From Oceanobacter sp. (GTDB lineage Bacteria; Pseudomonadota; Gammaproteobacteria; Pseudomonadales; Oceanobacteraceae): 64,000 bases of DNA. This document shows positions 1 through 64,000 of the stretch, one piece after another (position 1 is the stretch's first letter; every line of letters starts with the position of its first letter). The notes under the pieces are model-generated. The model was not told where the DNA came from and ran no database searches. It worked only from the letters and a program-made list of their open reading frames with translations. Both the position numbers and the translations under genes were made by a program. The DNA lies in the NCBI GenBank assembly GCA_045430275.1, contig JAILXU010000002.1, positions 6,528 through 70,527 of the forward strand, given 5' to 3'.

Positions 1-2
1 GC

Positions 3-188
3 TTTCTGGAACAGCATCAGGAAGAGGTTCAGCTGATTTCATTTGAAGAACTGAGCCACCTGAAGCCCGAACGGGCGACACGCGGCATTCGCAGAACCAC
101 GACACGTGCGACCGACACAACAGGCTTGCGGAACCCCGTTCTCGATCACGCTGCCGCCTTCAGACAAGGTGTTCCCCGCAGCGCCTGA
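3..188 (+). CDS. 3' end of a gene that starts before the window; product not identified
   Basis: Frame is open from base 3 (FLEQHQEEVQLISFEELSHL...) to TGA at 186-188 and converges on the transglutaminase gene. Confidence 0.4.
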   Translation, partial: FLEQHQEEVQLISFEELSHLKPERATRGIRRTTTRATDTTGLRNPVLDHAAAFRQGVPRSA

Positions 189-238
189 AGCCCCCCCCCT
201 CAACTACAGGGTCGCACTGGCACCGGGATCGTCAGTCC

Positions 239-1120
239 TTAAGGGATTTGACGATTCACATCCACCGATACACTCAGAACCGGGCTTTCTCCACCTCCGA
301 AGATCACACCACACAAGGGCGTGACATCGTAAAAATCACGACCCCACCCTGTCACAATGTGCTGCTCGGCAGGCATGCAGTCATTGGTTGGATCAAACTC
401 AAACCAGCCTTCCCCCGGTGAGAACACCTGAATCCAGGCATGCGTGGCATCCGCGCCAACCATTTTTTCTTGTCCGGGTGGTGGCAGGGTTTCCAGATAA
501 CCGGACACATAACGCGCGGCGTACCCCAACGAGCGCAGGCAACCGATCATCAGATGGGCAAAATCCTGGCACACCCCCTTGCGGGTGGCCATCACATCCT
601 GAATGGGCGTGGCAATGGTGGTCGAGGCTGGAGAGTAGTCGAACTCGGTAAAAATCTTGTGGGTCAGCTCTTGCACCGCCAGCAGCAAGGGCTTGTCATC
701 GGCAAACACCTCGTCGGCATAGGCTTTCAATTCGTCACTGGCCTTGACCATGGGCGAGTTCAGCAGATATTCCCGAGCCATCAGCACATCGGCATTGCGT
801 GACTGAAACATCACATGGCGGGCATCCCGACAACTGATGCCAGATCGCAGGTCATCAAACGTCTGGGCCGACGTTTCGACCTCGCTGATGGAGGTAATCA
901 CCAACCGGTCGTGCGGGCGCTGAATTTCAAAGTGGTACGCCGTATTGCCAAAATAATCGACCCGATACGAATGCGAAGCCGGGCCAGGTGCAATGCTGAC
1001 GTCGCCGCCAAAACACCGCTGGCGCTCGGTATTCCGCGGTGTCAGGTGCGCCATGTTGTAACAGTGAGATACCCGGCTGTGGTACAGGTATTCCGTAATG
1101 TGTTTAATTCGATAGCGCAT
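239..1120 (-). CDS. Transglutaminase-like protein with bacterial N-terminal domain
   Basis: MRYRIKHITEYLY N-terminus; catalytic GVCQDFAH (Cys), HAW (His), EFDPTN (Asp); TAATG overlap with upstream gene. Confidence 0.92.
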   Translation of the reverse strand: MRYRIKHITEYLYHSRVSHCYNMAHLTPRNTERQRCFGGDVSIAPGPASHSYRVDYFGNTAYHFEIQRPHDRLVITSISEVETSAQTFDDLRSGISCRDARHVMFQSRNADVLMAREYLLNSPMVKASDELKAYADEVFADDKPLLLAVQELTHKIFTEFDYSPASTTIATPIQDVMATRKGVCQDFAHLMIGCLRSLGYAARYVSGYLETLPPPGQEKMVGADATHAWIQVFSPGEGWFEFDPTNDCMPAEQHIVTGWGRDFYDVTPLCGVIFGGGESPVLSVSVDVNRQIP

Positions 1121-3696
1121 TACATGCCCTCCCAGTTGCTGGACACAACCAACTGATGAGAGTCCTCACGATGATTGAAATATTTGTCCGTAATGATGTC
1201 ACTCAGACTCACCATTTGTTCCGACATCGCCACCATTTGTTGTTCCAGTTGATCTCGCTGGTGCTCTTTCACGGCACTCAGATCCGCCAACGACGACAGC
1301 TTCAGGCTCGCTTCACACTCCAGTAACTGACGCTGATCCGACGGCAGCTCGTGCATGGGCGTTGCAACCTGAGGCAAGGCCCGGATATGCTCACCCAGAC
1401 GTTCAATCTGATACATCAGAGAACGCGGATTGGTATTATCCAGCATCACCAGATCCAGCGATGCCTGCACCCCGACCCGCGCCCGATAGCGACGGCGATA
1501 ACTGATCAGGGCTTCCTGAGACAGCAGCAAAGCCTCACACAGTTTGGTCTGATCGGTGTCGGGAATCGCCGGAACAATCAGGCTACGGATGGCCGTTGAA
1601 ATCAGATAACAGCGCTCCAGACGCCGCCCCATGTCCATAAAGTGCCAGCCAAAACCCCGAATCATGCTTTCCTGAATCAGACCAGCAAATGCCATCAGCG
1701 CTGTTACCAGCGGATCAAGCGCCTCTTCCGGGGCCGATGACAAACTCAGCGAGAAGCTGTCATCCAGTATTTTCAGTGCATCCCGAATGTCATTGATGAC
1801 CCGGAACGTGTCCGACGACAACAGCTCCTTGGTTTCTTCGGCGCAATTCAGCATGGTGTTCAGATTATTGGAAATGCTGCCCAATACGGCACCGTTCTGA
1901 ATGATGGCCTGCAGTGCCTCTTCAGACTCCTGGCCTTCCAGCGGCTGTGGCGGTGTCACGGTAATCATCGACACCGCGTGCAGAACCTGATGCCGCGTCA
2001 GCGGATTGATCGGTTCATCACCGTTCAACATCATAAAGGCCACTCGCAGCATCCGCAGAGACGATTCCGCCCGCTCGGCGTAACGGCCCATCCAGAACAG
2101 GTTTTCCACCACCCGGCTGGGTAAACTGATCTGATCCAGCTCGCGGCTGACCGGCTCGTCCACCACTTCCTCGTCACGCACGCGTTCTGGCTCAGACGCC
2201 AGCACCCAGGTGTCTTTACTCTGGGAACCGGCCTGACTGGCAATGGTGAACGAACGCTCCCCCTGACCGACTCGCGTCAAGCCGCCGGGCATCAGCGTAT
2301 AGGAGGTTTCCGTCGCCACCGCAAAGGTGCGCAAAATCGACGGACGCGGTGCCAGTTCCCGCCCGGTAAAGGCCGGAGTATGCGCCGCGTCCAGAATCGC
2401 CTGCCCCACAAACTGCTCCGGGTGCGCTATGATCTGGGCGCGCAACTGAATCAGCTCGGCGTCATTCAACTCCGGGCCATAGACACTGCGACGGCTTTGG
2501 CCCCGGAAGATCGGCTTGATCACCAGCTCCGGCAAGTGATCCAGCACATACGCCTGATCTGCAGTATTGCCACACCAGTAGGTATCCACGCTGGGCAAAC
2601 GCAATTCACGTCCCAGCAAGGTGCGCGAGATGTCCGGCAGGTAGCGCAGGAACACCGGATTCTCCAGCACTCCAGCCCCCAGCGGGTTGGCAATCACTAC
2701 ATTGCCTGCGCGCGCCACTTCCAACAGGCTGGCCACCCCCAGACGAGAATCACCCCGCAGCTCCACCGGGTCGCAGAACCAGTCATCCACCCGGCGGAAC
2801 AGCACATCCACCCGCGTCAAACCATCCAGGGATTTCATCCACAAATAGCCGTTACGCACCACCAGGTCGTCACTCTGTACCAGGTTAAAACCCAGATGAT
2901 TGGCCAGATACGCGTGCTCAAAATAGGTTTCGTTGTGAGTGCCCGGTGTCAGCACCGCAATGCGCGGCTGATTTTGATCCGGTGCCAACGAGGTCAGCTT
3001 GTCCCGCAAACGCTGGAAGAATACCGACAGGCGATGCACATGGCTTTCCCGAAACAGACTCGGAAATACCCGCGACATCACCGAGCGATTCTCCAGCGCA
3101 TAGCCCATACCACTGGGCGACTGGGTTCGGTCTCCCAGCACCACAAAGTCACCGTTCTGGTTACGGATCAAATCCGTGGAATGCAGAATCAGGTCATGAT
3201 GTCCCGGCAACTGAATGCCCTGACATGGCCGCAAAAAACCACGATGACAAAACAGGGCTTCCGGAGGAATGACGCCCTGACGAATCAGGTCACGAGGGCC
3301 GTACAAGTCACGCAACAGAAGGTTGAACAGCTCCGCCCGCTCGACCAGTGCCGCTTCAATCCGACCCCATTCATCACTGCCCATGACCATGGGCACCATA
3401 TCCAGCCCCCAGATGTGGGAGCGATGGGTGTTGTCGCTGTAGATATTGTACGTCGCACCATCGTCACGCAGGATACGTAACGCCTTGGCCTGACGATCAC
3501 GCAAATTCTGGCAGCCGAGGCCGTCCAGCGACTCCAGCAGATACCGCCAGTGATCGCGCATTTGCCCATCCGGGGTCAGCGCTTCATCCAGCAAGCCTCC
3601 GGCAGCGGCCTGATACAGCAGCGAGTCCGAACGTTCATCCATGGTCTGAAAAGAGAAAGAAGCATTATTCTGACTCTGGTTCTGGCTTTGGGACAT
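1120..3696 (-). CDS. Circularly permuted type 2 ATP-grasp protein fused to a C-terminal alpha-E (DUF403) domain
   Basis: DRTQSPSGMGYALENR, YFEHAYLA, LFRRVDD, GGLTRV, SKDTWV motifs, then SRVVENLFWMGRYAERAE and MGRRLER alpha-E repeats; start placed at ATG 3696 after GAGGGG RBS (track start 3708). Confidence 0.92.
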   Translation of the reverse strand: MSQSQNQSQNNASFSFQTMDERSDSLLYQAAAGGLLDEALTPDGQMRDHWRYLLESLDGLGCQNLRDRQAKALRILRDDGATYNIYSDNTHRSHIWGLDMVPMVMGSDEWGRIEAALVERAELFNLLLRDLYGPRDLIRQGVIPPEALFCHRGFLRPCQGIQLPGHHDLILHSTDLIRNQNGDFVVLGDRTQSPSGMGYALENRSVMSRVFPSLFRESHVHRLSVFFQRLRDKLTSLAPDQNQPRIAVLTPGTHNETYFEHAYLANHLGFNLVQSDDLVVRNGYLWMKSLDGLTRVDVLFRRVDDWFCDPVELRGDSRLGVASLLEVARAGNVVIANPLGAGVLENPVFLRYLPDISRTLLGRELRLPSVDTYWCGNTADQAYVLDHLPELVIKPIFRGQSRRSVYGPELNDAELIQLRAQIIAHPEQFVGQAILDAAHTPAFTGRELAPRPSILRTFAVATETSYTLMPGGLTRVGQGERSFTIASQAGSQSKDTWVLASEPERVRDEEVVDEPVSRELDQISLPSRVVENLFWMGRYAERAESSLRMLRVAFMMLNGDEPINPLTRHQVLHAVSMITVTPPQPLEGQESEEALQAIIQNGAVLGSISNNLNTMLNCAEETKELLSSDTFRVINDIRDALKILDDSFSLSLSSAPEEALDPLVTALMAFAGLIQESMIRGFGWHFMDMGRRLERCYLISTAIRSLIVPAIPDTDQTKLCEALLLSQEALISYRRRYRARVGVQASLDLVMLDNTNPRSLMYQIERLGEHIRALPQVATPMHELPSDQRQLLECEASLKLSSLADLSAVKEHQRDQLEQQMVAMSEQMVSLSDIITDKYFNHREDSHQLVVSSNWEGM

Positions 3697-3796
3697 ACAA
3701 CCCCTCAATTAAAAAATCACGGGCAATATCCGCTCCAACCCGAAACGGTGTCCCAAAAAATAATGCTGTAATGATACAAACATGGCGCAAAAAGCC

Positions 3797-3824
3797 AAAA
3801 AAATGGCCGCATAAAGCGGCCATT
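3797..3824 (-). terminator. Intrinsic terminator
   Basis: AATGGCCGC-ATAAA-GCGGCCATT 9-bp stem followed by T7 on the minus strand, downstream of the DUF2126 gene. Confidence 0.75.
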
Positions 3825-3877
3825 ATGTCAGAACCCATAACAGTCTCACAGCCAAAGGCTATCGAGACTTTCAGGCA

Positions 3878-6800
3878 TCAGGAGGGTTGACGGCGCAAGT
3901 CCAGCGTGTGTGGGTATTCGCCCGGCGATTCCTCCGGTGGCGGTGTCATGGGTTTGGGGTCGTGGTTGGGGAAAAATTCCCGCAAGACGTCCGGTTCCAG
4001 ATCCGACCGAGACTCGTAAGCGCCATGAGTATGATCCAGCTCCGAGAAGCGATTCACACGACGGCTTTCGGCCTCAAAGGAATTCACCGGGAAGGTGTCA
4101 TAGCTGCGGCCACCCGGATGCGACACATGGTAGCTGCACCCGCCCACCGAGCGACCATTCCAGGTATCGATCAGGTCAAACACCAGCGGTGCATGAGCGT
4201 CGATGCTCGGGTGCAAGGCCGACGGCGGTGCCCAGGCCTTGTAGCGCACTCCAGCCACGCTTTCGCCATGGCGACCGGTGCTTGTCAGCGGCACTCGACG
4301 GCCATTACAAGCCAGCACATAGCGCCCTTCTGTCAGGCCCGTCACCTTGACCTGCAAACGCTCAACCGAAGAATCCACATAACGGGCGGTGCCGAAGCTG
4401 GTGACTTCCTCACCCAGCACGTGCCATGGCTCGATGGCCCAGCGCAGCTCGATGGTGATGTTGTCCAGCTCGACGGTGCCGTAATGCGGGAAGCGGAACT
4501 CTTCAAAAGGCAGCAGCCACTCGGCCTTGAAGTCCAGCCCCTGCTGTTGCAAGTCAGCCGCCACTTCCCTGACATCTTCCATCACAAAATGCGGCAGCAT
4601 GAACTTGTCGTGCAGCAAGGTGTTCCAGCGCACCAGATTGTGCTGATACGGTTGCTGCCAGAAACGGATCAGCAACGCCCGGATCAGCAACGCCTGCACC
4701 AGTGCCATGCGGCTGTGCGGAGGCATTTCAAAGCCCCGGAATTCCAGAATCCCCAGACGCCCGGTTGGGCTGCCGGGGGCAAACATTTTGTCAATGCAGA
4801 ACTCGGCCCGGTGAGTGTTGCCCGTCATATCAATCAGCAGGTTTCGCATCAGGCGATCCACCAGCCACGGCGCGGCAGCTTCACCTTCCGGCATTTGCTG
4901 GAAAGCAATTTCCAGTTCGTACAACGCTTCGTCGCGGCCTTCGTCCACGCGTGGTGCCTGACTGGTCGGGCCGATAAACGCCCCGGAGAACAGGTACGAC
5001 AAACTTGGGTGGTGCTGCCAGAACGTCACCAGACTGCGCAGCAGATCCGGGCGACGCAACATGGGGCTGTCGGCAGGTGTCGCACCGCCCAGCGTAATGT
5101 GATTACCACCACCCGTGCCGGTGTGGCGACCATCCAGCATGAACTTCTCGGCACTCAGACGCGACTCGCGCGCCGCCTGATACAGCTCAACGGTGTTTGA
5201 AACCAGTTCACGCCAGTTGTTCGACGGGTGAATGTTCACCTCAATCACGCCCGGATCTGGCGTGACCAGCAGTTTCTGCAAACGGCTGTCTTTCGGTGGC
5301 TCATACCCTTCAATAATGACCGGCATATCCAGTGTGGCGGCGGTTTCCTCGATCAGGGTCATCAGATCCAGATAGCTTTCCAGATACGGCAACGGCGGTA
5401 CAAAAAGGTGCAAGGTTCCATTACGTGGCTCGATGCACAGCGCGGTGCGAATCACTGGAGCGGTGACGGATTCTGCTGCAGCTTCCACGTCATCCGTCGC
5501 CCTGGCCTGCTCGACTTGCACCTGTCTGGCACGTTCGCTGGCGTGCTGCACAATGGCTTCACGGGTTGGCAGCGGTTCATCGGTGCGGAATGGATCGGCT
5601 TCCTGAATCAGCGGCTTTTCTTCGCTGTGTGGCAGGCTGTCGAGCGGCAGGCGCAAGCCCATTGGCGAGTCACCCGGAATCAGGGTAATGCGGCCACGGC
5701 GCATGCGCCATTCGCTGGAGCGCCAGCACTCGCCGTACAAGTCCCACTCCAGTGGAATGACGTAACCGGTTGGCGTGTTCAGCCCCTGCTCCAGCACACG
5801 GGCCAAACGCCGACGGGCCAGATCATCTTTGGCGTGGGCAATGCGAGCATCCAGATTTTCCGGCAAATTCTGTTCTTGCAGCAGATAGTGCAAGCCGTCT
5901 TCGTAAGCGGCCTGACCCAACCCGCTTTCCAGCCCCAGAAGCGACAGCAAATGACCGGTAAACCGCTGGGCCGATGCGGCGCTGTGGCCGTATTCCTTGT
6001 CTACCCGCGCCAACAGGGCCGGGTCTTGCCACATGGGCTGATTATCCTTGCGCCAGAACACACCCAGCGCCCAACGCGGGACTTCTTCTCCCGGATACCA
6101 TTTGCCCTGGCCGTAATGCAGTAAGCCTTCCGGGGCAAAATGGTCGCGCAGTTTCAGCAACAGGGTTTTGGCCAGACTGAGTTTGTCGTCGCCCAGCGCT
6201 TCGGTGTTCCATTGCTCCGATTCCATATCGTCAACGGACACAAACGTTGGCTCGCCACCCATGGTCAGGCGCACGTCATACACATTCAGCAGTTCATCTA
6301 CCCGGTCACCCAGCGCGATCACATCGGCCCATTCGGCATCGGTATAGGGCTTGGTGACACGCGGGTCTTCGTGGAAACGGGTGACTTCGTTCTTGAAGTC
6401 GAATTCCACCTCGCACTTGTCGGTGCAACCTTCAATCGGCGCGGCTGACACCGGGTGCGGCGTACAGGCCAGTGGAATATGACCTTCGCCTGCGAACAGA
6501 CCCGAGGTTGGATCAAGCCCGACCCAACCGGCACCCGGCAAGTACACTTCGCACCAAGCGTGCAGATCGGTGAAGTCCTGCTCCGGGCCGCTGGGGCCAT
6601 CCAGCGATTTTTCGTCCGACGCCAACTGCACCAGATAGCCGGATGCAAAACGGGCCGCCAGTCCCAGATGACGCAACGCCTGCACCATCAGCCAGGCACT
6701 GTCACGGCAAGAGCCTTTGGACAGTTCCAGGGTTTCTTCTGGCGATTGCACACCGGGTTCCATACGAATGGCGTACTCAATTCCTTGCTGCAGCGTCGTA

Positions 6801-7246
6801 TTCACATCGACCAGAAAATCAATCGAACGCCGTTCTTCCAGTGAAATACTGTCCACCAGCTTGTCGAACAACGGCCCCTGTTCCTCCAGCTCCAGATACG
6901 GCTGCAGCTCTTTCAAAGTCTGCTTGTCATACTCGAACGGGAAGGTTTCGGCCTCTTCCTCCAGAAAGAAGTCAAACGGGTTGATCACCGTCATGTCGGC
7001 GATGACTTCCACTTCTACCGAGAACTTGCGGGTTTTTTCCGGGAATACCAGACGCGCCAGATAATTGCCGTACGCGTCCTGCTGCCAGTTGATGAAGTGA
7101 TCCGCCGGTTCCACTTTCAGGCTGTAGGCGTCAATCGGGGTGCGGGAATGCGGTGCCGGACGCAGGCGAATCACATGCGGTGACAGCGAAACCGGGCGAT
7201 CAAAGGTGTAGTACGTGTTGTGCTGTATTGCAACGCGGATGGTCAT
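3878..7246 (-). CDS. Transglutaminase-like protein fused to DUF2126 (putative amidoligase) domain
   Basis: GSCRDSAW, DFTDLHAWCEVYLPGAGWVGLDPTSG; C-terminal LTMGGEPTF, VTPDPGVIEVNIHP, GTGGGNH, GPTSQAPR. Confidence 0.92.
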   Translation of the reverse strand: MTIRVAIQHNTYYTFDRPVSLSPHVIRLRPAPHSRTPIDAYSLKVEPADHFINWQQDAYGNYLARLVFPEKTRKFSVEVEVIADMTVINPFDFFLEEEAETFPFEYDKQTLKELQPYLELEEQGPLFDKLVDSISLEERRSIDFLVDVNTTLQQGIEYAIRMEPGVQSPEETLELSKGSCRDSAWLMVQALRHLGLAARFASGYLVQLASDEKSLDGPSGPEQDFTDLHAWCEVYLPGAGWVGLDPTSGLFAGEGHIPLACTPHPVSAAPIEGCTDKCEVEFDFKNEVTRFHEDPRVTKPYTDAEWADVIALGDRVDELLNVYDVRLTMGGEPTFVSVDDMESEQWNTEALGDDKLSLAKTLLLKLRDHFAPEGLLHYGQGKWYPGEEVPRWALGVFWRKDNQPMWQDPALLARVDKEYGHSAASAQRFTGHLLSLLGLESGLGQAAYEDGLHYLLQEQNLPENLDARIAHAKDDLARRRLARVLEQGLNTPTGYVIPLEWDLYGECWRSSEWRMRRGRITLIPGDSPMGLRLPLDSLPHSEEKPLIQEADPFRTDEPLPTREAIVQHASERARQVQVEQARATDDVEAAAESVTAPVIRTALCIEPRNGTLHLFVPPLPYLESYLDLMTLIEETAATLDMPVIIEGYEPPKDSRLQKLLVTPDPGVIEVNIHPSNNWRELVSNTVELYQAARESRLSAEKFMLDGRHTGTGGGNHITLGGATPADSPMLRRPDLLRSLVTFWQHHPSLSYLFSGAFIGPTSQAPRVDEGRDEALYELEIAFQQMPEGEAAAPWLVDRLMRNLLIDMTGNTHRAEFCIDKMFAPGSPTGRLGILEFRGFEMPPHSRMALVQALLIRALLIRFWQQPYQHNLVRWNTLLHDKFMLPHFVMEDVREVAADLQQQGLDFKAEWLLPFEEFRFPHYGTVELDNITIELRWAIEPWHVLGEEVTSFGTARYVDSSVERLQVKVTGLTEGRYVLACNGRRVPLTSTGRHGESVAGVRYKAWAPPSALHPSIDAHAPLVFDLIDTWNGRSVGGCSYHVSHPGGRSYDTFPVNSFEAESRRVNRFSELDHTHGAYESRSDLEPDVLREFFPNHDPKPMTPPPEESPGEYPHTLDLRRQPS

Positions 7247-7375
7247 AACAGCTCCAGTAAAAGGGTTTCAGTCATTGAAATTCTGATTGCAGACAATCCG
7301 CCGGACGCAGGTAGCAGGGCCTCCCGGCACCACCAGCCCAATGGTTCAACAGCGGATTGTTCTGTCTGGCCCGGT

Positions 7376-8311
7376 TCAGTAATTGGACTGGAACCAGGCT
7401 TTTTCGATCAGTCCATGCAAATCGGCCAGAGACAGCTGCAGCTCGTTCAGGTCATCACGGAATGGCTCACCAAACTCTTCGGCCTGAAGATCCAGTGCTA
7501 TTTCCTTGCGAATAGCATTGGTGCGCTGAATCACGTCATCGCCCTTGGGCAGACGCTCGGAGGATGTCATGATTTTGTTTAAGCAAAACGAAATAGCACG
7601 CGGAAATTCTTCATTCCCCATCAGGAAATTCACCACCGGCGTGCCCCGGATCGAAGACCGCATTTCACGTCGGAACGGCTGGTCTGCGTTCAATGCCCGC
7701 AAAACATTTCCCCAGATGATCTGGCGACTGTTGACGGCGAAATCATCATCGGCCACCTGCACAATGGCGGCGATGGCCGCGTCCAGATTTCGGGTCGTCA
7801 TATCGGCCCGTTCCAGATTCTGGCCCAGCAGCACCATTTCCCAGCCTTCGTCACGGGTCATGTTGACGTACAGCAGACCGACGATTTGCTGACACGACTT
7901 GATGATGGTTTCCAGAAACTCGTGACGCATGCTGCGCTTGAGGCCATTGGCGAGGTTGTCTTCCACGAACATGCTCAGTTCGTTGACCATCTCCCAGGTG
8001 TCCGCAGGCACCACATCACGGGTGGTACGAATGTTTTCACGGATGGCACGCAGCGAGTTCACTACCGATGAGATGTTGTCTTCATCACCGATCAGATACT
8101 TCACCACATTGCGCTCATCACGTACGGAATAGCGCTTGTTAAAGCCGTCTTCCAGACTGTTGATCACAATCAGGTTGTACCAGCTCAGATCAACCTGTTT
8201 CGGCAGGTCAAACAACAGCTTGTCGTAGATGCTCACCAGACGAGCCATGGCCTCAACACGCTCCAGATAGCGCGCCGACCAGTAAATGCGTTCAGCAACT
8301 TTCGAGAGCAT
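7376..8311 (-). CDS. Stand-alone alpha-E domain protein (DUF403)
   Basis: [20 protein letters not shown]; GQNLERADMTTR; FPRAI; coupled to ATP-grasp gene by TAATG. Confidence 0.9.
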   Translation of the reverse strand: MLSKVAERIYWSARYLERVEAMARLVSIYDKLLFDLPKQVDLSWYNLIVINSLEDGFNKRYSVRDERNVVKYLIGDEDNISSVVNSLRAIRENIRTTRDVVPADTWEMVNELSMFVEDNLANGLKRSMRHEFLETIIKSCQQIVGLLYVNMTRDEGWEMVLLGQNLERADMTTRNLDAAIAAIVQVADDDFAVNSRQIIWGNVLRALNADQPFRREMRSSIRGTPVVNFLMGNEEFPRAISFCLNKIMTSSERLPKGDDVIQRTNAIRKEIALDLQAEEFGEPFRDDLNELQLSLADLHGLIEKAWFQSNY

Positions 8312-9771
8312 TATTTGGCTCCTGTTCCGGTATCAACAATCCAGGTGTCTTTACTGCCACCCCCTTGAGACGAGTTCACCACCAGTGAGCCCTTTTTCAT
8401 CGCCACCCGCGTCAGACCGCCGGTCGTAACGTAGCTGTCAGCCGATTGCAGCACAAATGGACGCAGATCCAGATGACGCGGTTCAACGCGATTTTTCGCC
8501 ACCAGCGTCGGGGCCGTCGAGAGTGCCAGCGTGGGCTGAGCGATGTAGTTACGCGGATTGGCCTTGATCAGTTCGGCAAAGGTTTCACGCTCTTTTTTGG
8601 TCGAGTGTGGGCCAATCAGCATGCCGTAACCGCCCGATTCGTTGGCCGGTTTCACCACCAGTTTATCGAGGTTATCCAGCACATACTGACGCTGCTCATC
8701 GTCGTAGCAGAGGTAGGTTTCCACGTTTGGAATCAGCGGTTCTTCGCCTAAATAGTAGCGAATGATGTCCGGCACAAAGGCGTACACCACCTTGTCGTCG
8801 GCGACTCCGGCTCCCGGTGCATTGGCCAAAGCGACGTTACCGGCCCGCCAGGCGCGCATCAGGCCCGGTACACCCAGAACCGACTTGGGATCGAATACTT
8901 CCGGGTCGAGGAACATGTCATCAATGCGACGGTAAACCACATCCACACGCTCCAGTCCGGCGATGGTTTTCATATAGACGCAATCGTCATCCAGCACCAC
9001 CAGATCGCTGCCTTCAACCAATTCGGCTCCCATGCGCTGGGCCAGGAAGGCGTGTTCGAAGTAGGCCGAGTTGTAAATCCCCGGCGTCAGCACCACCACT
9101 ACCGGCTTGCTGACGTCACGAGGCGACAGCGCTGCCAGCGTATCGAACAGGTGTTCAGGATAATCCCCGACCGGTGCAATGCGTACGTCCTCGAACACTT
9201 CCGGGATTACCCGTTTCATGATTGAGCGGTTTTCCAGCATGTAGGAAACGCCCGATGGCACCCGCAGATTGTCTTCCAGTACGTAAAACTGGCCATCGGC
9301 ATCGCGCACCAGATCGGTGCCACAGATGTGCGCCCAGACGCCAAAGCGCGGCGACACACCTTCACATTCCTTGCGATAGTTGACGGACTGCTTGAGGACA
9401 AACTCAGGCACCACGCCATCCTTGAGAATGTTCTGATCGTGGTAGAGATCATCAATAAACAAGTTCAGCGCCTTCAAACGCTGCTTGAGACCTGCAGCGG
9501 TTTTGTCCCACTGCTCCTTGGCAATCACGCGCGGCAGAATATCGAAAGGCCAGGCCCGGTCGATGTTGCCGCCTTCGGTGTATACCGTAAAAGAAACGCC
9601 CATTTCTCGAATGGTGGCTTCCGCCGCATTTTTGCGGGCCAGTATTTCTTCGTCCGAAAGGGACTGGAGGTAGCTGATTAACGGCTCAGCTTCGGCACGG
9701 GACACACCCTGTTCGCTGAATAATTCATCAAAAAATCCAGCCGGTGTGTACCCTTTCCAATCTATTGACAT
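8311..9771 (-). CDS. Circularly permuted type 2 ATP-grasp protein
   Basis: [58 protein letters not shown]; start placed at ATG 9771 (MSIDWKGY) after GGGAG RBS rather than track start 9999. Confidence 0.93.
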
Positions 9772-10265
9772 ACAGCTCCCTAACCCCGGAATCGGGATGG
9801 AAATTGACTGCTTTCCGCGACATGCGGCCAACAGTTGAGCCAGACTCGCTGACACAAGTGGCTCAGGATCTACGACGAAAGTGACAATTCCACAAAACAC
9901 ACCATCAGGCACGCCATAAGTGCCCGAAATGCTTAGGATTATCCCGAATTGCCTTATCGAAGAAAGTAAACCACCCCCATTGGAGGGGTGCCAGAGCATT
10001 TACCTGCCACAGATCAGGATACGTAACGGAAATGACCAATCCTGACAAAGCCTACAATGGCAGAGCCATACTAACGGACGCACACCGAACCAGAACGAAC
10101 CGAGAGCCAGGTCTCACCGCCACGCTTGCAACGCTGGAACAAATTGTTATTCGCTCCAATGTCACCAACCCGACGGTTTATTGATCCAGGTCGTCTGCTC
10201 ACCCTCGGATTGCCACACAGGAATGGTATAACTGCGCCAATTTTGTCATTCACAAGGAAACCACC

Positions 10266-11594
10266 ATGAGTTGCTGGCGCGATCTCTATCAGGAAAAATG
10301 CCTCACCCCCGAACAGGCTGCCATGACAGCGACAGATTGCCAGAATGTGATTCTGGGGATGGGCGTTGCGATGCCACCCCGTTTGATTGAAGCACTGGCC
10401 AATGGTTTGAAGCACAACGACCTGCCACACCTGAACGTCTACTATATGCACGGCTCCGATGCGCTGGAACAGCACCTGTTGGTGCCGGAGCTGCGCGACA
10501 AACTGACGCCCCGATCCTTGTTCCTCAGTGGCCACGACCGCAAGGCGATCAAGAAAAATGCGGCGGCAGGCGTCGAACACTGGATTGAGTTTGTACCATC
10601 GGCGTTTCATCAAGTCGGACGCCTGCTGACCGAAAGCATCGAGCCTGACTGCTTTATGGCCACCGTATCTCCGATGGACAAACACGGTTATTTCAGCCTC
10701 GGTACCAACGCCGACTACGGCGCGAGCGTGATTCGCAAGGCCAAAAAAGTCATCGTCGAAGTTAACCGGTTTATGCCGCGTACCTTTGGTGAGTGCTCGG
10801 TACACATCTCCGAGATCGACGCGCTGATAGAAGCCGATGTGCCGCTGAGTGAAGTGCCCGACTTTGAAGCCTCCGACATTGATGTGCGCATTGCCCGTCA
10901 GGTGGCCGAACGGGTTCAGGATGGCGACACCCTGCAAATGGGCGTCGGCGGCGTGCCCAATGCGGTGCTGGAAATGCTCGAAAACCACCAGAACCTCGGC
11001 TTGCACTCCGAGCTGTTCTCTCCAGCAATGGTGGAACTGATCAAGAAAGGCGCACTGAACGGTCGTTTGAAGCACCTGATGCAGCACAAACACGTCTTTA
11101 CGCTGGCGCTGGGCAACCGTGCCATGTTCGACTTTATGGACGACAACCCATCCATCGTTGGCTTCCCGGCCTCCTGGGTCAACAGCCCGGCAGTGATTCG
11201 ACAGAACCCGAATATGGTCTCGGTGAACGCCGCCATTGAGGTTGATTTAACCGGCCAGATCAACGCCGAACAAATCAAGGGCGCGCCCTTCTCCGGCACG
11301 GGTGGCCAGCTCGACTTTGTACGTGGAGCCTATGGCTCACACGGAGGCCGCTCCTTCGTGGCCCTGCACTCCACCGCCAAGAGCGACACCCTCAGCCGCA
11401 TCGTACCGGAACTGACTGGCGGCACCGTCACCGACACCCGCATGGACGCCCACCATATCGTGACCGAATACGGCTGCGTGCAACTGAAAGGGCTGTCACT
11501 GTCACAACGCGTTAAAGCCCTGATTGGCATTGCACACCCGAAATTCCGTGACGATCTGATGCAACAGGCAAGAGCGCTGGGCTACATTCGTTAA
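10266..11594 (+). CDS. Acetyl-CoA hydrolase/CoA transferase family protein (4-hydroxybutyrate CoA-transferase-like)
   Basis: VSPMDKHGYFSLG, TLQMGVGGVPNAV, GLHSELFS, VDLTGQI, SGTGGQLDFVRGA, IVTEYG. Confidence 0.9.
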   Translation: MSCWRDLYQEKCLTPEQAAMTATDCQNVILGMGVAMPPRLIEALANGLKHNDLPHLNVYYMHGSDALEQHLLVPELRDKLTPRSLFLSGHDRKAIKKNAAAGVEHWIEFVPSAFHQVGRLLTESIEPDCFMATVSPMDKHGYFSLGTNADYGASVIRKAKKVIVEVNRFMPRTFGECSVHISEIDALIEADVPLSEVPDFEASDIDVRIARQVAERVQDGDTLQMGVGGVPNAVLEMLENHQNLGLHSELFSPAMVELIKKGALNGRLKHLMQHKHVFTLALGNRAMFDFMDDNPSIVGFPASWVNSPAVIRQNPNMVSVNAAIEVDLTGQINAEQIKGAPFSGTGGQLDFVRGAYGSHGGRSFVALHSTAKSDTLSRIVPELTGGTVTDTRMDAHHIVTEYGCVQLKGLSLSQRVKALIGIAHPKFRDDLMQQARALGYIR

Positions 11595-11616
11595 GATATA
11601 AAAAATATTCAAAACC

Positions 11617-11646
11617 AAAAAAGCCAGCAGAGATGCTGGCTTTTTT
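11617..11646. terminator. Bidirectional intrinsic terminator
   Basis: A6-GCCAGCA-GAGA-TGCTGGC-T6 between convergent genes. Confidence 0.85.
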
Positions 11647-11661
11647 ACTGTTTATCTCACC

Positions 11662-11916
11662 CTATCCTCTTCTTCCCCAAGGCGATGATCCTGCCGGTTT
11701 CGCAATCGTCGCAATGTACAAAGCCTCAACCTTATCCCGTGCCCACGGGGTTTTGCGCAGGAACTTCAGTGACGATTTGATCGATGGGTCTTTCTTGAAG
11801 CAGTTGATGTTGATGCGTCGAGCCAGTTCTTCCCAGCCGTAGCGTTCCACCAGTTTGGTCAGGCAGTGTTCCAGTGTGACGCCGTGCAGCGGGTTCTTGG
11901 GTTGTTGGTTGGTCAT
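11662..11916 (-). CDS. VF530/DUF2132 family small protein
   Basis: NPLHGVTLE...[39 protein letters not shown] family signature. Confidence 0.9.
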
Positions 11917-11982
11917 GGAAAGGGCTCATTTGATTGTAAAGGCGGGAATGCGTAGAAGAAGATCTGTTCGGGGCAGACTAAC

Positions 11983-12035
11983 AAAAAAGCCCCGACAAAC
12001 GAAAGAGAGGAGTAGCACTCACGCTTGCCGGGGCT
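11983..12035 (-). terminator. Terminator with 14-bp stem and 20-nt CU-rich loop ending a ~200-nt 3'UTR
   Basis: AGCCCCGGCAAGCG pairs with CGTTTGTCGGGGCT (two G-U pairs, valid only on minus strand), followed by a T run. Confidence 0.75.
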
Positions 12036-12183
12036 AAAAACGCTGGTCGTATGAGGAAACGGAGGGGTCTCGTATCACACGTGCGCCGCTCCGTGGGACG
12101 GGAGCATGCGGTAGCCGATGACCAGCACTCGGCTACTGACCCGGCATCCTGCCAGGAATCTTGTTGGAGCTTATATTCTCGAC

Positions 12184-13818
12184 TTATCCAGTCTGACCTT
12201 CTTTGGCCCACTGACGCAGTTTGAACTTCTGAACCTTACCAGTCGAAGTGCGCGGCAGTTCGGTAAACACAACCTGTTTCGGTGCCTTGAAGTGGGCCAT
12301 GTTCTGACGGCAGTAAGCGATGATTTCAGCTTCGCTCAGGCTGCCGTCCTGGGCCAGCTTGACGAACGCGCAAGGTACTTCGCCCCACTTCTCGTCGGGC
12401 TTGGCAACCACTGCCGCATCTTCAATGCCGGGGTGACGGAACAAGGCTTCTTCCACTTCGATGGAGGAAATGTTTTCACCCCCGGAAATGATGATGTCCT
12501 TGGAGCGGTCTTTAATCTCGACGTAACCGTCTTCATGCCATACGGCCAGGTCGCCGGTGTGGAACCAGCCGCCTGCGAAGGCTTCGTCGGTGGTGGTCGG
12601 GTTTTTCAGGTAGCCCTTCATCACCACGTTGCCGCGAATAAAGATTTCACCGATGGTCTCGCCATCGCGCTCAACCGGTTCCATGGTGTCGGCATCGGCG
12701 ACCATCAGGCCTTCTTGCATCGGCACACGCACGCCCTGACGGGACTTGAGGCGCGCACGTTCACCGGCATCTTCGTCGTTCCACTTGTCTTTCCAGGCCG
12801 ATACCACGCAAGGGCCGTAGGTTTCGGTCAGACCATACACGTGGGTAACGTCGAAATTGATTTCTTCCATCTGCTGAATCACCGACGGAGGTGGTGGTGC
12901 GCCAGCCGTCATGACTTTTACAGTGTGGTTCAGGCCTTCGCGCAGGGCCGGGTCAAGTGAGCCGATCATACTCAGAACAATCGGCGCACCGCACAGGTGG
13001 TCAACGGTTTCGGTGCGCACGCGTTCAACGATTTCTTCGGCGCGAACGTGGCGCAAGCAAACATTGGTGCCTGCAATCGCGGCCATTGTCCACGGGAAAC
13101 ACCAGCCATTGCAGTGGAACATCGGCAACGTCCACAGGTAAGTGGCGTGTTGTGGCATGTTCCACGACAGGGAGTTGCTGGCGGCGTTCAGGTACGCGCC
13201 ACGGTGGTGATACACCACGCCTTTCGGGTCACCGGTGGTGCCGGAGGTGTAGTTCAGGGTGATGGCGTCCCACTCGTTTGCAGGGCCAGCCCATTCATAA
13301 TTTTCATCGCCTTCCTCCAGCAGGGCTTCGTAGTCTTTCTCGCCCAGCAGCTTGCCGCCTTCAAACGAAGGATCGTCAATATCAATCACGACTGGTGGCT
13401 TCTGCATCATGTGCAGAGCTTTCTCGACCACGGGTGACATTTCACGGTCAACAATCAGCAGTTTGGTTTCAGCGTGCTGCAGAATGAACGCCACAACCGG
13501 TGCATCCAGACGGGTGTTGATCGAGTTCAACACCGCGCCAGACATGGGCACACCAAAATGCGCTTCAAAGTGTTCTGGAAGGTTGGGAGCCATGATCGAT
13601 ACAGTATCGCCCTTGTTGATGCCACGCTGGACCAGAGCGCTGGCGAGCTGCTTGCAACGACGGTAGACCTCGTCCCAGTTGCGACGGACATCGCCATGAA
13701 CGACCGCAGGCTGGTCGGGATAGATAAAGGCTGTGCGCTCCAGATAAGACAACGGGCTCAGTGCTTCGTAGTTGGCACTGTTGGCGTCCAGATGCTGATC
13801 ATAAATAGAATGGGACAT
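12184..13818 (-). CDS. Short/medium-chain acyl-CoA synthetase (AMP-binding; AAE7/DmdB-like subfamily)
   Basis: ANYEALSPLSYLER N-terminus; YTSGTTGDPKGV; PMFHCNGW; HVYGLTETYGP; WFHTGD; DRSKDIIISGGENISSIEVE; PRTSTGKVQK. Confidence 0.9.
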   Translation of the reverse strand: MSHSIYDQHLDANSANYEALSPLSYLERTAFIYPDQPAVVHGDVRRNWDEVYRRCKQLASALVQRGINKGDTVSIMAPNLPEHFEAHFGVPMSGAVLNSINTRLDAPVVAFILQHAETKLLIVDREMSPVVEKALHMMQKPPVVIDIDDPSFEGGKLLGEKDYEALLEEGDENYEWAGPANEWDAITLNYTSGTTGDPKGVVYHHRGAYLNAASNSLSWNMPQHATYLWTLPMFHCNGWCFPWTMAAIAGTNVCLRHVRAEEIVERVRTETVDHLCGAPIVLSMIGSLDPALREGLNHTVKVMTAGAPPPPSVIQQMEEINFDVTHVYGLTETYGPCVVSAWKDKWNDEDAGERARLKSRQGVRVPMQEGLMVADADTMEPVERDGETIGEIFIRGNVVMKGYLKNPTTTDEAFAGGWFHTGDLAVWHEDGYVEIKDRSKDIIISGGENISSIEVEEALFRHPGIEDAAVVAKPDEKWGEVPCAFVKLAQDGSLSEAEIIAYCRQNMAHFKAPKQVVFTELPRTSTGKVQKFKLRQWAKEGQTG

Positions 13819-13892
13819 GCTTGACTCCTGACGTTCACCGGCAGGCCTTGAACGGCCTGCATTATTATTGCTTTGTTATCAAAACGGGATGG

Positions 13893-14858
13893 CTATTGGC
13901 CAATCCCGGAGGCCGTGAAGTTCTTCTTCATAAAGTGGTTGAACTCACCCACCACACCGCGACGGAAAGCCAGTACGCAAACCACGAAGATCACACCCAT
14001 AATGATGTGAATGTAGTTGCCCAGCGCACCGCCCGAGAACACCGTGGTAATGGCCACAACAATGGCCGCTCCGACCACCGGACCGAAGATCGTGCCCATG
14101 CCACCCAGCAGCGTCATCAATACGACTTCACCGGACATGTGCCAATGCGCATCGGTCAGCGACTCCAGCTCGAACACCAGCGCTTTGGTGGCACCGGCCA
14201 TACCCGCCAGCGTGGCGGAGATGACAAACGCCGTTAATTTGTAGTCACGCACGTTGTAGCCCAGGGAAACCGCACGCGGTTCGTTCTCACGAATGGCTTT
14301 CAGAATCTGTCCGAACGGCGAGTGAATGGTGCGATAAATCAGACCAAAACCAATCGCAAACACCGCCAGCACGAAGTAATACATGTTGAAGTTGTCCTTC
14401 ATATCGATCAGGCCAAACAGCTCACCTCGGGGAATCGGCTGCATGCCATCTTCACCGCCGGTAAACGGCGCTTGCAGATAAAAGAAGAACACCAGTTGAG
14501 CCAGTGCCAATGTCACCATGGCGAAGTAAATGCCTTCGCGCTTGACCGACAGCTTGCCAAATACGTAACCCAGCACCCCGGCGACCAGAGCACCCGCCAA
14601 CACGCCCAGCTCGGTGCTCAGGCCCACTTGTGTCATCAGATAACCCGTGACGTAGCCGCCCGTACTCAAGAACGCCGCATGGCCAAACGACAACATGCCA
14701 ACAAAACCCAGCATCAGATTGAAGGCGCAGGCAAACAGCGCAAAACACAGGAATTTCATCAGGAACACTGGATAAATCACCAACGGCGCAACCAGTCCCA
14801 CCAGCAGCAGGGCAATACCCATATTTCGAACATTATGATTCGATGCAGACGTCGTCAT
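13893..14858 (-). CDS. Branched-chain amino acid-type ABC transporter permease (LivM-like)
   Basis: GMLSFGHAAF, GIYFAMVTLA, TGGEDG, AIRENEPRA, LLGGMGT. Confidence 0.9.
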   Translation of the reverse strand: MTTSASNHNVRNMGIALLLVGLVAPLVIYPVFLMKFLCFALFACAFNLMLGFVGMLSFGHAAFLSTGGYVTGYLMTQVGLSTELGVLAGALVAGVLGYVFGKLSVKREGIYFAMVTLALAQLVFFFYLQAPFTGGEDGMQPIPRGELFGLIDMKDNFNMYYFVLAVFAIGFGLIYRTIHSPFGQILKAIRENEPRAVSLGYNVRDYKLTAFVISATLAGMAGATKALVFELESLTDAHWHMSGEVVLMTLLGGMGTIFGPVVGAAIVVAITTVFSGGALGNYIHIIMGVIFVVCVLAFRRGVVGEFNHFMKKNFTASGIGQ

Positions 14859-14859
14859 C

Positions 14860-15744
14860 TCAGGCCTCCTTGCCGAACAGACCGGCAGGTTTTAACAACA
14901 GCACCAATACCATCACCATAAAGATCACAGTGGTCGACGCCTCGGGGTAGAAGTATTTGGTCAGGCCTTCTACAACGCCCATGCCCAGACCGGTCAGAAT
15001 CGCACCGCCTATCGAGCCCATACCGCCAATCACCACAATGGCAAACACCACAATCAGGATATTGGAACCCATATCCGGGCTGACGGAATAAATCGGAGCG
15101 GCCAGCACGCCTGCCAAACCCGCCAGCGCGACACCAAAACCAAAGGTCAGGGTGATCATCATGGGCACGTTGACGCCGAACGCTTGCAGCAACGCCGGGT
15201 TTTCCGTGCCTGCTCGTAGATAGGAACCCAGCGCGGTTTTTTCAATAACCCACCAGGAACCCAGACACGCAATCAGTGACACCACGATGATCCAGGCGCG
15301 ATAGGTGGGCAGGTACATAAAGCCGAGGTTATTACCGCCCTTGAGCGCATCCGGGATGTTGTACGACATGCCGGAAGATCCGAACATGTGCGTAAAGGCT
15401 CCTTGCAGAATCAGCGCCAGGCCGAACGTCAGCAACAAGCTGTAAAGATGATCTTCATTGGCAATCGGACGAACCAGAAAGCGCTCCATCAGGATGCCAA
15501 TCAGCCCGACCACCACCGGCACCACAAACAGCGCCACCCAGTAATTCATCCCCAGGTACTGCAGCCCCAGCCAGGCCACAAACGCCCCCAGCATGTACAA
15601 AGCGCCTTGGGCAAAGTTAATAATGCGCAACAAGCCAAAGATGATCGCCAGCCCCAACGCCAGCAAGGCGTAAAAGGAGCCGTTGATCAGTCCGACCAGT
15701 AGCTGGCCCATCAGGCCAAAAATATTGATATCCAGAAACGACAT
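14860..15744 (-). CDS. Branched-chain amino acid-type ABC transporter permease (LivH-like)
   Basis: GLINGSFYALLALGLAIIFG, INFAQG, VVIGGMGS; start placed at ATG 15744. Confidence 0.9.
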   Translation of the reverse strand: MSFLDINIFGLMGQLLVGLINGSFYALLALGLAIIFGLLRIINFAQGALYMLGAFVAWLGLQYLGMNYWVALFVVPVVVGLIGILMERFLVRPIANEDHLYSLLLTFGLALILQGAFTHMFGSSGMSYNIPDALKGGNNLGFMYLPTYRAWIIVVSLIACLGSWWVIEKTALGSYLRAGTENPALLQAFGVNVPMMITLTFGFGVALAGLAGVLAAPIYSVSPDMGSNILIVVFAIVVIGGMGSIGGAILTGLGMGVVEGLTKYFYPEASTTVIFMVMVLVLLLKPAGLFGKEA

Positions 15745-15795
15745 GGCGTTTTCCCTCATAGACGGCCCAAACCGTCGTTATTCTTATTGTTGTGT

Positions 15796-15827
15796 GGCAA
15801 CCGGCGGACATGGCTCCACCGGCTGCC
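15796..15827 (-). other. Intercistronic stem-loop 3' of the substrate-binding protein gene (likely mRNA stabiliser)
   Basis: GGCAGCCGGTGG/CCGCCGGTTGCC 12-bp stem with two G-U pairs on the minus strand; no U tract follows. Confidence 0.55.
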
Positions 15828-15848
15828 GGGTCGAGCAAAAAAAATGGC

Positions 15849-17057
15849 TTACTTGAAGTCACATTCCGGCAACTGGGCACCGAAGGCCTGATCACCTGGA
15901 ATCACTTTTTCGATTTCGTACAGATCGTTGTCATTCTTGCGCTCGCTGTCGGTCTTCACACGTACCTGATACATGTCGTGAACCATGCGGCCATCGCTGC
16001 GCAGCGTGGCATTACGAGCAAAGAAGTCGTTCGGCTTCAGCGCTTTCATCTTGGTCATCACCGCTTTGCCTTCGTCGGTGCCCGTTTCCTTGACCGCATT
16101 CAGGTAATGCATGGTCGATGAGTAAGCACCCGCGTGCGCCATGGTTGGAATGGCACCGGTACGCTCGATAAAGCGCTTGGCCCACTCGCGGCTCTGGTCA
16201 TCACGATCCCAGTAGAAACCGGTGGTCAGACGCATATTGCCAATGATGGACGGATCAATCGCTTTGGTATCGGAAGCGAACACCAACAGACCCGCCAGGG
16301 TGGCTTGCTCGCTCAGGCCGAATTCCACCGCGCCTTTCAGCGAGTTCACAAAGTCCTTACCGGCGTTGGCCAGTGCCACAACGTCAGCGCCAGATGACAT
16401 GGCCTGCAGGACAAATGAGGAGTAATCGTTGGTGCCCAATGGCGCGCGTGCAACGCCCACCACTTCACCGCCGTTCTTTTCGATGATGCCGGTGGCGACG
16501 GTTTCCAGTGCGTGTCCGAAGGAATAATCCGCTGTGATGAAGAACCACTTTTTCTTGCCGCTATCGACCAGTGGCTTCACCGTGCCGTTCGCCAATGCGG
16601 CAACGTCGTAGCTCCAGTGAGCATTGAACGGAGAACAGGTTTTGGTGGTGAAGGTATTGCTGCCTGCACCGGAAATCAGGGTCGGCTTCTCATTACTGCG
16701 AGTCACCTGGGATACCGCACCCACCACGCTGGAAGCGACCAGACCATTGATAGCATCAACGCCTTCGCTTTCGATCCACTCGCGGGCCTTGGCCGAACCA
16801 AAGTCGGCCTTGTTCTGATCGTCGGCTGACAAGACTTCAATCTTCTTGCCCAGCACTTTGCCGCCAAAGTCTTCAACCGCCATTTTGACGGCGACAACGC
16901 AGTTACGGCCACACAGGTCACCGTAAGGGCCACCCATGTCGGCCAGAACACCAATTTTGACCTTGTTATCTGAAATACCACCCGCCATGACGGTAGACGC
17001 CATCAAGGCCGTTCCCAGAGTGACAGCGGCGGTCAGTGTTTTTATGGCCTGTTTCAT
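15849..17057 (-). CDS. ABC transporter substrate-binding protein (periplasmic binding protein type 1, Liv-like)
   Basis: Signal peptide; KIGVLADMGG; SADDQNKADFG; FITADYSFG; RSDGRMVHDMY; start placed at ATG 17057. Confidence 0.9.
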   Translation of the reverse strand: MKQAIKTLTAAVTLGTALMASTVMAGGISDNKVKIGVLADMGGPYGDLCGRNCVVAVKMAVEDFGGKVLGKKIEVLSADDQNKADFGSAKAREWIESEGVDAINGLVASSVVGAVSQVTRSNEKPTLISGAGSNTFTTKTCSPFNAHWSYDVAALANGTVKPLVDSGKKKWFFITADYSFGHALETVATGIIEKNGGEVVGVARAPLGTNDYSSFVLQAMSSGADVVALANAGKDFVNSLKGAVEFGLSEQATLAGLLVFASDTKAIDPSIIGNMRLTTGFYWDRDDQSREWAKRFIERTGAIPTMAHAGAYSSTMHYLNAVKETGTDEGKAVMTKMKALKPNDFFARNATLRSDGRMVHDMYQVRVKTDSERKNDNDLYEIEKVIPGDQAFGAQLPECDFK

Positions 17058-17102
17058 ATCGGTTTGCCTTCTCAAGGTTATCGGGTTCAGTCAGCGAGGC
17101 TG

Positions 17103-17870
17103 TTACACACCCAAATAGGTGTTCAGCAGCTCTTTTTTGCTTTCCAGTTCGTGCTGTGGAATTTCTTCGACAATGTGGCCGTGTTCCATCACGTAGTGAC
17201 GGTCGGCAATCGGCGCGGCGAAATGGAAGTTCTGTTCCACCAGCAGAATGGTCAGACCACGCTGCTTGAGCTTGACCAGTACCTCGGCCAGCTTTTGCAC
17301 AATCACCGGGGCCAGACCTTCGGTAATTTCATCCAGTAACAGGATATTTGCGCCATTGCGCATGATCCGCGCCAGTGCCAACATTTGCTGTTCACCGCCG
17401 GACAGACGTGTGCCCTGACTGAAACGACGCTCATAGAGGTTGGGGAAAATGTCGTAAATTTCTTCAAGCGGCACGCCATCACTGCGCACAGCCGGTGGAA
17501 GCATCAGGTTTTCTTCGACATTGAGACTGGAAAAAATGCCCCTTTCTTCGGGGCAATACCCCAGTCCCAGGTAAGCGATTTGATGACTGGGCATACCGAG
17601 TGTTTCGGTGCCATTCACCACAATACTGCCGGTACGATGACCGACCAGATTCATGATCGACTTCAGCGTAGTGGAACGACCTGAGCCGTTACGGCCCAGC
17701 AAGGTCGCCAGTTCACCTTTGCGAATGGTCAGATCAATGCCGTGCAAAATATGGGATTCACCATAAAAGGCGTGCAAATCGGTGATGCGCAGTTTTTCAT
17801 CGGCATCCGGGCGGCTGGCGGCAGCACTTTGGACAGAAGCGCTCTGTACAGAAGCAGCGGGCGTATTCAT
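17103..17870 (-). CDS. ABC transporter ATP-binding protein (LivF-like)
   Basis: GRNGSGRST Walker A variant, LSGGEQQ, LLLDE. Confidence 0.9.
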   Translation of the reverse strand: MNTPAASVQSASVQSAAASRPDADEKLRITDLHAFYGESHILHGIDLTIRKGELATLLGRNGSGRSTTLKSIMNLVGHRTGSIVVNGTETLGMPSHQIAYLGLGYCPEERGIFSSLNVEENLMLPPAVRSDGVPLEEIYDIFPNLYERRFSQGTRLSGGEQQMLALARIMRNGANILLLDEITEGLAPVIVQKLAEVLVKLKQRGLTILLVEQNFHFAAPIADRHYVMEHGHIVEEIPQHELESKKELLNTYLGV

Positions 17871-18712
17871 ACGACGGCCTCCTCGGCTTCTGGCTTGCTG
17901 GTTTGTTCCTTGCTGGTTTGTTCCTTGGTAGTTTGCTCGCCTGATTGCTCAACCTCTTCGTCGGCGGCCACGCCCAGATACGCTTCTTTCACACGAGGGT
18001 CAGCGGATACCGTGGCGTAGTCGCCTTCGGTCAGAACTGCACCGCGCTGCAGTACTGTGATCCGGTCGGCCAGCTTCGAGACCACGTGCAGGTTGTGTTC
18101 AACCATCAAAATGGTGCGATTAACAGATACGCGTTTGATCAGGTCGGCGATGCGATCCACGTCTTCATGGCCCATGCCCTGAGTTGGTTCATCCAGCAGC
18201 AGCATTTCCGGCTCCAGCGCCAGCGTGGTGGCAATTTCCAACGCTCTCTTACGACCGTAAGGCAAGTCCACCGTGGCCACATGCGCAAACGACAACAAGC
18301 CAACGTCATCCAGCAACTGCTCGGCGCGATCGTTCAGACGATCCAGCACCCGCTCGGATTTCCAGAAGTGAAAGCTGATGCCTTCACGCTGCTGCAGAGC
18401 AACTCGCACATTTTCCAACACCGTCAGCTTGGGAAAGACCGCTGAAATCTGAAACGAACGCACCAGCCCCTGACGGGCAATGGCCGACGCTTCAACTTTG
18501 GTGATGTCCCGGCCGTTGAACAGAATCTGGCCGTGAGTCGGAATCAGGTACTTGGTCAGGAGGTTGAAAACCGTGGTCTTGCCCGCGCCGTTCGGCCCAA
18601 TCAAGGCATGAATCTGGCCCCGCTGAACGCTCAGGTTGACGTCATCAACGGCGGTGAAGCCCTTGAATTCCTTGGTCAGATTCCGGGTCTCCAGAATGAT
18701 GTCGTTGGTCAT
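17867..18712 (-). CDS. ABC transporter ATP-binding protein (LivG-like)
   Basis: GPNGAGKTT, LPYGRKR, LLLDEP, VKEAYLG; start placed at ATG 18712. Confidence 0.9.
   Translation of the reverse strand: MTNDIILETRNLTKEFKGFTAVDDVNLSVQRGQIHALIGPNGAGKTTVFNLLTKYLIPTHGQILFNGRDITKVEASAIARQGLVRSFQISAVFPKLTVLENVRVALQQREGISFHFWKSERVLDRLNDRAEQLLDDVGLLSFAHVATVDLPYGRKRALEIATTLALEPEMLLLDEPTQGMGHEDVDRIADLIKRVSVNRTILMVEHNLHVVSKLADRITVLQRGAVLTEGDYATVSADPRVKEAYLGVAADEEVEQSGEQTTKEQTSKEQTSKPEAEEAVV
17894..17938. repeat. 15-bp tandem repeat x3 encoding the EQTSK-type tail of the LivG-like protein
   Basis: CTTGCTGGTTTGTTC twice, then CTTGGTAGTTTGCTC. Confidence 0.85.
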
Positions 18713-18857
18713 GGCTTGTGCTCTGTTCTTGTTGTTATTAACACACCGGACGATTGTTAGATAACGAACGATTAACGTTGTTATCACCGATGGGTCATCG
18801 CTATGATGCCTACCCTAATTGGCCATGATTTCCTGAGTTTTGCTCAAATGTATCCAA

Positions 18858-21365
18858 ATGTTTCGGCGACCCGTTTTGTCCCACACGTTTAAACCGCCCA
18901 GATCACGCCTGTCGCGGCAGTTGTCGTTTATTATTCGCGGCATTCTGGTGGCGGTGTTTGTCTTCGTGTATCTGTACACCGTGCCGATGATTAAACAAAA
19001 GGTGTTCGAGATTGAGCGCAATGCCAGTCACCTCGCCCTCAACAATGTGTTTGAGGTTGCCAACCGGATGTACGCCGGGGTTGAGCAATATCGTCAGCAG
19101 GCTCTGCACAATCACAAGGAACAGCTCAATCTGGTGGTTGGGCTGGCCGAGGTTTTCCTGCAATCGCATTTTCGGGAAGCGCTGAAACAGGGCATTCCGA
19201 TCCAGCAGGCGCGGCAAACCGCGTTCTCGTATCTGCGGGACTTTTCCTTCGGCAACAACGATTACATCTGGGTGATTGATTACGACGTCAATGTGCTGTC
19301 TCACCCTGACCCGCGTTTTCATGGCGGTGCGCCGGGGCGTCTGAACGACGAGGATAAGGACATTCTGGGGAATGTGGTCAGGCAGGCCATCCGCGATGGC
19401 GATGGTTATTACCACTATCAATGGCCACGAATTTCAGGCCCCGAGCGCATCGACAAGGTCTCTTATGTGCGCAATTACCCGCAATGGGGCTTTGTGATTG
19501 GCTCCGGGATTTATCTCGACGATCTGGAAAAGGAAGTCCAACTGCGCAAGGAGCAGGCCTTGCAGGATTTGCGTCAGGCCCTGCAGGAAATCAAGGTCGC
19601 CAAAACCGGTTATATGTACGTGTTTGATTCCAGCGGCCACATGCTGATTCACCCCAACAGCAACCTCGACGGCCTGATCTTCACCAGCCATCAGAACCCG
19701 GTGTCACACCGGCCGATTTACAAGGAGTTGATCAACGTGGCCGACACCGGCCAGGAACTCCACTACCGCTGGGACAAGCCCGACGACCCCGGCAACTACG
19801 CTTACGGCAAACTGGCATTGGTGCGCTATATCGAGGGGTTTGACTGGTACATTGGTTCGTCGGTGTATCTGGACGAATTGCAAAGCAGCTCGGAAATTCT
19901 CAGTTCTCGCATCATGGTATTGGCCGCCATCACCATGCTGGCAACGCTGTTTATTTCCAATTTCTTCGTCAACCGCATCACCCGACCTCTGGAAAAGCTG
20001 GCTGAAACCGCGCTGCGGGTGCGGGGCGGCGACCTGTCGGCCCGTGCCAATATTCACCGCGATGATGAGATCGGCATTCTCGCCACCAGCTTCGATGCCA
20101 TGGTGCAGCGGCTGAAAAACAGCATTGATACCCTCGACAGCAAGGTCAAGCAACGCACCGAAGAGCTGGCCGAAACCAACGCCAAGGCCCAGCGTATGAA
20201 CGCCGTCGGACAATTGGCCGGTGGGCTGGCCCACGACTTCAACAACCTGCTGTCGATCATCGTCGGCAATCTGATTCTGGCGCGGGAACATCATGGTGGC
20301 GAACACAACCCGGAGCTGGAAAAACTGCTTTCTCCCGCTGAGCGAGCGGCCCGGCGCGGTGCAGATATCACCCATCGTTTGCTGGCTTTTTCTCGCCGCC
20401 AGCCATTGCAGCCAGAAGCCGTACCGGTTCAGACGCTGGTTCAGGATGTACAGGAACTGCTGACCAATTCCATGACCAGCCAGATTCACCTCGCCTTTCA
20501 GGCCACACCGTCTGATAATTCCCTGTTCGCTTGTGTTGATCCGGCCTACCTTGAAAATGCGCTGATCAACCTGGGCCTGAATGCCCGCGATGCCATGCCC
20601 GATGGCGGCGAAATCCGGTTCTTTGTCAGCGCCCGGAGCATCAGCCACCCTCTGGCCTACGATGAGCTGGTCAAGCCGGGGCAGTACATCGCCATTGATG
20701 TCCAGGATACCGGTGCCGGGTTCAGCGATGTGGCCCTCAAGCAAGCACTGGAACCATTTTTCAGCACCAAGTCTGGCCATGCCAATTCCGGGCTGGGGCT
20801 GTCGATGGTGTACGGCTTTGTCAAACAGTCGTCCGGGTATCTGCGGCTGGGCAATCGTTCTGAAGGTTCAGGTGCCTGCATTCAGCTATTGCTGCCTGCC
20901 TGTTCGGCCCCGGCATCACCGGCCTCGGATAACCCAACTCATGATGATTTATCCAACCTGACCGGCAGTCTGTTTCTGCTGGTGGAAGATGAACCCGATG
21001 TACGTACCGTCATTCGAGGGCAACTGATGGAGCTGGGCATTCATGTGATTGAAGCCAGCGACAGCGATGAAGCCCTCTTGCTGCTGGACACACTGGAAGA
21101 AACCACGTCTGGCAGCGCTCCAGCGGCGGCCATTCGAGGCCTGATTTCCGATGTCATGATGCCCGGCAGCATGAACGGCTATGCACTGGCCAGACTGATG
21201 CAGCAGCGCCAGCCCAATGCTGTTATTTTGTTGGTGAGTGGTTATGCGTTTGAGTCGGACTCCAGCCCACAGCCGTCCCCGTTTCCCTTGCTACGCAAGC
21301 CGTTTGATCAACAACAACTGGCCCATGCACTGGCCAGAGCCATCTCAAAGAGGATTTCTGAGTGA
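18858..21365 (+). CDS. Hybrid sensor histidine kinase (Cache x2-HAMP-HisKA-HATPase-REC)
   Basis: Two TM segments flank two Cache-type repeats (DYIWVID...HPD; GYMYVFD...HPN); GGLAHDFNN; [16 protein letters not shown]; C-terminal SDVMMPG; start may be 18840 or 18858. Confidence 0.9.
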
Positions 21366-22096
21366 CCCGATCTACCCTGATTTATCTGATCGAAGACGAC
21401 AGCGACATCGTAACCCTGGTCACTCAGGAACTGGAACGCTTTGGTCATCAGGTCAAGGCGTTCCGCACCGGCAGCCAGGCTGAAGTGGCCTTGCGACAGC
21501 AGCAACCGGATGTCTGCATTGTTGATCTCGGTCTGCCGGATATGGACGGCCTGTCATTGGTGCGAGATCTCACCAGCCGCGACCGGATTGGCGTCATGAT
21601 TCTTTCCGGGCGCGACAGCTTGCCAGATCGTGTTCTGGGACTGGAGCTGGGTGCCGATGACTATGTCAGCAAACCGTTCGACCCCCGCGAGCTGGTGGCT
21701 CGCATCAACAGCATCATTCGCCGCCTGAATAAAAGTACCCGTCAGACACACAGGGCTCCCGACGTCGATGCCGCCCATCAACAGGCGTGTTTCGATCGTT
21801 GGGTTTATCAACCGGCCACCCTGACGTTGCGTTGTGATCAGGACGAAGAAACCGTTTTGAGTGCCGGTGAAGCTGAGCTACTCATGCAATTGCTGCGACA
21901 CCCCAAAGTCATTCTCAGCCGAGAGCAGTTACTTCGGGATCAGGACGAAGCCTTTGATCGCAGCATTGATGTGCGCATGTCCAGAATCCGTAAAAAAATA
22001 GAACAAAACCCGCGCTCTCCTCGTTTAATTAAAACGATATATGGCATGGGTTATATGCTGACAACCGACGTTGAGTGGTCTCAGGGAAAAACATAA
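21362..22096 (+). CDS. OmpR-family response regulator
   Basis: LIEDD, DLGLPDMDG, LGADDYVSKPF, RSIDVRMSRIRKKIE, IKTIYGMGY; GTGA overlap with the kinase. Confidence 0.92.
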   Translation: MTRSTLIYLIEDDSDIVTLVTQELERFGHQVKAFRTGSQAEVALRQQQPDVCIVDLGLPDMDGLSLVRDLTSRDRIGVMILSGRDSLPDRVLGLELGADDYVSKPFDPRELVARINSIIRRLNKSTRQTHRAPDVDAAHQQACFDRWVYQPATLTLRCDQDEETVLSAGEAELLMQLLRHPKVILSREQLLRDQDEAFDRSIDVRMSRIRKKIEQNPRSPRLIKTIYGMGYMLTTDVEWSQGKT

Positions 22097-22371
22097 ATTA
22101 CGGCCAATACGTGAGCCACTATGGTAAAACGTGCCAGATACTTTCTTTATTCAGAAGTTTGCACTGTTTGTTTGCCAGACAATATCCGTACCGGACTGTG
22201 GGCAATCTCTTACAAAAAGGGCGATATAAGGACAGTTGTGTGTGCATATTTCTCATATTATGATGGTTATATCAAAATGCTCTTTTACCCTATTCGAAGT
22301 TTCTGTAGTCTCCCGCATTCTGAACAGGGTATCCTGACATAACCCATATTTTGCTCTATCAAGGAAGGTAT

Positions 22372-23016
22372 ATGCTCAAGCTACTGACTCGAATCTGCAT
22401 TGCTGCTACGGTTGTTGTCATGGCCGGGTGCGCTACTCAGATCGTACCCAACGCTCCCGATGAAGTCAGTGCTGCGAAACTGGACAGCAAGACCGGGGTG
22501 TTGGTCGGCAGCTTTTCTCGCATTACAGAGCGACAGGAGCACGTTTCCCACGCGATTTACTTCCAACATGAGAACCCTGACTATCTTCCCTATGAAATTC
22601 GCTCATTTCATGGCAATGACATGTTGGGTCTCCACCCTGAAGACGACTTCCATGAATCCGACCGGGAAGGTCTTTTGTTTGCGTTTGTTCTGCCTGCTGG
22701 CAATTATCATTTTGTATCCTACGCCCTGGAAAGTGGCGAAGGTCACTGGCGTCCCACCAAACCGTTTTCCGTTCCTTTTAAGGTGGAAGCCGGTAAAGTG
22801 AACTATGTCGGTGATATCCATCTGGTGGTTAATGAAGGCAAAGATATGTTTGGTATGACAACAGCCAAAGGCGGGAAATTTCATTTCATCAATGCAAAGA
22901 ATAAAGACATACCCATATTAAAAAACAAATACCCGGATATTCCCTGGAATGACCTGGCCATTACGGTTCCCAATCACGCACGCGAATATCCCAAACATTC
23001 CATTGCATCAGAATAA
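22372..23016 (+). CDS. Hypothetical lipoprotein
   Basis: Lipobox VMAG-C after hydrophobic signal; AAGGAAGG RBS; visibly more AT-rich than neighbours. Confidence 0.75.
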   Translation: MLKLLTRICIAATVVVMAGCATQIVPNAPDEVSAAKLDSKTGVLVGSFSRITERQEHVSHAIYFQHENPDYLPYEIRSFHGNDMLGLHPEDDFHESDREGLLFAFVLPAGNYHFVSYALESGEGHWRPTKPFSVPFKVEAGKVNYVGDIHLVVNEGKDMFGMTTAKGGKFHFINAKNKDIPILKNKYPDIPWNDLAITVPNHAREYPKHSIASE

Positions 23017-23664
23017 GTGGCCATCGGACTCACACCGAAGCGTCACATTCCCCGCCGTCTGATTCACCAGACGGCGTTGCAATAAAGGCCACTCATCGGT
23101 TGCCGCCTCAATCGTGAACAGCACACATTCACTGTATTCGGCTTCTCCCAGCAACACATCACACTCCCCCAACAAATGCCGAACCAGCGCTTCATGCGCA
23201 TAATCAAAACGCAACTGCACCCGTTCTCGTGGAATACGCAAACAGGTCGGCAAGTCTTCCAGCACCTGTGACACCGCATCCGAGTAAGCCCGTTGCAAGC
23301 CCCCCGTCCCCAGCTTGATACCACCAAAATAGCGCACCACCGCCACCACAATTTCCCCCAGACCGCTGTGCTGCAACACATTCAGCATTGGGCGGCCAGC
23401 CGTACCGCTGGGTTCTCCGTCATCACTCATGGACAACACCGTAGTATTCGGCGCTCCGGCGATATAGGCCCAGCACACATGCCGAGCCTGAGGGTATTGC
23501 TCCCGAATCTGGCGGATAAAGGTTTCCGCTTCCTGGCGATGACTGGCGGGGCCAGCAAAAGAAATAAACTGGCTGCGCTTGATTTCAAATTCGGTGGTGT
23601 GGACGGGCGTCGCAGGCATGCGATAGGAAGGAGGGACAGGAGACATAATCATCACGGCGTTCAA
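23008..23664 (-). CDS. yigZ: YigZ/IMPACT family protein
   Basis: EIKRSQF, ARHVCWAY, SDDGEPSGTAGRPML, VVRYFGGIKLGTGGL; true start probably a few codons downstream. Confidence 0.92.
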   Translation of the reverse strand: MNAVMIMSPVPPSYRMPATPVHTTEFEIKRSQFISFAGPASHRQEAETFIRQIREQYPQARHVCWAYIAGAPNTTVLSMSDDGEPSGTAGRPMLNVLQHSGLGEIVVAVVRYFGGIKLGTGGLQRAYSDAVSQVLEDLPTCLRIPRERVQLRFDYAHEALVRHLLGECDVLLGEAEYSECVLFTIEAATDEWPLLQRRLVNQTAGNVTLRCESDGHLF

Positions 23665-23715
23665 AAAGACGCCTGGGAGTGTACTCGGCCACTCCCGGAT
23701 CTGCCAGAAGTGAGC

Positions 23716-24432
23716 TTATTCCGTACGGCTGTCCAAACGCCCGAGAATGGACGCCACCTCAACGTGGGACTTCTGCAGCCAAACACGGGTACGCTGGCGC
23801 TCCATCAATGTCATACCTTGTTCACCCTGATCCTGAGCATTGATGGCCGACCAGAAACTCAAGCTGTGTTTGTTAATTTTGAACATGGTGTTGGCGTGCA
23901 AGGCAGGCAGGTTAATGACACCAATGTCTGCCAGATCATCATCACCGGCGGATTCGATCACGGCATCCACGTCGGAAAAGTCACATCCCCGACCGGCATT
24001 TTTCACCACCACACACTGAATGTAATACTGATATTTGGCTAAAAACGATTCCAGCAGAGTGGCTGAATCCGGGCTGTCATCGACGACGTACCAGAATACG
24101 ATGGGAATGTTCATTTCCTCGGCCATATCCAGCACACCGTTTTCATCAATCCAGCGATCCAGAAAACGCTGGCTCTGAGCGGGCAGATCCACGATCACTT
24201 GCTGGCTGGATTCCAGTGCCAGCTCCATAATGACATCGGTACTTTCAAATTCTTCCAGCACCAGTGGCCGAGTAAATTCCGGGTAATAACGCGTAGTTGT
24301 CGCGTGCGACTGATCGGCATCCAGTCCGACATAATGCAAACCATAATCGAGGCAATATTGGGAAAACAGGCGAGAAAATACCGACTTGCCCACGCCGCCT
24401 TTTTCGCCTCCAACAAAATGAATCATGCTCAT
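23716..24432 (-). CDS. ParA/MinD-superfamily P-loop NTPase, MobD-like
   Basis: Deviant Walker A GGEKGGVGKS; DAD; VIVDLPAQ; VKN-GRG; start placed at ATG 24432. Confidence 0.7.
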   Translation of the reverse strand: MSMIHFVGGEKGGVGKSVFSRLFSQYCLDYGLHYVGLDADQSHATTTRYYPEFTRPLVLEEFESTDVIMELALESSQQVIVDLPAQSQRFLDRWIDENGVLDMAEEMNIPIVFWYVVDDSPDSATLLESFLAKYQYYIQCVVVKNAGRGCDFSDVDAVIESAGDDDLADIGVINLPALHANTMFKINKHSLSFWSAINAQDQGEQGMTLMERQRTRVWLQKSHVEVASILGRLDSRTE

Positions 24433-24635
24433 AAAATAATCCTTGTGACATTCGATCAGGCCAACAGGGCCGCTGTTAAAAGAAGTTTCGGGTATAGCAT
24501 TCCAGTGTGACAGAGCCGCCATCAGAGAGCGCTGTTTAAGCCTCGATGATCGCTTTATACTGCCCGGATTATCGTATCAATCTGGCCATTTGGCCTGATT
24601 CATGTCATCAACTGCCTCCGTGACCCATCCTAATC

Positions 24636-25463
24636 ATGAGCAAGAAAAAACGCCGCGAGATTCCGCATTATCAGCTTCCCATGGCTGAAACCCACTTTCA
24701 CCTGGACTACCTGAAGGAAGGTTCAGCCGAAGAGATTCTGCAAGCCGCCCGCGCTATTGGCGTGGAACGCTTTATGACCATCAGTGTGCAGCCTGACAAC
24801 ATGCCCATTGCCTTGCAGTTGGCCGAGCAGCACGAAGATGTCTACGCCACCATCGGCGTCCACCCGCACGAGGCAGCCAGTTACGACGACAGCACCACGG
24901 CTTATCTGCGCACCCACGCGATTCATGACAAGGTAGTTGCCATCGGTGAAATCGGGCTGGATTACTATTACGACCACTGCGACCGGGAAGTGCAGCGTCG
25001 GGTCTTGTGTCAGCAACTGGAAATCGCCATCGAAAGCGCTCTGCCGGTTGTGATCCATACGCGCGAAGCGGATGAAGACACGCACGCCATTCTGCGCGAA
25101 TACGCGCCACAAATGCCCCGTAAAGGCGTGGTACACAGTTTCACCTCCGGCATGGCACTGGCTCAGACAGCGGTGGAATTAGGGTTTTGCCTCGGCATCA
25201 ACGGCATTATCACCTTCAACAAAGCCGATAACGTACGGGAAGTGGTTGCAGCAACGCCGCTGAGCCATCTATTGCTGGAAACCGATGCACCGTATCTAAC
25301 GCCGGTTCCTTACCGGGGCGCAGAGAATGCCCCGCGCTTCCTGCCATTCATTGCCGAGCGCATTGCGGAAGTCAAAGGCCTCAGTGTCGAAGACGTCCTG
25401 CAGCAAACCTGGCACAACAGCCTGCAGACGTTCTTTCCTGACGAGATTACGGGTTCCGCCTGA
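24636..25463 (+). CDS. tatD: TatD family hydrolase/DNase
   Basis: ETHFHLD, GVHPH, AIGEIGLDY, IHTREA, GVVHSF, LLETDAPYL. Confidence 0.9.
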   Translation: MSKKKRREIPHYQLPMAETHFHLDYLKEGSAEEILQAARAIGVERFMTISVQPDNMPIALQLAEQHEDVYATIGVHPHEAASYDDSTTAYLRTHAIHDKVVAIGEIGLDYYYDHCDREVQRRVLCQQLEIAIESALPVVIHTREADEDTHAILREYAPQMPRKGVVHSFTSGMALAQTAVELGFCLGINGIITFNKADNVREVVAATPLSHLLLETDAPYLTPVPYRGAENAPRFLPFIAERIAEVKGLSVEDVLQQTWHNSLQTFFPDEITGSA

Positions 25464-25495
25464 CCGGCCCAATCGCCAGGCCAATTAACAGGCAT

Positions 25496-25523
25496 AAAAA
25501 ATCCCCGACCAGCGGGGATTTTT
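25496..25523. terminator. Bidirectional intrinsic terminator
   Basis: AAAAAATCCCCG-ACCAG-CGGGGATTTTT between convergent tatD and terE. Confidence 0.85.
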
Positions 25524-25561
25524 AACAATCCGATTGCGGGCCAATCGTGGCCCGCAGCGAA

Positions 25562-26137
25562 TTAAACGTTAACGCCGTGCTGAACAGCCAGAGCAGCCAA
25601 GCCGCCAGCGAAACCCTGACCAACAGCGCGGAACTTCCATTCAGCGTTGTGACGGTACAGTTCACCGAAGACCATCGCGGTTTCCATGGAAGCATCTTCA
25701 GACAGATCAAAACGCGCTACTTCAGCATCGCTGTCGTTGTTCACGATGCGCATGAAGCTGTTGCTGACCATACCGAAGTTCTGGTTACGAGCTTCCGCTT
25801 CGTGGATAGTCACTGCGAACACCAGCTTTTTCACTTCTTCAGGGATTTTAGGCAGGGCAATTTTAACCTGCTCATCATCACCGTCGCCTTCACCGGTCAG
25901 GTTGTCACCCATGTGAGTAACGGAACCACAGGCGCTGACTTTGTTATTAAAGAAGATGAAAGACGCATCAGACAGCACTTTGCCATCATCACCGACCATG
26001 AATACGGAAGCATCCAGGTCGAATGCCGCACCGTCGGTAACGCGCATGTCCCAACCCAGGCCGACCATGGCTTCGGTCATGCTTGGAGCTTCCTTAGTCA
26101 GGGATACGTTTCCACCTTTGCTCAAAGAAACAGCCAT
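25562..26137 (-). CDS. terE: Tellurium resistance protein TerE (TerD family)
   Basis: [49 protein letters not shown]; last gene of the ter operon. Confidence 0.88.
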
Positions 26138-26256
26138 TGTTATCTCCTAATTCACTGTATTTATTGTGTTATTTATCGGGTTTTACATACATAGTCAGTG
26201 GTTGCTTTGTCACCACAACCACTGCAAAGGTTCACACTGTCTCTGACGATGACACG

Positions 26257-26835
26257 TCAGGACGCATTAATGCCAAACTGAGAACACATCGCCATCAAAC
26301 CACCGGCATAACCTTGCCCTACGGCACGGAATTTCCAGTCACCGGCATGACGATACAATTCGCCAAAAATCATTGCCGTTTCCATCGAAGCATCTTCCGT
26401 CAGATCGTAACGGGCTGCTTCAACCTGAGATTCTTCATTGACCAGACGAATAAACGCCCCGGAAACCATACCAAAATTCTGATTGCGTGCATCGGCATCG
26501 TGAATCGTCACCGTGATGACGATCTTGTCTACATCCGCCGGAATCTTGGTCAAATCGACAACCAGTGCCTCATCGTCACCATCGCCTTCACCAGTACGAT
26601 TATCGCCGGTATGCGTTACCGAACCATCCACGGACACCAGGTTGTTGTAGAAAATGAAATCACTGTCAGACCGTACCTTGCCAGATGCCGACAACAGGAA
26701 TGCCGACGCATCCAGATCGAAATCCTGACCATCGGTGGAACGCGCATCCCAACCGAGACCAATCAACACTTTACGCATCGACGGGTCTGTTTTGCTCAGT
26801 GAAACATTACCGCCTTTTCCCAAAGAAACGCTCAT
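26257..26835 (-). CDS. terD: Tellurium resistance protein TerD
   Basis: [42 protein letters not shown]. Confidence 0.9.
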
Positions 26836-26968
26836 TATTATTCCCTCATAAGAGTAGATGGCTCACCGTCAGCAGACATCTGCTGAACCGGTGAGCTCGT
26901 TTCTGTCCGGCCAATGGGCCGGAACGCAAAGCCGCTGACAAACCAGGTTTGTAACAGCGGTGTCAAAC

Positions 26969-28024
26969 TTACGATTTGCCGGAATCAGAGGCTGTATCGT
27001 CTTCCTCAGTTTCCGGGAACATCACGCTGGCCACAATACCCAGAGCCAGTACAATCAAGACCACAACCAGGCTGCTTGTTGCCGAAATGCCAAAGCCATG
27101 ATGGAACATATGATCCGTCGCATTCAGGCCCAACTTAAAGGCAATAAAGAACAGCAACACAATCACCGCTTTCTCCAGATGCACCAGATAGCGCTTCATG
27201 CCTTCCAGTACAAAGTACAAGGTACGCAAACCCAGGATGGCGAACATCATGGCGCTGTACACAATCAGAGGATCGCGGCTGACTGCAATCACAGCAGGCA
27301 CCGAATCAAACGCGAACATCACATCCGACAACTCGACCACCGCCAGACACAACATCAATGGCGTAGCGTAGAAAGCGGCCTTGCCCACTTTGCCACCGAC
27401 TTCGGTGCCCTTGTTTTCCGGCTTGGCCAGCTCAGCATCCACGTCTTTTTTGGAGATCAGGAAAGAATGACCGTGCAGCTTGGGCCACACCGGGAAGATA
27501 CGTCCCACCATGCGGTAAGCCAGATGCTGGGAGTAATCCTCAATTTCGTCATCCTCTTCCTGGCTTTTGAGCATCATGACCGCTGTCCAGGCAACCACCA
27601 GCGCAAACACCAGCTCCACCCAAGGGCCTAACGCCAACAAGCCGGTACCAATGGCAACAAAGATGGCCCGGAAAACAATCGCACCGATAATGCCCCAATA
27701 CAGGACGCGGTGACGGTATCCATCCGGTACAGCAAACCAGGAGAAAATCGCCATCATCACGAACAGATTATCGACTGACAGAACCTTCTCCAGCGCGTAG
27801 CCCGTCACAAACAGGCTGGCCACCTCTGAACCATGACGGGCGTACAGGTAGCCCGCAAACGCCAGAGAAACACCCACCCAGAAAACCGACCACAGAGCCG
27901 CGCTTTTCAGGGGAATGGGCTTGTCGCCACGGTGCGCGTACAAATCAATCAGAATCGCTCCGATTGAAATAACGGCGAATACGACAACAGTCTCCAGCGG
28001 GAAACCGATACTTGTTGACTCCAT
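26969..28024 (-). CDS. terC: Tellurium resistance membrane protein TerC
   Basis: MESTSIGFP, EKVLSVDNLFV, HRVLYWGIIGAIVFR, ELSDVMFAFDSVPAV. Confidence 0.93.
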   Translation of the reverse strand: MESTSIGFPLETVVVFAVISIGAILIDLYAHRGDKPIPLKSAALWSVFWVGVSLAFAGYLYARHGSEVASLFVTGYALEKVLSVDNLFVMMAIFSWFAVPDGYRHRVLYWGIIGAIVFRAIFVAIGTGLLALGPWVELVFALVVAWTAVMMLKSQEEDDEIEDYSQHLAYRMVGRIFPVWPKLHGHSFLISKKDVDAELAKPENKGTEVGGKVGKAAFYATPLMLCLAVVELSDVMFAFDSVPAVIAVSRDPLIVYSAMMFAILGLRTLYFVLEGMKRYLVHLEKAVIVLLFFIAFKLGLNATDHMFHHGFGISATSSLVVVLIVLALGIVASVMFPETEEDDTASDSGKS

Positions 28025-28042
28025 GAAATGTGCCCTTGCGTA

Positions 28043-28498
28043 TTAAAGGTTGAACTCAGCCGGTGACAGGCCAAGCGCGATACAGATTTCACGGGTTGCT
28101 TCACGCTCCGCTTCATCAAAATCACCATCGCTCTTGCCGATAGCAATACCCACGCGTACCGCCAGTTGAGCGGCATCCTGCTGGTCTTTCAGGCGCACGA
28201 TGTACTTCATCGCTTCGCCCTTGCCGATGTCCATATCAAAGTCGTATTTGCCACAAACAGAGTTAAAGAAAGCGATCACTTCGTCGGTATCAAACACGTT
28301 CAGCTCTGGAGAGCTGGTGATGAACGCCATCATTTTCTGTTTTTCTTCCGCACTGGCACCATCGCTGGCCATGGCAATCCGTACACAAACAGCCACGGTG
28401 CCTTCCATAAATTTGCGGTTTTTAAAACGGCTTACCTGGGTTGCCAGTTCACCGCGACCTGAGTCAATCGCACTTTTGATCTTGTTCAGAAAAGACAT
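28043..28498 (-). CDS. terB: Tellurium resistance protein TerB
   Basis: KNRKFMEGTVAVC, ASDG...EEKQKM, FDMDIGKGE, IGKSDGDFD; start placed at ATG 28498. Confidence 0.9.
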   Translation of the reverse strand: MSFLNKIKSAIDSGRGELATQVSRFKNRKFMEGTVAVCVRIAMASDGASAEEKQKMMAFITSSPELNVFDTDEVIAFFNSVCGKYDFDMDIGKGEAMKYIVRLKDQQDAAQLAVRVGIAIGKSDGDFDEAEREATREICIALGLSPAEFNL

Positions 28499-28560
28499 CT
28501 GCATGCCTCCGGTTATCAGTTAATTGTGTAAAAAGAAGACGTGTTTTGGCCAGATGAAGG

Positions 28561-29745
28561 CTATTTACTGCCTCGACTCCAGCGGAAACCCCAGCCAAAG
28601 GCTTCGTCCAGCTCTTTCTGACCCTTGAAGAAACGGTTAATCCGTTCAATTTCAATGGCCCCGTTATTATTGTAAAGGCGAGCGATGGCGCACAAGTTGG
28701 CGGACGTACCATCCGTCAGGCGTGTCTCAATCGGCGGCTGATCAGGAATGTGAACAGTGGCCACGCCATCGGTGCCATCCCAGTTCGGCACACCTTCGTA
28801 AATAAAGGCGTAAATCAGCACTTCACGAATGGTATTCCACTGGCGACCATTGATGTGCATCCACTCGCCATCGACCGAAGCGCCCGTGCGATCATCGCCT
28901 TTCAGCAACACGAACGGCGGACTGGTAAAGCTCCCGAACGAACCGCCAAGTGCCTGAATCACACCTTTCTGACCGTCCTGGGTTTCGATAAAGGCCCCCA
29001 GATCCAGATCGATGTTGCCGTTCATCAAACCACTCAGGAAGCCTTTTTTCTCGGGCTTCTTGTTCCAGTTCAGATTGATGCGGATTTCACCGAAGTCTTC
29101 TTTCTTGGCCAGACTGACCTTGGGTTTTTCCTTGGTCAGCGACACCTTGCTCAAATTCACGAGCGTGCCCGGAGTCGGCGCGGGCGCTGCTGCAGGTGCC
29201 GGTGCCGGAGTTGAAGGCGCTGCTGGTGTTGAAGGCGCTGGCTCATCGTCCGCCACCTCCACACCAAAGTTTTCCGCCAGCGGCTTGAGACCGCCGTTGA
29301 AACCCTGCGAGACAAAGCGGAATTTCCAGTCCTGATTACGACGATACAACTCACCCATAATCAGCGCGGCTTCGCTGCGGCCTCCAGCATCAACATTGGC
29401 CGTGACCAACGTAGTGCCGTTCTCAACAACCTGAATACTTAACGGTGCCAACGCAGACACCGTTTGCCCTGCTGCTTCGCACGTAACCGTGAAAGCCACT
29501 TTCTGAACAGCGGCATTCAAGCCAGGCAAATTGATATCAAATACCGCTGCCTGGCCTTCGGTTGTCATCGAAATGGTGCCATCGTCAGTGCGAGTCTGAC
29601 CGTAAAACACCATGTCGCTGTCGCCTTGTACCTTGCCGTTGGCGTACAAACGAAACGCCGAGACATCCGCACTTTTTCCGGTGCTGACCCGAATCTGAAG
29701 ACGGGTCGCTGGCACAGGCGTGTTACCCCCTGCAGACAGCTCCAT
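28561..29745 (-). CDS. terA: Tellurium resistance protein TerA
   Basis: MELSAGGN, DSDMVFYGQ, Pro/Ala linker, second TerD-like domain IDLDLGAF, LKGDDRTG, FGWGFRWSRGSK. Confidence 0.9.
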   Translation of the reverse strand: MELSAGGNTPVPATRLQIRVSTGKSADVSAFRLYANGKVQGDSDMVFYGQTRTDDGTISMTTEGQAAVFDINLPGLNAAVQKVAFTVTCEAAGQTVSALAPLSIQVVENGTTLVTANVDAGGRSEAALIMGELYRRNQDWKFRFVSQGFNGGLKPLAENFGVEVADDEPAPSTPAAPSTPAPAPAAAPAPTPGTLVNLSKVSLTKEKPKVSLAKKEDFGEIRINLNWNKKPEKKGFLSGLMNGNIDLDLGAFIETQDGQKGVIQALGGSFGSFTSPPFVLLKGDDRTGASVDGEWMHINGRQWNTIREVLIYAFIYEGVPNWDGTDGVATVHIPDQPPIETRLTDGTSANLCAIARLYNNNGAIEIERINRFFKGQKELDEAFGWGFRWSRGSK

Positions 29746-30332
29746 TAGCCCAGTACCTCAGCCTTGATTTCAGGCATCATCTGATCAACACGCTGACCCG
29801 CACAGGCTTTGCCATGCGCCTTGAATTCCCAGTCACCACCATTACGACGCAATGAAGCAATCAGAATGCCGGTGTGTGAACCTTTTTCGTTCAACTGGTA
29901 ACGCACCAGTTCTTCACGGCCGTTGGAAACCACACGGCAGAAGGCATTTTCCACCTCATCGAACGTCTGACCCCGGAAGCTGTTAACCGTAAAGGCCAGA
30001 TATTCCACCACGGATGGCAGAGCAGACAGGGTAACGGTAATCACTTCGTCGTCACCGTCGCCTTCACCGGTCAGGTTGTCGCCATTATGAATCACACCGC
30101 CACAACGGGATTTCAGCTGGCTGAACCAGATGGTATCGATGTCCGTACCATCAGCGGTCATCAGCACACAGGACGCATCCAGATCAATCTCGTCACCGCC
30201 ACCCAGCAAGGAGCCGAAAAACCCTTTTTTCTTTTTGACCGGATCCCAGCCCAGACCAACCTGCAGCACATCCAGCGAGCTTTTGGCGGTCTTGCTCAGT
30301 GAAACGGTTTGATTCTTTGTTAACGAAACCAT
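29745..30332 (-). CDS. terZ: Tellurium resistance protein TerZ
   Basis: MVSLTKNQTVSLSK, GLGWDPVKKK, IDLDASC, AFTVNSFRGQTF; start placed at ATG 30332; TAATG coupling to terA. Confidence 0.9.
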   Translation of the reverse strand: MVSLTKNQTVSLSKTAKSSLDVLQVGLGWDPVKKKKGFFGSLLGGGDEIDLDASCVLMTADGTDIDTIWFSQLKSRCGGVIHNGDNLTGEGDGDDEVITVTLSALPSVVEYLAFTVNSFRGQTFDEVENAFCRVVSNGREELVRYQLNEKGSHTGILIASLRRNGGDWEFKAHGKACAGQRVDQMMPEIKAEVLG

Positions 30333-30614
30333 GTCTTTATCCTTTATTAGGTAGAGGTTGATGCGCCAGAACACTGACGCTATCCATGTTCAATCACTGC
30401 CTGTCGTATTGTTACACGGGAACCGGTAGACCTGAATGCTGCCCCGCTACCCTGTAGGTAAGGGCAACAAGGGTAACAAATCAAGTGCGATTTGTGAAAA
30501 ATGCGTCACACACTGGATATTTCCGTGATTTACTGGTCGAATCTGCCTGCCTGACAACAGGCTCCAGGAACTCGCCGTACCCAGAAACGGCCACCACTAT
30601 TTTCAGGAACGTGT

Positions 30615-31745
30615 ATGACTGTTTATCGACGCACCCTATCCACCGGTACGCTGTCCGTCACACCGGCAGCAGACAACGCCTATGCACTGGATGATCTGTT
30701 TGATATCGCCGAGCGCCGCAACCCCAAACGTGCCTTTCTGTTTGTCAGCAAGGTTCTGGGTCGCCACATCCCGGTTTCCCCCGCCGTGATGCGCCAGACC
30801 TACAGCGACCTGGCCACTCAGATTCCCGCCGACCTGCCACAACCGGTGTTATTCATTGGCATGGCCGAAACAGCGGTTGGCATGGCAGCCGGCGTGCATC
30901 AGGAAGCGCGTAAACAGTTCTCCGACACCGTTCTGCTCACCAGCACACGGCACCCGGTGGATGGTCAATTATTGTGCGAGTTCCAGGAAAGCCACAGCCA
31001 CGCCACCGATCACCTGATTTACTGGCCCAAAGAGCCTGAACAAGCTGCTCTGGTGCGCCAGGCCCGCTCGCTGGTACTGATCGACGACGAAGCCACCACC
31101 GGCAACACGTTCCATCATTTGACCCGCGCTCTGGTAGACGCCGGACTGGATCAGTTCGAGCGACTGGTCACGGTGACACTCACCGACTGGAGTGGTAACA
31201 GCCTGGCCCAGCGTCAGGACACTTCTCTGCCAGTTGAAGCCATCTCGCTCGCTTTTGGTGAATGGGACTGGCAACCCAACCCCGGTGCACCACTGCCTGA
31301 AATGCCATCCGTTAACGTGACAGCACGAGGTTCGGTTGAGATCACCGGGCCTCAGGATTGGGGGCGTCTCGGCGTACAAGATTCACACAGTCGCCTCGGC
31401 GCTGAACTCTCGACCCGAGCCGGAGAGAAAATTCTGGTGTTGGGCAGCAGCGAATTTATCTGGCCACCGTTTTTGCTGGCCGAACGCCTGCAACAAGACG
31501 GCGCTGACGTGCTGTTCAGCACCACCACCCGCTCCCCGGTCTCCACCGGACTGGCGATTGAATCGGCACTGACCTTCGGCGACAACTACGGTTTGGGCAT
31601 TCCCAATTTTGCCTACAACCTCAAACAGCAAACGGTTGACCGCATTCTGCTGTGTTGTGAAACACCCGCCAGTTCCATCGACCCGTCACTGATTGACGAT
31701 CTGTCCAAAATTGCCGCTCAGGTGGAGGTTGTAAGCTATGAATAA
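30615..31745 (+). CDS. Ter-associated phosphoribosyltransferase (PRTase with TRSP-like C-terminus)
   Basis: AERRNPKRAFLFVSKVLGRHIP, FIGMAETA, FQESHSHA, PRPP-binding LIDDEATTGNT, TTTRSP. Confidence 0.88.
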   Translation: MTVYRRTLSTGTLSVTPAADNAYALDDLFDIAERRNPKRAFLFVSKVLGRHIPVSPAVMRQTYSDLATQIPADLPQPVLFIGMAETAVGMAAGVHQEARKQFSDTVLLTSTRHPVDGQLLCEFQESHSHATDHLIYWPKEPEQAALVRQARSLVLIDDEATTGNTFHHLTRALVDAGLDQFERLVTVTLTDWSGNSLAQRQDTSLPVEAISLAFGEWDWQPNPGAPLPEMPSVNVTARGSVEITGPQDWGRLGVQDSHSRLGAELSTRAGEKILVLGSSEFIWPPFLLAERLQQDGADVLFSTTTRSPVSTGLAIESALTFGDNYGLGIPNFAYNLKQQTVDRILLCCETPASSIDPSLIDDLSKIAAQVEVVSYE

Positions 31746-32562
31746 GCCGGTATTTCTGGTCGATCTTGACGATACCCTGTTCCAGACTCAGCGCAAAATG
31801 CGCGATGAACTGGGCCAGACACCGTTCAAATGCGGTGCCATCGACCGCAGTCTGAAGCCTCGCAGCTTTATGAACGAAGAACAGTCGATGCTGGTGGACT
31901 GGCTGCTGGCAAACGCCGACACCATTCCGGTCACGGCTCGTGGCACTGAGGAAATTGGCCGAGTCAGCATTCCATTCGATTCCTGGGCCATCACCACCCA
32001 CGGTGCCGTGATTCTGACCCCGGAAGGAACCCCCGACCCCATCTGGCAAGATCACATTCTGACGGCTCTCGCGCCTTATCGTCGTCGCCTGATTGCTCTG
32101 CAAGAAGGTATTACTGCCCTGTTCGAAGAGCGCAACATCGCCGCCTGGGCCAGAATCAACGAAGAATACGACGGCCAACCGGTGTATCTGGTGATGAAGC
32201 ACACCGACAGCACTCGCCTCGACGAGCTGTACGCCATGGGCGACCTGATCGAAAAAACCTTCGGCACCGACGGTTTTTACCTGCATCGTAACGGCAACAA
32301 CATCGCCTGGCTGCCGACCTGCATTGAGAAAGGCACCGCCACCCTGCATTTACTGGAACGTCTGAAACAGGAACGTGGTTGCTTCCCGGTATTGGGTTTG
32401 GGCGACAGCATCAGCGACCACCGCTTTCTGCAGCATTGCACCTGGTTTGGCATGCCCAACAACAGCCAGATGGCCAAACATCTGGAACAGGCACTGGACA
32501 ATGCCCTGCCCGGCATTCATTCAGCCGACTCACACACGCATGAGCCAGGAAGTGCTTTATGA
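31738..32562 (+). CDS. Ter-associated HAD-superfamily hydrolase
   Basis: FLVDLDDTLFQT motif I, IPVTAR, EKG, GLGDSISD. Confidence 0.88.
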   Translation: MNKPVFLVDLDDTLFQTQRKMRDELGQTPFKCGAIDRSLKPRSFMNEEQSMLVDWLLANADTIPVTARGTEEIGRVSIPFDSWAITTHGAVILTPEGTPDPIWQDHILTALAPYRRRLIALQEGITALFEERNIAAWARINEEYDGQPVYLVMKHTDSTRLDELYAMGDLIEKTFGTDGFYLHRNGNNIAWLPTCIEKGTATLHLLERLKQERGCFPVLGLGDSISDHRFLQHCTWFGMPNNSQMAKHLEQALDNALPGIHSADSHTHEPGSAL

Positions 32563-33635
32563 CCACCATCACACCGTTCTCTGGTAGCTATCACACAGAC
32601 GACGTCGCCTTCCTGCTTCGTCGAGTCAGCATGGACATGACCCCGGTGGCGGAAAAAGAGCGTCTGATTCAATCCGGTCAGGCCCACTACTCCGACATGC
32701 TCAGTCAGGAACCGGAACCGTCCGAGCAGCATCTGGCGATATTCCAGCAAGCACTGGAGGTTGGCGCACCGCGTTTGGCGCGGGATGTGATGGCACTGGC
32801 CAAGGCACTGATCGAGCGCATGGGTGATCAACCGATTGTCCTGGCCAGTCTGGTACGCGCCGGAGTGCCACTGGGCGTGCTGCTGCACAAGGCGCTGGGG
32901 TATCTGGGCAAAACGTCGTATCACTACGGCATCAGCATCATTCGTGACCGGGGCATTGACGAGGTCGCACTGGATTTTATTGAACAGCGACACGGCACTG
33001 AAGGCGTGGTGTTTGTGGACGGCTGGACGGGCAAGGGTGCCATTACCGGGCAGTTGACCGCCTCTTTGAACAACCGCTCTGGCTATCCTGAACAACCGCG
33101 TCTGGTGGTACTCGCCGACCCGTGCGGCTGCGCCTGGTTATCCGCCTCCGACGATGACTGGCTGATTCCATTCGGCATCCTCGGAGCACCGGTCTCCGGC
33201 ATGGTGTCGCGTTCTATCTGGAGTGCGGATGATCTGCACGGCTGCGTTCAGTGCGACCATCTGCAAGCCTACGATTGCAGCCGCACCTTGATTGAACAAG
33301 TCACTCACCACTGGCCCCTGATGGCTCTCAAGGACATGCCTGGAGCCAGCTTCCAGAACGATTCGGGCCATTTATTGACACTGAGCCGCCAGGTTGTGAG
33401 TGAACTGGCACAAGCCTACGACATAGACCGCATCAACCGCATCAAACCGGGCATTGCCGAAGCCACGCGGGCCGTGCTGCGCCGGGTGCCGGATCACATT
33501 CTGGTGCGCGACAAATCCGACCCGGACGTCGCCTTGCTGGTGCATCTGGCCGAACAGAAACAGCTTCCTATTGAAGAAGTCGGCCAGCGCATCGGCCAAT
33601 ATCGGGCTGTGACTATCATCAAGAAGGTGCTGTAA
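32559..33635 (+). CDS. Ter-associated StiP-like protein with C-terminal PELOTA-like domain
   Basis: FSGSY...DVAFLL, HYSDMLSQE, SLVRAG, FVDGWTGKGAI, DDWLIP, RIKPGIAEATRAVLRRVP. Confidence 0.85.
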   Translation: MTTITPFSGSYHTDDVAFLLRRVSMDMTPVAEKERLIQSGQAHYSDMLSQEPEPSEQHLAIFQQALEVGAPRLARDVMALAKALIERMGDQPIVLASLVRAGVPLGVLLHKALGYLGKTSYHYGISIIRDRGIDEVALDFIEQRHGTEGVVFVDGWTGKGAITGQLTASLNNRSGYPEQPRLVVLADPCGCAWLSASDDDWLIPFGILGAPVSGMVSRSIWSADDLHGCVQCDHLQAYDCSRTLIEQVTHHWPLMALKDMPGASFQNDSGHLLTLSRQVVSELAQAYDIDRINRIKPGIAEATRAVLRRVPDHILVRDKSDPDVALLVHLAEQKQLPIEEVGQRIGQYRAVTIIKKVL

Positions 33636-33637
33636 CC

Positions 33638-34624
33638 ATGAGCGTCTTTCGTCACGACACCGAACCCCTGTCGCCCTATCAACTGGGCGCAACCCTGTAC
33701 ATGCCCGCGACACGCACCGACATTGATCAGGTAGTTCTGAATAACAAGGTGCCCGGCTTGTCCTCGCTGGTGATTTGTCTGGAAGACGCCATTCTGGCCG
33801 AGCGCATTCCTGCCGCCATTCAGAACGTGTCGCACATTCTGACACGCATCGGGCGCGCTACTCCGACACAGGCATCGACTCGCCCGCTGGTGTTTATTCG
33901 CCCACGCCACCCCGAGATGGCACGCTGGCTAATCGAACACCTCGACCTCAATCAGGTACACGGCTTTGTATTGCCCAAATTCACCCTGGCTTCGCTGGAT
34001 GAATGGGCCACTTTGCTGGAACCCACGTCACTGTATTGGATGCCCACACTGGAAAGTGTGGAAGTGTTCGACTCGTTTGAAATGCAGCAACTGGCCAAAA
34101 CATTGGCGCAACATCCGCTGCGCGAGCGCATTCTGGCCATTCGCATTGGCGGCAACGACCTGATGAACCTGCTGTCACTGCGCCGCCAGCGCAACCTGAC
34201 GCTGTATCAGACACCGCTGGCGGCGGTGATTCAGAATCTGGTGTGTCAGTTCGCCCCACGAGACTTTTCACTCACTGCCCCGGTGTGTGAAATCATCGAC
34301 GATCCAGCCCTGCTCTCTGCCGAACTGGAGCAAGACATCGCCCACGGTCTGGTGGGCAAAACGGCGATTCATCCCAGCCAGGTTCAACGAATCAATCGCG
34401 CTCTGATGGTCAACTCTCAGGAACATCAGGACGCGCTGAACATTCTCAATGCCAGCCAGGCGGTGTTTCAGGCCCACGGGGCCATGTGCGAACCGGCGAC
34501 TCAACATCGCTGGGCCGAGCGTGTTCTGATCCGGGCCAGATACTATGGCATCAGTGATGCCGGGCCTCAGTACACAACCCCGCCCTTGCCTCAGCAACCG
34601 CCCCAAGGCGTTCTCAACTATTGA
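33638..34624 (+). CDS. Ter-associated HpcH/HpaI aldolase / citrate lyase beta family protein
   Basis: LGATLYMPATR, VICLEDAI, FIRPR, RIGGNDL, LTAPVCE, GKTAIHPSQ, MCEPATQ. Confidence 0.88.
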   Translation: MSVFRHDTEPLSPYQLGATLYMPATRTDIDQVVLNNKVPGLSSLVICLEDAILAERIPAAIQNVSHILTRIGRATPTQASTRPLVFIRPRHPEMARWLIEHLDLNQVHGFVLPKFTLASLDEWATLLEPTSLYWMPTLESVEVFDSFEMQQLAKTLAQHPLRERILAIRIGGNDLMNLLSLRRQRNLTLYQTPLAAVIQNLVCQFAPRDFSLTAPVCEIIDDPALLSAELEQDIAHGLVGKTAIHPSQVQRINRALMVNSQEHQDALNILNASQAVFQAHGAMCEPATQHRWAERVLIRARYYGISDAGPQYTTPPLPQQPPQGVLNY

Positions 34625-34737
34625 GAATGCTTTCTCCTCCCATGATCTGAAGCGCTGCCATTGAAGTCCTCCCGGCACTCTGGCATGGTGCGAATGGACG
34701 TTGACGCCGCAACAACGGGTAGCTGACGGATAACGGT

Positions 34738-35067
34738 ATGCAAAAATCCCCATCAAAAGAACAGGTCAGAGAACAACTGGATCAGGAAATCGCTGCATTT
34801 CTTCAAGAAGGCGGCGAGGTGCATCAGGTAGCGCATGGCGAAACGGGCCTGACCGATGGCCGGTACGACGAACGTGCCTTGGCTTTCCAGCGCCAGCAAC
34901 AAACCCGCACGCCGGTTCCGGAAGTGGTGCGAGCCATTGAAGAACGGCGAGACGCGCGCCGCACCAAACCCCGAAAACCCACTCAATCACGCCCCCGCCA
35001 GCCCCGCAAGAAAGTCATCTACGACGACTTTGGCGAGCCATTGCGAGTCGTCTGGGAAGACAGCTAA
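34738..35067 (+). CDS. Small conserved hypothetical protein with SutA-like N-terminal segment
   Basis: REQLDQEIAAFLQEGGEVHQV; basic linker; KKVIYDDFGEPLRVVWE C-terminus. Confidence 0.7.
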   Translation: MQKSPSKEQVREQLDQEIAAFLQEGGEVHQVAHGETGLTDGRYDERALAFQRQQQTRTPVPEVVRAIEERRDARRTKPRKPTQSRPRQPRKKVIYDDFGEPLRVVWEDS

Positions 35068-35076
35068 ATTACCTTC

Positions 35077-36276
35077 ATGGACGCTCACACCCTGCTATTC
35101 ATTCTGGCTGCCAGCTTGCTGGGCTATGGGCTGGTGGCTCGTAACATCGAGCACGCCGGAATCAGCGCGCCCATGTTGATCACACTGATCGGCATACTCT
35201 CTGGCCCGCTGGTGCTGAATCTGGTGAACCCCGAGCTGGAACACCACGGCCTCAAGCTGATGGCCGAACTGACCCTTGCGATCATTCTGTTCACCGATGC
35301 CAGCCAAACCAAACGCCGCCACCTGCTGCGCTATGAAGTGTTGCCCATTCGACTGCTGGCCATTGGCCTGCCACTGACGTTTATGGCCGGTTGGCTGCTG
35401 GCCGTGCCCATTCTGGGGCTGTCGTGGCTGGCAGCGGCCTGGCTTGCAATCATGCTGACGCCCACTGATGCCGCGCTGGCACAGGGCATGATCAACAACC
35501 CCAAAACCCCGGAGCGCCTGCGTCATACCATCACGGTGGAAAGCGGCCTGAATGATGGCCTCGCCTTACCGGTTTTGCTGTTTATTCTGGCGTTGATGCA
35601 GGCCGGGGATTACGCCTTTCTGGACGCGGACGAATGGCCGCTGTTTGTGATGCAACAATTTGCCGTCGGCACGCTGATCGGCTGGCTAGCTGGTCGCTAT
35701 GGCGGCAGCCTGATCCATCAAGCCAATAAACGCCACCAGATAACACCGATGTTCCAGCGTCTGTCATCGCTGGCACTGGCTTTACTGACCTATTCCGGGG
35801 CGGAATTGCTGGGCGGCAACGGCTTTATCGCCGTGTTTCTGGCTGGACTGTTTCTGAGCCCGAGACACACACTGGTGATCGAGCGCCTGAAAGAATTTGG
35901 CGAAGCCGAAGGCGAGCTGCTGGCGCTGCTGGTGTTCTTCCTGTTCGGGCTGGTGTTTGTGGCCGAAGCCTGGCCCTTGATGCAATGGTCACACCTGCTG
36001 TACGCCTTGCTCAGCCTGACGGTTATCAGAATGATCCCGGTCTTTATCTCACTGCTGGGCAGTGGCCTGAGCTGGCCCGACCGGTTGTTTCTGGCCTGGT
36101 TTGGGCCGCGAGGCATTGCCAGCATCCTGTACGTGCTGATTGCCGTGGAACAGATGGGCTACAGCGACAGCATCCCGGAATACGAAGCCGTCTTTGCCAC
36201 CACGGTACTGACGGTATTGCTGAGTATTTTCCTGCACGGTCTGTCAACGCATGTGTTTCAGCGCTCGTCCAGATAG
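35077..36276 (+). CDS. Cation:proton antiporter, CPA1/NhaP-like
   Basis: LTPTDAAL, VESGLNDG, GGNGFIAVF, WFGPRGIAS, SIFLHG; many TM helices. Confidence 0.88.
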   Translation: MDAHTLLFILAASLLGYGLVARNIEHAGISAPMLITLIGILSGPLVLNLVNPELEHHGLKLMAELTLAIILFTDASQTKRRHLLRYEVLPIRLLAIGLPLTFMAGWLLAVPILGLSWLAAAWLAIMLTPTDAALAQGMINNPKTPERLRHTITVESGLNDGLALPVLLFILALMQAGDYAFLDADEWPLFVMQQFAVGTLIGWLAGRYGGSLIHQANKRHQITPMFQRLSSLALALLTYSGAELLGGNGFIAVFLAGLFLSPRHTLVIERLKEFGEAEGELLALLVFFLFGLVFVAEAWPLMQWSHLLYALLSLTVIRMIPVFISLLGSGLSWPDRLFLAWFGPRGIASILYVLIAVEQMGYSDSIPEYEAVFATTVLTVLLSIFLHGLSTHVFQRSSR

Positions 36277-36288
36277 GTTCTATGTCTT

Positions 36289-37593
36289 TTAATCATTGCC
36301 AACACGGTTCTTCGCCTCAATCCACTGCGACATATACTGCGTGCTTTTGAGGCTATGGTGCCTGAGCATCAGGCCATAGAAGTGTGACTGGCGGTGCTCG
36401 GGCAGCCGGTTTTGCAACTGTCCGATTCGATCCATCAGCGTTTGCTGGTGTGTGGCAGCGTCAAATCGTGCTGGAATCAGTTGTTGTCCGGCATCAGACA
36501 TGGCCTGCCAATCCTCTGGTCGGGTGTAGATACGGGTCGCGTGTTCAACCAGCCCCTCCACCGAGTCGCATGTGGCCGCCGGATGCACCGAATCATCGTC
36601 GTACATACGCTCAGAGTACATGCCTTCAGAGCCAATCGGGGTGGTTACTGCAGGCGTGCCGTTACGCGCTGCGTCGATCAGTTTGCCTTTCAGTCCGGCA
36701 CCAAAGCGCAGCGGTGCCAGCATCACACGGGCGGTGCGCACCACGTCCTGAGCATCTTCAGCCCAGCCTTTGACCAGAAAACCCTGTTTGGGATTGTGCA
36801 AGTCCGTGGCTTTTTTCGGCGGATAGCCGCCGTAGATATGCAACTCAGCCTCTGGCAGACGCTTGCGAAGTTGTGGCCAAACCTGCTCTTTCAGCAGTCG
36901 GACGGCATCCCAGTTCGGCGCATGGCGGAAGTTACCAATGGAGACAAAGTGCTGACGTTCTTCAAAACCGGGGACATCAGAAGAGGCGTTGCTTTGCTCC
37001 ATAAACGGCGTGTAGCTCAGCAGTGAGGCAGGTAACTGATAGCGTGTTTGCAGCCAGTCCATTTCCGCCTGCGAAATCACCAGCGTCAGATCACAACGCC
37101 ATATCGAAGCCACTTCCCGAATCGCCAGTTCCGAATACGCCAGCTCGTCACTCAGAAGCGGTAATTCCAGCCCTTCGACCTGCTTCTGCTTGACCGCTTT
37201 CCAACGCGCATCACGCAAGCTGTGAACATCTTCCATATCCAGCACACGCAGTGCATCCGGGCAGTTCTTTTCCACCCGCCAGCCAAACTGTTCTTCCATC
37301 ATAAAGCGGTCAAACATCACCAGCGCCGGTTGCAACACGGTAATCCAGTCATCGAACGATGAGGCGTTCAGTTCAATCCGGTGCGTCTCAATATTCAGTG
37401 CTTCCAGCTCAACCGCGTGGCTGCTTTCGTCCGCTGGCGAAGCGAACACAACCCGGTAATCACGCTGCTGGAAGGCCGATATCAACTGCATCATACGACT
37501 GCCTGCGGCGGAGGAATCCGGTTCTGGCCAGACATAGCCGATCACAAGAGCAACGGGTAAAGAAGAGGCTGAAGCGCAGGCACTGGCCGACAT
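36289..37593 (-). CDS. GT-B (GT4-like) glycosyltransferase
   Basis: GYVWPEPDSSAAG, IGNFRHAPNWD, PLRFGAGLKGK, VTTPIGSEG; start placed at ATG 37593. Confidence 0.8.
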   Translation of the reverse strand: MSASACASASSLPVALVIGYVWPEPDSSAAGSRMMQLISAFQQRDYRVVFASPADESSHAVELEALNIETHRIELNASSFDDWITVLQPALVMFDRFMMEEQFGWRVEKNCPDALRVLDMEDVHSLRDARWKAVKQKQVEGLELPLLSDELAYSELAIREVASIWRCDLTLVISQAEMDWLQTRYQLPASLLSYTPFMEQSNASSDVPGFEERQHFVSIGNFRHAPNWDAVRLLKEQVWPQLRKRLPEAELHIYGGYPPKKATDLHNPKQGFLVKGWAEDAQDVVRTARVMLAPLRFGAGLKGKLIDAARNGTPAVTTPIGSEGMYSERMYDDDSVHPAATCDSVEGLVEHATRIYTRPEDWQAMSDAGQQLIPARFDAATHQQTLMDRIGQLQNRLPEHRQSHFYGLMLRHHSLKSTQYMSQWIEAKNRVGND

Positions 37594-37686
37594 ACGATTT
37601 CCTGATAGCTGTTCAGAACAAGACCGCGAGCCTATCACGAGCTACAATGCGCGGCCTCTTTATCTCTGCGTTGTCGCTGCCGTTTC

Positions 37687-39018
37687 ATGAATCCAATCGC
37701 TGTTTCTTCCGACACTCCCCAGACCAATCCACTGCGGGACATGGTGGTCGGCACACTGGTCTTTGTGGCCTTGCTGAGCGCCATTGCCACCCACTTGCTG
37801 GCCGATCAGCGTTTTTCCCTGATTGCCGGGGTCTGTGGCTGGACGGCAGCTCTGTTGCTGTGGCCGAAACTGAAACGCCAGCAACGCATCCAGAGCCTGA
37901 CCATGCTGACGCTGGGCGCAGCGGCCTTGCTGTGGGCCAGCCAGTTTCAGGCGCTGGACTGGCATACCGCCCTGAGTGCCAACAAGCATTTGATCGCCAT
38001 GCTCAGTGCTGTCACGTTTCTGCGGCTGGTGACGACGCACACACTGGACTCTGATCAACGCCACCCCAGCGGCCCCAAAGCGTTAAACCAGACGCTGCTG
38101 GGTGTGCATCTGTTTGGCTCGGTGATTAATTATTCGGCTCCCATGCTGATGGCAGAACGACTGACCGGCGGCCAACCGCTCAAGGCCGCACAGGCCATTG
38201 TGTTATCACGCGGCTTTGCCGCTGCAGCCTTCTGGTCGCCGTTTTTTGTCGCTATGGGCGTGGCTCTCACCAACGCACCGGGGGCGGAGCTGGTCAGTGT
38301 CAGTCTGGCCGGGCTGCCGCTGGCCGCACTGGCCTTGCTGATGACTCGGCAGGAGCTGGCAGGCCGACGCGACCTGACGCATTGTGAAGGCTATCCGATG
38401 CAAACCCAGGCGTTGAAAATTCCGGCATTGCTGGCAGTCACCATTCTGGTGGCGCATGAGCTGTTCCAGAACATCCCGGTCGTGACCCTGATCGCCATCA
38501 CCAGCCTGACGATCACCGCCTTGCTGCTGGCCCGACGCGAGCCTACCAAGGTCGCGACGCACTATGGCCGTCATATCACGACTGCGCTGCCCGCGATGCA
38601 GTCTGAACTCTGGCTGTTCCTGTCTGCCGGGGTACTGGCAACCGGCATCAATGCGGTGGTTCACAGTACCGGCTTTGCTCTGTCGATCAGCCATGCCGGA
38701 GCGCTGGAGATCAGCCTGTATCTGTTGCTCGCGTGCGTGCTGGCGCTGCTGGCGATTCATCCGGTGATCATCATTGCCAGTGCCGGTAACCTCTTGATGC
38801 CGCTGGTTGACTCTCCCAACCTGCTGGCGCTGGCCTTTCTGATGACCTGGGTGCTGGGCGTCGGTGGTTCGCCGTTTTCCGGGTTGAATCTGTCCATGGC
38901 CAGCCGCTTTCAGATGAACAATCTTGATTTCTGCCGCTGGAACATGGGCTACTCTCTGAAACTGTATCTGTTATGTGCCGCCGCCTTGTTCGTCTACGAC
39001 TGGACGGGCTGGCTTTGA
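37687..39018 (+). CDS. Multi-pass membrane protein, putative transporter
   Basis: About 12 hydrophobic segments; SRGFAAAAFWSPFFVAMG; SPFSG; RBS not obvious. Confidence 0.65.
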   Translation: MNPIAVSSDTPQTNPLRDMVVGTLVFVALLSAIATHLLADQRFSLIAGVCGWTAALLLWPKLKRQQRIQSLTMLTLGAAALLWASQFQALDWHTALSANKHLIAMLSAVTFLRLVTTHTLDSDQRHPSGPKALNQTLLGVHLFGSVINYSAPMLMAERLTGGQPLKAAQAIVLSRGFAAAAFWSPFFVAMGVALTNAPGAELVSVSLAGLPLAALALLMTRQELAGRRDLTHCEGYPMQTQALKIPALLAVTILVAHELFQNIPVVTLIAITSLTITALLLARREPTKVATHYGRHITTALPAMQSELWLFLSAGVLATGINAVVHSTGFALSISHAGALEISLYLLLACVLALLAIHPVIIIASAGNLLMPLVDSPNLLALAFLMTWVLGVGGSPFSGLNLSMASRFQMNNLDFCRWNMGYSLKLYLLCAAALFVYDWTGWL

Positions 39019-39075
39019 TGCCTTGTCTTTCAAGCATCAGGTCTTTCAATCATCGGGCCTTTCAATCATCAGGAG

Positions 39076-40125
39076 TTGTGTGTGACACGTCCTCGCATTG
39101 CCATTTTGTACACTGGCGGCACCATTGGCATGCTGCCCGGTTCCCAAGGGCTGACTCCGGTTGCCGGAGCGCTGGCTGAACGGTTGCAGCAGGAACCTCG
39201 CCTGCAGTCTTCCCATGTGCCTGAATTTGAACTGCTGGAATACGACCCGCTACTGGATTCTTCCGAGATGCAACCGCAGCACTGGCAGCGCATGGCCGAT
39301 GATATTCGAGCACGAGAATCCAAATTCGACGGTTTTCTGATTTTGCACGGCACCGACACCATGGCCTATACCGCCTCGGCGCTGTCGTTTCTGCTGCCGG
39401 GCATCGAGAAAGCCGTGATTCTGACCGGCTCGCAATTGCCACTCTCGGAGCCGCATTCTGACGCCCACGACCATCTGATCGAAGGTCTGATGCTGGCAGC
39501 GCAGCCAGCATGCCAGGGCGTGCAGTTGCTGTTTCATCACACGCTATGGCCCGGCAACCGGGTTACCAAAACCTCATCGGTAGCACTGGGGGCGTTCTCG
39601 GCCCCGAATGCCCAGCCGTTGTGGGAAATGAACACGCGTTATGGCCCGGTGCTTGATCCTGTTACTCCAGCCGACACTTCTACAAAGCCAAACCCGTCAT
39701 CGCTCCCGGTGTTGCACACGGCGCTGCAACCTCGCCAGATCGGCGTGCTGCCACTGACACCCGGCTTGCCATTGAGCATGCTGGAGCATTACTTCCAGCA
39801 ACCGCTGGACGGCGTGATTCTGCAAACTTTTGGTGCCGGTAATGCACCGCAGCAGCCGGAGTTTCTGGCACTGTTGCAGCGTGCCTGCGATGCCGGAACC
39901 GTGATCATCAATATCAGCCAATGCCCGCACGGTGGTGTCGATATGGGCACCTACGCCACCGGTTCAACGCTGGCCAGCACCGGCGTGATCAGTGGTTTTG
40001 ATATGACGCTGGAAGCCTGCTACACCAAATTGCTGGTGCTGCTGAACGCCGATCTGGATGTGCGTCAGATACGCCGTTTGATGCAGCAGAATCTGTGCGG
40101 AGAGCTGACGCCACCGTCGTCATAA
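39076..40125 (+). CDS. ansA: L-asparaginase type I
   Basis: YTGGTIGM, LLDSSEM, HGTDTMAYTAS, TGSQLP, QTFGAGN, DMTLEA; start TTG 39076 or GTG 39082. Confidence 0.9.
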   Translation: MCVTRPRIAILYTGGTIGMLPGSQGLTPVAGALAERLQQEPRLQSSHVPEFELLEYDPLLDSSEMQPQHWQRMADDIRARESKFDGFLILHGTDTMAYTASALSFLLPGIEKAVILTGSQLPLSEPHSDAHDHLIEGLMLAAQPACQGVQLLFHHTLWPGNRVTKTSSVALGAFSAPNAQPLWEMNTRYGPVLDPVTPADTSTKPNPSSLPVLHTALQPRQIGVLPLTPGLPLSMLEHYFQQPLDGVILQTFGAGNAPQQPEFLALLQRACDAGTVIINISQCPHGGVDMGTYATGSTLASTGVISGFDMTLEACYTKLLVLLNADLDVRQIRRLMQQNLCGELTPPSS

Positions 40126-40214
40126 ACCCGACTTCCAGCACGTCTGTCATCACAATCACCACAAGTCTGTGGCAGACTGGACGCCGCTTTTAATGACTGA
40201 TTCGGAGTTTCTTG

Positions 40215-40769
40215 ATGTTACAACGCGTTGCGATCTACTGTGGTTCCCGCATGGGCCACGATGCCAAATACGCCGAAGCCGCTGCCGCACTGGCAACGTA
40301 TCTGGCCAACGAAGGCATTGGCATTGTGTACGGTGGCAGTCGCAGCGGTCTGATGGGCGTGGTGGCTGATGCCGCCCTGGCTGCTGGTGGCGAAGTTATT
40401 GGTGTCATGCCCGCCAATCTGGAGCAAAAAGAAAACACACATCCCGGTCTGACCGAAACCCATTTCGTCGATAACATGCACCAGCGCAAGGCCATGATGG
40501 CCAATCTGGCCGACGCCTTTATCGCCCTGCCCGGCGGCATCGGTACGCTGGATGAACTGGTGGAAATCTGGTGTTGGGCCAAGATTGGCGACCACAACAA
40601 GGCCTGCATCTGTTACGACGTCGACCACTTCTGGCAGCCCTTTTTCGATCTGCTGACCCACATCGACCAACAGGGTTTTGCTCACCCCGGCAGTGCCATG
40701 CTGCGCTCCGACCAGCCATCCGGGCTGCTGCAGTTATTGCGTGAACACACGCCATCCATACAATCCTGA
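40215..40769 (+). CDS. LOG family protein (TIGR00730-type nucleotide phosphoribohydrolase)
   Basis: YCGS, VYGG, GLMG, MHQRK, PGGIGTLDEL. Confidence 0.9.
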   Translation: MLQRVAIYCGSRMGHDAKYAEAAAALATYLANEGIGIVYGGSRSGLMGVVADAALAAGGEVIGVMPANLEQKENTHPGLTETHFVDNMHQRKAMMANLADAFIALPGGIGTLDELVEIWCWAKIGDHNKACICYDVDHFWQPFFDLLTHIDQQGFAHPGSAMLRSDQPSGLLQLLREHTPSIQS

Positions 40770-40884
40770 CACCGACCATTGCGGGTAATTTTTGCACCGA
40801 TCAAGCCGCCAGAGCAGTGTTCCCATCGATCAGATTGGTTATGATCAAGGCTCCCGTTAACAGGATATAAACAGGAGAAACACC

Positions 40885-41205
40885 ATGCTGATCAGTAATA
40901 TGGAAGTCGTGCCGGGCAAGAAGATTGTCAAGCATCTGGGGCTGGTTCAAGGCAGTACCGTTCGGGCCAAGCACGCCGGGCGGGATTTCATGGCCGGACT
41001 GAAAAACATCTTCGGCGGCGAGCTGCGGGGCTATACCGAGTTGCTGACCGAATCCCGCGACGAAGCCATGGAGCGCCTACAGGAACAAGCCGAAGCCATC
41101 GGTGCCAACGCCATCGTCAATGTGCGTTTTTCCACCTCTTCCATCGCCGCCGGCGCGTCTGAAATCTTCGTGTATGGAACCGCCGTTGTTGTTGAGGAGC
41201 GCTGA
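40885..41205 (+). CDS. YbjQ/UPF0145 family protein
   Basis: LGLVQGSTVRAKHAGRDFMAGLKNIFGGELRGYTELL, GANAIVNVRF, YGTAV. Confidence 0.92.
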   Translation: MLISNMEVVPGKKIVKHLGLVQGSTVRAKHAGRDFMAGLKNIFGGELRGYTELLTESRDEAMERLQEQAEAIGANAIVNVRFSTSSIAAGASEIFVYGTAVVVEER

Positions 41206-41207
41206 TT

Positions 41208-41717
41208 ATGGGAGCTCTGATCAACCTGATTATCTTTTTAGTGCTGATGACGCTGGGCTATGTGTTTGGCCGCATGGCCGAAAACCGACATTACCGCAGC
41301 ATCCGCCAGCGTGAAGAGGAAATGCGCACGCTGCTGGTGATTCCGCAAAAGTACCCGTCGCCACAGTATGCCCGCCATCACAGCGAGCTGGTCAGTGGCA
41401 ACGTAGTGATCTCCGTCGATTACTTCAAAACCTTTGTAGCCGGTTTGCGTGGTTTCTTCGGGGGCCGAATCGGTGCCTACGAAAGCCTGCTGGATCGAGC
41501 TCGCCGGGAAGCGGTACTGCGCATGCAGGAGCAAGCCAAGGTGCTCGGTGCCGATGCGGTCTATAACCTCAAGTTCGAGACCGCTCGCATTGGCCAGAAT
41601 GCCGGGCAAGGGCTTGGCTCAGTGGAAGTCCTCGCCTACGGCACCGCCCTGCTGCCACCGCCGCCAAACAATCACAGTCCAAACGCTCACAACACCATCT
41701 CTTACCAGCAACCATGA
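41208..41717 (+). CDS. YbjQ family protein with N-terminal membrane anchor
   Basis: N-terminal TM; LVSGNVVISVDYFK, FFGGRIGAYESLLDRARREA, YGTA. Confidence 0.85.
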   Translation: MGALINLIIFLVLMTLGYVFGRMAENRHYRSIRQREEEMRTLLVIPQKYPSPQYARHHSELVSGNVVISVDYFKTFVAGLRGFFGGRIGAYESLLDRARREAVLRMQEQAKVLGADAVYNLKFETARIGQNAGQGLGSVEVLAYGTALLPPPPNNHSPNAHNTISYQQP

Positions 41718-42601
41718 CCGAACCCGAGCTGCCCAGCGCCAATCCGAAACCACCGGAGCACATCAACAATCGTTACGAGCATCCATTCAAGGACTTGCTG
41801 GTGCTGGTTGTTGGTGTGGTCGGCATTTTGGTGCTGGCTACCCTGCTGCTGAGCTGGACAGCTTCGACTCTGGCACCGCTGCTGCCTTATGAGTGGGAAG
41901 TCAGCTTGCTGCAATCCGATGCAGAGACACAAAACCTGACTCAACCTCAGGCCAGCAGTCAGATTCAGAGCCAAAACCATGACGCTATTACAACCGAACT
42001 GGCCGCTCTACTGCAGCGCGTCACAGGCCCGGATGCTCTGCCTACCCGCCTGCATTACCTGCCCGATCAGGATATACCAAACGCCTTCGCCACCCTGGGC
42101 GGCCATATTTTTGTGACGCGGGGTTTGCTGGAAAGTGTTGAATCGGAAAACGGCCTTGCCATGGTGCTGGCGCATGAATACGCCCATGTGGCATTGCGCC
42201 ACCCCATCACACTGATGATGGAACAACTGTCGATTGGCTTTGTACTGACCATGATTGGCAGCGATAACGTCGCGCAACTCATCGCTCAAAATACAGCGGC
42301 GGTAACAGCCCTGTCTTTCAGCCGGGAGATGGAACGCGCCGCTGACCGCTACGCATTGGAAGCCTTGCAATGCCATTACGGCCACACAGTTGGTGCGGAT
42401 GAGTTTTTTCTGAACATTCAGGAACAGCATCAGCCCTTCGAGAGCGACAGCCGCTGGCAGCAAATGCTGCAAACACATCCACTGACCAGCGAACGCATCG
42501 AGGTGATACGCTCCGGTGCCCGGATGGGAGAGCTGACACCGCTGCCGAAAGCGTTGCGAATCACACTCTCAACACCCGACAAGACCAGCGATATTCAATA
42601 A
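41714..42601 (+). CDS. M48 family zinc metallopeptidase
   Basis: PNAFATLGG, VLAHEYAHV, FSREMERAAD, THP. Confidence 0.88.
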   Translation: MTEPELPSANPKPPEHINNRYEHPFKDLLVLVVGVVGILVLATLLLSWTASTLAPLLPYEWEVSLLQSDAETQNLTQPQASSQIQSQNHDAITTELAALLQRVTGPDALPTRLHYLPDQDIPNAFATLGGHIFVTRGLLESVESENGLAMVLAHEYAHVALRHPITLMMEQLSIGFVLTMIGSDNVAQLIAQNTAAVTALSFSREMERAADRYALEALQCHYGHTVGADEFFLNIQEQHQPFESDSRWQQMLQTHPLTSERIEVIRSGARMGELTPLPKALRITLSTPDKTSDIQ

Positions 42602-42607
42602 ACAGCA

Positions 42608-43420
42608 TCAACGCACAAACGGCTGAGCCAGCAAACGATCCAGACGCGCATCCCGCAGATGTCGGAAGTATGGCAACCCCAGAATCATGCTCTCGTGGCC
42701 GTCTCGTGGCTGGGCACGATAGGTGCCGAACCAGCGATCCCAGCACGACAGGTTAAAGCCAAAGTTGCTGTTGGTTTCGTCGGTATGCCAGGAATGATGC
42801 ACTCGATGCATATCCGGTGTCACTACCAGCCAGCGCAGTTTGGCATCCAGTTGTTGGGGCAAGCGAATATTGGCGTGATTGAACATCGCCATCACATTGA
42901 GCCAGATTTCAAACACCAGCACCGCCAGTACCGGCACTCCCAACACCGTGATTACCACCGCTTTGATCAGCATCGACAGCAGGATTTCCAGCGGGTGAAA
43001 ACGCAGCCCGCTGGTCACGTCCAGATCAACATCCGCATGGTGCAAGCGATGCAAACGCCATAACAACGGCACATGATGGAACAGCCAGTGTTGCGCCCAG
43101 ATCAGGCCATCGAGCACCACCAGAGCCAATATTAATGTCATCAACGGCCACGCCGATGATAGGCCCGTCAGATGAAACAGCCCCCACTGGTACTGCTCGG
43201 CCAGTAAGGCAACCCCCACTGCCGCGCCCGGAAACAGCAGCCGCAACACCAGGCTATTAACCACCACCAGCCCCAGATTATTGAGCCAGCGATAGGATTT
43301 CGGTGCATCCAGTGGGCGTCTGGGACGATACAACTCCCAGACCACCATCACGGCGAAAATGCCAACAAAAGGCACCAGTCGCAACAGCGGTTCGTGTTCC
43401 ATCCAGGTGTTCATCAGCAA
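42608..43420 (-). CDS. Sterol desaturase / fatty acid hydroxylase family protein
   Basis: His boxes HWLFH, HRLHH, HAN, HRVHH; overlaps the arsM stop. Confidence 0.88.
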   Translation of the reverse strand: MLMNTWMEHEPLLRLVPFVGIFAVMVVWELYRPRRPLDAPKSYRWLNNLGLVVVNSLVLRLLFPGAAVGVALLAEQYQWGLFHLTGLSSAWPLMTLILALVVLDGLIWAQHWLFHHVPLLWRLHRLHHADVDLDVTSGLRFHPLEILLSMLIKAVVITVLGVPVLAVLVFEIWLNVMAMFNHANIRLPQQLDAKLRWLVVTPDMHRVHHSWHTDETNSNFGFNLSCWDRWFGTYRAQPRDGHESMILGLPYFRHLRDARLDRLLAQPFVR

Positions 43421-44445
43421 CAGGGGGCCTCGTCATCCGCGACCTTGAACGGCACTCCCGAGCCACAGCCTTCAAACGCACCAAAGTGCTGGCTGAAGTC
43501 ACCAATAAACTGGAAGTGTTCGGCAAAGCGAGTGTCGTGCAGCACCATCCAGGTGTTACCACACACTGGGAAAACCCGACCACGTTCAATGGCATGGTGC
43601 GCATCCAGATCAAAACGATCAGGCGATTGCGGCACCGTGCCCTGATAAATCACCGCCTGTCCGTAGTCTTCGCATTCGCTTTCCAGTTGATCCAGTTTGA
43701 ACAGGCGATAGGTGGCCGAGAAGAACGTCAGATTCCCAATGCGGGCCGCCAGCTTGCTGTCGGTGATTTCCAGTTGCCGATCTTCCACCAGTCGGGGATC
43801 AAGAAAGCCACTGTTGTTGGCCAGATGCAGAAAGTCGTTGTAATACAGAGCGCCACCGAGGCATTCACCATACAGCACCGGATCAAACCGCACCGCTTCC
43901 GGTACCCGCCGGTCGGCGTACACATCGGAAAAGTAAAATTCACCGCCGGGTTTCAGCAGTCGATGAACGCCGTCCAGCACAGCGGCCTTGTCGGGCGACA
44001 GGTTCACCACGCAGTTGGAGACAATGACATCAAACGATTCCGGCTCCAGATCCAGTTCGTCCAGACGCTCGATATAGCCCTTGATAAAACGCACGTTATC
44101 AAACCCGAAGGCATCGGCATGCCAGGCCTGATGCTGCTCGGCCACCGCCAACTGCTCATCGGTCATATCCACGCCGACGACTTCACCGTCCGGGCCAGCC
44201 AGTTGTGCCAGCGCGTATACATCCCGGCCAGAACCGCAGCCAAGATCGAGAATGCGCCGCCCTTCCAGTTGCGTCGGACACACCAGACCACAACCGTAAT
44301 AACGGGACAGTACCTCAGGGTGAATGCGTGACAACAAGGGTTTGAGCCATTCGGGCATGGCGCTGGCATCGCAACAGGCACTGGTTTTCAGATCGTCGCT
44401 GCCTTGCAGTTGTTTACCGTAATAATCCTGAACAATTTCATGCAT
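43414..44445 (-). CDS. arsM: As(III) S-adenosylmethionine methyltransferase, long AS3MT-like form
   Basis: KTSACC, YYGCG, LDLGCGSGRD, VSNCV, GECLGGAL (positions of the four conserved Cys), CEDYGQ, C-terminal CC. Confidence 0.85.
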   Translation of the reverse strand: MHEIVQDYYGKQLQGSDDLKTSACCDASAMPEWLKPLLSRIHPEVLSRYYGCGLVCPTQLEGRRILDLGCGSGRDVYALAQLAGPDGEVVGVDMTDEQLAVAEQHQAWHADAFGFDNVRFIKGYIERLDELDLEPESFDVIVSNCVVNLSPDKAAVLDGVHRLLKPGGEFYFSDVYADRRVPEAVRFDPVLYGECLGGALYYNDFLHLANNSGFLDPRLVEDRQLEITDSKLAARIGNLTFFSATYRLFKLDQLESECEDYGQAVIYQGTVPQSPDRFDLDAHHAIERGRVFPVCGNTWMVLHDTRFAEHFQFIGDFSQHFGAFEGCGSGVPFKVADDEAPCC

Positions 44446-44492
44446 AACGGGAGGCTCCCAGGTGAGCGTGTCGTGACCAAAGATGTCTATCA

Positions 44493-44518
44493 GTCGTCAG
44501 TCAGACCCATTTCTTACA
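44493..44518 (-). promoter_or_regulatory. Candidate ECF-sigma promoter of arsM (TGTAAGAAA-N14-GAC)
   Basis: Same motif and spacing as upstream of arsS; GAC lies 48 nt before the ATG. Confidence 0.55.
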
Positions 44519-45158
44519 GTGAATATCGGGCGCGCCAGCTTGCGGGCAGATGAATCAGATCGCCGGGTTCATCAATATCATGCAGAGCGTCCAACTCTTG
44601 CAGGCTCCAGTCCAGAGCCTCAACCCGCTGGCGCGTCAGCTCGGCAACGACGGACGTGCTCCAGGGAATGTCCTCGAACAGAGAATCATCGTATTGATGC
44701 AGCCCCAACAAGGAATAACCGCCGTCACTGACCGGCACCAGACAGGCTTCGTGCTGCTCCAATGCCTGAGCCGCCTGCTGCAAACGCTCGGCAGTCAGTC
44801 CGGGGCAATCGGTGCCCATCAGAATCACCGGCTCGCCCTGTTGCGTCACCCGCTGCACCACTCGCCCCATGCGCTGGCCAAGATCGCCTTCGCCCTGATA
44901 CGACCAGTTCAGGATTTCCGGCAAAGACAGTATTTTCCACACGGGATGATGCACCGACGGGCTGACACACAACTCAACCGGGCCAACACGAGCGGCCAGT
45001 GCCTGCTGAATGGTGTGTTGCAGCAGACGGCGCGCCAGTTGTGCCGAGCCGTCCAGCCCCAGAGCGGGAATCAGGCGGGTTTTGGCAAACCCCGGCAAAG
45101 GCGCTTTGGCAAAAATAACCACTCGGGGGCGAATCGATGTCGATGGAGAAATAGTCAT
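44514..45158 (-). CDS. TIGR04282/DUF2064-type arsenosugar-cluster transferase
   Basis: IFAKAPLPGFAKTRL, QGEGDLGQRM, MGTDCP, PVSDGGYSLLG, PWST, DIDEPGD; start placed at ATG 45158 (ATGA overlap). Confidence 0.85.
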   Translation of the reverse strand: MTISPSTSIRPRVVIFAKAPLPGFAKTRLIPALGLDGSAQLARRLLQHTIQQALAARVGPVELCVSPSVHHPVWKILSLPEILNWSYQGEGDLGQRMGRVVQRVTQQGEPVILMGTDCPGLTAERLQQAAQALEQHEACLVPVSDGGYSLLGLHQYDDSLFEDIPWSTSVVAELTRQRVEALDWSLQELDALHDIDEPGDLIHLPASWRARYSL

Positions 45159-45919
45159 ATGTAGAGCTTCGCTAACTGTTCTGCAGAAACACCGCGCCAG
45201 TACGCCCAACGCAGTCGCCACATCAAAAAAATCGTGCGCCAGACACCGTAGTCCATCCAGCGACGCCCTGACGTTGTCACCTGAGCACACAAACACTGTG
45301 GATGCTCATAGCGACGCAGGCGTTTGGACAACTCAATGTCTTCCATCAGAGGTTGATCCGGGAAGCAGCCCACCTGCTCAAAGCGGTCACGCCGCATAAA
45401 CATCGCCTGATCGCCCGTGGCAATGCCACTGAGGCGAGAACGCAGGTTGATCATAAAACCGACTACGCGCAGCATGTGGGCCGAGCCACTGACAGAGACG
45501 TCAAAACGGCCCCAACTGCCGTGCTCCAGTGCTTGCTGCAGGTGCTTTATAGCCTGTGGTGGCAAGCGGGTGTCGGCGTGCAGAAACAGCAAACATTCAC
45601 CGTAGCTGGCTTGCGCTCCGGCATTCATTTGCCGAGCACGGCCACGAGACGAATGCACCACCCGGAATCCGGCGGCTTCCGCCATACTCACCGAGGCATC
45701 CTCACTACCGCCATCCACCAGCACGATTTCAAGGGCGGGGTATTCTGCTTGCAGAGAAGACAAATGCACCAGCAACTCTGGCAGACTGCTCTGCTCGTTC
45801 AGCATCGGGACGATGACCGATAGAGATGCAGGCACAGACGACAGAACAGACACAGACGACAGAACAGACACAGACGACAGTGACCCGGCGCTAGCGGGTT
45901 TGATTAAGTTGCCAGTCAT
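45155..45919 (-). CDS. TIGR04283-type GT2 glycosyltransferase
   Basis: SVIVPMLNE, VDGGSED, GRARQMNAGA, LFLHADT, GIATGDQAMF, LMEDIELS, SGRRW; start uncertain (45919 or 45934). Confidence 0.85.
   Translation of the reverse strand: MTGNLIKPASAGSLSSVSVLSSVSVLSSVPASLSVIVPMLNEQSSLPELLVHLSSLQAEYPALEIVLVDGGSEDASVSMAEAAGFRVVHSSRGRARQMNAGAQASYGECLLFLHADTRLPPQAIKHLQQALEHGSWGRFDVSVSGSAHMLRVVGFMINLRSRLSGIATGDQAMFMRRDRFEQVGCFPDQPLMEDIELSKRLRRYEHPQCLCAQVTTSGRRWMDYGVWRTIFLMWRLRWAYWRGVSAEQLAKLYI
45833..45880. repeat. 18-bp tandem repeat x2.7 encoding (LSSVSV)n
   Basis: CACAGACGACAGAACAGA at 45833 and 45851, partial copy at 45869. Confidence 0.85.
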
Positions 45920-46727
45920 AATCCAGAAATCCAATATCCAGTTCTTCCTTCAGCAAACGCGCCTTGTCAGTGGCTGACAACCCCAGTGCATCGGCATAGT
46001 GAGCCAGAAAATCTTCCAGCCTCTGATAACCGTGCCAGCCGCGTTCAAAGTCCTGGCGATACCATTTGAAAATGGACGACACCATCAGGTCGTCACCTGT
46101 CAGCCGGTTCTGCTGACGATTGGCCAGAAACAGACGCGTTTGCTGCTCTAGCTGTTCTTTCAGGTGTGCGCCGGTATAGGCTTCGGCACGCAGTGGCGGG
46201 CAACCAATGCTGGCGCAGTTAACAGCAAAGTGAATCAGCGGGTTGTTGTAACGTCCCGAACCTCGAATCAGGTCGTGTTCGATATTATCCAGCGTCTGCT
46301 TGCTGCCCAGCAGCGGTGCCAGCGCCCGGCTCCAGGGCGAGCGCAGCCAGTTTCCCAGATCCTTGATCGACTCCAGATCCGGCCATGTGCCCAGAATCAG
46401 CTCCACCGTCCAGGCGTTGTAGGCATTGATCAGAAACGCCAATTGCTCGTCGTGTGACCAGCCATCAAACTGCGCCTGTTTAACCGCCGCCAGATCATCC
46501 AGATAGCGCTTCAGCACCTGCCGCTGATCGGCCACGCCCTGATAATTCACGGCGGTGGATTGGCCACCGTCATCAGACACCACGTTGGCCTGCAACAAGC
46601 GATTCCAGGCGCTGTGGTCAAACGCTTCTGCTGCCCCAGATTCTCTTACCCCTTCGGCCAGAGAAGCAGAACACCACAAACACAGTGCCAGCATCAGGCT
46701 GCTGTAACTCTTATGCTTAGTGAGCAT
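45891..46727 (-). CDS. Exported DUF547 domain protein
   Basis: Signal peptide; LAFLINAYNAWT, LDNIEH, IHFAVNCASIGCP, SSIFKWY, YDWQLN; start placed at ATG 46727. Confidence 0.88.
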   Translation of the reverse strand: MLTKHKSYSSLMLALCLWCSASLAEGVRESGAAEAFDHSAWNRLLQANVVSDDGGQSTAVNYQGVADQRQVLKRYLDDLAAVKQAQFDGWSHDEQLAFLINAYNAWTVELILGTWPDLESIKDLGNWLRSPWSRALAPLLGSKQTLDNIEHDLIRGSGRYNNPLIHFAVNCASIGCPPLRAEAYTGAHLKEQLEQQTRLFLANRQQNRLTGDDLMVSSIFKWYRQDFERGWHGYQRLEDFLAHYADALGLSATDKARLLKEELDIGFLDYDWQLNQTR

Positions 46728-48897
46728 CGCCGCGTCTCCAACTGTGGTATTTTTCCAGCCAGCCCAGAATGCGCTCGGGCGCATGAGCACGCTTCCACTC
46801 GCCCGCCGCGTATTTGTTGGCTTCGGCCCAGGTCGGATAGGCATGAATGGTGCCGAGTATCTTGTTCAGGCCAAGGCCGTGTTTCATCGCCAGCACGAAC
46901 TCAGCCATCAGATCACCGCCGTGTTCGCCCACAATGGTGACGCCCAGAATCCGATCCTTGCCCGGTGTGGTCAGCACCTTGACGAAACCGTGCGCCGCAC
47001 CGTCGGTGATAGCACGATCCAGATCATCCAGACCGTAACGTGTGACTTCGTATTCAATCCCCTGGGCCTGTGCGTCCTGTTCATTCAGACCCACACGGGC
47101 AATTTCCGGGTCAAGGAAGGTCGTCCAGGGAATCACCCGGTAATCCACCTTGAATTTTTTCACGTGACCAAACAGCGCATTGACCGCCACGTACCAGGCC
47201 TGATGCGCTGCCACGTGGGTGAACTGGTATGGCCCAGCCACATCACCCGCGGCGTAAATATTCGGATACAGGGTTTCCAGATACTCGTTGGTGACGATGG
47301 TGCGATTGGTTTCAATCCCCAGTTCTTCCAGACCGTAGCCTTGCAAGCGTGCTTCCCGCCCGACGGCACAGAGTAACTGGTCGAATTCAATCGCCTGTTC
47401 CGTCGCCGGGTCTGATGAACCGGATGGCATCACTATCAAACGCTTGTTGCCGGTCTCGGCATCGAGTTCGCAACGCACCGCCTGATGGCCGGTCATCAAG
47501 CTCACACCATCGCGGCTCAGTGATGCCGCTGCCAGTTCGGAGACTTCTTTATCTTCACGGGCCAGCACCCGTGCTCCCCGCTCCACCTGAGTGACCTGCG
47601 AACCCAGTCGGGCAAAGCTCTGGGACAACTCACAGCCAATCGGGCCGCCGCCGAGCACCACCAGGCGCTTCGGCGCGTCGTCCAGTTCGGCAAAGGTTTC
47701 CCACAAGGTGTCACTGGTGACGTAGCCGGTGTCTTCGATACCCGGCAGTGGTGGTACAAACGGTCTGGCTCCGGTGGCCAGCACAATCGAACGCGTGGTC
47801 AAACGCTGCACGCCACCGTCATTCAGGTGAATTTCCACCGTCCACGGGTCAATCACCCGCGCGTAGCCTTGCAGCACTTCCACGCCCAGATTGGTGTAAC
47901 GCTCCACGCTGTCGTGAGGCTCAATCGCCTTGATCACGTCATGCACTCGCGCCATCACCTTGCGGAAGGAAAAACGCGCCGGTTGCGATTCCAGCCCGTA
48001 ATGATCTGCATGCTGCATCTGGTGCGCGACCCGAGCGCTTTTGATCAGCGCCTTGCTCGGCACACAGCCGTAATTCAGACAATCGCCGCCCATTTTGTTG
48101 GACTCGATCAGCGTGACTTTGGCTTTTACCGCCGCCGCAATGTAAGCGCTCACCAGACCACCAGCACCGCCGCCAATCACCACCAGATTACGATCAAACT
48201 GCTTCGGCCTCGTGTGTTTGGCGTACACCCGGCGCGCCTTGATCACCGACAGAATTTTTTTGGCGATCAGCGGGAAAATGCCCAGCAGCGCGAACGACAA
48301 CAGCAGCGACGGTGACAGGATGCCCGACAGACTGTCGAGCTGAGCCAACTGGGTTCCGGCATTCACGTACACCAGCGTGCCTGCCAGCATCCCAACCTGA
48401 CTGACCCAGTAGAAGGTCGCGGCCCTGATTGGCGTCAGTCCCATCAGCAAATTAATCAGAAAGAACGGGAACACCGGCACCAGACGCAGCGTGAACAGAT
48501 AGAAGGCACCGTCTTTTTCGATCCCGTCGTTCACCGCCTGCAAACGATCACCAAAGCGCTTCTGCACGCTATCGCGCATCAGATAACGCGACGCCATAAA
48601 CGCCAGCGTTGCGCCAATCGAACTGGCAAAAGACACCAGTACCGTTCCCCAGGCCAGTCCAAACAAGGCACCCGCCGCGATGGTCATAACCGCTGCACCG
48701 GGCAGTGAAAGTGCTGTCACCAACACATACAACAACAGAAACAGACCACCCGTCAGTAACGGTGCGGCACTGCGCTGGGCTTCAAAATCCGCCAATCCCT
48801 GTTTCAATCCATCCAGGGTCAACAGCAGATGCACATCCAGTGCAAAAAAAGCCACGATGGCGACGCCAATCGCAAGCAGTAAGGCAATTTTTTTCAT
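46717..48897 (-). CDS. TVP38/TMEM64 (VTT/DedA) membrane domain fused to a class I pyridine nucleotide-disulfide oxidoreductase
   Basis: SLPGAAV and LRLVPVFPFFLIN; then GGGAGG, GGDCLNYGCVPSK, GGGPIGCE, AAGDV, HAYPT. Confidence 0.9.
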   Translation of the reverse strand: MKKIALLLAIGVAIVAFFALDVHLLLTLDGLKQGLADFEAQRSAAPLLTGGLFLLLYVLVTALSLPGAAVMTIAAGALFGLAWGTVLVSFASSIGATLAFMASRYLMRDSVQKRFGDRLQAVNDGIEKDGAFYLFTLRLVPVFPFFLINLLMGLTPIRAATFYWVSQVGMLAGTLVYVNAGTQLAQLDSLSGILSPSLLLSFALLGIFPLIAKKILSVIKARRVYAKHTRPKQFDRNLVVIGGGAGGLVSAYIAAAVKAKVTLIESNKMGGDCLNYGCVPSKALIKSARVAHQMQHADHYGLESQPARFSFRKVMARVHDVIKAIEPHDSVERYTNLGVEVLQGYARVIDPWTVEIHLNDGGVQRLTTRSIVLATGARPFVPPLPGIEDTGYVTSDTLWETFAELDDAPKRLVVLGGGPIGCELSQSFARLGSQVTQVERGARVLAREDKEVSELAAASLSRDGVSLMTGHQAVRCELDAETGNKRLIVMPSGSSDPATEQAIEFDQLLCAVGREARLQGYGLEELGIETNRTIVTNEYLETLYPNIYAAGDVAGPYQFTHVAAHQAWYVAVNALFGHVKKFKVDYRVIPWTTFLDPEIARVGLNEQDAQAQGIEYEVTRYGLDDLDRAITDGAAHGFVKVLTTPGKDRILGVTIVGEHGGDLMAEFVLAMKHGLGLNKILGTIHAYPTWAEANKYAAGEWKRAHAPERILGWLEKYHSWRRGDAH

Positions 48898-48929
48898 TAT
48901 TCAGACTCCATCCAAGACTCGATTTGAAA

Positions 48930-49880
48930 TCACAGAGCACCGCCACAACTGCTGCCCTGGCCCGCCGTACAGCCATAACAATGACCCGCCACAGCGACCG
49001 GACAGGTGTTCACATCACTTTCCAGCAGGTCTTGCAGATGCCGTTTGCCAGCACCCAGTGGTATCTCCAGTTGCTGGTTGAAATCGCAGTCGTACAAGCG
49101 CCCCTGCCAATCCACACTGACCAGCGAACGACACATCACCTGTTCCAGATTGTCGACCTGATAGCTGTCGCGCAGCAGTTGCATATAGTCCTGAAACTGG
49201 CCTTTGGAAATCAGCGTGGAGCCAAAACGCTTGATCGGCATATTGGCAAGTGCAAACAGATGGTTGAATTCGATATTGAAGTGCTGGCGCAGCTCGCGGC
49301 GATAGTCGGCTTCCAGTTGTTGCTGGTTGGGTGGCAGTGAGGGGCCTTGCGGGTTGTACACCAGATTCAGCGACAAACCGCTGTCAGGCTGGCCATACCC
49401 CAACGCATTAAGCGCCTGCAAACCGGCAATGCTCTTGTCGAAGACGCCCTGGCCGCGCTGCTTGTCGACGTTATCGAGGGAATAACAGGGCAGCGAGGCC
49501 ACCACATCCACACGGTGGTGAGCGAGAAATTCTGCTAAACCCTCCTGCTCTGGTTCAAACAGAATCGTCAGGTTACAACGGTCAATCACCTGCACGCCTG
49601 CTTCCGTGGCCTGCTCCACCAGATAGCGGAAATCCGGGTGCATTTCTGGTGCGCCGCCGGTCAAATCGAGCGTTTTGATCTGGCGTGCTTTCAACACCGG
49701 CACAATCAAATCCAGCGTTTCCCGGCTCATCATTTCGGTACGATGAGGCCCGGCATTGACGTGACAATGCAAACAGCGCTGATTGCACTGATAGCCCAGA
49801 TTGACTTGCAAGGTGTCCAACGGCTGACGCTGCAATGCCGGAAAATCCGTTACTTCCAGCAAGGGTAAAGTGGCGTGCAT
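48930..49880 (-). CDS. arsS: Arsenosugar biosynthesis radical SAM protein
   Basis: LQVNLGYQCNQRCLHCHV, LTGGAPE, DRCNL, LNLVYNP, VMCR, YDCDFNQ, HCYGCTAGQGSSCGGAL. Confidence 0.9.
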   Translation of the reverse strand: MHATLPLLEVTDFPALQRQPLDTLQVNLGYQCNQRCLHCHVNAGPHRTEMMSRETLDLIVPVLKARQIKTLDLTGGAPEMHPDFRYLVEQATEAGVQVIDRCNLTILFEPEQEGLAEFLAHHRVDVVASLPCYSLDNVDKQRGQGVFDKSIAGLQALNALGYGQPDSGLSLNLVYNPQGPSLPPNQQQLEADYRRELRQHFNIEFNHLFALANMPIKRFGSTLISKGQFQDYMQLLRDSYQVDNLEQVMCRSLVSVDWQGRLYDCDFNQQLEIPLGAGKRHLQDLLESDVNTCPVAVAGHCYGCTAGQGSSCGGAL

Positions 49881-49924
49881 AAAGAGGCTCCGGCTAGCGA
49901 CGATTCATCGGGAATATTCCCTTT

Positions 49925-49950
49925 GTCTGACAATAGCCGGGTTTCTTACA
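49925..49950 (-). promoter_or_regulatory. Candidate ECF-sigma promoter of the arsS operon (TGTAAGAAA-N14-GAC)
   Basis: Same motif and spacing as upstream of arsM; GAC lies 45 nt before the ATG. Confidence 0.55.
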
Positions 49951-49973
49951 CTTCAGAGGTGTTTTTTTTCAGG

Positions 49974-51464
49974 TTATTGCTTTGGGTGGCGCAGCAATTG
50001 TTCCACTAACAATCCCAATGTTTGCATCGCCCGATGAGTTTGATCATTCCAGGGATGAGCAATATTCAACCGAATACAGTGATCAAACTGATCGCTGTTA
50101 CTGAACAACCCGCCTGGCACGACTGAAATAGAGCGCTCACGGGCCAGATAATACAGCCGCTCGGCACTGACTGAACGAGGCAATGCCAGCCACATGGTGT
50201 AACCGCCTTTGGGCGTACTGAAACGCGTTTCATCCGGGAAATACTGTTCAATAGCGCCCACAAACTGCGGCAGATTACTGGCCAGTTGACGGCGCAATTG
50301 CCGCAAATGACGGTCGTAGTGACTGTTTTCCAGATACGAATGCACCACCCGCTGTGACAGACTGGAAGAAGAAAACGTAGTGAAGGTTTGCTGATCAATC
50401 ACCTGCTGATACCAGCGCCCCGGCACACACCAGCCAACCCGCAGCCCGGCGGCCAGCGTCTTGGAAAACGACGAGCAGTACATCACCCGACCATCACGAT
50501 CAAACGCCTTGATGGCCGAATAACTGCCATCCGTCTGGGCCTGTTTGCGCGCCGCTGCTGACGTTTCTGCAAAACTGATCTCGCCGTAAATATCGTCTTC
50601 GATGATGCCAACGTCGTACTGCTGGGCCAGCTCGACCAGTTGCTTCTGTTTGGCGGTGGGCATCAGCGCTCCGGTCGGGTTGGAAAAACGCGCTGTCAAA
50701 GCAATCAGACGCACGGGCCACTGGCTCAGCGCCAGTTGCAGCGCTTCCACACTCATGCCGGTTTCCGGGTCGGTGGGAATCTCGATCACCTTCAGCCCCA
50801 TCATGCTGGCCAGTTGCAGAAAGCCGTAATAGCAGGGCGATTCCACCGCCACCAGATCTCCCGGTTTGGTCGCAGCCCTAAGACACAGGGTAATGGCCTC
50901 GGCGCAGCCATTACTGATGATGATGTCGTCACTGACGCAATGAATCCCCGCGTTGCTCATGCGCACCGCCAACTGTTGCCGCAGGCCTTCAAAGCCCGGC
51001 GCAAACTGGTACTCCAGCACCTGCCTCAACTGAAACCGGCTGGTTTGCTGGATATGTCTCTGCAACTGTCGTTGTGGCAACAGGCTTGAATCCGGGATGG
51101 CGGCACCGAAATTCACCAGACTGGGGCGACTCAATTGCGCCAGCATGTTGCTGATCAGCGCCGACTTAGTCACTTCCGACGGCTGTTCTTCCGGACGAGA
51201 CAGAGGCAACTGGGCACGGCGATACTCGGGCCGCCGATTGGAGCACACGTAGTAACCCGACTGAGGCCGGGCACTCAGCCAGCCCTGATCTTCCAATCGG
51301 GCATACGCCTGCGAAACCGTCGAGACACTGACGCCCCGCAACGTGCTCATACGGCGCACACTCGGGACTTTCTGACCGACCGGATACACACCGGCCTGAA
51401 TATCAGCGCTGAGCTGATCGGCCAGTTGCAGATACAAGGGATGTTTCAGTTGTGGATTCAGCAT
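49974..51464 (-). CDS. MocR-family regulator (GntR HTH plus PLP aminotransferase-like domain)
   Basis: LYLQLA, PSVRRM, VSVSTVSQAY, ARPQSGYYV, IEDDIYGE, SSFSKTLAAGLRVGW; start placed at ATG 51464. Confidence 0.92.
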   Translation of the reverse strand: MLNPQLKHPLYLQLADQLSADIQAGVYPVGQKVPSVRRMSTLRGVSVSTVSQAYARLEDQGWLSARPQSGYYVCSNRRPEYRRAQLPLSRPEEQPSEVTKSALISNMLAQLSRPSLVNFGAAIPDSSLLPQRQLQRHIQQTSRFQLRQVLEYQFAPGFEGLRQQLAVRMSNAGIHCVSDDIIISNGCAEAITLCLRAATKPGDLVAVESPCYYGFLQLASMMGLKVIEIPTDPETGMSVEALQLALSQWPVRLIALTARFSNPTGALMPTAKQKQLVELAQQYDVGIIEDDIYGEISFAETSAAARKQAQTDGSYSAIKAFDRDGRVMYCSSFSKTLAAGLRVGWCVPGRWYQQVIDQQTFTTFSSSSLSQRVVHSYLENSHYDRHLRQLRRQLASNLPQFVGAIEQYFPDETRFSTPKGGYTMWLALPRSVSAERLYYLARERSISVVPGGLFSNSDQFDHCIRLNIAHPWNDQTHRAMQTLGLLVEQLLRHPKQ

Positions 51465-51523
51465 GGCTCTCGACGCTCCGTTACGCACACCCGAAAGCTT
51501 ACTCTTCGCTACCACACAGCAAC

Positions 51524-51581
51524 CAGTACAGTTGGTCGTTTTTTTGGCAGTTCAGTTGATTGTTCTGCTCATTCTGTACTG
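51524..51581. promoter_or_regulatory. Candidate MocR operator (direct and inverted 8-mers)
   Basis: CAGTACAG 51524-31, CAGTTCAG 51548-55 and inverted CTGTACTG 51574-81 in the divergent intergenic region. Confidence 0.5.
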
Positions 51582-51669
51582 CCCAAATCCTGACCGACTG
51601 CCGCTGATGTACGCTCGCCCGATCCGTCATTCTGTTTGGCAACCAGCAATCAGAGTGGAGTTTCTGCTG

Positions 51670-52644
51670 ATGTTATCGAGATTACGCACCCCGCTACCAA
51701 CGGGAATCAACCCGGTATCAAACCCGGCATTGCCAGCATTAAGCAGCACCCGGGTATGGGGGTCAGCGCTGTTGGCTATCAGCCTGTTTGCCCTCACCGT
51801 GCCTATGACCAGCACCGCACTGGAAGGCTGGAGCACGCTGTCGATTGGTTCCGGGCGCGGTGTGATCGGTGGTGCCATTGCCATTCTCGCAATCCAGTTT
51901 TCCGGCTGGAAGTGGCCCGACCGACACAGTTTGCTGTGGTTGGCACTGGCCACCCCCGGTCTGGTCTTCGGTTTCCCTTATCTGCTGACCTACGCCCTAC
52001 AAGACGCCAGCAGCGCAGACCTGGGCGTCGTACTGGCGGCTCTGCCACTGCTGACAGCGATCTTCTCCGCAATACTGTCGCGCCAGAATCTGCCTCGGCG
52101 TTTCTGGGGCTGGGCCATTGCCGGAATGCTGGTCAGTTGCGGGTACTTTCTGCTGCAGTCGGACTGGGCCTTGCAGGGACAGAGCCAGAGCACACAACTG
52201 GTGATGCTGGTGGCCTTGCTCAGCGCTTCGTGGGGCTATGCCGCCGGAGCCAAAGCTGCCCGGACACTGGGAGGCTGGCAAACCGTGTGCTGGATGCAGG
52301 CACTCAGCGCACCGCTCTCGGCCATTCTGTTCGGATATTCACTGGGACAACCCGAGTACACGCTGGGCTTGCCACAGGCAGACGCGCTGCTGGCACTGCT
52401 GTATCTGGGTATCTTCAGTCAGTTGATCGGCTTTCGATTCTGGTTCCAGGCACTCGCGGTTGATACCGCTCGCGTCAGCCAGATCCAGCTATTGCAGCCT
52501 CTGATCACCCTTACCGCTCTGGTGCTGTTCTGGAATGCCAGCATCGGTCTGTGTCAATGGCTGGCAGCTCTGGCGATTCTGCTGTGCGTTGTGGGGGCGG
52601 TGAGGATAAAACACGCAGATACTGATGCACCGCAACACGGCTAA
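51670..52644 (+). CDS. EamA/DMT family transporter
   Basis: 10-TM pattern; GFPYLL, AALPLLTA, SWGYAAGA, QIQLLQP; start placed at ATG 51670 after GGAG. Confidence 0.85.
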   Translation: MLSRLRTPLPTGINPVSNPALPALSSTRVWGSALLAISLFALTVPMTSTALEGWSTLSIGSGRGVIGGAIAILAIQFSGWKWPDRHSLLWLALATPGLVFGFPYLLTYALQDASSADLGVVLAALPLLTAIFSAILSRQNLPRRFWGWAIAGMLVSCGYFLLQSDWALQGQSQSTQLVMLVALLSASWGYAAGAKAARTLGGWQTVCWMQALSAPLSAILFGYSLGQPEYTLGLPQADALLALLYLGIFSQLIGFRFWFQALAVDTARVSQIQLLQPLITLTALVLFWNASIGLCQWLAALAILLCVVGAVRIKHADTDAPQHG

Positions 52645-52745
52645 TATTGTTCTGTCACCTGTTTCCTTTATGATCAGCATGGTTTTGAACCAGCTCAGCC
52701 ATGCTGGCCTTATTTGACTCTGTTCATGGAATACAAGGAATTGTG

Positions 52746-55700
52746 ATGGAACAACACTACTCCACATCTTCAATATTTAAAAAATCCCTGCTGGCTGCCG
52801 CCATCGGTACCACGATTGCACTGACAGGCTGTAGCGGTAACAGCAGCAGTGATGATGACAAGAAAGCTTCTGAAGCCAGCGTCTCACTCAGTGGTTACGC
52901 CATCAAGGGTGTGATGATCAATGCCAATATCAAGGTCTATGATCTGGCAACCAATACACTGCTGAAAGAAACCACCACGGATGCACAGGGGCAATATTCC
53001 CTCTCTGACATTACCGTTGAAAGCGAAACCGTCGGTGCCCTCAAGGTGGTGATGACCACCAACACTAACACCACCACCAAATGCGACTCCGCCATTGGCT
53101 GCAGCGATGGCAGCGGCAATGATGTCTCGTTCGGCCAGACCTATGCCTTCCATGATCCCGGCTTTCAATTAACAGCAATTCTGGCTGATCCCAAAGACGC
53201 CACCAGCGCCTCATTGATGGTGACACCACTGACCCATATGTCAGCCGCTCGTATCGAAAAAGAAGGCGTCCTGACCAACGAAGCCATCAGTACGGTTAAT
53301 CGTGAAACGGCTGCCCTGATGGGTCTTGGCAATGTCAACATTGCCACCTTGCAGCCGGTTGATCTGGCCAGCCCGAACAGTGCAACAGCAGACGGTAATG
53401 CCGTTAAATACGGTGCCATGCTGGCTGCCGTTGCGACCGTGGCCAAGGAAAAAGGCCTGTCACTGCAGGATATGGTTCAGCAGCTGTCTGACAACTACGC
53501 CAACAGCAAGGGGCTGAAGTCTCACTCCAGCAACGATCAGGAAACCGACCTGGCAGACTTGTTTGCCGCTGCGGTCGAGTCACTTAATACAGCAGAAAGC
53601 ACGTTCAACATTGACATCGATAACACCGCAGAAGTAGTCATGATGTCAAAACGCAACGATGCCGCTAATGCCACGGTCGATGATGTCACCGTGATCGACA
53701 GCAGCAACACTGGCGAAGTTGATCCAACCCTGACACCACAAGAGCAAGCCACGTTAAAGGGCATGGCGCTGCTGGAAGACCTGAACACATGGAATGACAC
53801 CCAACTGGACATTCGTTCCCAACTGTTGGCTGAAGATGGCGAACTGGCCCAATACGCCAACGATCTGGATATGATCGCCACAGCTGTACAGGAACAAACC
53901 GATCTTGCCCGTGCCTTCAGCACCCTGGCTTACGGATTCACAGAGCAGGAAGTGGTTGAAACAGAAACCCATTGCTCCCAGTGGCATTACGGGACTTGCC
54001 AACAATGGAAAGAATACGAATATTCATGGACGGAAGAACAGCAGAGCGGCATTCTGGCAGGCGTTCCTAATCTGATTCGGGAATTTGCCTACCTGACCAA
54101 CCGGATTGAAGGCAATCACGCTAAACTGGAAGCCACCTTCGACAGTGAGACACAGCGCTACACGCTGACGCTGGATGCCCAGCTGGTCGCCCAATACTGG
54201 GATGAAGAATACTTTGCCGAATCCTACGGCTTTATCTACGGCTATGCTGGTGCCGATATCGATAACACCGGTGTACTGAACATCAGCTACGCCATGAACG
54301 ACGAAGACGAGATCACCGATATTCGTTTCAGTGGCACCTCCGGCTACCCGGAAGATGGCAAGGCCATTGATCTTCAAGCCCTTCAGATGCAACCAACCCT
54401 GTCCCTGGATGATGCGCACTACGCGGTCACCATCTCCCAACTGAGCCTGAACGACACCACAACCACCAGCTTGTTGAACAAGGAACTGGAAGTTGGCATC
54501 AGCTACACCGCGACGGGTGAACTGAGCATGGAGTTTGCCGATCTTGAAAGTATGGCAGAGACCCTGTTCTTTATGGGCGATGGCAGCAGCGGGCTATTGA
54601 ACATGACTCTGACTCTGGATTCCGAAGTTTCAGAGAGCGTTGAAGACGCTGCGGCTGGTGGCTTCTCCCCAGCATCCGGTGAGCTGGACGTGAATGTATC
54701 ATTCAAGCGTGAGTCACTTGAGGCTGAAGCCACGGCTGCAATGACAGCGAAAGTGGATGTCCGTAACAGTAACGGGGACTTTATTACCGGTCAGCTGACA
54801 GGTTCTGGTCAGGCTTCATCCCCGACCAAAGAAAACATCACGGCAGGTGTGAACCTCAGTTTTACCGGCAGCCTATCACAAGGTGTACACGATGCTGATC
54901 ACGCCTTGAATGGTGCCAGCACTCGCTTCGACGGTACGCTGACACTGGATGTTCCTGATATCCAAAACGATCAACTCAGTACCTATACGACCACCTTCGA
55001 TGGCGAATTGAGTGTGCAGGATGCTGCGGGAACCGGTGCTGCTTTTGATGGCAACGCCAAACTGGCGATGGAACACCCCAAAACAGCAAGCGGTCGTCCC
55101 CTCTACTCCGAAAGAGCGAGAAACTACATTGATTATTACTGGTTTAATACAGAGATAGAGACAACCACAGAGGCAACCATTCCAACCGAAGTGGCTCTGA
55201 CTGGCAAACTAACCGCTAGCCGTGAGAATACCACCAAGGCAGAACTGGATATCAAGGCCAGTCTGATGCTGGATAATCTGGCTCCCGTTGTTGAACGCCT
55301 GAACCAGGGCGAAATCAGCGTTGGACATGAGATTGGTACGCCATCCAGCCTGATTGGTGGTGATGCGACCTTGCATGAGCAGGATAATCGCATCACCTTT
55401 GAACCGCGCCGGTATGCAGAAGAAGATCTGATCACCTTGGCAAGCGCATACTCTCAAACACTGGGTTTAACCAATGCACGCTACTTTACCCGCCAATGGG
55501 TTCAAGACGCGGTTTCCGAACTTTCTGTTAATGCCTCAAGTTGCACACCGGATGATGGTGTCTACTTTTGTGCTTTGAATATCACAGAAACCAGCTATTT
55601 GTATTCCAGCCGCAATGCCGAGCCTAAAATTCCGAGGGTTTTCAAAAAACTGCAAAGCATCTCATTTACCACCAGTGAATTTAATGCCGGTGACCATCGT

Positions 55701-56363
55701 TCACCGGCCAAATGGCAAGCCAAAGCCATCGCTGCAGCGGATGAAGATGTGTGGTTATATCGCTCCGTTGCTATTGAATCTGACCAGGGATATGTCTGGT
55801 CAGCAAGCGATGGTGACAGCCTCAATGACGATACCATTCAGCCAATACAAGTCCGGGACTATCAGCTGGTTGATGGCCTTACTGAGACCATTGCCAGCGG
55901 TGAAACCGCTGACAGCTATGTCGGCATTGCAGCCAGCCTTGAAATTGCACTGGATGCCTTTGACTATGAAGATGCATCCATTCAGCTGGTCACCGATCGT
56001 ACCGGCCAGCAAGGTATAGATGGCCAACTGACGTTGAAGTACGGTGATCGTAGCATCGACATGGTATTAATCCTTGAAGATAACCAGCTGGATACCAGCA
56101 AAACAGCTCTTACGATCAGCAACAACGATACCGAGATGAAACTGACCGCTGAATGTATTGATCTGGCTTCCGAAAAACAGACCACAATGAGTGCTCTGTC
56201 CAAGTGTGACAATGACGATCTGAACTTCGGTGGCACCATCACGGTGGATGGCCTTGAAATTGGCAAACTGGAAGACCGCAATGGTCTGCCGGTCTTTGTC
56301 TTTGGCGATGATACCGAGTATCAAATGATCGCAACTCCCGCTTTCCTGATTTCACGTCAGTAA
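52746..56363 (+). CDS. Very large acidic surface lipoprotein of unknown function
   Basis: KKSLLAAAIGTTIALTG-C lipobox, Ser-rich tether, SGYAIKG...NANIKVYD start of first domain; ~1200 aa open frame followed by a terminator. Confidence 0.8.
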   Translation: MEQHYSTSSIFKKSLLAAAIGTTIALTGCSGNSSSDDDKKASEASVSLSGYAIKGVMINANIKVYDLATNTLLKETTTDAQGQYSLSDITVESETVGALKVVMTTNTNTTTKCDSAIGCSDGSGNDVSFGQTYAFHDPGFQLTAILADPKDATSASLMVTPLTHMSAARIEKEGVLTNEAISTVNRETAALMGLGNVNIATLQPVDLASPNSATADGNAVKYGAMLAAVATVAKEKGLSLQDMVQQLSDNYANSKGLKSHSSNDQETDLADLFAAAVESLNTAESTFNIDIDNTAEVVMMSKRNDAANATVDDVTVIDSSNTGEVDPTLTPQEQATLKGMALLEDLNTWNDTQLDIRSQLLAEDGELAQYANDLDMIATAVQEQTDLARAFSTLAYGFTEQEVVETETHCSQWHYGTCQQWKEYEYSWTEEQQSGILAGVPNLIREFAYLTNRIEGNHAKLEATFDSETQRYTLTLDAQLVAQYWDEEYFAESYGFIYGYAGADIDNTGVLNISYAMNDEDEITDIRFSGTSGYPEDGKAIDLQALQMQPTLSLDDAHYAVTISQLSLNDTTTTSLLNKELEVGISYTATGELSMEFADLESMAETLFFMGDGSSGLLNMTLTLDSEVSESVEDAAAGGFSPASGELDVNVSFKRESLEAEATAAMTAKVDVRNSNGDFITGQLTGSGQASSPTKENITAGVNLSFTGSLSQGVHDADHALNGASTRFDGTLTLDVPDIQNDQLSTYTTTFDGELSVQDAAGTGAAFDGNAKLAMEHPKTASGRPLYSERARNYIDYYWFNTEIETTTEATIPTEVALTGKLTASRENTTKAELDIKASLMLDNLAPVVERLNQGEISVGHEIGTPSSLIGGDATLHEQDNRITFEPRRYAEEDLITLASAYSQTLGLTNARYFTRQWVQDAVSELSVNASSCTPDDGVYFCALNITETSYLYSSRNAEPKIPRVFKKLQSISFTTSEFNAGDHRSPAKWQAKAIAAADEDVWLYRSVAIESDQGYVWSASDGDSLNDDTIQPIQVRDYQLVDGLTETIASGETADSYVGIAASLEIALDAFDYEDASIQLVTDRTGQQGIDGQLTLKYGDRSIDMVLILEDNQLDTSKTALTISNNDTEMKLTAECIDLASEKQTTMSALSKCDNDDLNFGGTITVDGLEIGKLEDRNGLPVFVFGDDTEYQMIATPAFLISRQ

Positions 56364-56366
56364 GCG

Positions 56367-56400
56367 AATGCCAGTGTACCCGGTGCACTGGCATTTTTTT
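56367..56400 (+). terminator. Intrinsic terminator
   Basis: AATGCCAGTGTAC-CCG-GTGCACTGGCATT plus T run; one G-U pair consistent with the plus strand. Confidence 0.85.
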
Positions 56401-56740
56401 ATTGCGGGGGCGTATTCTGCTGCGCCTCCAGCAATACCAACAGGCGCTTCTCGTTTTTCATCATTTGCCAGGACAGGAGCACAAACAGCAACAGGCAGAT
56501 GATCAGCATCCAGAACAGAACCGGTAACAACATCGCTGCCGTCGACAGGGTTTCTGGTTCCAACAGGCCGCTTTGCAGTTGTGCGACCACATAGAAAGGG
56601 TTTGCCATGACCGGGTAAACCAGCGCGACCCCAATGCCCATTCCGCCAATCAGTAGCAGCAGCCCCACCGCCACCAGCGGCCAACTGCGATTAAAACGAC
56701 GACGTTGTGTGACAAAATCGGCATCAGTTTGTCGGGGCAT
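56399..56740 (-). CDS. Small two-TM membrane protein
   Basis: Two hydrophobic helices; codirectional with the antiporter and 19 nt downstream of it. Confidence 0.6.
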   Translation of the reverse strand: MPRQTDADFVTQRRRFNRSWPLVAVGLLLLIGGMGIGVALVYPVMANPFYVVAQLQSGLLEPETLSTAAMLLPVLFWMLIICLLLFVLLSWQMMKNEKRLLVLLEAQQNTPPQ

Positions 56741-56758
56741 CCGCTTTCTCCACAGGTA

Positions 56759-58327
56759 TCAGGTGTCAGGCTGACCGATCAGGTGACGGCTTTCGGCTGC
56801 AAAGCCCGCTCCCACTTCCGAGTAGTAGTTGAAGACCACATCTACACCCAGATCCAGCAACTCCTGACGTTCGTCTTCATAGCGGGCAACCGCCGCCACT
56901 TTGCCGCGATAGCCAGACAACCGCAGCATTTCGAGGGTACTTTTGATTTCGAAGTGCGAGGGCAACGCCATCATCACCAACTCAACCTGCTCACCGCAAA
57001 TGCTTTCCCAGAATTCAAGGTCATCGGCGTCCCCGGCAGCCACCCGAAAGCCATCATCTTTCAGTTTTTGAATACGTTCTCCATCGGATTCCACGCCCCA
57101 GACACGCTGGCCCAAATCGGAATCCAGCGCCTGATACGCCCCCTTGCCCACTCGCCCCATGCCGATGATCAGCACTTCTGCACCCTCCGGACGGTCGAAG
57201 TGCGCGTGAGATCCGGCGCGTTCATACCGGTTGATACGATCTTTTTGCATGGCGTACAAATGGTGCGCCCGACGATAGAGAAAGCTGCTGACCACAAACG
57301 ACAGCGACATGGATACAGCAATGATCACCAGCCAGTCTTCGCTCAGCCAGCTATTTTCCACGCTCAGGCTGGCGACGATCAGGCCAAATTCACTGAAGTT
57401 AGTCAGTGCCAATGCGCTCAGGTACGCCGCTCGCCCTGACAGTTTGAACCCGACCAGCAACCCGAAAAACAGCAGGAACTTGGCCACCAGTAACAACGTC
57501 ACCAGCACCACTGGCACAATCATGTCCATGGTTGGCAGGGCGGTAAAACCAATCGACAGGAAGAAGCCAATCAGGAAGATGTCTTTAAAACCAATCAGGG
57601 ATTTATACAGCTCTACGGCCTTGGGGTGAGGAGCCAGCAACATGCCGATCAATAAGGCTCCCAGGTCACCTTTCATCTTGACCAGCTCGAACAGTTCCGC
57701 TCCGCCAAGCGCCATAAAAAACCCCATCAGCGACAGCAGCTCTCCGTGCCCGACACCGCTGAAAACACGATAGATCAGTGGCCGAATCAGCCACAAACCA
57801 ATCAGCCCGAAGGCCCAGACCGACGGTAGCTTGCCCGTCGAGACCACCAGAAAAATAACGGCAACGATGTCCTGAATCACCAGAATGCCCACGGCAATTT
57901 TGCCGTGACGCGCTTTCAGTTCAGACGCTTCCTCCAGCATTTTGATGACACAGACTGTCGAGGAAAAACTCAGTGCGAATGCCACCAGCAAGGTCGTTTG
58001 TAGCGACAGTTCCAGGTAATCGCTGATGCCCACCCAGCCAAACAGCAGCAAGGCGATCACCACCAGTACGCTCCAGATGCCAGTATGTGCCAGGCTGGTG
58101 GCCCAGACTTCCGGCTTCAGCAACGCTTCAACATTCAGCTTGAGACCAATGGTAAACAGCATCAGTGTAATACCGATGGATGCCAGAGTATCCAGGGTTG
58201 CCTCCGGGCTAACCCCCAATGAGTGAAGGCCAAACCCTGCCAAAAGGTATCCCACCAAAGGCGGCATACCCAGTTGCTTCACCGTAAAGCCACACAGAAA
58301 TGCGACCAGAATCCAGAGAAAATCCAT
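56759..58327 (-). CDS. Cation:proton antiporter, CPA2/Kef-like, with C-terminal TrkA-N (KTN) domain
   Basis: LPPLVGY-type start, LMLFTIGLKL, SFSSTV, GILVIQD, LGALLIG, EFGLI, IIGMGRVG. Confidence 0.88.
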   Translation of the reverse strand: MDFLWILVAFLCGFTVKQLGMPPLVGYLLAGFGLHSLGVSPEATLDTLASIGITLMLFTIGLKLNVEALLKPEVWATSLAHTGIWSVLVVIALLLFGWVGISDYLELSLQTTLLVAFALSFSSTVCVIKMLEEASELKARHGKIAVGILVIQDIVAVIFLVVSTGKLPSVWAFGLIGLWLIRPLIYRVFSGVGHGELLSLMGFFMALGGAELFELVKMKGDLGALLIGMLLAPHPKAVELYKSLIGFKDIFLIGFFLSIGFTALPTMDMIVPVVLVTLLLVAKFLLFFGLLVGFKLSGRAAYLSALALTNFSEFGLIVASLSVENSWLSEDWLVIIAVSMSLSFVVSSFLYRRAHHLYAMQKDRINRYERAGSHAHFDRPEGAEVLIIGMGRVGKGAYQALDSDLGQRVWGVESDGERIQKLKDDGFRVAAGDADDLEFWESICGEQVELVMMALPSHFEIKSTLEMLRLSGYRGKVAAVARYEDERQELLDLGVDVVFNYYSEVGAGFAAESRHLIGQPDT

Positions 58328-58518
58328 GAACTAACGTACCTGCTTGTCAAAGCCCGAAGCCGTATTGCCCACAAACGTGGACGCATCGGCGTTCGAGAAA
58401 CGCTGTATAAATAAATCGTGCTGATCACACCGATTCGTGGTGATCGACCCAGGGATGCTCCTCCCACCACACGACGGCGTGCATGGTATAACAATCCGGC
58501 CAGACACGCCCAACCGGA

Positions 58519-64000: not shown

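Follow-up and report, generated by a model that had tools for sequence, protein, structure and literature searches.

The window, a 64-kb (64,000-nucleotide) stretch of Oceanobacter sp. DNA, contains seven genes on its minus strand, all of them real by the ORF list and by Pfam and NCBIfam profile scans at the coordinates below, which follow gene order. Start codons were revised from homologue gene calls and by direct reading of the sequence, and the ORF as called is added where it differs. The last two lines give the upstream region and a repeat.

48930..49880, minus strand: arsS (TIGR04167 equivalog, Radical_SAM, DUF3641)
46717..48897, minus strand: VTT/DedA–disulfide reductase fusion (VTT_dom, Pyr_redox_2, Pyr_redox_dim)
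45891..46727, minus strand: DUF547 protein (PF04784, 88.7 bits); ORF as called 45891-46844
45155..45919, minus strand: TIGR04283 GT2, a family-2 glycosyltransferase of GT-A fold; ORF as called 45155-45934
44514..45158, minus strand: TIGR04282/DUF2064 protein of nucleotidyl-transferase-like (CofC/MobA-like) fold; ORF as called 44514-45296
43414..44445, minus strand: arsM, homologue of As(III) S-adenosylmethionine methyltransferases, matching solved ArsM over its full length
42608..43414, minus strand: FA_hydroxylase, membrane di-iron hydroxylase/desaturase; ORF as called 42608-43420
49881..49973, minus strand: 93 nt upstream of arsS, sole candidate promoter region of the operon
45829..45880, minus strand: tandem repeat of an 18-nt unit (2.9 copies) that codes for (SVSVLS)n in the disordered leader at the N terminus of the GT2

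The profile matches bear out the gene identities given in a preliminary description of this DNA, which had also described seven minus-strand genes with mostly overlapping stop and start codons. This description is correct, since four of the six junctions overlap: VTT/DUF547 by 11 nt, DUF547/GT2 by ~29 nt, and, by direct reading, GT2/TIGR04282 by 4 nt (ATGA) and arsM/hydroxylase by 1 nt (TGATG). The remaining two are gaps of 32 nt (arsS to VTT) and 68 nt (TIGR04282 to arsM). Because the junctions overlap or are short, and because a congener (L191) carries the identical seven genes in the identical order, the set is most likely a co-transcribed operon. Its candidate promoter region holds neither a sigma-70 consensus match nor an Rfam element. 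Conservation of the MocR-like regulator upstream (49974-51515) and of the divergent EamA gene is limited to close relatives, and neither occurs in any of the 80 arsS loci surveyed, so we do not count them as cassette members. A classical ars resistance operon—arsR with arsB or acr3 and arsC nearby—was not found: E. coli-type ArsR, ArsB, and ArsC are absent from the window by tblastn (E > 0.2), the ~50 window ORFs scanned contain no ars-family Pfam domain, and acr3, sought by Pfam domains only, gave no SBF-type match among the ORFs scanned. This agrees with the earlier view of a biosynthetic-type arsS/arsM cassette rather than a detoxification locus. At a distance of 8 kb from the cassette there is a Ter (tellurite-type) cluster.

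ArsS is a full-length equivalog member, scoring 474 bits against TIGR04167 (cut-off, 300) over residues 16-316 of 316, with the DUF3641 C-terminal domain at 193 bits (Pfam). Its translation contains a CNQRCLHC (CX3CX2C) motif and ends in ...GQGSSCGGAL, with a C-terminal Cys in SSCGGAL. We predict a radical SAM enzyme that puts a 5'-deoxyadenosyl group on dimethylarsenite, an activity shown for characterised ArsS enzymes elsewhere, which give 5'-deoxy-5'-dimethylarsinoyl-adenosine. ArsM aligns with the solved structures 5evj (3.5e-101, residues 4-329, C-terminal domain included) and 4fr0/4fs8 (4e-87). Its Cys motifs SACC, YGCG, SNCV, and GECL stand at identical positions in 5evj; we take their cysteines to be the As-binding residues, as in CmArsM. 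Homology and conserved cysteines suggest that ArsM methylates As(III) to dimethylarsenite. ArsM scores below every NCBIfam ArsM cut-off tried—PRK11873 (168 bits versus 263), the arsenosugar-specific AsSugarArsM (89 versus 400), and the arsinothricin ArsM models (142 versus 500 and 73 versus 240)—which counts against an arsenosugar reading.

The fusion protein combines a VTT/DedA membrane domain (residues ~69-182; VTT_dom, 84.7 bits) with a class I flavoprotein disulfide reductase (residues ~237-700; Pyr_redox_2, 205 bits; Pyr_redox_dim, 100 bits) whose redox disulfide is CLNYGC (CXXXXC). The best solved relatives of the reductase part are MerA 5x1y (7e-73) and lipoamide dehydrogenases. Mercuric reductase itself was rejected, as the protein scores 357 bits against TIGR02053 (cut-off, 454) and its C terminus, ...WRRGDAH, has no Cys pair. 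The DUF547 protein, with its start at ATG 46727, has 278 aa, as do the gene calls in close relatives. Its N terminus, MLTKHKSYSSLMLALCLWCSASLAEG, resembles a signal peptide, in line with the export proposed earlier; C171 and C176 of its CX4C motif are invariant in 56 homologues, and its AF2 model (pLDDT 91) has no PDB fold match.

The next two proteins, TIGR04283 and TIGR04282, are adjacent, lie near arsS, and both exceed their cut-offs. The GT2 (start at ATG 45919) reaches 277 bits against TIGR04283 (cut-off, 182), a family publicly named "arsenosugar biosynthesis glycosyltransferase" or "rSAM/selenodomain-associated transferase 2." Its AF2 model (pLDDT 90) is a generic GT-A fold, with WrtF, PcManGT, ArnC, TarS, and GtrB at TM 0.5-0.6; in the Foldseek ranking, ArnC and GtrB come after WrtF and PcManGT. 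The fold search returned generic matches only, with no preference for lipid-phosphate acceptors over others. By sequence, the best matches among solved structures are ArnC, GtrB, and DPMS, all weak (2e-8 to 3e-4). The TIGR04282 protein (start at ATG 45158, 214 aa; 205 bits versus 134) also matches DUF2064 and, weakly, CofC and NTP_transf_3; in the PDB it is related to 3cgx (6e-19), annotated as a "putative nucleotide-diphospho-sugar transferase," and to the CofC homologue 2i5e. The NCBIfam label "glycosyltransferase" fits poorly with this CofC/MobA-like nucleotidyl-transferase resemblance.

The hydroxylase starts at ATG 43414 (268 aa), is translationally coupled to arsM, and scores 92 bits against PF04116 (cut-off, 31); its His boxes H109/H113, H122/H125/H126, and H203/H206/H207 are invariant in 12 homologues. 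Among curated families, the ornithine-lipid hydroxylase OlsE, likewise a membrane di-iron enzyme with His boxes, comes nearest, with an alignment that is nearly full-length. An OlsE assignment was nevertheless rejected, because 83.5 bits against an equivalog cut-off of 475 means that the protein is not an OlsE orthologue. Further, the partners of its subfamily are VTT/DedA, rhodanese, ArsR, and ars-cassette genes, not ornithine-lipid synthases as for OlsE.

The arsS cassette in other genomes

At least 592 species carry a relative of ArsS. We surveyed 80 arsS loci and took presence counts from the 53 with full flanks, in which TIGR04283 is present 42 times, TIGR04282 39 times, arsM 21 times (missing from ~60%), and DUF547 11 times; in 38, arsS is followed by the VTT-reductase gene. 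Most of the related genomes examined have five of the seven gene families around arsS, and the order arsS, VTT-reductase, (DUF547), TIGR04283, TIGR04282, (arsM) is conserved over Gamma- and Betaproteobacteria, which places the cassette in non-cyanobacterial hosts, as the preliminary description supposed when it spoke of a locus in a heterotroph. All seven genes together were found in a single GTDB representative (L011) among the full-flank loci.

Other genes near arsS point to neighboring chemistry. MTA phosphorylase is found in 14 of the 80 loci, mostly directly adjacent (TIGR01694, 320 bits versus 275), MTR kinase in 4 (TIGR01767, 429 bits versus a cut-off of 275), and PstS or PiT genes in ~15; a weak Trx-type ArsC-like gene lies 3' of arsM in three loci. 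The Oceanobacter window has no MTA phosphorylase, MTR kinase, phosphate transporter, or ArsC-like gene, which counts against the route proposed below. A TIGR03169 ("N-terminal to SelD") oxidoreductase accompanies arsS in 12 of the 80 loci, and rhodanese, DsrE, and ArsR-rhodanese genes surround modules of the hydroxylase and a VTT protein; these rhodanese, DsrE, and TIGR03169 neighbors hint at sulfur or selenium chemistry outside the proposed model.

Proposed product and route

We think it somewhat probable that the locus is an operon of the widespread proteobacterial arsS cassette that makes a conjugate of 5-deoxy-5-dimethylarsinoyl-riboside, an arsenosugar, at the inner membrane. The arsenosugar part of this reading draws on ArsS, TIGR04282, and TIGR04283 scoring above curated cut-offs, on the match of ArsM to solved ArsM structures, on the conserved cassette order, and on the PstS/PiT and weak ArsC-like genes in related cassettes.

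In the proposed route, ArsM would convert As(III) to dimethylarsenite, to which ArsS would add a 5'-deoxyadenosyl radical to give dimethylarsinoyl-adenosine. MTA phosphorylase, or a nucleosidase with MTR kinase, may then remove adenine to leave a ribose-1-phosphate, a step suggested by the genes that adjoin arsS in other genomes, not here. The TIGR04282 protein, from its likeness to 3cgx and CofC, could turn the ribose-1-phosphate into an NDP-sugar, and the TIGR04283 GT2 would move the sugar onto what is probably a membrane lipid or polyprenyl phosphate. The VTT/DedA domain may carry the lipid-linked product over the membrane or present it—DedA proteins being known or proposed flippases of lipid or undecaprenyl-phosphate—while the fused disulfide reductase could support reduction by thiols, as in As(V)/As(III) cycling. 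FA_hydroxylase, working with the VTT protein, might oxidatively modify the lipid part, and, more speculatively, the exported DUF547 protein with its invariant CX4C might, in the periplasm, bind or act on the product.

That the product is lipid-linked is plausible, given the VTT/DedA domain, the hydroxylase as a membrane di-iron enzyme, and the fusions of hydroxylase and VTT domains described below. The lipid-linked or cell-surface product proposed in the preliminary description is suggested by these features, and the GT2 fold gave no sign of the type of acceptor. The literature searched contained no organoarsenical measurements for proteobacterial cassettes. It agrees with the earlier statement that ArsM and ArsS start the Synechocystis route and that the later steps have no assigned enzymes, saying only that the adenine "can then be removed."

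Hydroxylase linkage and competing explanations

The hydroxylase subfamily occurs in at least 599 species, mostly at other genome positions, and most members stand alone or with other partners rather than beside cassette genes. The gene is present in 5 of the 53 full-flank arsS loci (missing from ~90%) and near arsS in 6 of all 80. Seen from the hydroxylase, cassette genes lie nearby in ~11 of 80 loci (~14%) from at least eight separate clades, compared with at most 2 of 106 loci (~1%) for flank genes of the window used as controls. Gene orders vary among these clades, a point against the simple inheritance of a single arrangement. In Oceanimonas and Oceanisphaera the hydroxylase is directly 3' of TIGR04282, with no VTT gene nearby. 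The hydroxylase is an occasional yet clearly non-random add-on to the cassette. The preliminary description had made it part of the cluster; its recurrent linkage and its retention in the congener support this, and its low frequency shows that it is not a regular member. Rare linkage to arsS/arsM had been named as a result that would speak against the pathway, and on this point the neighborhood survey falls in between.

The general partner of the hydroxylase is a VTT protein, lying within 3 kb in 17 of 92 loci, with 35-44% identity to the VTT domain of the window. At least 17 protein clusters fuse PF04116 to PF09335, usually also to rhodanese PF00581, and an ArsR-rhodanese regulator is often divergent from the hydroxylase-VTT module. 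A further reading, which we regard as unlikely, is that FA_hydroxylase and VTT/DedA, with a fused rhodanese or disulfide reductase and often accompanied by this regulator, form an unrecognised membrane machine that in this operon would turn an arsenoriboside into a modified arsenolipid and deliver it to the outer leaflet. If true, common heterotrophic marine and freshwater Proteobacteria would make arsenolipids on purpose rather than through mere detoxification, possibly in step with phosphate/arsenate uptake, given the Pst or PiT genes in the cassettes.

It is rather unlikely, in our judgment, that the product is only a water-soluble arsenosugar or small organoarsenical for detoxification or export, with the VTT domain as exporter instead of lipid flippase and the hydroxylase as an unrelated membrane-lipid housekeeping enzyme that only shares the operon. 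The absence of the hydroxylase and of arsM from many arsS loci, the mostly unlinked hydroxylase subfamily, and the lack of an acceptor preference in the GT2 fold search would all suit such a product, and the oxo-arsenosugars known from cyanobacteria are water-soluble (literature). Against it stand the translational coupling of the hydroxylase to arsM, here and in the congener, the recurrence of its cassette linkage across clades, and the absence of resistance or efflux genes nearby. The Oceanimonas and Oceanisphaera loci, with a hydroxylase after TIGR04282 and no VTT gene, and the fusions, which connect the hydroxylase with the cassette's own membrane component, speak in the same direction.

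That the cassette mainly handles sulfur, selenium, or tellurium species, or another 5'-deoxyadenosyl-derived sugar, with "arsenosugar" names over-transferred from cyanobacteria, seems to us quite improbable: ArsS lies far over its equivalog cut-off, ArsM aligns full-length with solved As(III) methyltransferases and keeps all four As-binding Cys motifs, and the cassette repeatedly includes phosphate/arsenate transporters and an ArsC-like gene. Its appeal comes from the original family name, "rSAM/selenodomain-associated transferase," from the selenoproteins in the ArsS family, from the TIGR03169 oxidoreductase and the rhodanese, DsrE, and ArsR-rhodanese genes, from the ArsM scores under curated cut-offs, and from the lack of ars resistance genes with a Ter cluster close by. 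MTA phosphorylase and MTR kinase suit any 5'-substituted adenosine and so do not discriminate between arsenic and non-arsenic readings. Least probable of all is a hydroxylase that adjoins arsM by chance, without functional tie to the cluster: the single representative with all seven genes and the many subfamily members elsewhere in genomes would allow it, but the 1-nt overlap with arsM in an arrangement kept at ~84% protein identity in the congener, the linkage at ~14% versus ~1% for controls, and the clade-specific gene orders argue otherwise.

Related systems and wider meaning

The arsenosugar-conjugate pathway that we favor is already database-annotated but biochemically unfinished, and the operon is a variant of it. 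All three families of the NCBIfam cassette (TIGR04167, TIGR04282, and TIGR04283) are here above cut-offs and in the usual order, whereas that naming covers none of the VTT-disulfide reductase, DUF547, and hydroxylase genes. The first two enzymes, an ArsM methyltransferase and the TIGR04167 radical SAM enzyme, are the same as in the Synechocystis arsenosugar pathway; here, however, they come from a gammaproteobacterium rather than a cyanobacterium, the operon holds five more genes, tightly packed, and ArsM is of a different subfamily, closest to algal ArsM structures. The arsinothricin cluster arsQML likewise has an ArsM methyltransferase together with a radical SAM enzyme that forms a C-As bond, but its ArsL transfers a 3-amino-3-carboxypropyl group and belongs to a family different from ArsS, and the cluster has no sugar-handling genes. 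In ArnC/ArnEF/ArnT and GtrB/GtrA/GtrC, as in our cluster, a small GT2 goes with a flippase-type membrane protein and an exported component. The GT2 likeness here is only generic GT-A, though; the putative flippase here is a DedA/VTT domain joined to a flavoprotein reductase, and the exported protein is DUF547 rather than a GT-C enzyme. The fusion itself has the same domain architecture as published COG0398-type DedA–disulfide oxidoreductases, described as the commonest fusion of these DedA proteins with its function left open; the literature ties the subfamily only to aerobic metabolism, whereas here the fusion is among the regular components of the arsS cassette.

In marine food webs, organic arsenic occurs mainly as arsenosugars and arsenolipids, and only the first two enzymes of their biosynthesis are assigned in the literature searched. 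Through the operon and its relatives, the missing steps could be tested gene by gene in heterotrophs that are culturable and genetically tractable (candidate hosts are Microbulbifer, Marinobacterium, Oceanimonas, Pseudomaricurvus, and Herminiimonas), and the comparative data give a reaction order to try: phosphorolysis, nucleotidyl activation, and glycosyl transfer. They also provide a first functional context for three orphan groups of large size, namely, the DedA-disulfide reductase fusions, DUF547, and the "sterol desaturase" subfamily to which the hydroxylase belongs. A lipid product would make heterotrophic bacteria an unrecognised arsenolipid source.

Finally, the tandem repeat in the GT2 leader (TRF score 97, 97% matches) falls in a segment with pLDDT < 50, and the length of the protein varies at this repeat among close relatives (254, 248, and 237 aa).

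The seven-gene arsS array

Between positions 42608 and 49880, the minus strand of the window carries seven consecutive ORFs in a head-to-tail arrangement, and profile searches bore out the gene identification of the preliminary description for all seven. In cassette order, beginning with arsS, they are as follows.

minus strand: ArsS, matching TIGR04167 (474 bits; cut-off, 300) and also Radical_SAM and DUF3641
46717-48897, minus strand: a fusion protein of 726 aa, a VTT/DedA membrane domain joined to a class I pyridine nucleotide-disulfide oxidoreductase (VTT-reductase)
45891-46727, minus strand: DUF547 protein
minus strand: TIGR04283 family-2 glycosyltransferase (277 bits against 182)
minus strand: TIGR04282/DUF2064 protein (205 bits against 134)
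minus strand: ArsM-like methyltransferase, the sixth gene of the array
42608-43414, minus strand: membrane enzyme of the FA_hydroxylase superfamily (92 bits against 31)

With gene starts set from the gene calls of close relatives and junctions read directly, the genes overlap by 11 nt, ∼29 nt, 4 nt (ATGA), and 1 nt (TGATG), and the only gaps measure 32 and 68 nt. Consensus scans returned 2 promoter-like sites (3.5 expected) and 15 terminator-like sites (9.6 expected), the latter all within genes, counts that carry little information, and no convincing internal promoter or terminator; no Rfam element was detected in the 41- to 53-kb interval at an E value of ≤0.1, which argues against a riboswitch there. 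Given these overlaps and short gaps, and no such signal or RNA element between the genes, the array reads as a single operon, in which the hydroxylase gene is predicted to be translationally coupled to arsM. The same seven genes, 1-nt overlap, and flanks recur on a Logan contig of a congener (L191), whose glycosyltransferase is 84% identical. An exact-match look-up of the ArsS sequence gave no record; at the protein level, the nearest relatives are ∼84 to 96% identical. We considered the MocR-like regulator gene upstream and the divergently oriented EamA gene as members of the system and rejected them, because their co-occurrence with the cluster is limited to close relatives. On the other side, a plus-strand trio of two YbjQ-family (“putative heavy-metal-binding”) genes and an M48 peptidase gene (40885-42601) converges on the hydroxylase gene, with 6 nt between the outer ends of the stop codons, an arrangement kept in the congener.

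Among the individual proteins, ArsM can be aligned from end to end with As(III) methyltransferases of solved structure (5evj, 3.5e-101; CmArsM, 4e-87) and conserves the cysteine motifs SACC, YGCG, SNCV, and GECL. Since it scores below every NCBIfam ArsM cut-off, it represents a distinct subfamily. The reductase domain of the VTT fusion has the redox disulfide CLNYGC; we rejected a mercuric reductase because the C-terminal cysteines of MerA are absent. Among fusions of COG0398-type DedA proteins, this DedA-reductase type is described in the literature as the commonest and has no assigned function. The TIGR04282 protein resembles both 3cgx (“putative nucleotide-diphospho-sugar transferase”) and CofC, pointing to a nucleotidyl-transferase fold rather than that of a classical glycosyltransferase. 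The TIGR04283 protein is modeled as a confident GT-A fold (pLDDT, 90), a generic one that ranks WrtF, PcManGT, ArnC, TarS, and GtrB all at TM 0.5 to 0.6 and did not separate lipid-phosphate from soluble acceptors. Its disordered N-terminal leader contains (SVSVLS)n, encoded by an 18-nt tandem repeat (45829-45880; 2.9 copies, 97% matches), and close relatives vary in length at this place (254, 248, and 237 aa). The DUF547 protein has a signal peptide, and its NCASIGCP (CX4C) motif and a nearby histidine are invariant in 56 homologues of a family with more than 7,500 members at an E value of ≤1e-10; its AlphaFold model (pLDDT, 91; pTM, 0.85) found no solved structural relative in the PDB (best Foldseek E value, 2.8; TM < 0.25). 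Finally, the hydroxylase retains the three His boxes, its sequence has no match in the PDB, and among curated families it comes closest to the ornithine-lipid hydroxylase OlsE, with a score far under the cut-off.

Conservation of the cassette across genomes

Relatives of ArsS occur in at least 592 species representatives, and the best 80 (67 to 80% identical) were used for neighborhood counts. These belong to the Gamma- and the Betaproteobacteria, among them Cellvibrionales, Microbulbifer, Halieaceae, Marinobacterium, Oceanimonas, Polaromonas, Rhodoferax, Thauera, and Gallionella. Isolates that bear the cassette include Pseudomaricurvus alcaniphilus MEBiC06469, Marinobacterium jannaschii DSM 6295, Microbulbifer thermotolerans DSM 19189, and Herminiimonas fonticola S-94, and Oceanimonas marisflavi has a variant in which arsS, the two transferase genes, and the hydroxylase gene follow one another. 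At the 53 loci whose flanks are complete, arsS is accompanied by (i) the TIGR04283 gene in 42, (ii) the TIGR04282 gene in 39, (iii) the VTT-reductase gene in 38, with a stand-alone VTT gene in 5 more, (iv) arsM in 21, (v) the DUF547 gene in 11, and (vi) the hydroxylase gene in 5. The conserved order is arsS, VTT-reductase, (DUF547), TIGR04283, TIGR04282, (arsM), and the complete set of seven was found only in the window, the congener, and one GTDB representative (L011). The core cassette is widespread and is already known by annotation, the two transferases bearing the public name “arsenosugar biosynthesis glycosyltransferase” and, earlier, “rSAM/selenodomain-associated transferase”; a description of the proteobacterial cassette itself was not found in the searchable literature.

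Several further genes recur beside arsS in the 80 loci (for example, at L014:9064-9963, L042:8628-9848, L063:8409-9554, and L011:17165-17698). An MTA phosphorylase gene is present in 14, mostly directly adjacent (TIGR01694, 320 bits against 275), and an MTR kinase gene in 4, all from Aeromonadales (TIGR01767, 429 bits against 275). PstS/PstB/PstCA or PiT transporters appear in ∼15 loci, and in 3 loci the gene after arsM is a weakly ArsC-like one of the Trx type; these two findings tie the cassette to arsenate and phosphate. Also recurrent are an ECF sigma factor (13 loci), the TIGR03169 “N-terminal to SelD” oxidoreductase (12), DUF3047 (7), and an AhpD-like protein (6). None of these MtnP, MtnK, PiT, Pst, DUF3047, ECF sigma, AhpD-like, or TIGR03169 genes is linked to the cluster in the window, and the MTA phosphorylase, MTR kinase, transporter, and ArsC-like genes are missing from the window as a whole.

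The hydroxylase and its membrane partners

The preliminary description had proposed a survey of the linkage between arsS and the hydroxylase, and our counts show this linkage to be recurrent, although the hydroxylase is an accessory and not a defining member of the cassette. Viewed from arsS, it lies within 10 kb in 6 of the 80 loci; its position in Oceanimonas and Oceanisphaera is immediately after the TIGR04282 gene. Viewed from the hydroxylase, whose subfamily (51 to 59% identical) spans at least 599 species in an alignment-based scan (an exact-word-pattern scan with a single protein gave 26 loci only), ArsS, TIGR04282, TIGR04283, or ArsM genes lie within 10 kb in ∼11 of the best 80 loci, with varying gene orders and in organisms that include SUP05 Thioglobus, Thioalkalivibrio, and Novosphingobium. 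The control genes from the window flanks (M48, MocR, and EamA) reached at most 2 of 106 loci, with weak matches, and in a neighbor-joining tree the cassette-linked hydroxylases are spread over at least eight separate clades. The hydroxylase is a facultative yet non-random partner of the cassette.

Its general partner is a VTT protein. At 17 of 92 hydroxylase loci, a VTT-domain gene lies within 3 kb, usually in the same orientation and 40 to 150 nt downstream, with VTT plus rhodanese as the most frequent form; these VTT domains are 35 to 44% identical to that of the window fusion protein. Single polypeptides that unite FA_hydroxylase with VTT, and usually with rhodanese too, make up at least 17 protein clusters drawn from independent sources, and at three loci (L134, L181, and L132) a variant cassette runs hydroxylase, VTT-rhodanese, arsS, TIGR04283, TIGR04282. 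Other neighbors among the 92 loci are a divergent ArsR-HTH+rhodanese regulator (16 loci), disulfide reductases, DsrE, and ArsM-like methyltransferases. Neither the hydroxylase-bearing cassette variant nor the hydroxylase-VTT coupling was found in the searchable literature.

As a separate observation, a widespread three-gene module consists of an ArsR-HTH+rhodanese regulator (loop CRGPYC) facing a “sterol desaturase” gene, followed by VTT/DedA+rhodanese (loop CRTD[RK]RS), and is sometimes joined by DsrE, disulfide reductase, or ArsM-like genes (L108, L125, L140, L167, L169, L179, and others; for instance, L125:230-919 and L179:8668-9645). It also exists as single-protein fusions of ∼600 aa (for instance, P0121-P0125). 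No description of the module or of the hydroxylase-VTT fusion was found in the searchable literature.

A possible route, its rival, and the genomic surroundings

The hydroxylase-VTT fusions and the variant cassettes indicate that the window operon combines three parts, namely, an arsenosugar module (arsM, arsS, and the TIGR04282 and TIGR04283 genes), a membrane module (VTT-reductase and hydroxylase), and DUF547. Most likely, the operon serves to make a dimethylarsinoyl-riboside, with handling of this compound at the membrane and probably on a lipid. For the initial two steps, ArsM and ArsS would act as their characterized homologues do. The product of ArsS is a 5'-substituted adenosine according to published work, which MTA phosphorylase or MTR kinase would turn into a 5-substituted ribose-1-phosphate; the latter would be the natural substrate for a nucleotidyl-transferase (TIGR04282) and then a glycosyltransferase (TIGR04283). 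We did not find the MTA phosphorylase clue in the searchable literature. Folds and neighbors in other genomes are the grounds for proposing removal of the adenine, activation by nucleotidyl transfer, and transfer of the sugar, whereas domain families and fusions are the sole basis for the putative flipping, thiol reduction, and hydroxylation and for steps in the periplasm. The lipid-linked or cell-surface product envisaged in the preliminary description is a reasonable candidate and better grounded than before.

A role of the cassette outside arsenic metabolism is a less likely but live alternative to this arsenosugar route. The route is consistent with the solved relatives of ArsM and with the arsenate and phosphate genes near arsS; it does not account for the rhodanese, DsrE, and TIGR03169 neighbors, the family has a selenoprotein history, and no product of the proteobacterial cassette is described in the searchable literature.

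The preliminary description noted no ars resistance genes nearby, and none was found in the window: E. coli ArsR, ArsB, and ArsC had no match in its 64 kb, and Pfam searches of ∼50 ORFs pointed to functions of other kinds (Na+/H+ exchangers, asparaginase, YbjQ, M48 peptidase, an ABC amino-acid transporter, a two-component system, a Ter cluster, and ATP-grasp/transglutaminase genes). The Ter-type tellurite/stress cluster (26257-34624), ∼8 kb from the ars cluster, is a second metalloid-related system.

26257-26835, minus strand: TerD
26969-28024, minus strand: TerC
28043-28504, minus strand: TerB
28561-29745, minus strand: 394-aa TerD-domain protein
29745-30374, minus strand: TerD
30615-31745, plus strand, facing the Ter genes: PRTase_2+TRSP
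31738-32562, plus strand: ORF without a Pfam match
32559-33635, plus strand: StiP+PELOTA_1
33638-34624, plus strand: C-C_Bond_Lyase

At 239-9999, on the minus strand, transglutaminase-like, circularly permuted ATP-grasp, Alpha-E, and DUF2126 “amidoligase” genes are arranged in two consecutive sets. Two very large ORFs, at 52701-56363 (plus strand, 1220 aa) and 58519-61437 (minus strand, 972 aa), have no Pfam match at 1e-5; the congener's counterpart of the second has a Tricorn_N match.

Follow-up and report, generated by a model that had tools for sequence, protein, structure and literature searches.

Two probable ECF-type promoters would place an arsenosugar-type arsS cluster of Oceanobacter sp. 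in a sigmaE/RpoE2-like regulon

How is an arsenosugar-type gene cluster controlled when no arsenic repressor is encoded in its surroundings? The question is raised by seven genes on the minus strand of a 64-kb stretch of Oceanobacter sp. DNA, here termed the window. The first gene, arsS (48930..49880), encodes a radical-SAM/DUF3641 protein (TIGR04167, 473.9 bits at a cut-off of 300; PF12345, PF04055). It is followed by genes for a VTT/DedA membrane domain fused to a FAD pyridine-nucleotide-disulfide oxidoreductase (46717..48897), for a DUF547 protein (45891..46844) of uncertain start, where an alternative ATG at 46727 would give a signal-peptide-like N-terminus, and for a TIGR04283-family GT2 glycosyltransferase (45155..45934; 277.3 bits, cut-off 182). 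A TIGR04282/DUF2064 transferase-like protein comes next (44514..45296; 205.4 bits, cut-off 134), its likely start (45158) overlapping the stop of the GT2 gene as ATGA, then an ArsM-like SAM methyltransferase (43414..44445; PF13847) with Cys pairs at both ends. The last gene encodes a fatty-acid hydroxylase/sterol-desaturase-family membrane protein (42608..43420; PF04116), and the gene after it is convergent. With ArsS, TIGR04283 and TIGR04282 each above cut-off, the locus represents the NCBIfam arsenosugar-type cluster. The methyltransferase scored below all NCBIfam ArsM cut-offs (NF008823, 167.9 of 263 bits; NF038099 for the arsenosugar type, 89.2 of 400 bits) and would best be called ArsM-like only.

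The likeness to ArsR-repressed ars operons consists in the "ars" names of the downstream genes (ArsS, ArsM-like). In contrast to such operons, no ArsR-like ORF was found in the 64-kb window (phmmer with E. coli ArsR as query, E<=1), the efflux and reductase genes ArsB, Acr3 and ArsC are absent among the seven genes of the operon, and no palindromic operator was found at the locus. A gene for an ECF sigma or an anti-sigma factor was equally absent from the window. As predicted originally, a controlling sigma factor would therefore have to be encoded elsewhere, with ArsR control left aside.

The original prediction started from an identical promoter-like motif, TGTAAGAAA-N14-GAC, upstream of arsS and arsM. 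Both minus-strand copies were found, at 49950-49925 (TGTAAGAAACCCGGCTATTGTCAGAC) and 44518-44493 (TGTAAGAAATGGGTCTGACTGACGAC), and no others in the 64 kb. Allowing up to one mismatch on both strands still yielded just these two matches at an expectation of 0.12, and none of 100 shuffles gave two or more. From the C of GAC it is 45 nt downstream to the A of the arsS ATG (49880) and 48 nt to that of the arsM-like gene (44445). The full element turned out to be longer than first described: it is the conserved bipartite TGTAAGAAA-N13/14-CGACTAA. GAC was indeed present in both copies, but the true -10 block comprises 4-7 nt, CGAC(TAA), and is off-consensus (AGAC) in the arsS copy. In this layout the -35 element TGTAAGAAA is followed, 12-13 nt after the 9-mer GTAAGAAAN, by the -10 element CGACTAA. 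The window sites read GTAAGAAAT ... CGACTGA before arsM and GTAAGAAAC ... AGACAAA before arsS, with 12 nt separating the 9-nt -35 block from the -10 block in each. Using a matrix built from other genomes only, the arsM site scored 26.3 bits, the highest value of the window, and the arsS site 23.3 bits; the third-ranked site of the window reached 11.4 bits and the null maximum was 17.7.

The promoter upstream of arsS, P_arsS (49922..49950, minus strand), consists of the -35 element TGTAAGAAA at 49950-49942, a 13-nt spacer and the -10 element AGACAAA at 49928-49922, of which the first base is off-consensus. Transcription of the operon is predicted to start at the A residues at 49915..49918 (minus strand), 3-6 nt past the -10 element, so that the leader would measure about 35-38 nt. 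Start sites were derived from the rule for Neisseria, in which transcription begins at a conserved A located 6 nt past the -10 element (PMC2893595). An A8 tract (49962..49969, minus strand) lies 12-19 nt upstream of the -35 element, an UP-element-like position at which such a role may be inferred; it varies in one strain. The internal promoter P_arsM (44490..44518, minus strand) carries TGTAAGAAA at 44518-44510, a 13-nt spacer and the consensus -10 element CGACTGA at 44496-44490, and the transcript of arsM and the hydroxylase gene is predicted, by the same rule, to start at 44484..44486 (minus strand) with a leader of about 39-41 nt. Its -35 element overlaps the preceding DUF2064/TIGR04282 gene as had been claimed, the TAA of TGTAAG (44516-44514) being the stop codon of that gene. 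We rejected this arrangement as a conserved design; outside the window it recurs only in locus L060. Among strains of about 95-99% relatedness the -35 and -10 elements are invariant at both sites, with no variants within 49922..49950 and a single one, in the spacer (44503), at P_arsM. A contig from an RNA run of a relative of about 95% ends at 44473 with a depth about 3x that of the contig upstream, a weak hint at P_arsM.

Further signals were sought in both leaders. The common leader ends noted originally are real: GGAGCCTC (49884..49891 before arsS, 44451..44458 before the arsM-like gene, both minus strand) is followed by TTATG in each, and its GGAG part is the Shine-Dalgarno sequence. The additional CCTC is not kept in orthologues. 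As nothing of GGAGCCTC beyond GGAG is conserved, we rejected it as a regulatory signal and read it as Shine-Dalgarno sequence plus coincidence, the shared CCTC being probably fortuitous. A leader RNA element was likewise discarded, with no Rfam match at E<=1 and predicted leaders folding no better than shuffles. Upstream of arsS and arsM no minus-strand match to a sigma-70-type promoter (TTGACA-N16-18-TATAAT) was found.

If the element is a promoter, it should be sought upstream of orthologues. The bipartite element recurs at both arsS and arsM promoters of gamma- and betaproteobacteria, with motif-bearing upstream regions at 39 of 79 arsS and 9 of 31 arsM orthologues, while it was absent before the internal genes (0/57 GT2, 0/52 DUF2064, 0/18 DUF547; 0/127 in total). 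This distribution agrees with the proposed internal promoter directly before arsM. A de novo dyad count in the 79 arsS upstream regions ranked TGTAA-N18-CGAC (22 regions) and TGTAA-N17-CGAC (15 regions) top, with shuffle counts of at most 4, and 37 of 52 TGTAA occurrences had CGAC at +17/18. The orthologue consensus is TGTAAGAAA / CGACtaA with a spacer of 12 nt at 15 sites and of 13 nt at 24, and a median distance of 52 nt between -10 element and ATG. The element is conserved over dozens of genera; it always points to the gene that follows, at a distance typical of promoters. About half of the arsS orthologues do not carry the motif; some of these have other ECF-like motifs.

Related genomes also point to a sigma factor. 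At 17 of 80 loci, arsS is adjoined by genes for an ECF sigma factor (TIGR02943/PRK12544; Sigma70_r2 and r4_2) and a zf-HC2 zinc-finger anti-sigma factor of about 76 aa. Motif sites occur at 17/17 of the ECF-linked loci versus 28/61 loci without a nearby ECF gene. The motif often heads the sigma gene or its operon, for example in L012, L019, L068 and L037 and in the operons at L043 6889 and L060 5224; in these related loci the pair is autoregulated through it. In an unbiased metagenome motif scan, ECF genes were the commonest ORF behind the motif, and the downstream genes comprised ECF sigmas, ArsS, ArsM, HvfX/DoxX, HvfA, DUF2282, thioredoxin and MsrA. Contig L162 (DoxX-HvfA-DUF692-DUF2063-ECF-antisigma) bears an exact TGTAAGAAA-N13-CGACTAA, again with an AT-rich tract upstream; its sigma factor shares 46% and its anti-sigma factor 51% identity with the pair linked to arsS. 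The ECF gene of a relative (L001, the closest locus) had no match at >=80% among the contigs of four related runs, an uninformative outcome.

Taken together, we consider it likely that both sites are ECF-type promoters of the kind recognised by sigmaE/RpoE2-like ("group 13") sigma factors, which are held inactive by a ZAS anti-sigma factor, a small zinc-binding peptide of the cytoplasm. The sites match this type in their -35 and -10 blocks, 12-13-nt spacing, and orientation and distance at the heads of transcription units; the "group 13" assignment is suggested by architecture and similarity. ECF18 (RpoT) was rejected as the sigma family, its published consensus being GCATCC/CGTAT and its anti-sigma factor RskA-like. 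The claim that the cluster is run by an ECF sigma factor thus gains support, at the level of sequence, from the conserved oriented element and the linked sigma/anti-sigma pairs, and the two sites would add new regulon members to a promoter class already described. Very probably, then, the arsenosugar-type cluster belongs to an oxidative/thiol-stress regulon and is not under a classical arsenic repressor. We assume that the cognate sigma factor is present in this genome; its gene and that of the anti-sigma factor would lie outside the 64-kb window. Oxidation or modification of the anti-sigma thiols would release the sigma factor, with HOCl/H2O2 as trigger as in characterised relatives and soft metalloids as conceivable ones. 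RNA polymerase would start about 6 nt after the -10 elements, near 49915-49918 and 44484-44486. P_arsS would drive all seven tightly packed genes of the operon, arsS through the hydroxylase gene, and P_arsM, with its full-consensus -10 element, would add transcripts of the last two genes for the ArsM-like methyltransferase and the fatty-acid hydroxylase. In the literature we found no earlier report tying arsS/arsenosugar clusters to a sigma factor.

Several known systems invite comparison. SigR/RsrA of Streptomyces is the ZAS paradigm, in which cytoplasmic RsrA acts as a zinc-thiolate redox switch releasing the ECF sigma factor; SigR promoters (GGAAT-N18-GTT) are unlike the motif described here. 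The hexamers of Bacillus subtilis sigmaX promoters (TGTAAC-N17-CGAC) are nearly identical to it, while sigmaX has a membrane anti-sigma factor and a cell-envelope regulon. Closest in several respects is sigmaE (NMB2144) of N. meningitidis and N. gonorrhoeae, which with its ZAS anti-sigma factor MseR acts at the promoters of NMB2140-2145 and msrAB (PMC2893595, PMC3240639). Its consensus is GTMAGBWTT-N12-13-CGTCTAAH (GTAAGGTT-N12-13-CGTCTAA) with the start 6 nt downstream, and an AT-rich upstream tract has been reported (PMC2893595). Shared features are the GTAAG-type -35 element (GTAAGGTT in Neisseria, GTAAGAAA here), the 12-13-nt spacer, the CGxCTAA -10 element and the AT-rich tract; the related loci further resemble Neisseria in the autoregulated sigma operon, the short cytoplasmic H-x3-C-x2-C anti-sigma factor and the DoxX/DUF692/DUF2063 operon that they also carry. 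Differences are CGAC here versus CGTC in the -10 element, the tiny Neisseria regulon (msrAB and the own operon) without an arsS/arsM cluster, and the position of the sigma gene, which here is not at the locus. RpoE2/HrsE of H. influenzae (ECF group 13) responds to HOCl/H2O2, and its doxX operon and msrAB are RpoE2-dependent and HOCl-induced (PMC7907618). The sigma/anti-sigma type is the same, and L162 is a doxX-type contig with the motif, whereas the Haemophilus targets are msrAB, dmt, mtsZ and the doxX operon with organo-arsenic/selenium genes outside the regulon (PMC7907618), and RpoE2 has no published promoter consensus. As these characterised relatives answer HOCl/H2O2 and not arsenic (PMC7907618, PMC2893595), the inducer may by analogy be other than arsenic, in line with the original suggestion.

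One alternative accepts genuine ECF promoters and has them read here by another ECF family, either sigmaF/NrsF-type (ECF16) or a 171-175-aa family from metagenomes, so that the signal would differ, e.g., periplasmic metal stress. On at least 9 metagenome contigs an unrelated-looking ECF gene lies 6-30 nt behind an exact TGTAAGAAA-N13/14-CGACTAA, followed by a membrane protein and without a ZAS partner; with at least one further ECF family behind the identical motif, the motif alone cannot identify the sigma factor, and the window has no sigma gene to decide. Caulobacter crescentus sigmaF/NrsF recognises a similar GTAACC-N16-CGAA and, under metal stress, governs bufferin operons of the composition DUF2282-DUF692-DUF2063-DoxX (PMC3511200). 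The two promoters share the skeleton GTAA...CGA, but the discriminating bases differ (CC versus GA here in the -35 element, CGAA versus CGAC here): the window sites, GTAAGA ... CGAC/AGAC, do not match the ECF16 consensus, and NrsF is a six-helix membrane protein, not a ZAS peptide. At all 17 loci where an ECF gene was found no farther than 10 kb from an arsS with the motif, it belongs to the TIGR02943/ZAS-partner family. We regard this alternative as unlikely.

We give little credence to the idea that only P_arsM matters and that P_arsS is a decayed weak copy, arsS being expressed mainly via read-through from the MocR gene or an unrecognised promoter and the ECF factor chiefly controlling arsM and the hydroxylase gene. 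The AGAC of P_arsS does deviate from the CGAC of 37/39 orthologous arsS sites, yet AGAC/TGAC variants occur at further arsS promoters (L075, L049), the score of 23.3 bits is far over the null, and the element is invariant among strains in which the flanks vary. No terminator was found at either site, including the junction of MocR gene and arsS, and contig X25 of a relative's metatranscriptome extends across P_arsS into the MocR gene. We are aware that the contigs assembled from the RNA runs (X17, X20, X25, X26; relatives of about 95%) carry no 5'-end or strand information and are in part DNA-like (23 kb), and X25 could reflect read-through or DNA.

The proximity of the MocR-family regulator gene, with its end 23 nt before the motif of arsS, could also suggest an operator of a conventional transcription factor such as this MocR/GntR-PLP protein instead of a promoter. 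We consider this very improbable: the element lacks both dyad and direct-repeat symmetry, keeps strict orientation at promoter distance with two separate oriented copies for divergent genes, and heads sigma-factor genes. MocR itself was rejected as regulator because it is not syntenic with arsS in any locus (MocR/EamA next to arsS in 0/80). Chance similarity or a functionless local duplication, for which just two copies in the window and the shared GGAGCCTC might speak, is effectively refuted by the comparative sequence data, given the expectation above, the recurrence of the element over dozens of genera, and an alignment of the two copies in which identity is confined to the blocks and the flanking and intervening sequence is unrelated.

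For TIGR04167 "ArsS" clusters outside cyanobacteria, the sigmaE/RpoE2-type promoter assignment suggests HOCl, H2O2, diamide, As(III), selenite and Cu as candidate inducers, and over-expression of the sigma factor or loss of the ~76-aa anti-sigma factor would offer a forced-expression route to product identification. The co-regulated set, with MTA phosphorylase, a SelD-linked oxidoreductase and bufferin-type metallophores, hints at the chemistry. Tentatively, we offer as one possibility that in gamma- and betaproteobacterial heterotrophs the ArsS cluster is not arsenic-handling but the effector arm of a ZAS/ECF regulon for oxidative, hypochlorite or soft-metal stress. Its partners might be bufferin-type copper-binding RiPPs (HvfA/HvfX, DUF2282), MTA phosphorylase, the SelD-associated oxidoreductase (TIGR03169) and thioredoxin/Msr, and the cluster might yield an organo-S/Se/As sugar or lipid as an on-demand protective envelope or antioxidant compound. 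For annotation, control by ArsR or by arsenic should not be read into "ars" names. A regulon hitherto described in Neisseria and Haemophilus alone (msrAB and doxX operon) would, with the promoter assignment, widen to a much broader, environmental repertoire.

Ahead of arsS (48930..49880) and of the ArsM-like gene (43414-44445), the minus strand carried one copy each of the same promoter-like motif, reading TGTAAGAAACCCGGCTATTGTCAGAC at 49950-49925 and TGTAAGAAATGGGTCTGACTGACGAC at 44518-44493. Allowing up to one mismatch on both strands, these were the sole matches in the 64-kb window, where 0.12 were expected and two matches were obtained in 0 of 100 shuffles. Pairwise comparison of the two upstream regions showed no similarity outside the two motif blocks. 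GGAGCCTC was present in both leaders, 3-5 nt 5' of TTATG, and the stop codon of the gene preceding the ArsM-like gene was the TAA within the arsM-side TGTAAG. The original prediction had described the two sites, the common leader ends and the stop-codon overlap, and every detail was borne out by the sequence and the match count. Using a weight matrix derived from foreign sites only, the arsM site scored 26.3 bits and the arsS site 23.3 bits; the next-best window position reached 11.4 bits, and the maximum in 20 Markov-simulated windows was never above 17.7 bits. Comparing strains of ~95-99% relatedness from public sequencing runs, substitutions were found in the promoter flanks and one in the spacer, with none inside the -35 or -10 blocks.

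The cluster formed a compact minus-strand operon of seven genes. The first is arsS (TIGR04167, 474 bits, cut-off 300); it is followed by genes for a VTT/DedA-FAD disulfide oxidoreductase fusion, for DUF547, TIGR04283 (glycosyltransferase) and TIGR04282/DUF2064 family members, for the ArsM-like methyltransferase and, last, for a fatty-acid-hydroxylase-family protein. These genes abut or overlap with the sole exception of a 68-nt gap ahead of the methyltransferase gene, in which the second motif copy is located. RNA evidence came from assembled contigs of related strains. One of these stopped 28 nt short of the arsM ATG and had ~3x the depth of the upstream neighbour contig, a weak hint of a separate arsM transcript, and another extended across P_arsS, the candidate promoter of arsS. 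The methyltransferase scored under every NCBIfam ArsM cut-off; it begins with Met-His, as ArsS does, and has Cys-Cys close to its N-terminus and Pro-Cys-Cys at its C-terminal end. Its substrate may be As, Se or another compound. The closest ArsS among 185,579 species-representative genomes was 80% identical. At the DUF547/GT2 junction, the 18-bp tandem repeat CAGACACAGACGACAGAA (x2.9, 45829-45880; minus-strand translation SVSVLSSVSVLSS) varied in copy number among the related strains by in-frame deletions of 18, 36 and 54 nt (runs X1, X6, X20, X25). Elsewhere in the window, two long plus-strand ORFs had no NCBIfam match (52701-56363, 1220 aa; 37687-39018, 443 aa), and neither tRNA genes nor an Rfam family at gathering score were detected over the 64 kb.

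For comparison, 80 gamma- and betaproteobacterial loci encoding relatives of ArsS (67-80% identical) were collected and the cluster genes mapped on each; loci L004-L071 included Pseudomaricurvus, Microbulbifer, Marinobacterium, Oceanimonas and Herminiimonas strains. Motif discovery at the orthologous promoters, as proposed with the original prediction, was performed without a preset motif, by counting every combination of 5-mer, spacer and 4-mer upstream of 79 arsS genes. The motif was returned as top dyad, with TGTAA-N18-CGAC in 22 and TGTAA-N17-CGAC in 15 sequences, versus at most 4 in shuffled sets; in 37 of 52 TGTAA occurrences CGAC followed after exactly 17-18 nt. The orthologue consensus was TGTAAGAAA, 13-14 nt, CGACtaA, at a median distance of 52 nt from the start codon. 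Using a cutoff of 17 bits, sites preceded 39 of 79 arsS and 9 of 31 arsM orthologues, but none of 57 GT2, 52 DUF2064 and 18 DUF547 genes. Hence, the element marks where transcription units begin, and a further unit beginning with arsM is a recurring arrangement. In approximately half of the arsS orthologues the upstream sequence was a different one, in some cases with another ECF-like motif, such as CTGTAAC-N16/17-GCGTCTA in Paraperlucidibaca and TTTGTAACAAA in Zhongshania (loci L053, L067, L073; L008, L013, L018). In L004 a different, divergently transcribed ECF sigma gene was located at the arsS upstream region. Across lineages, the arsS cluster seems to be wired to several ECF systems.

An ECF sigma gene was found within 10 kb of arsS in 17 of 80 loci, often immediately upstream. 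Its product contained Sigma70_r2 and r4_2 domains and scored above the NCBIfam PRK12544 and TIGR02943 cut-offs; the gene was followed by one for a 55-80-aa zf-HC2 protein with the C-x25-H-x3-C-x2-C signature of zinc-binding anti-sigma (ZAS) factors. The motif was present in 17 of 17 loci with a nearby sigma gene versus 28 of 61 without. It stood directly ahead of the sigma gene (L012, L019, L037, L068) or of the operon containing it, either TIGR03169 oxidoreductase-sigma-anti-sigma (L043, L060) or arsS-sigma (L057, L058), the autoregulation typical of ECF systems. In a number of betaproteobacterial loci (L043 7057-8166, L041, L048, L060, L063), TIGR03169 was the first gene of the sigma operon. 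As this oxidoreductase family is otherwise fused or adjacent to the selenophosphate synthetase SelD, its position hints at a selenium connection of the regulon.

Further motif-headed genes in the arsS loci encoded MTA phosphorylase, the SelD-associated oxidoreductase TIGR03169, HvfA/HvfX, DUF2282 and SelL-related/thioredoxin-like proteins. HvfA/HvfX and DUF2282 belong to bufferin-type copper-binding RiPP systems. Divergent back-to-back motif copies were found between MTA phosphorylase and the TIGR03169-oxidoreductase/sigma operon (L001 3346/3352; L027 5592/5612; L043 6872/6889; L060 5203/5224) or between arsS and HvfX, HvfA, DUF2282 or a YaeF-like protein (L001 9718/9792; L012 9820/9879; L046 9833/9898; L060 9887/9919; L076 6883/6925; L078 9857/9909), from which co-regulation of the bufferin-type metallophore and MTA phosphorylase genes with arsS would be predicted. 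Metagenome contigs were scanned independently and without bias for TGTAAGAAA-N13/14-CGACTAA; the genes downstream of matches included those for ECF sigmas (at least 18), HvfX/DoxX (~20), ArsS (6), ArsM (2), HvfA/DUF2282 (4), and one each for a ZAS anti-sigma, a thioredoxin and a periplasmic MsrA. Exact matches also stood 6-30 nt ahead of genes for a second, 171-175-aa ECF family (L123 8393-8943 and at least 8 more contigs, e.g., L101, L113, L160, L167, L180, L196), which were followed by a gene for a membrane protein and none for a ZAS peptide. Other motif-headed genes encoded secreted proteins with long NPCAAK/KCAPKCAP cysteine repeats flanking a c-type-cytochrome-like core (L103, L189, L071 16504).

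That the motif is the operator of a conventional regulator is unlikely. A MocR-type GntR/PLP regulator gene (49974-51515, minus strand) lies directly upstream of arsS, with a divergent EamA/DMT transporter gene (51463-52644, plus strand), but this pair accompanied arsS in 0 of 80 related loci, and no ArsR-like ORF was found in the window. Moreover, the element lacks internal symmetry, is always oriented toward the gene, and occurs as two separate copies, one per gene, at divergent pairs. The arsS and arsM upstream regions contained neither a sigma-70-like promoter nor a terminator; the leaders matched no Rfam family and were predicted to be unstructured. The interpretation as ECF sigma promoters is supported by the conserved, oriented element and the arsS-linked sigma/ZAS pairs. 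The window itself contained no ECF or anti-sigma gene, so that the presumed cognate sigma would lie elsewhere in the genome.

Among characterised systems, the promoters of NMB2140-2145 (the sigmaE operon) and msrAB of Neisseria share the deduced consensus -35 GTMAGBWTT (GTAAGGTT), a 12-13-nt spacer and -10 CGTCTAAH. Transcription starts at a conserved A six nt past the -10, which agrees with the start mapped for gonococcal msrAB, and a ZAS peptide, MseR, serves as anti-sigma (PMC2893595). In this frame the window sites read GTAAGAAAC-N12-AGACAAAG and GTAAGAAAT-N12-CGACTGAT, with the same architecture and spacing, but with A instead of T at the third -10 position. RpoE2 of H. influenzae with its 67-aa ZAS anti-sigma HrsE belongs to ECF group 13, responds to HOCl and H2O2, and targets msrAB, a DMT transporter and the doxX operon (PMC7907618); in contrast, no ECF motif preceded the EamA/DMT transporter gene of the window. 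Metagenome contig L162 carried an H. influenzae-type doxX operon with sigma (46% identical to the arsS-linked one) and anti-sigma (51%), beginning with TGTAAGAAA-N13-CGACTAA after an A/T-rich tract. ECF18 (GCATCC/CGTAT promoter, RskA-type anti-sigma) and Caulobacter sigmaF (GTAACC-N16-CGAA promoter, NrsF anti-sigma) fitted less well.

By homology, an ECF sigma of the sigmaE/RpoE2 type, whose gene would lie beyond the window, would be sequestered by its ZAS anti-sigma. Sequence and comparative data predict its release by thiol oxidation or modification and holoenzyme initiation near A49915-49918 and A44484-44486. P_arsS would drive the seven-gene operon, and the internal, independent P_arsM would add methyltransferase and hydroxylase transcripts, as it has the full consensus -10 and P_arsS the rarer AGAC. 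Both promoter class and sigma family are already known; the literature, incompletely covered, yielded no prior link between arsS-type clusters and an ECF sigma. New is that the ArsS/ArsM-like cluster, together with several companion genes, is predicted to belong to this ECF regulon, for which, by analogy with the homologues, oxidative or thiol-reactive stress would be a more likely inducer than arsenic as such.
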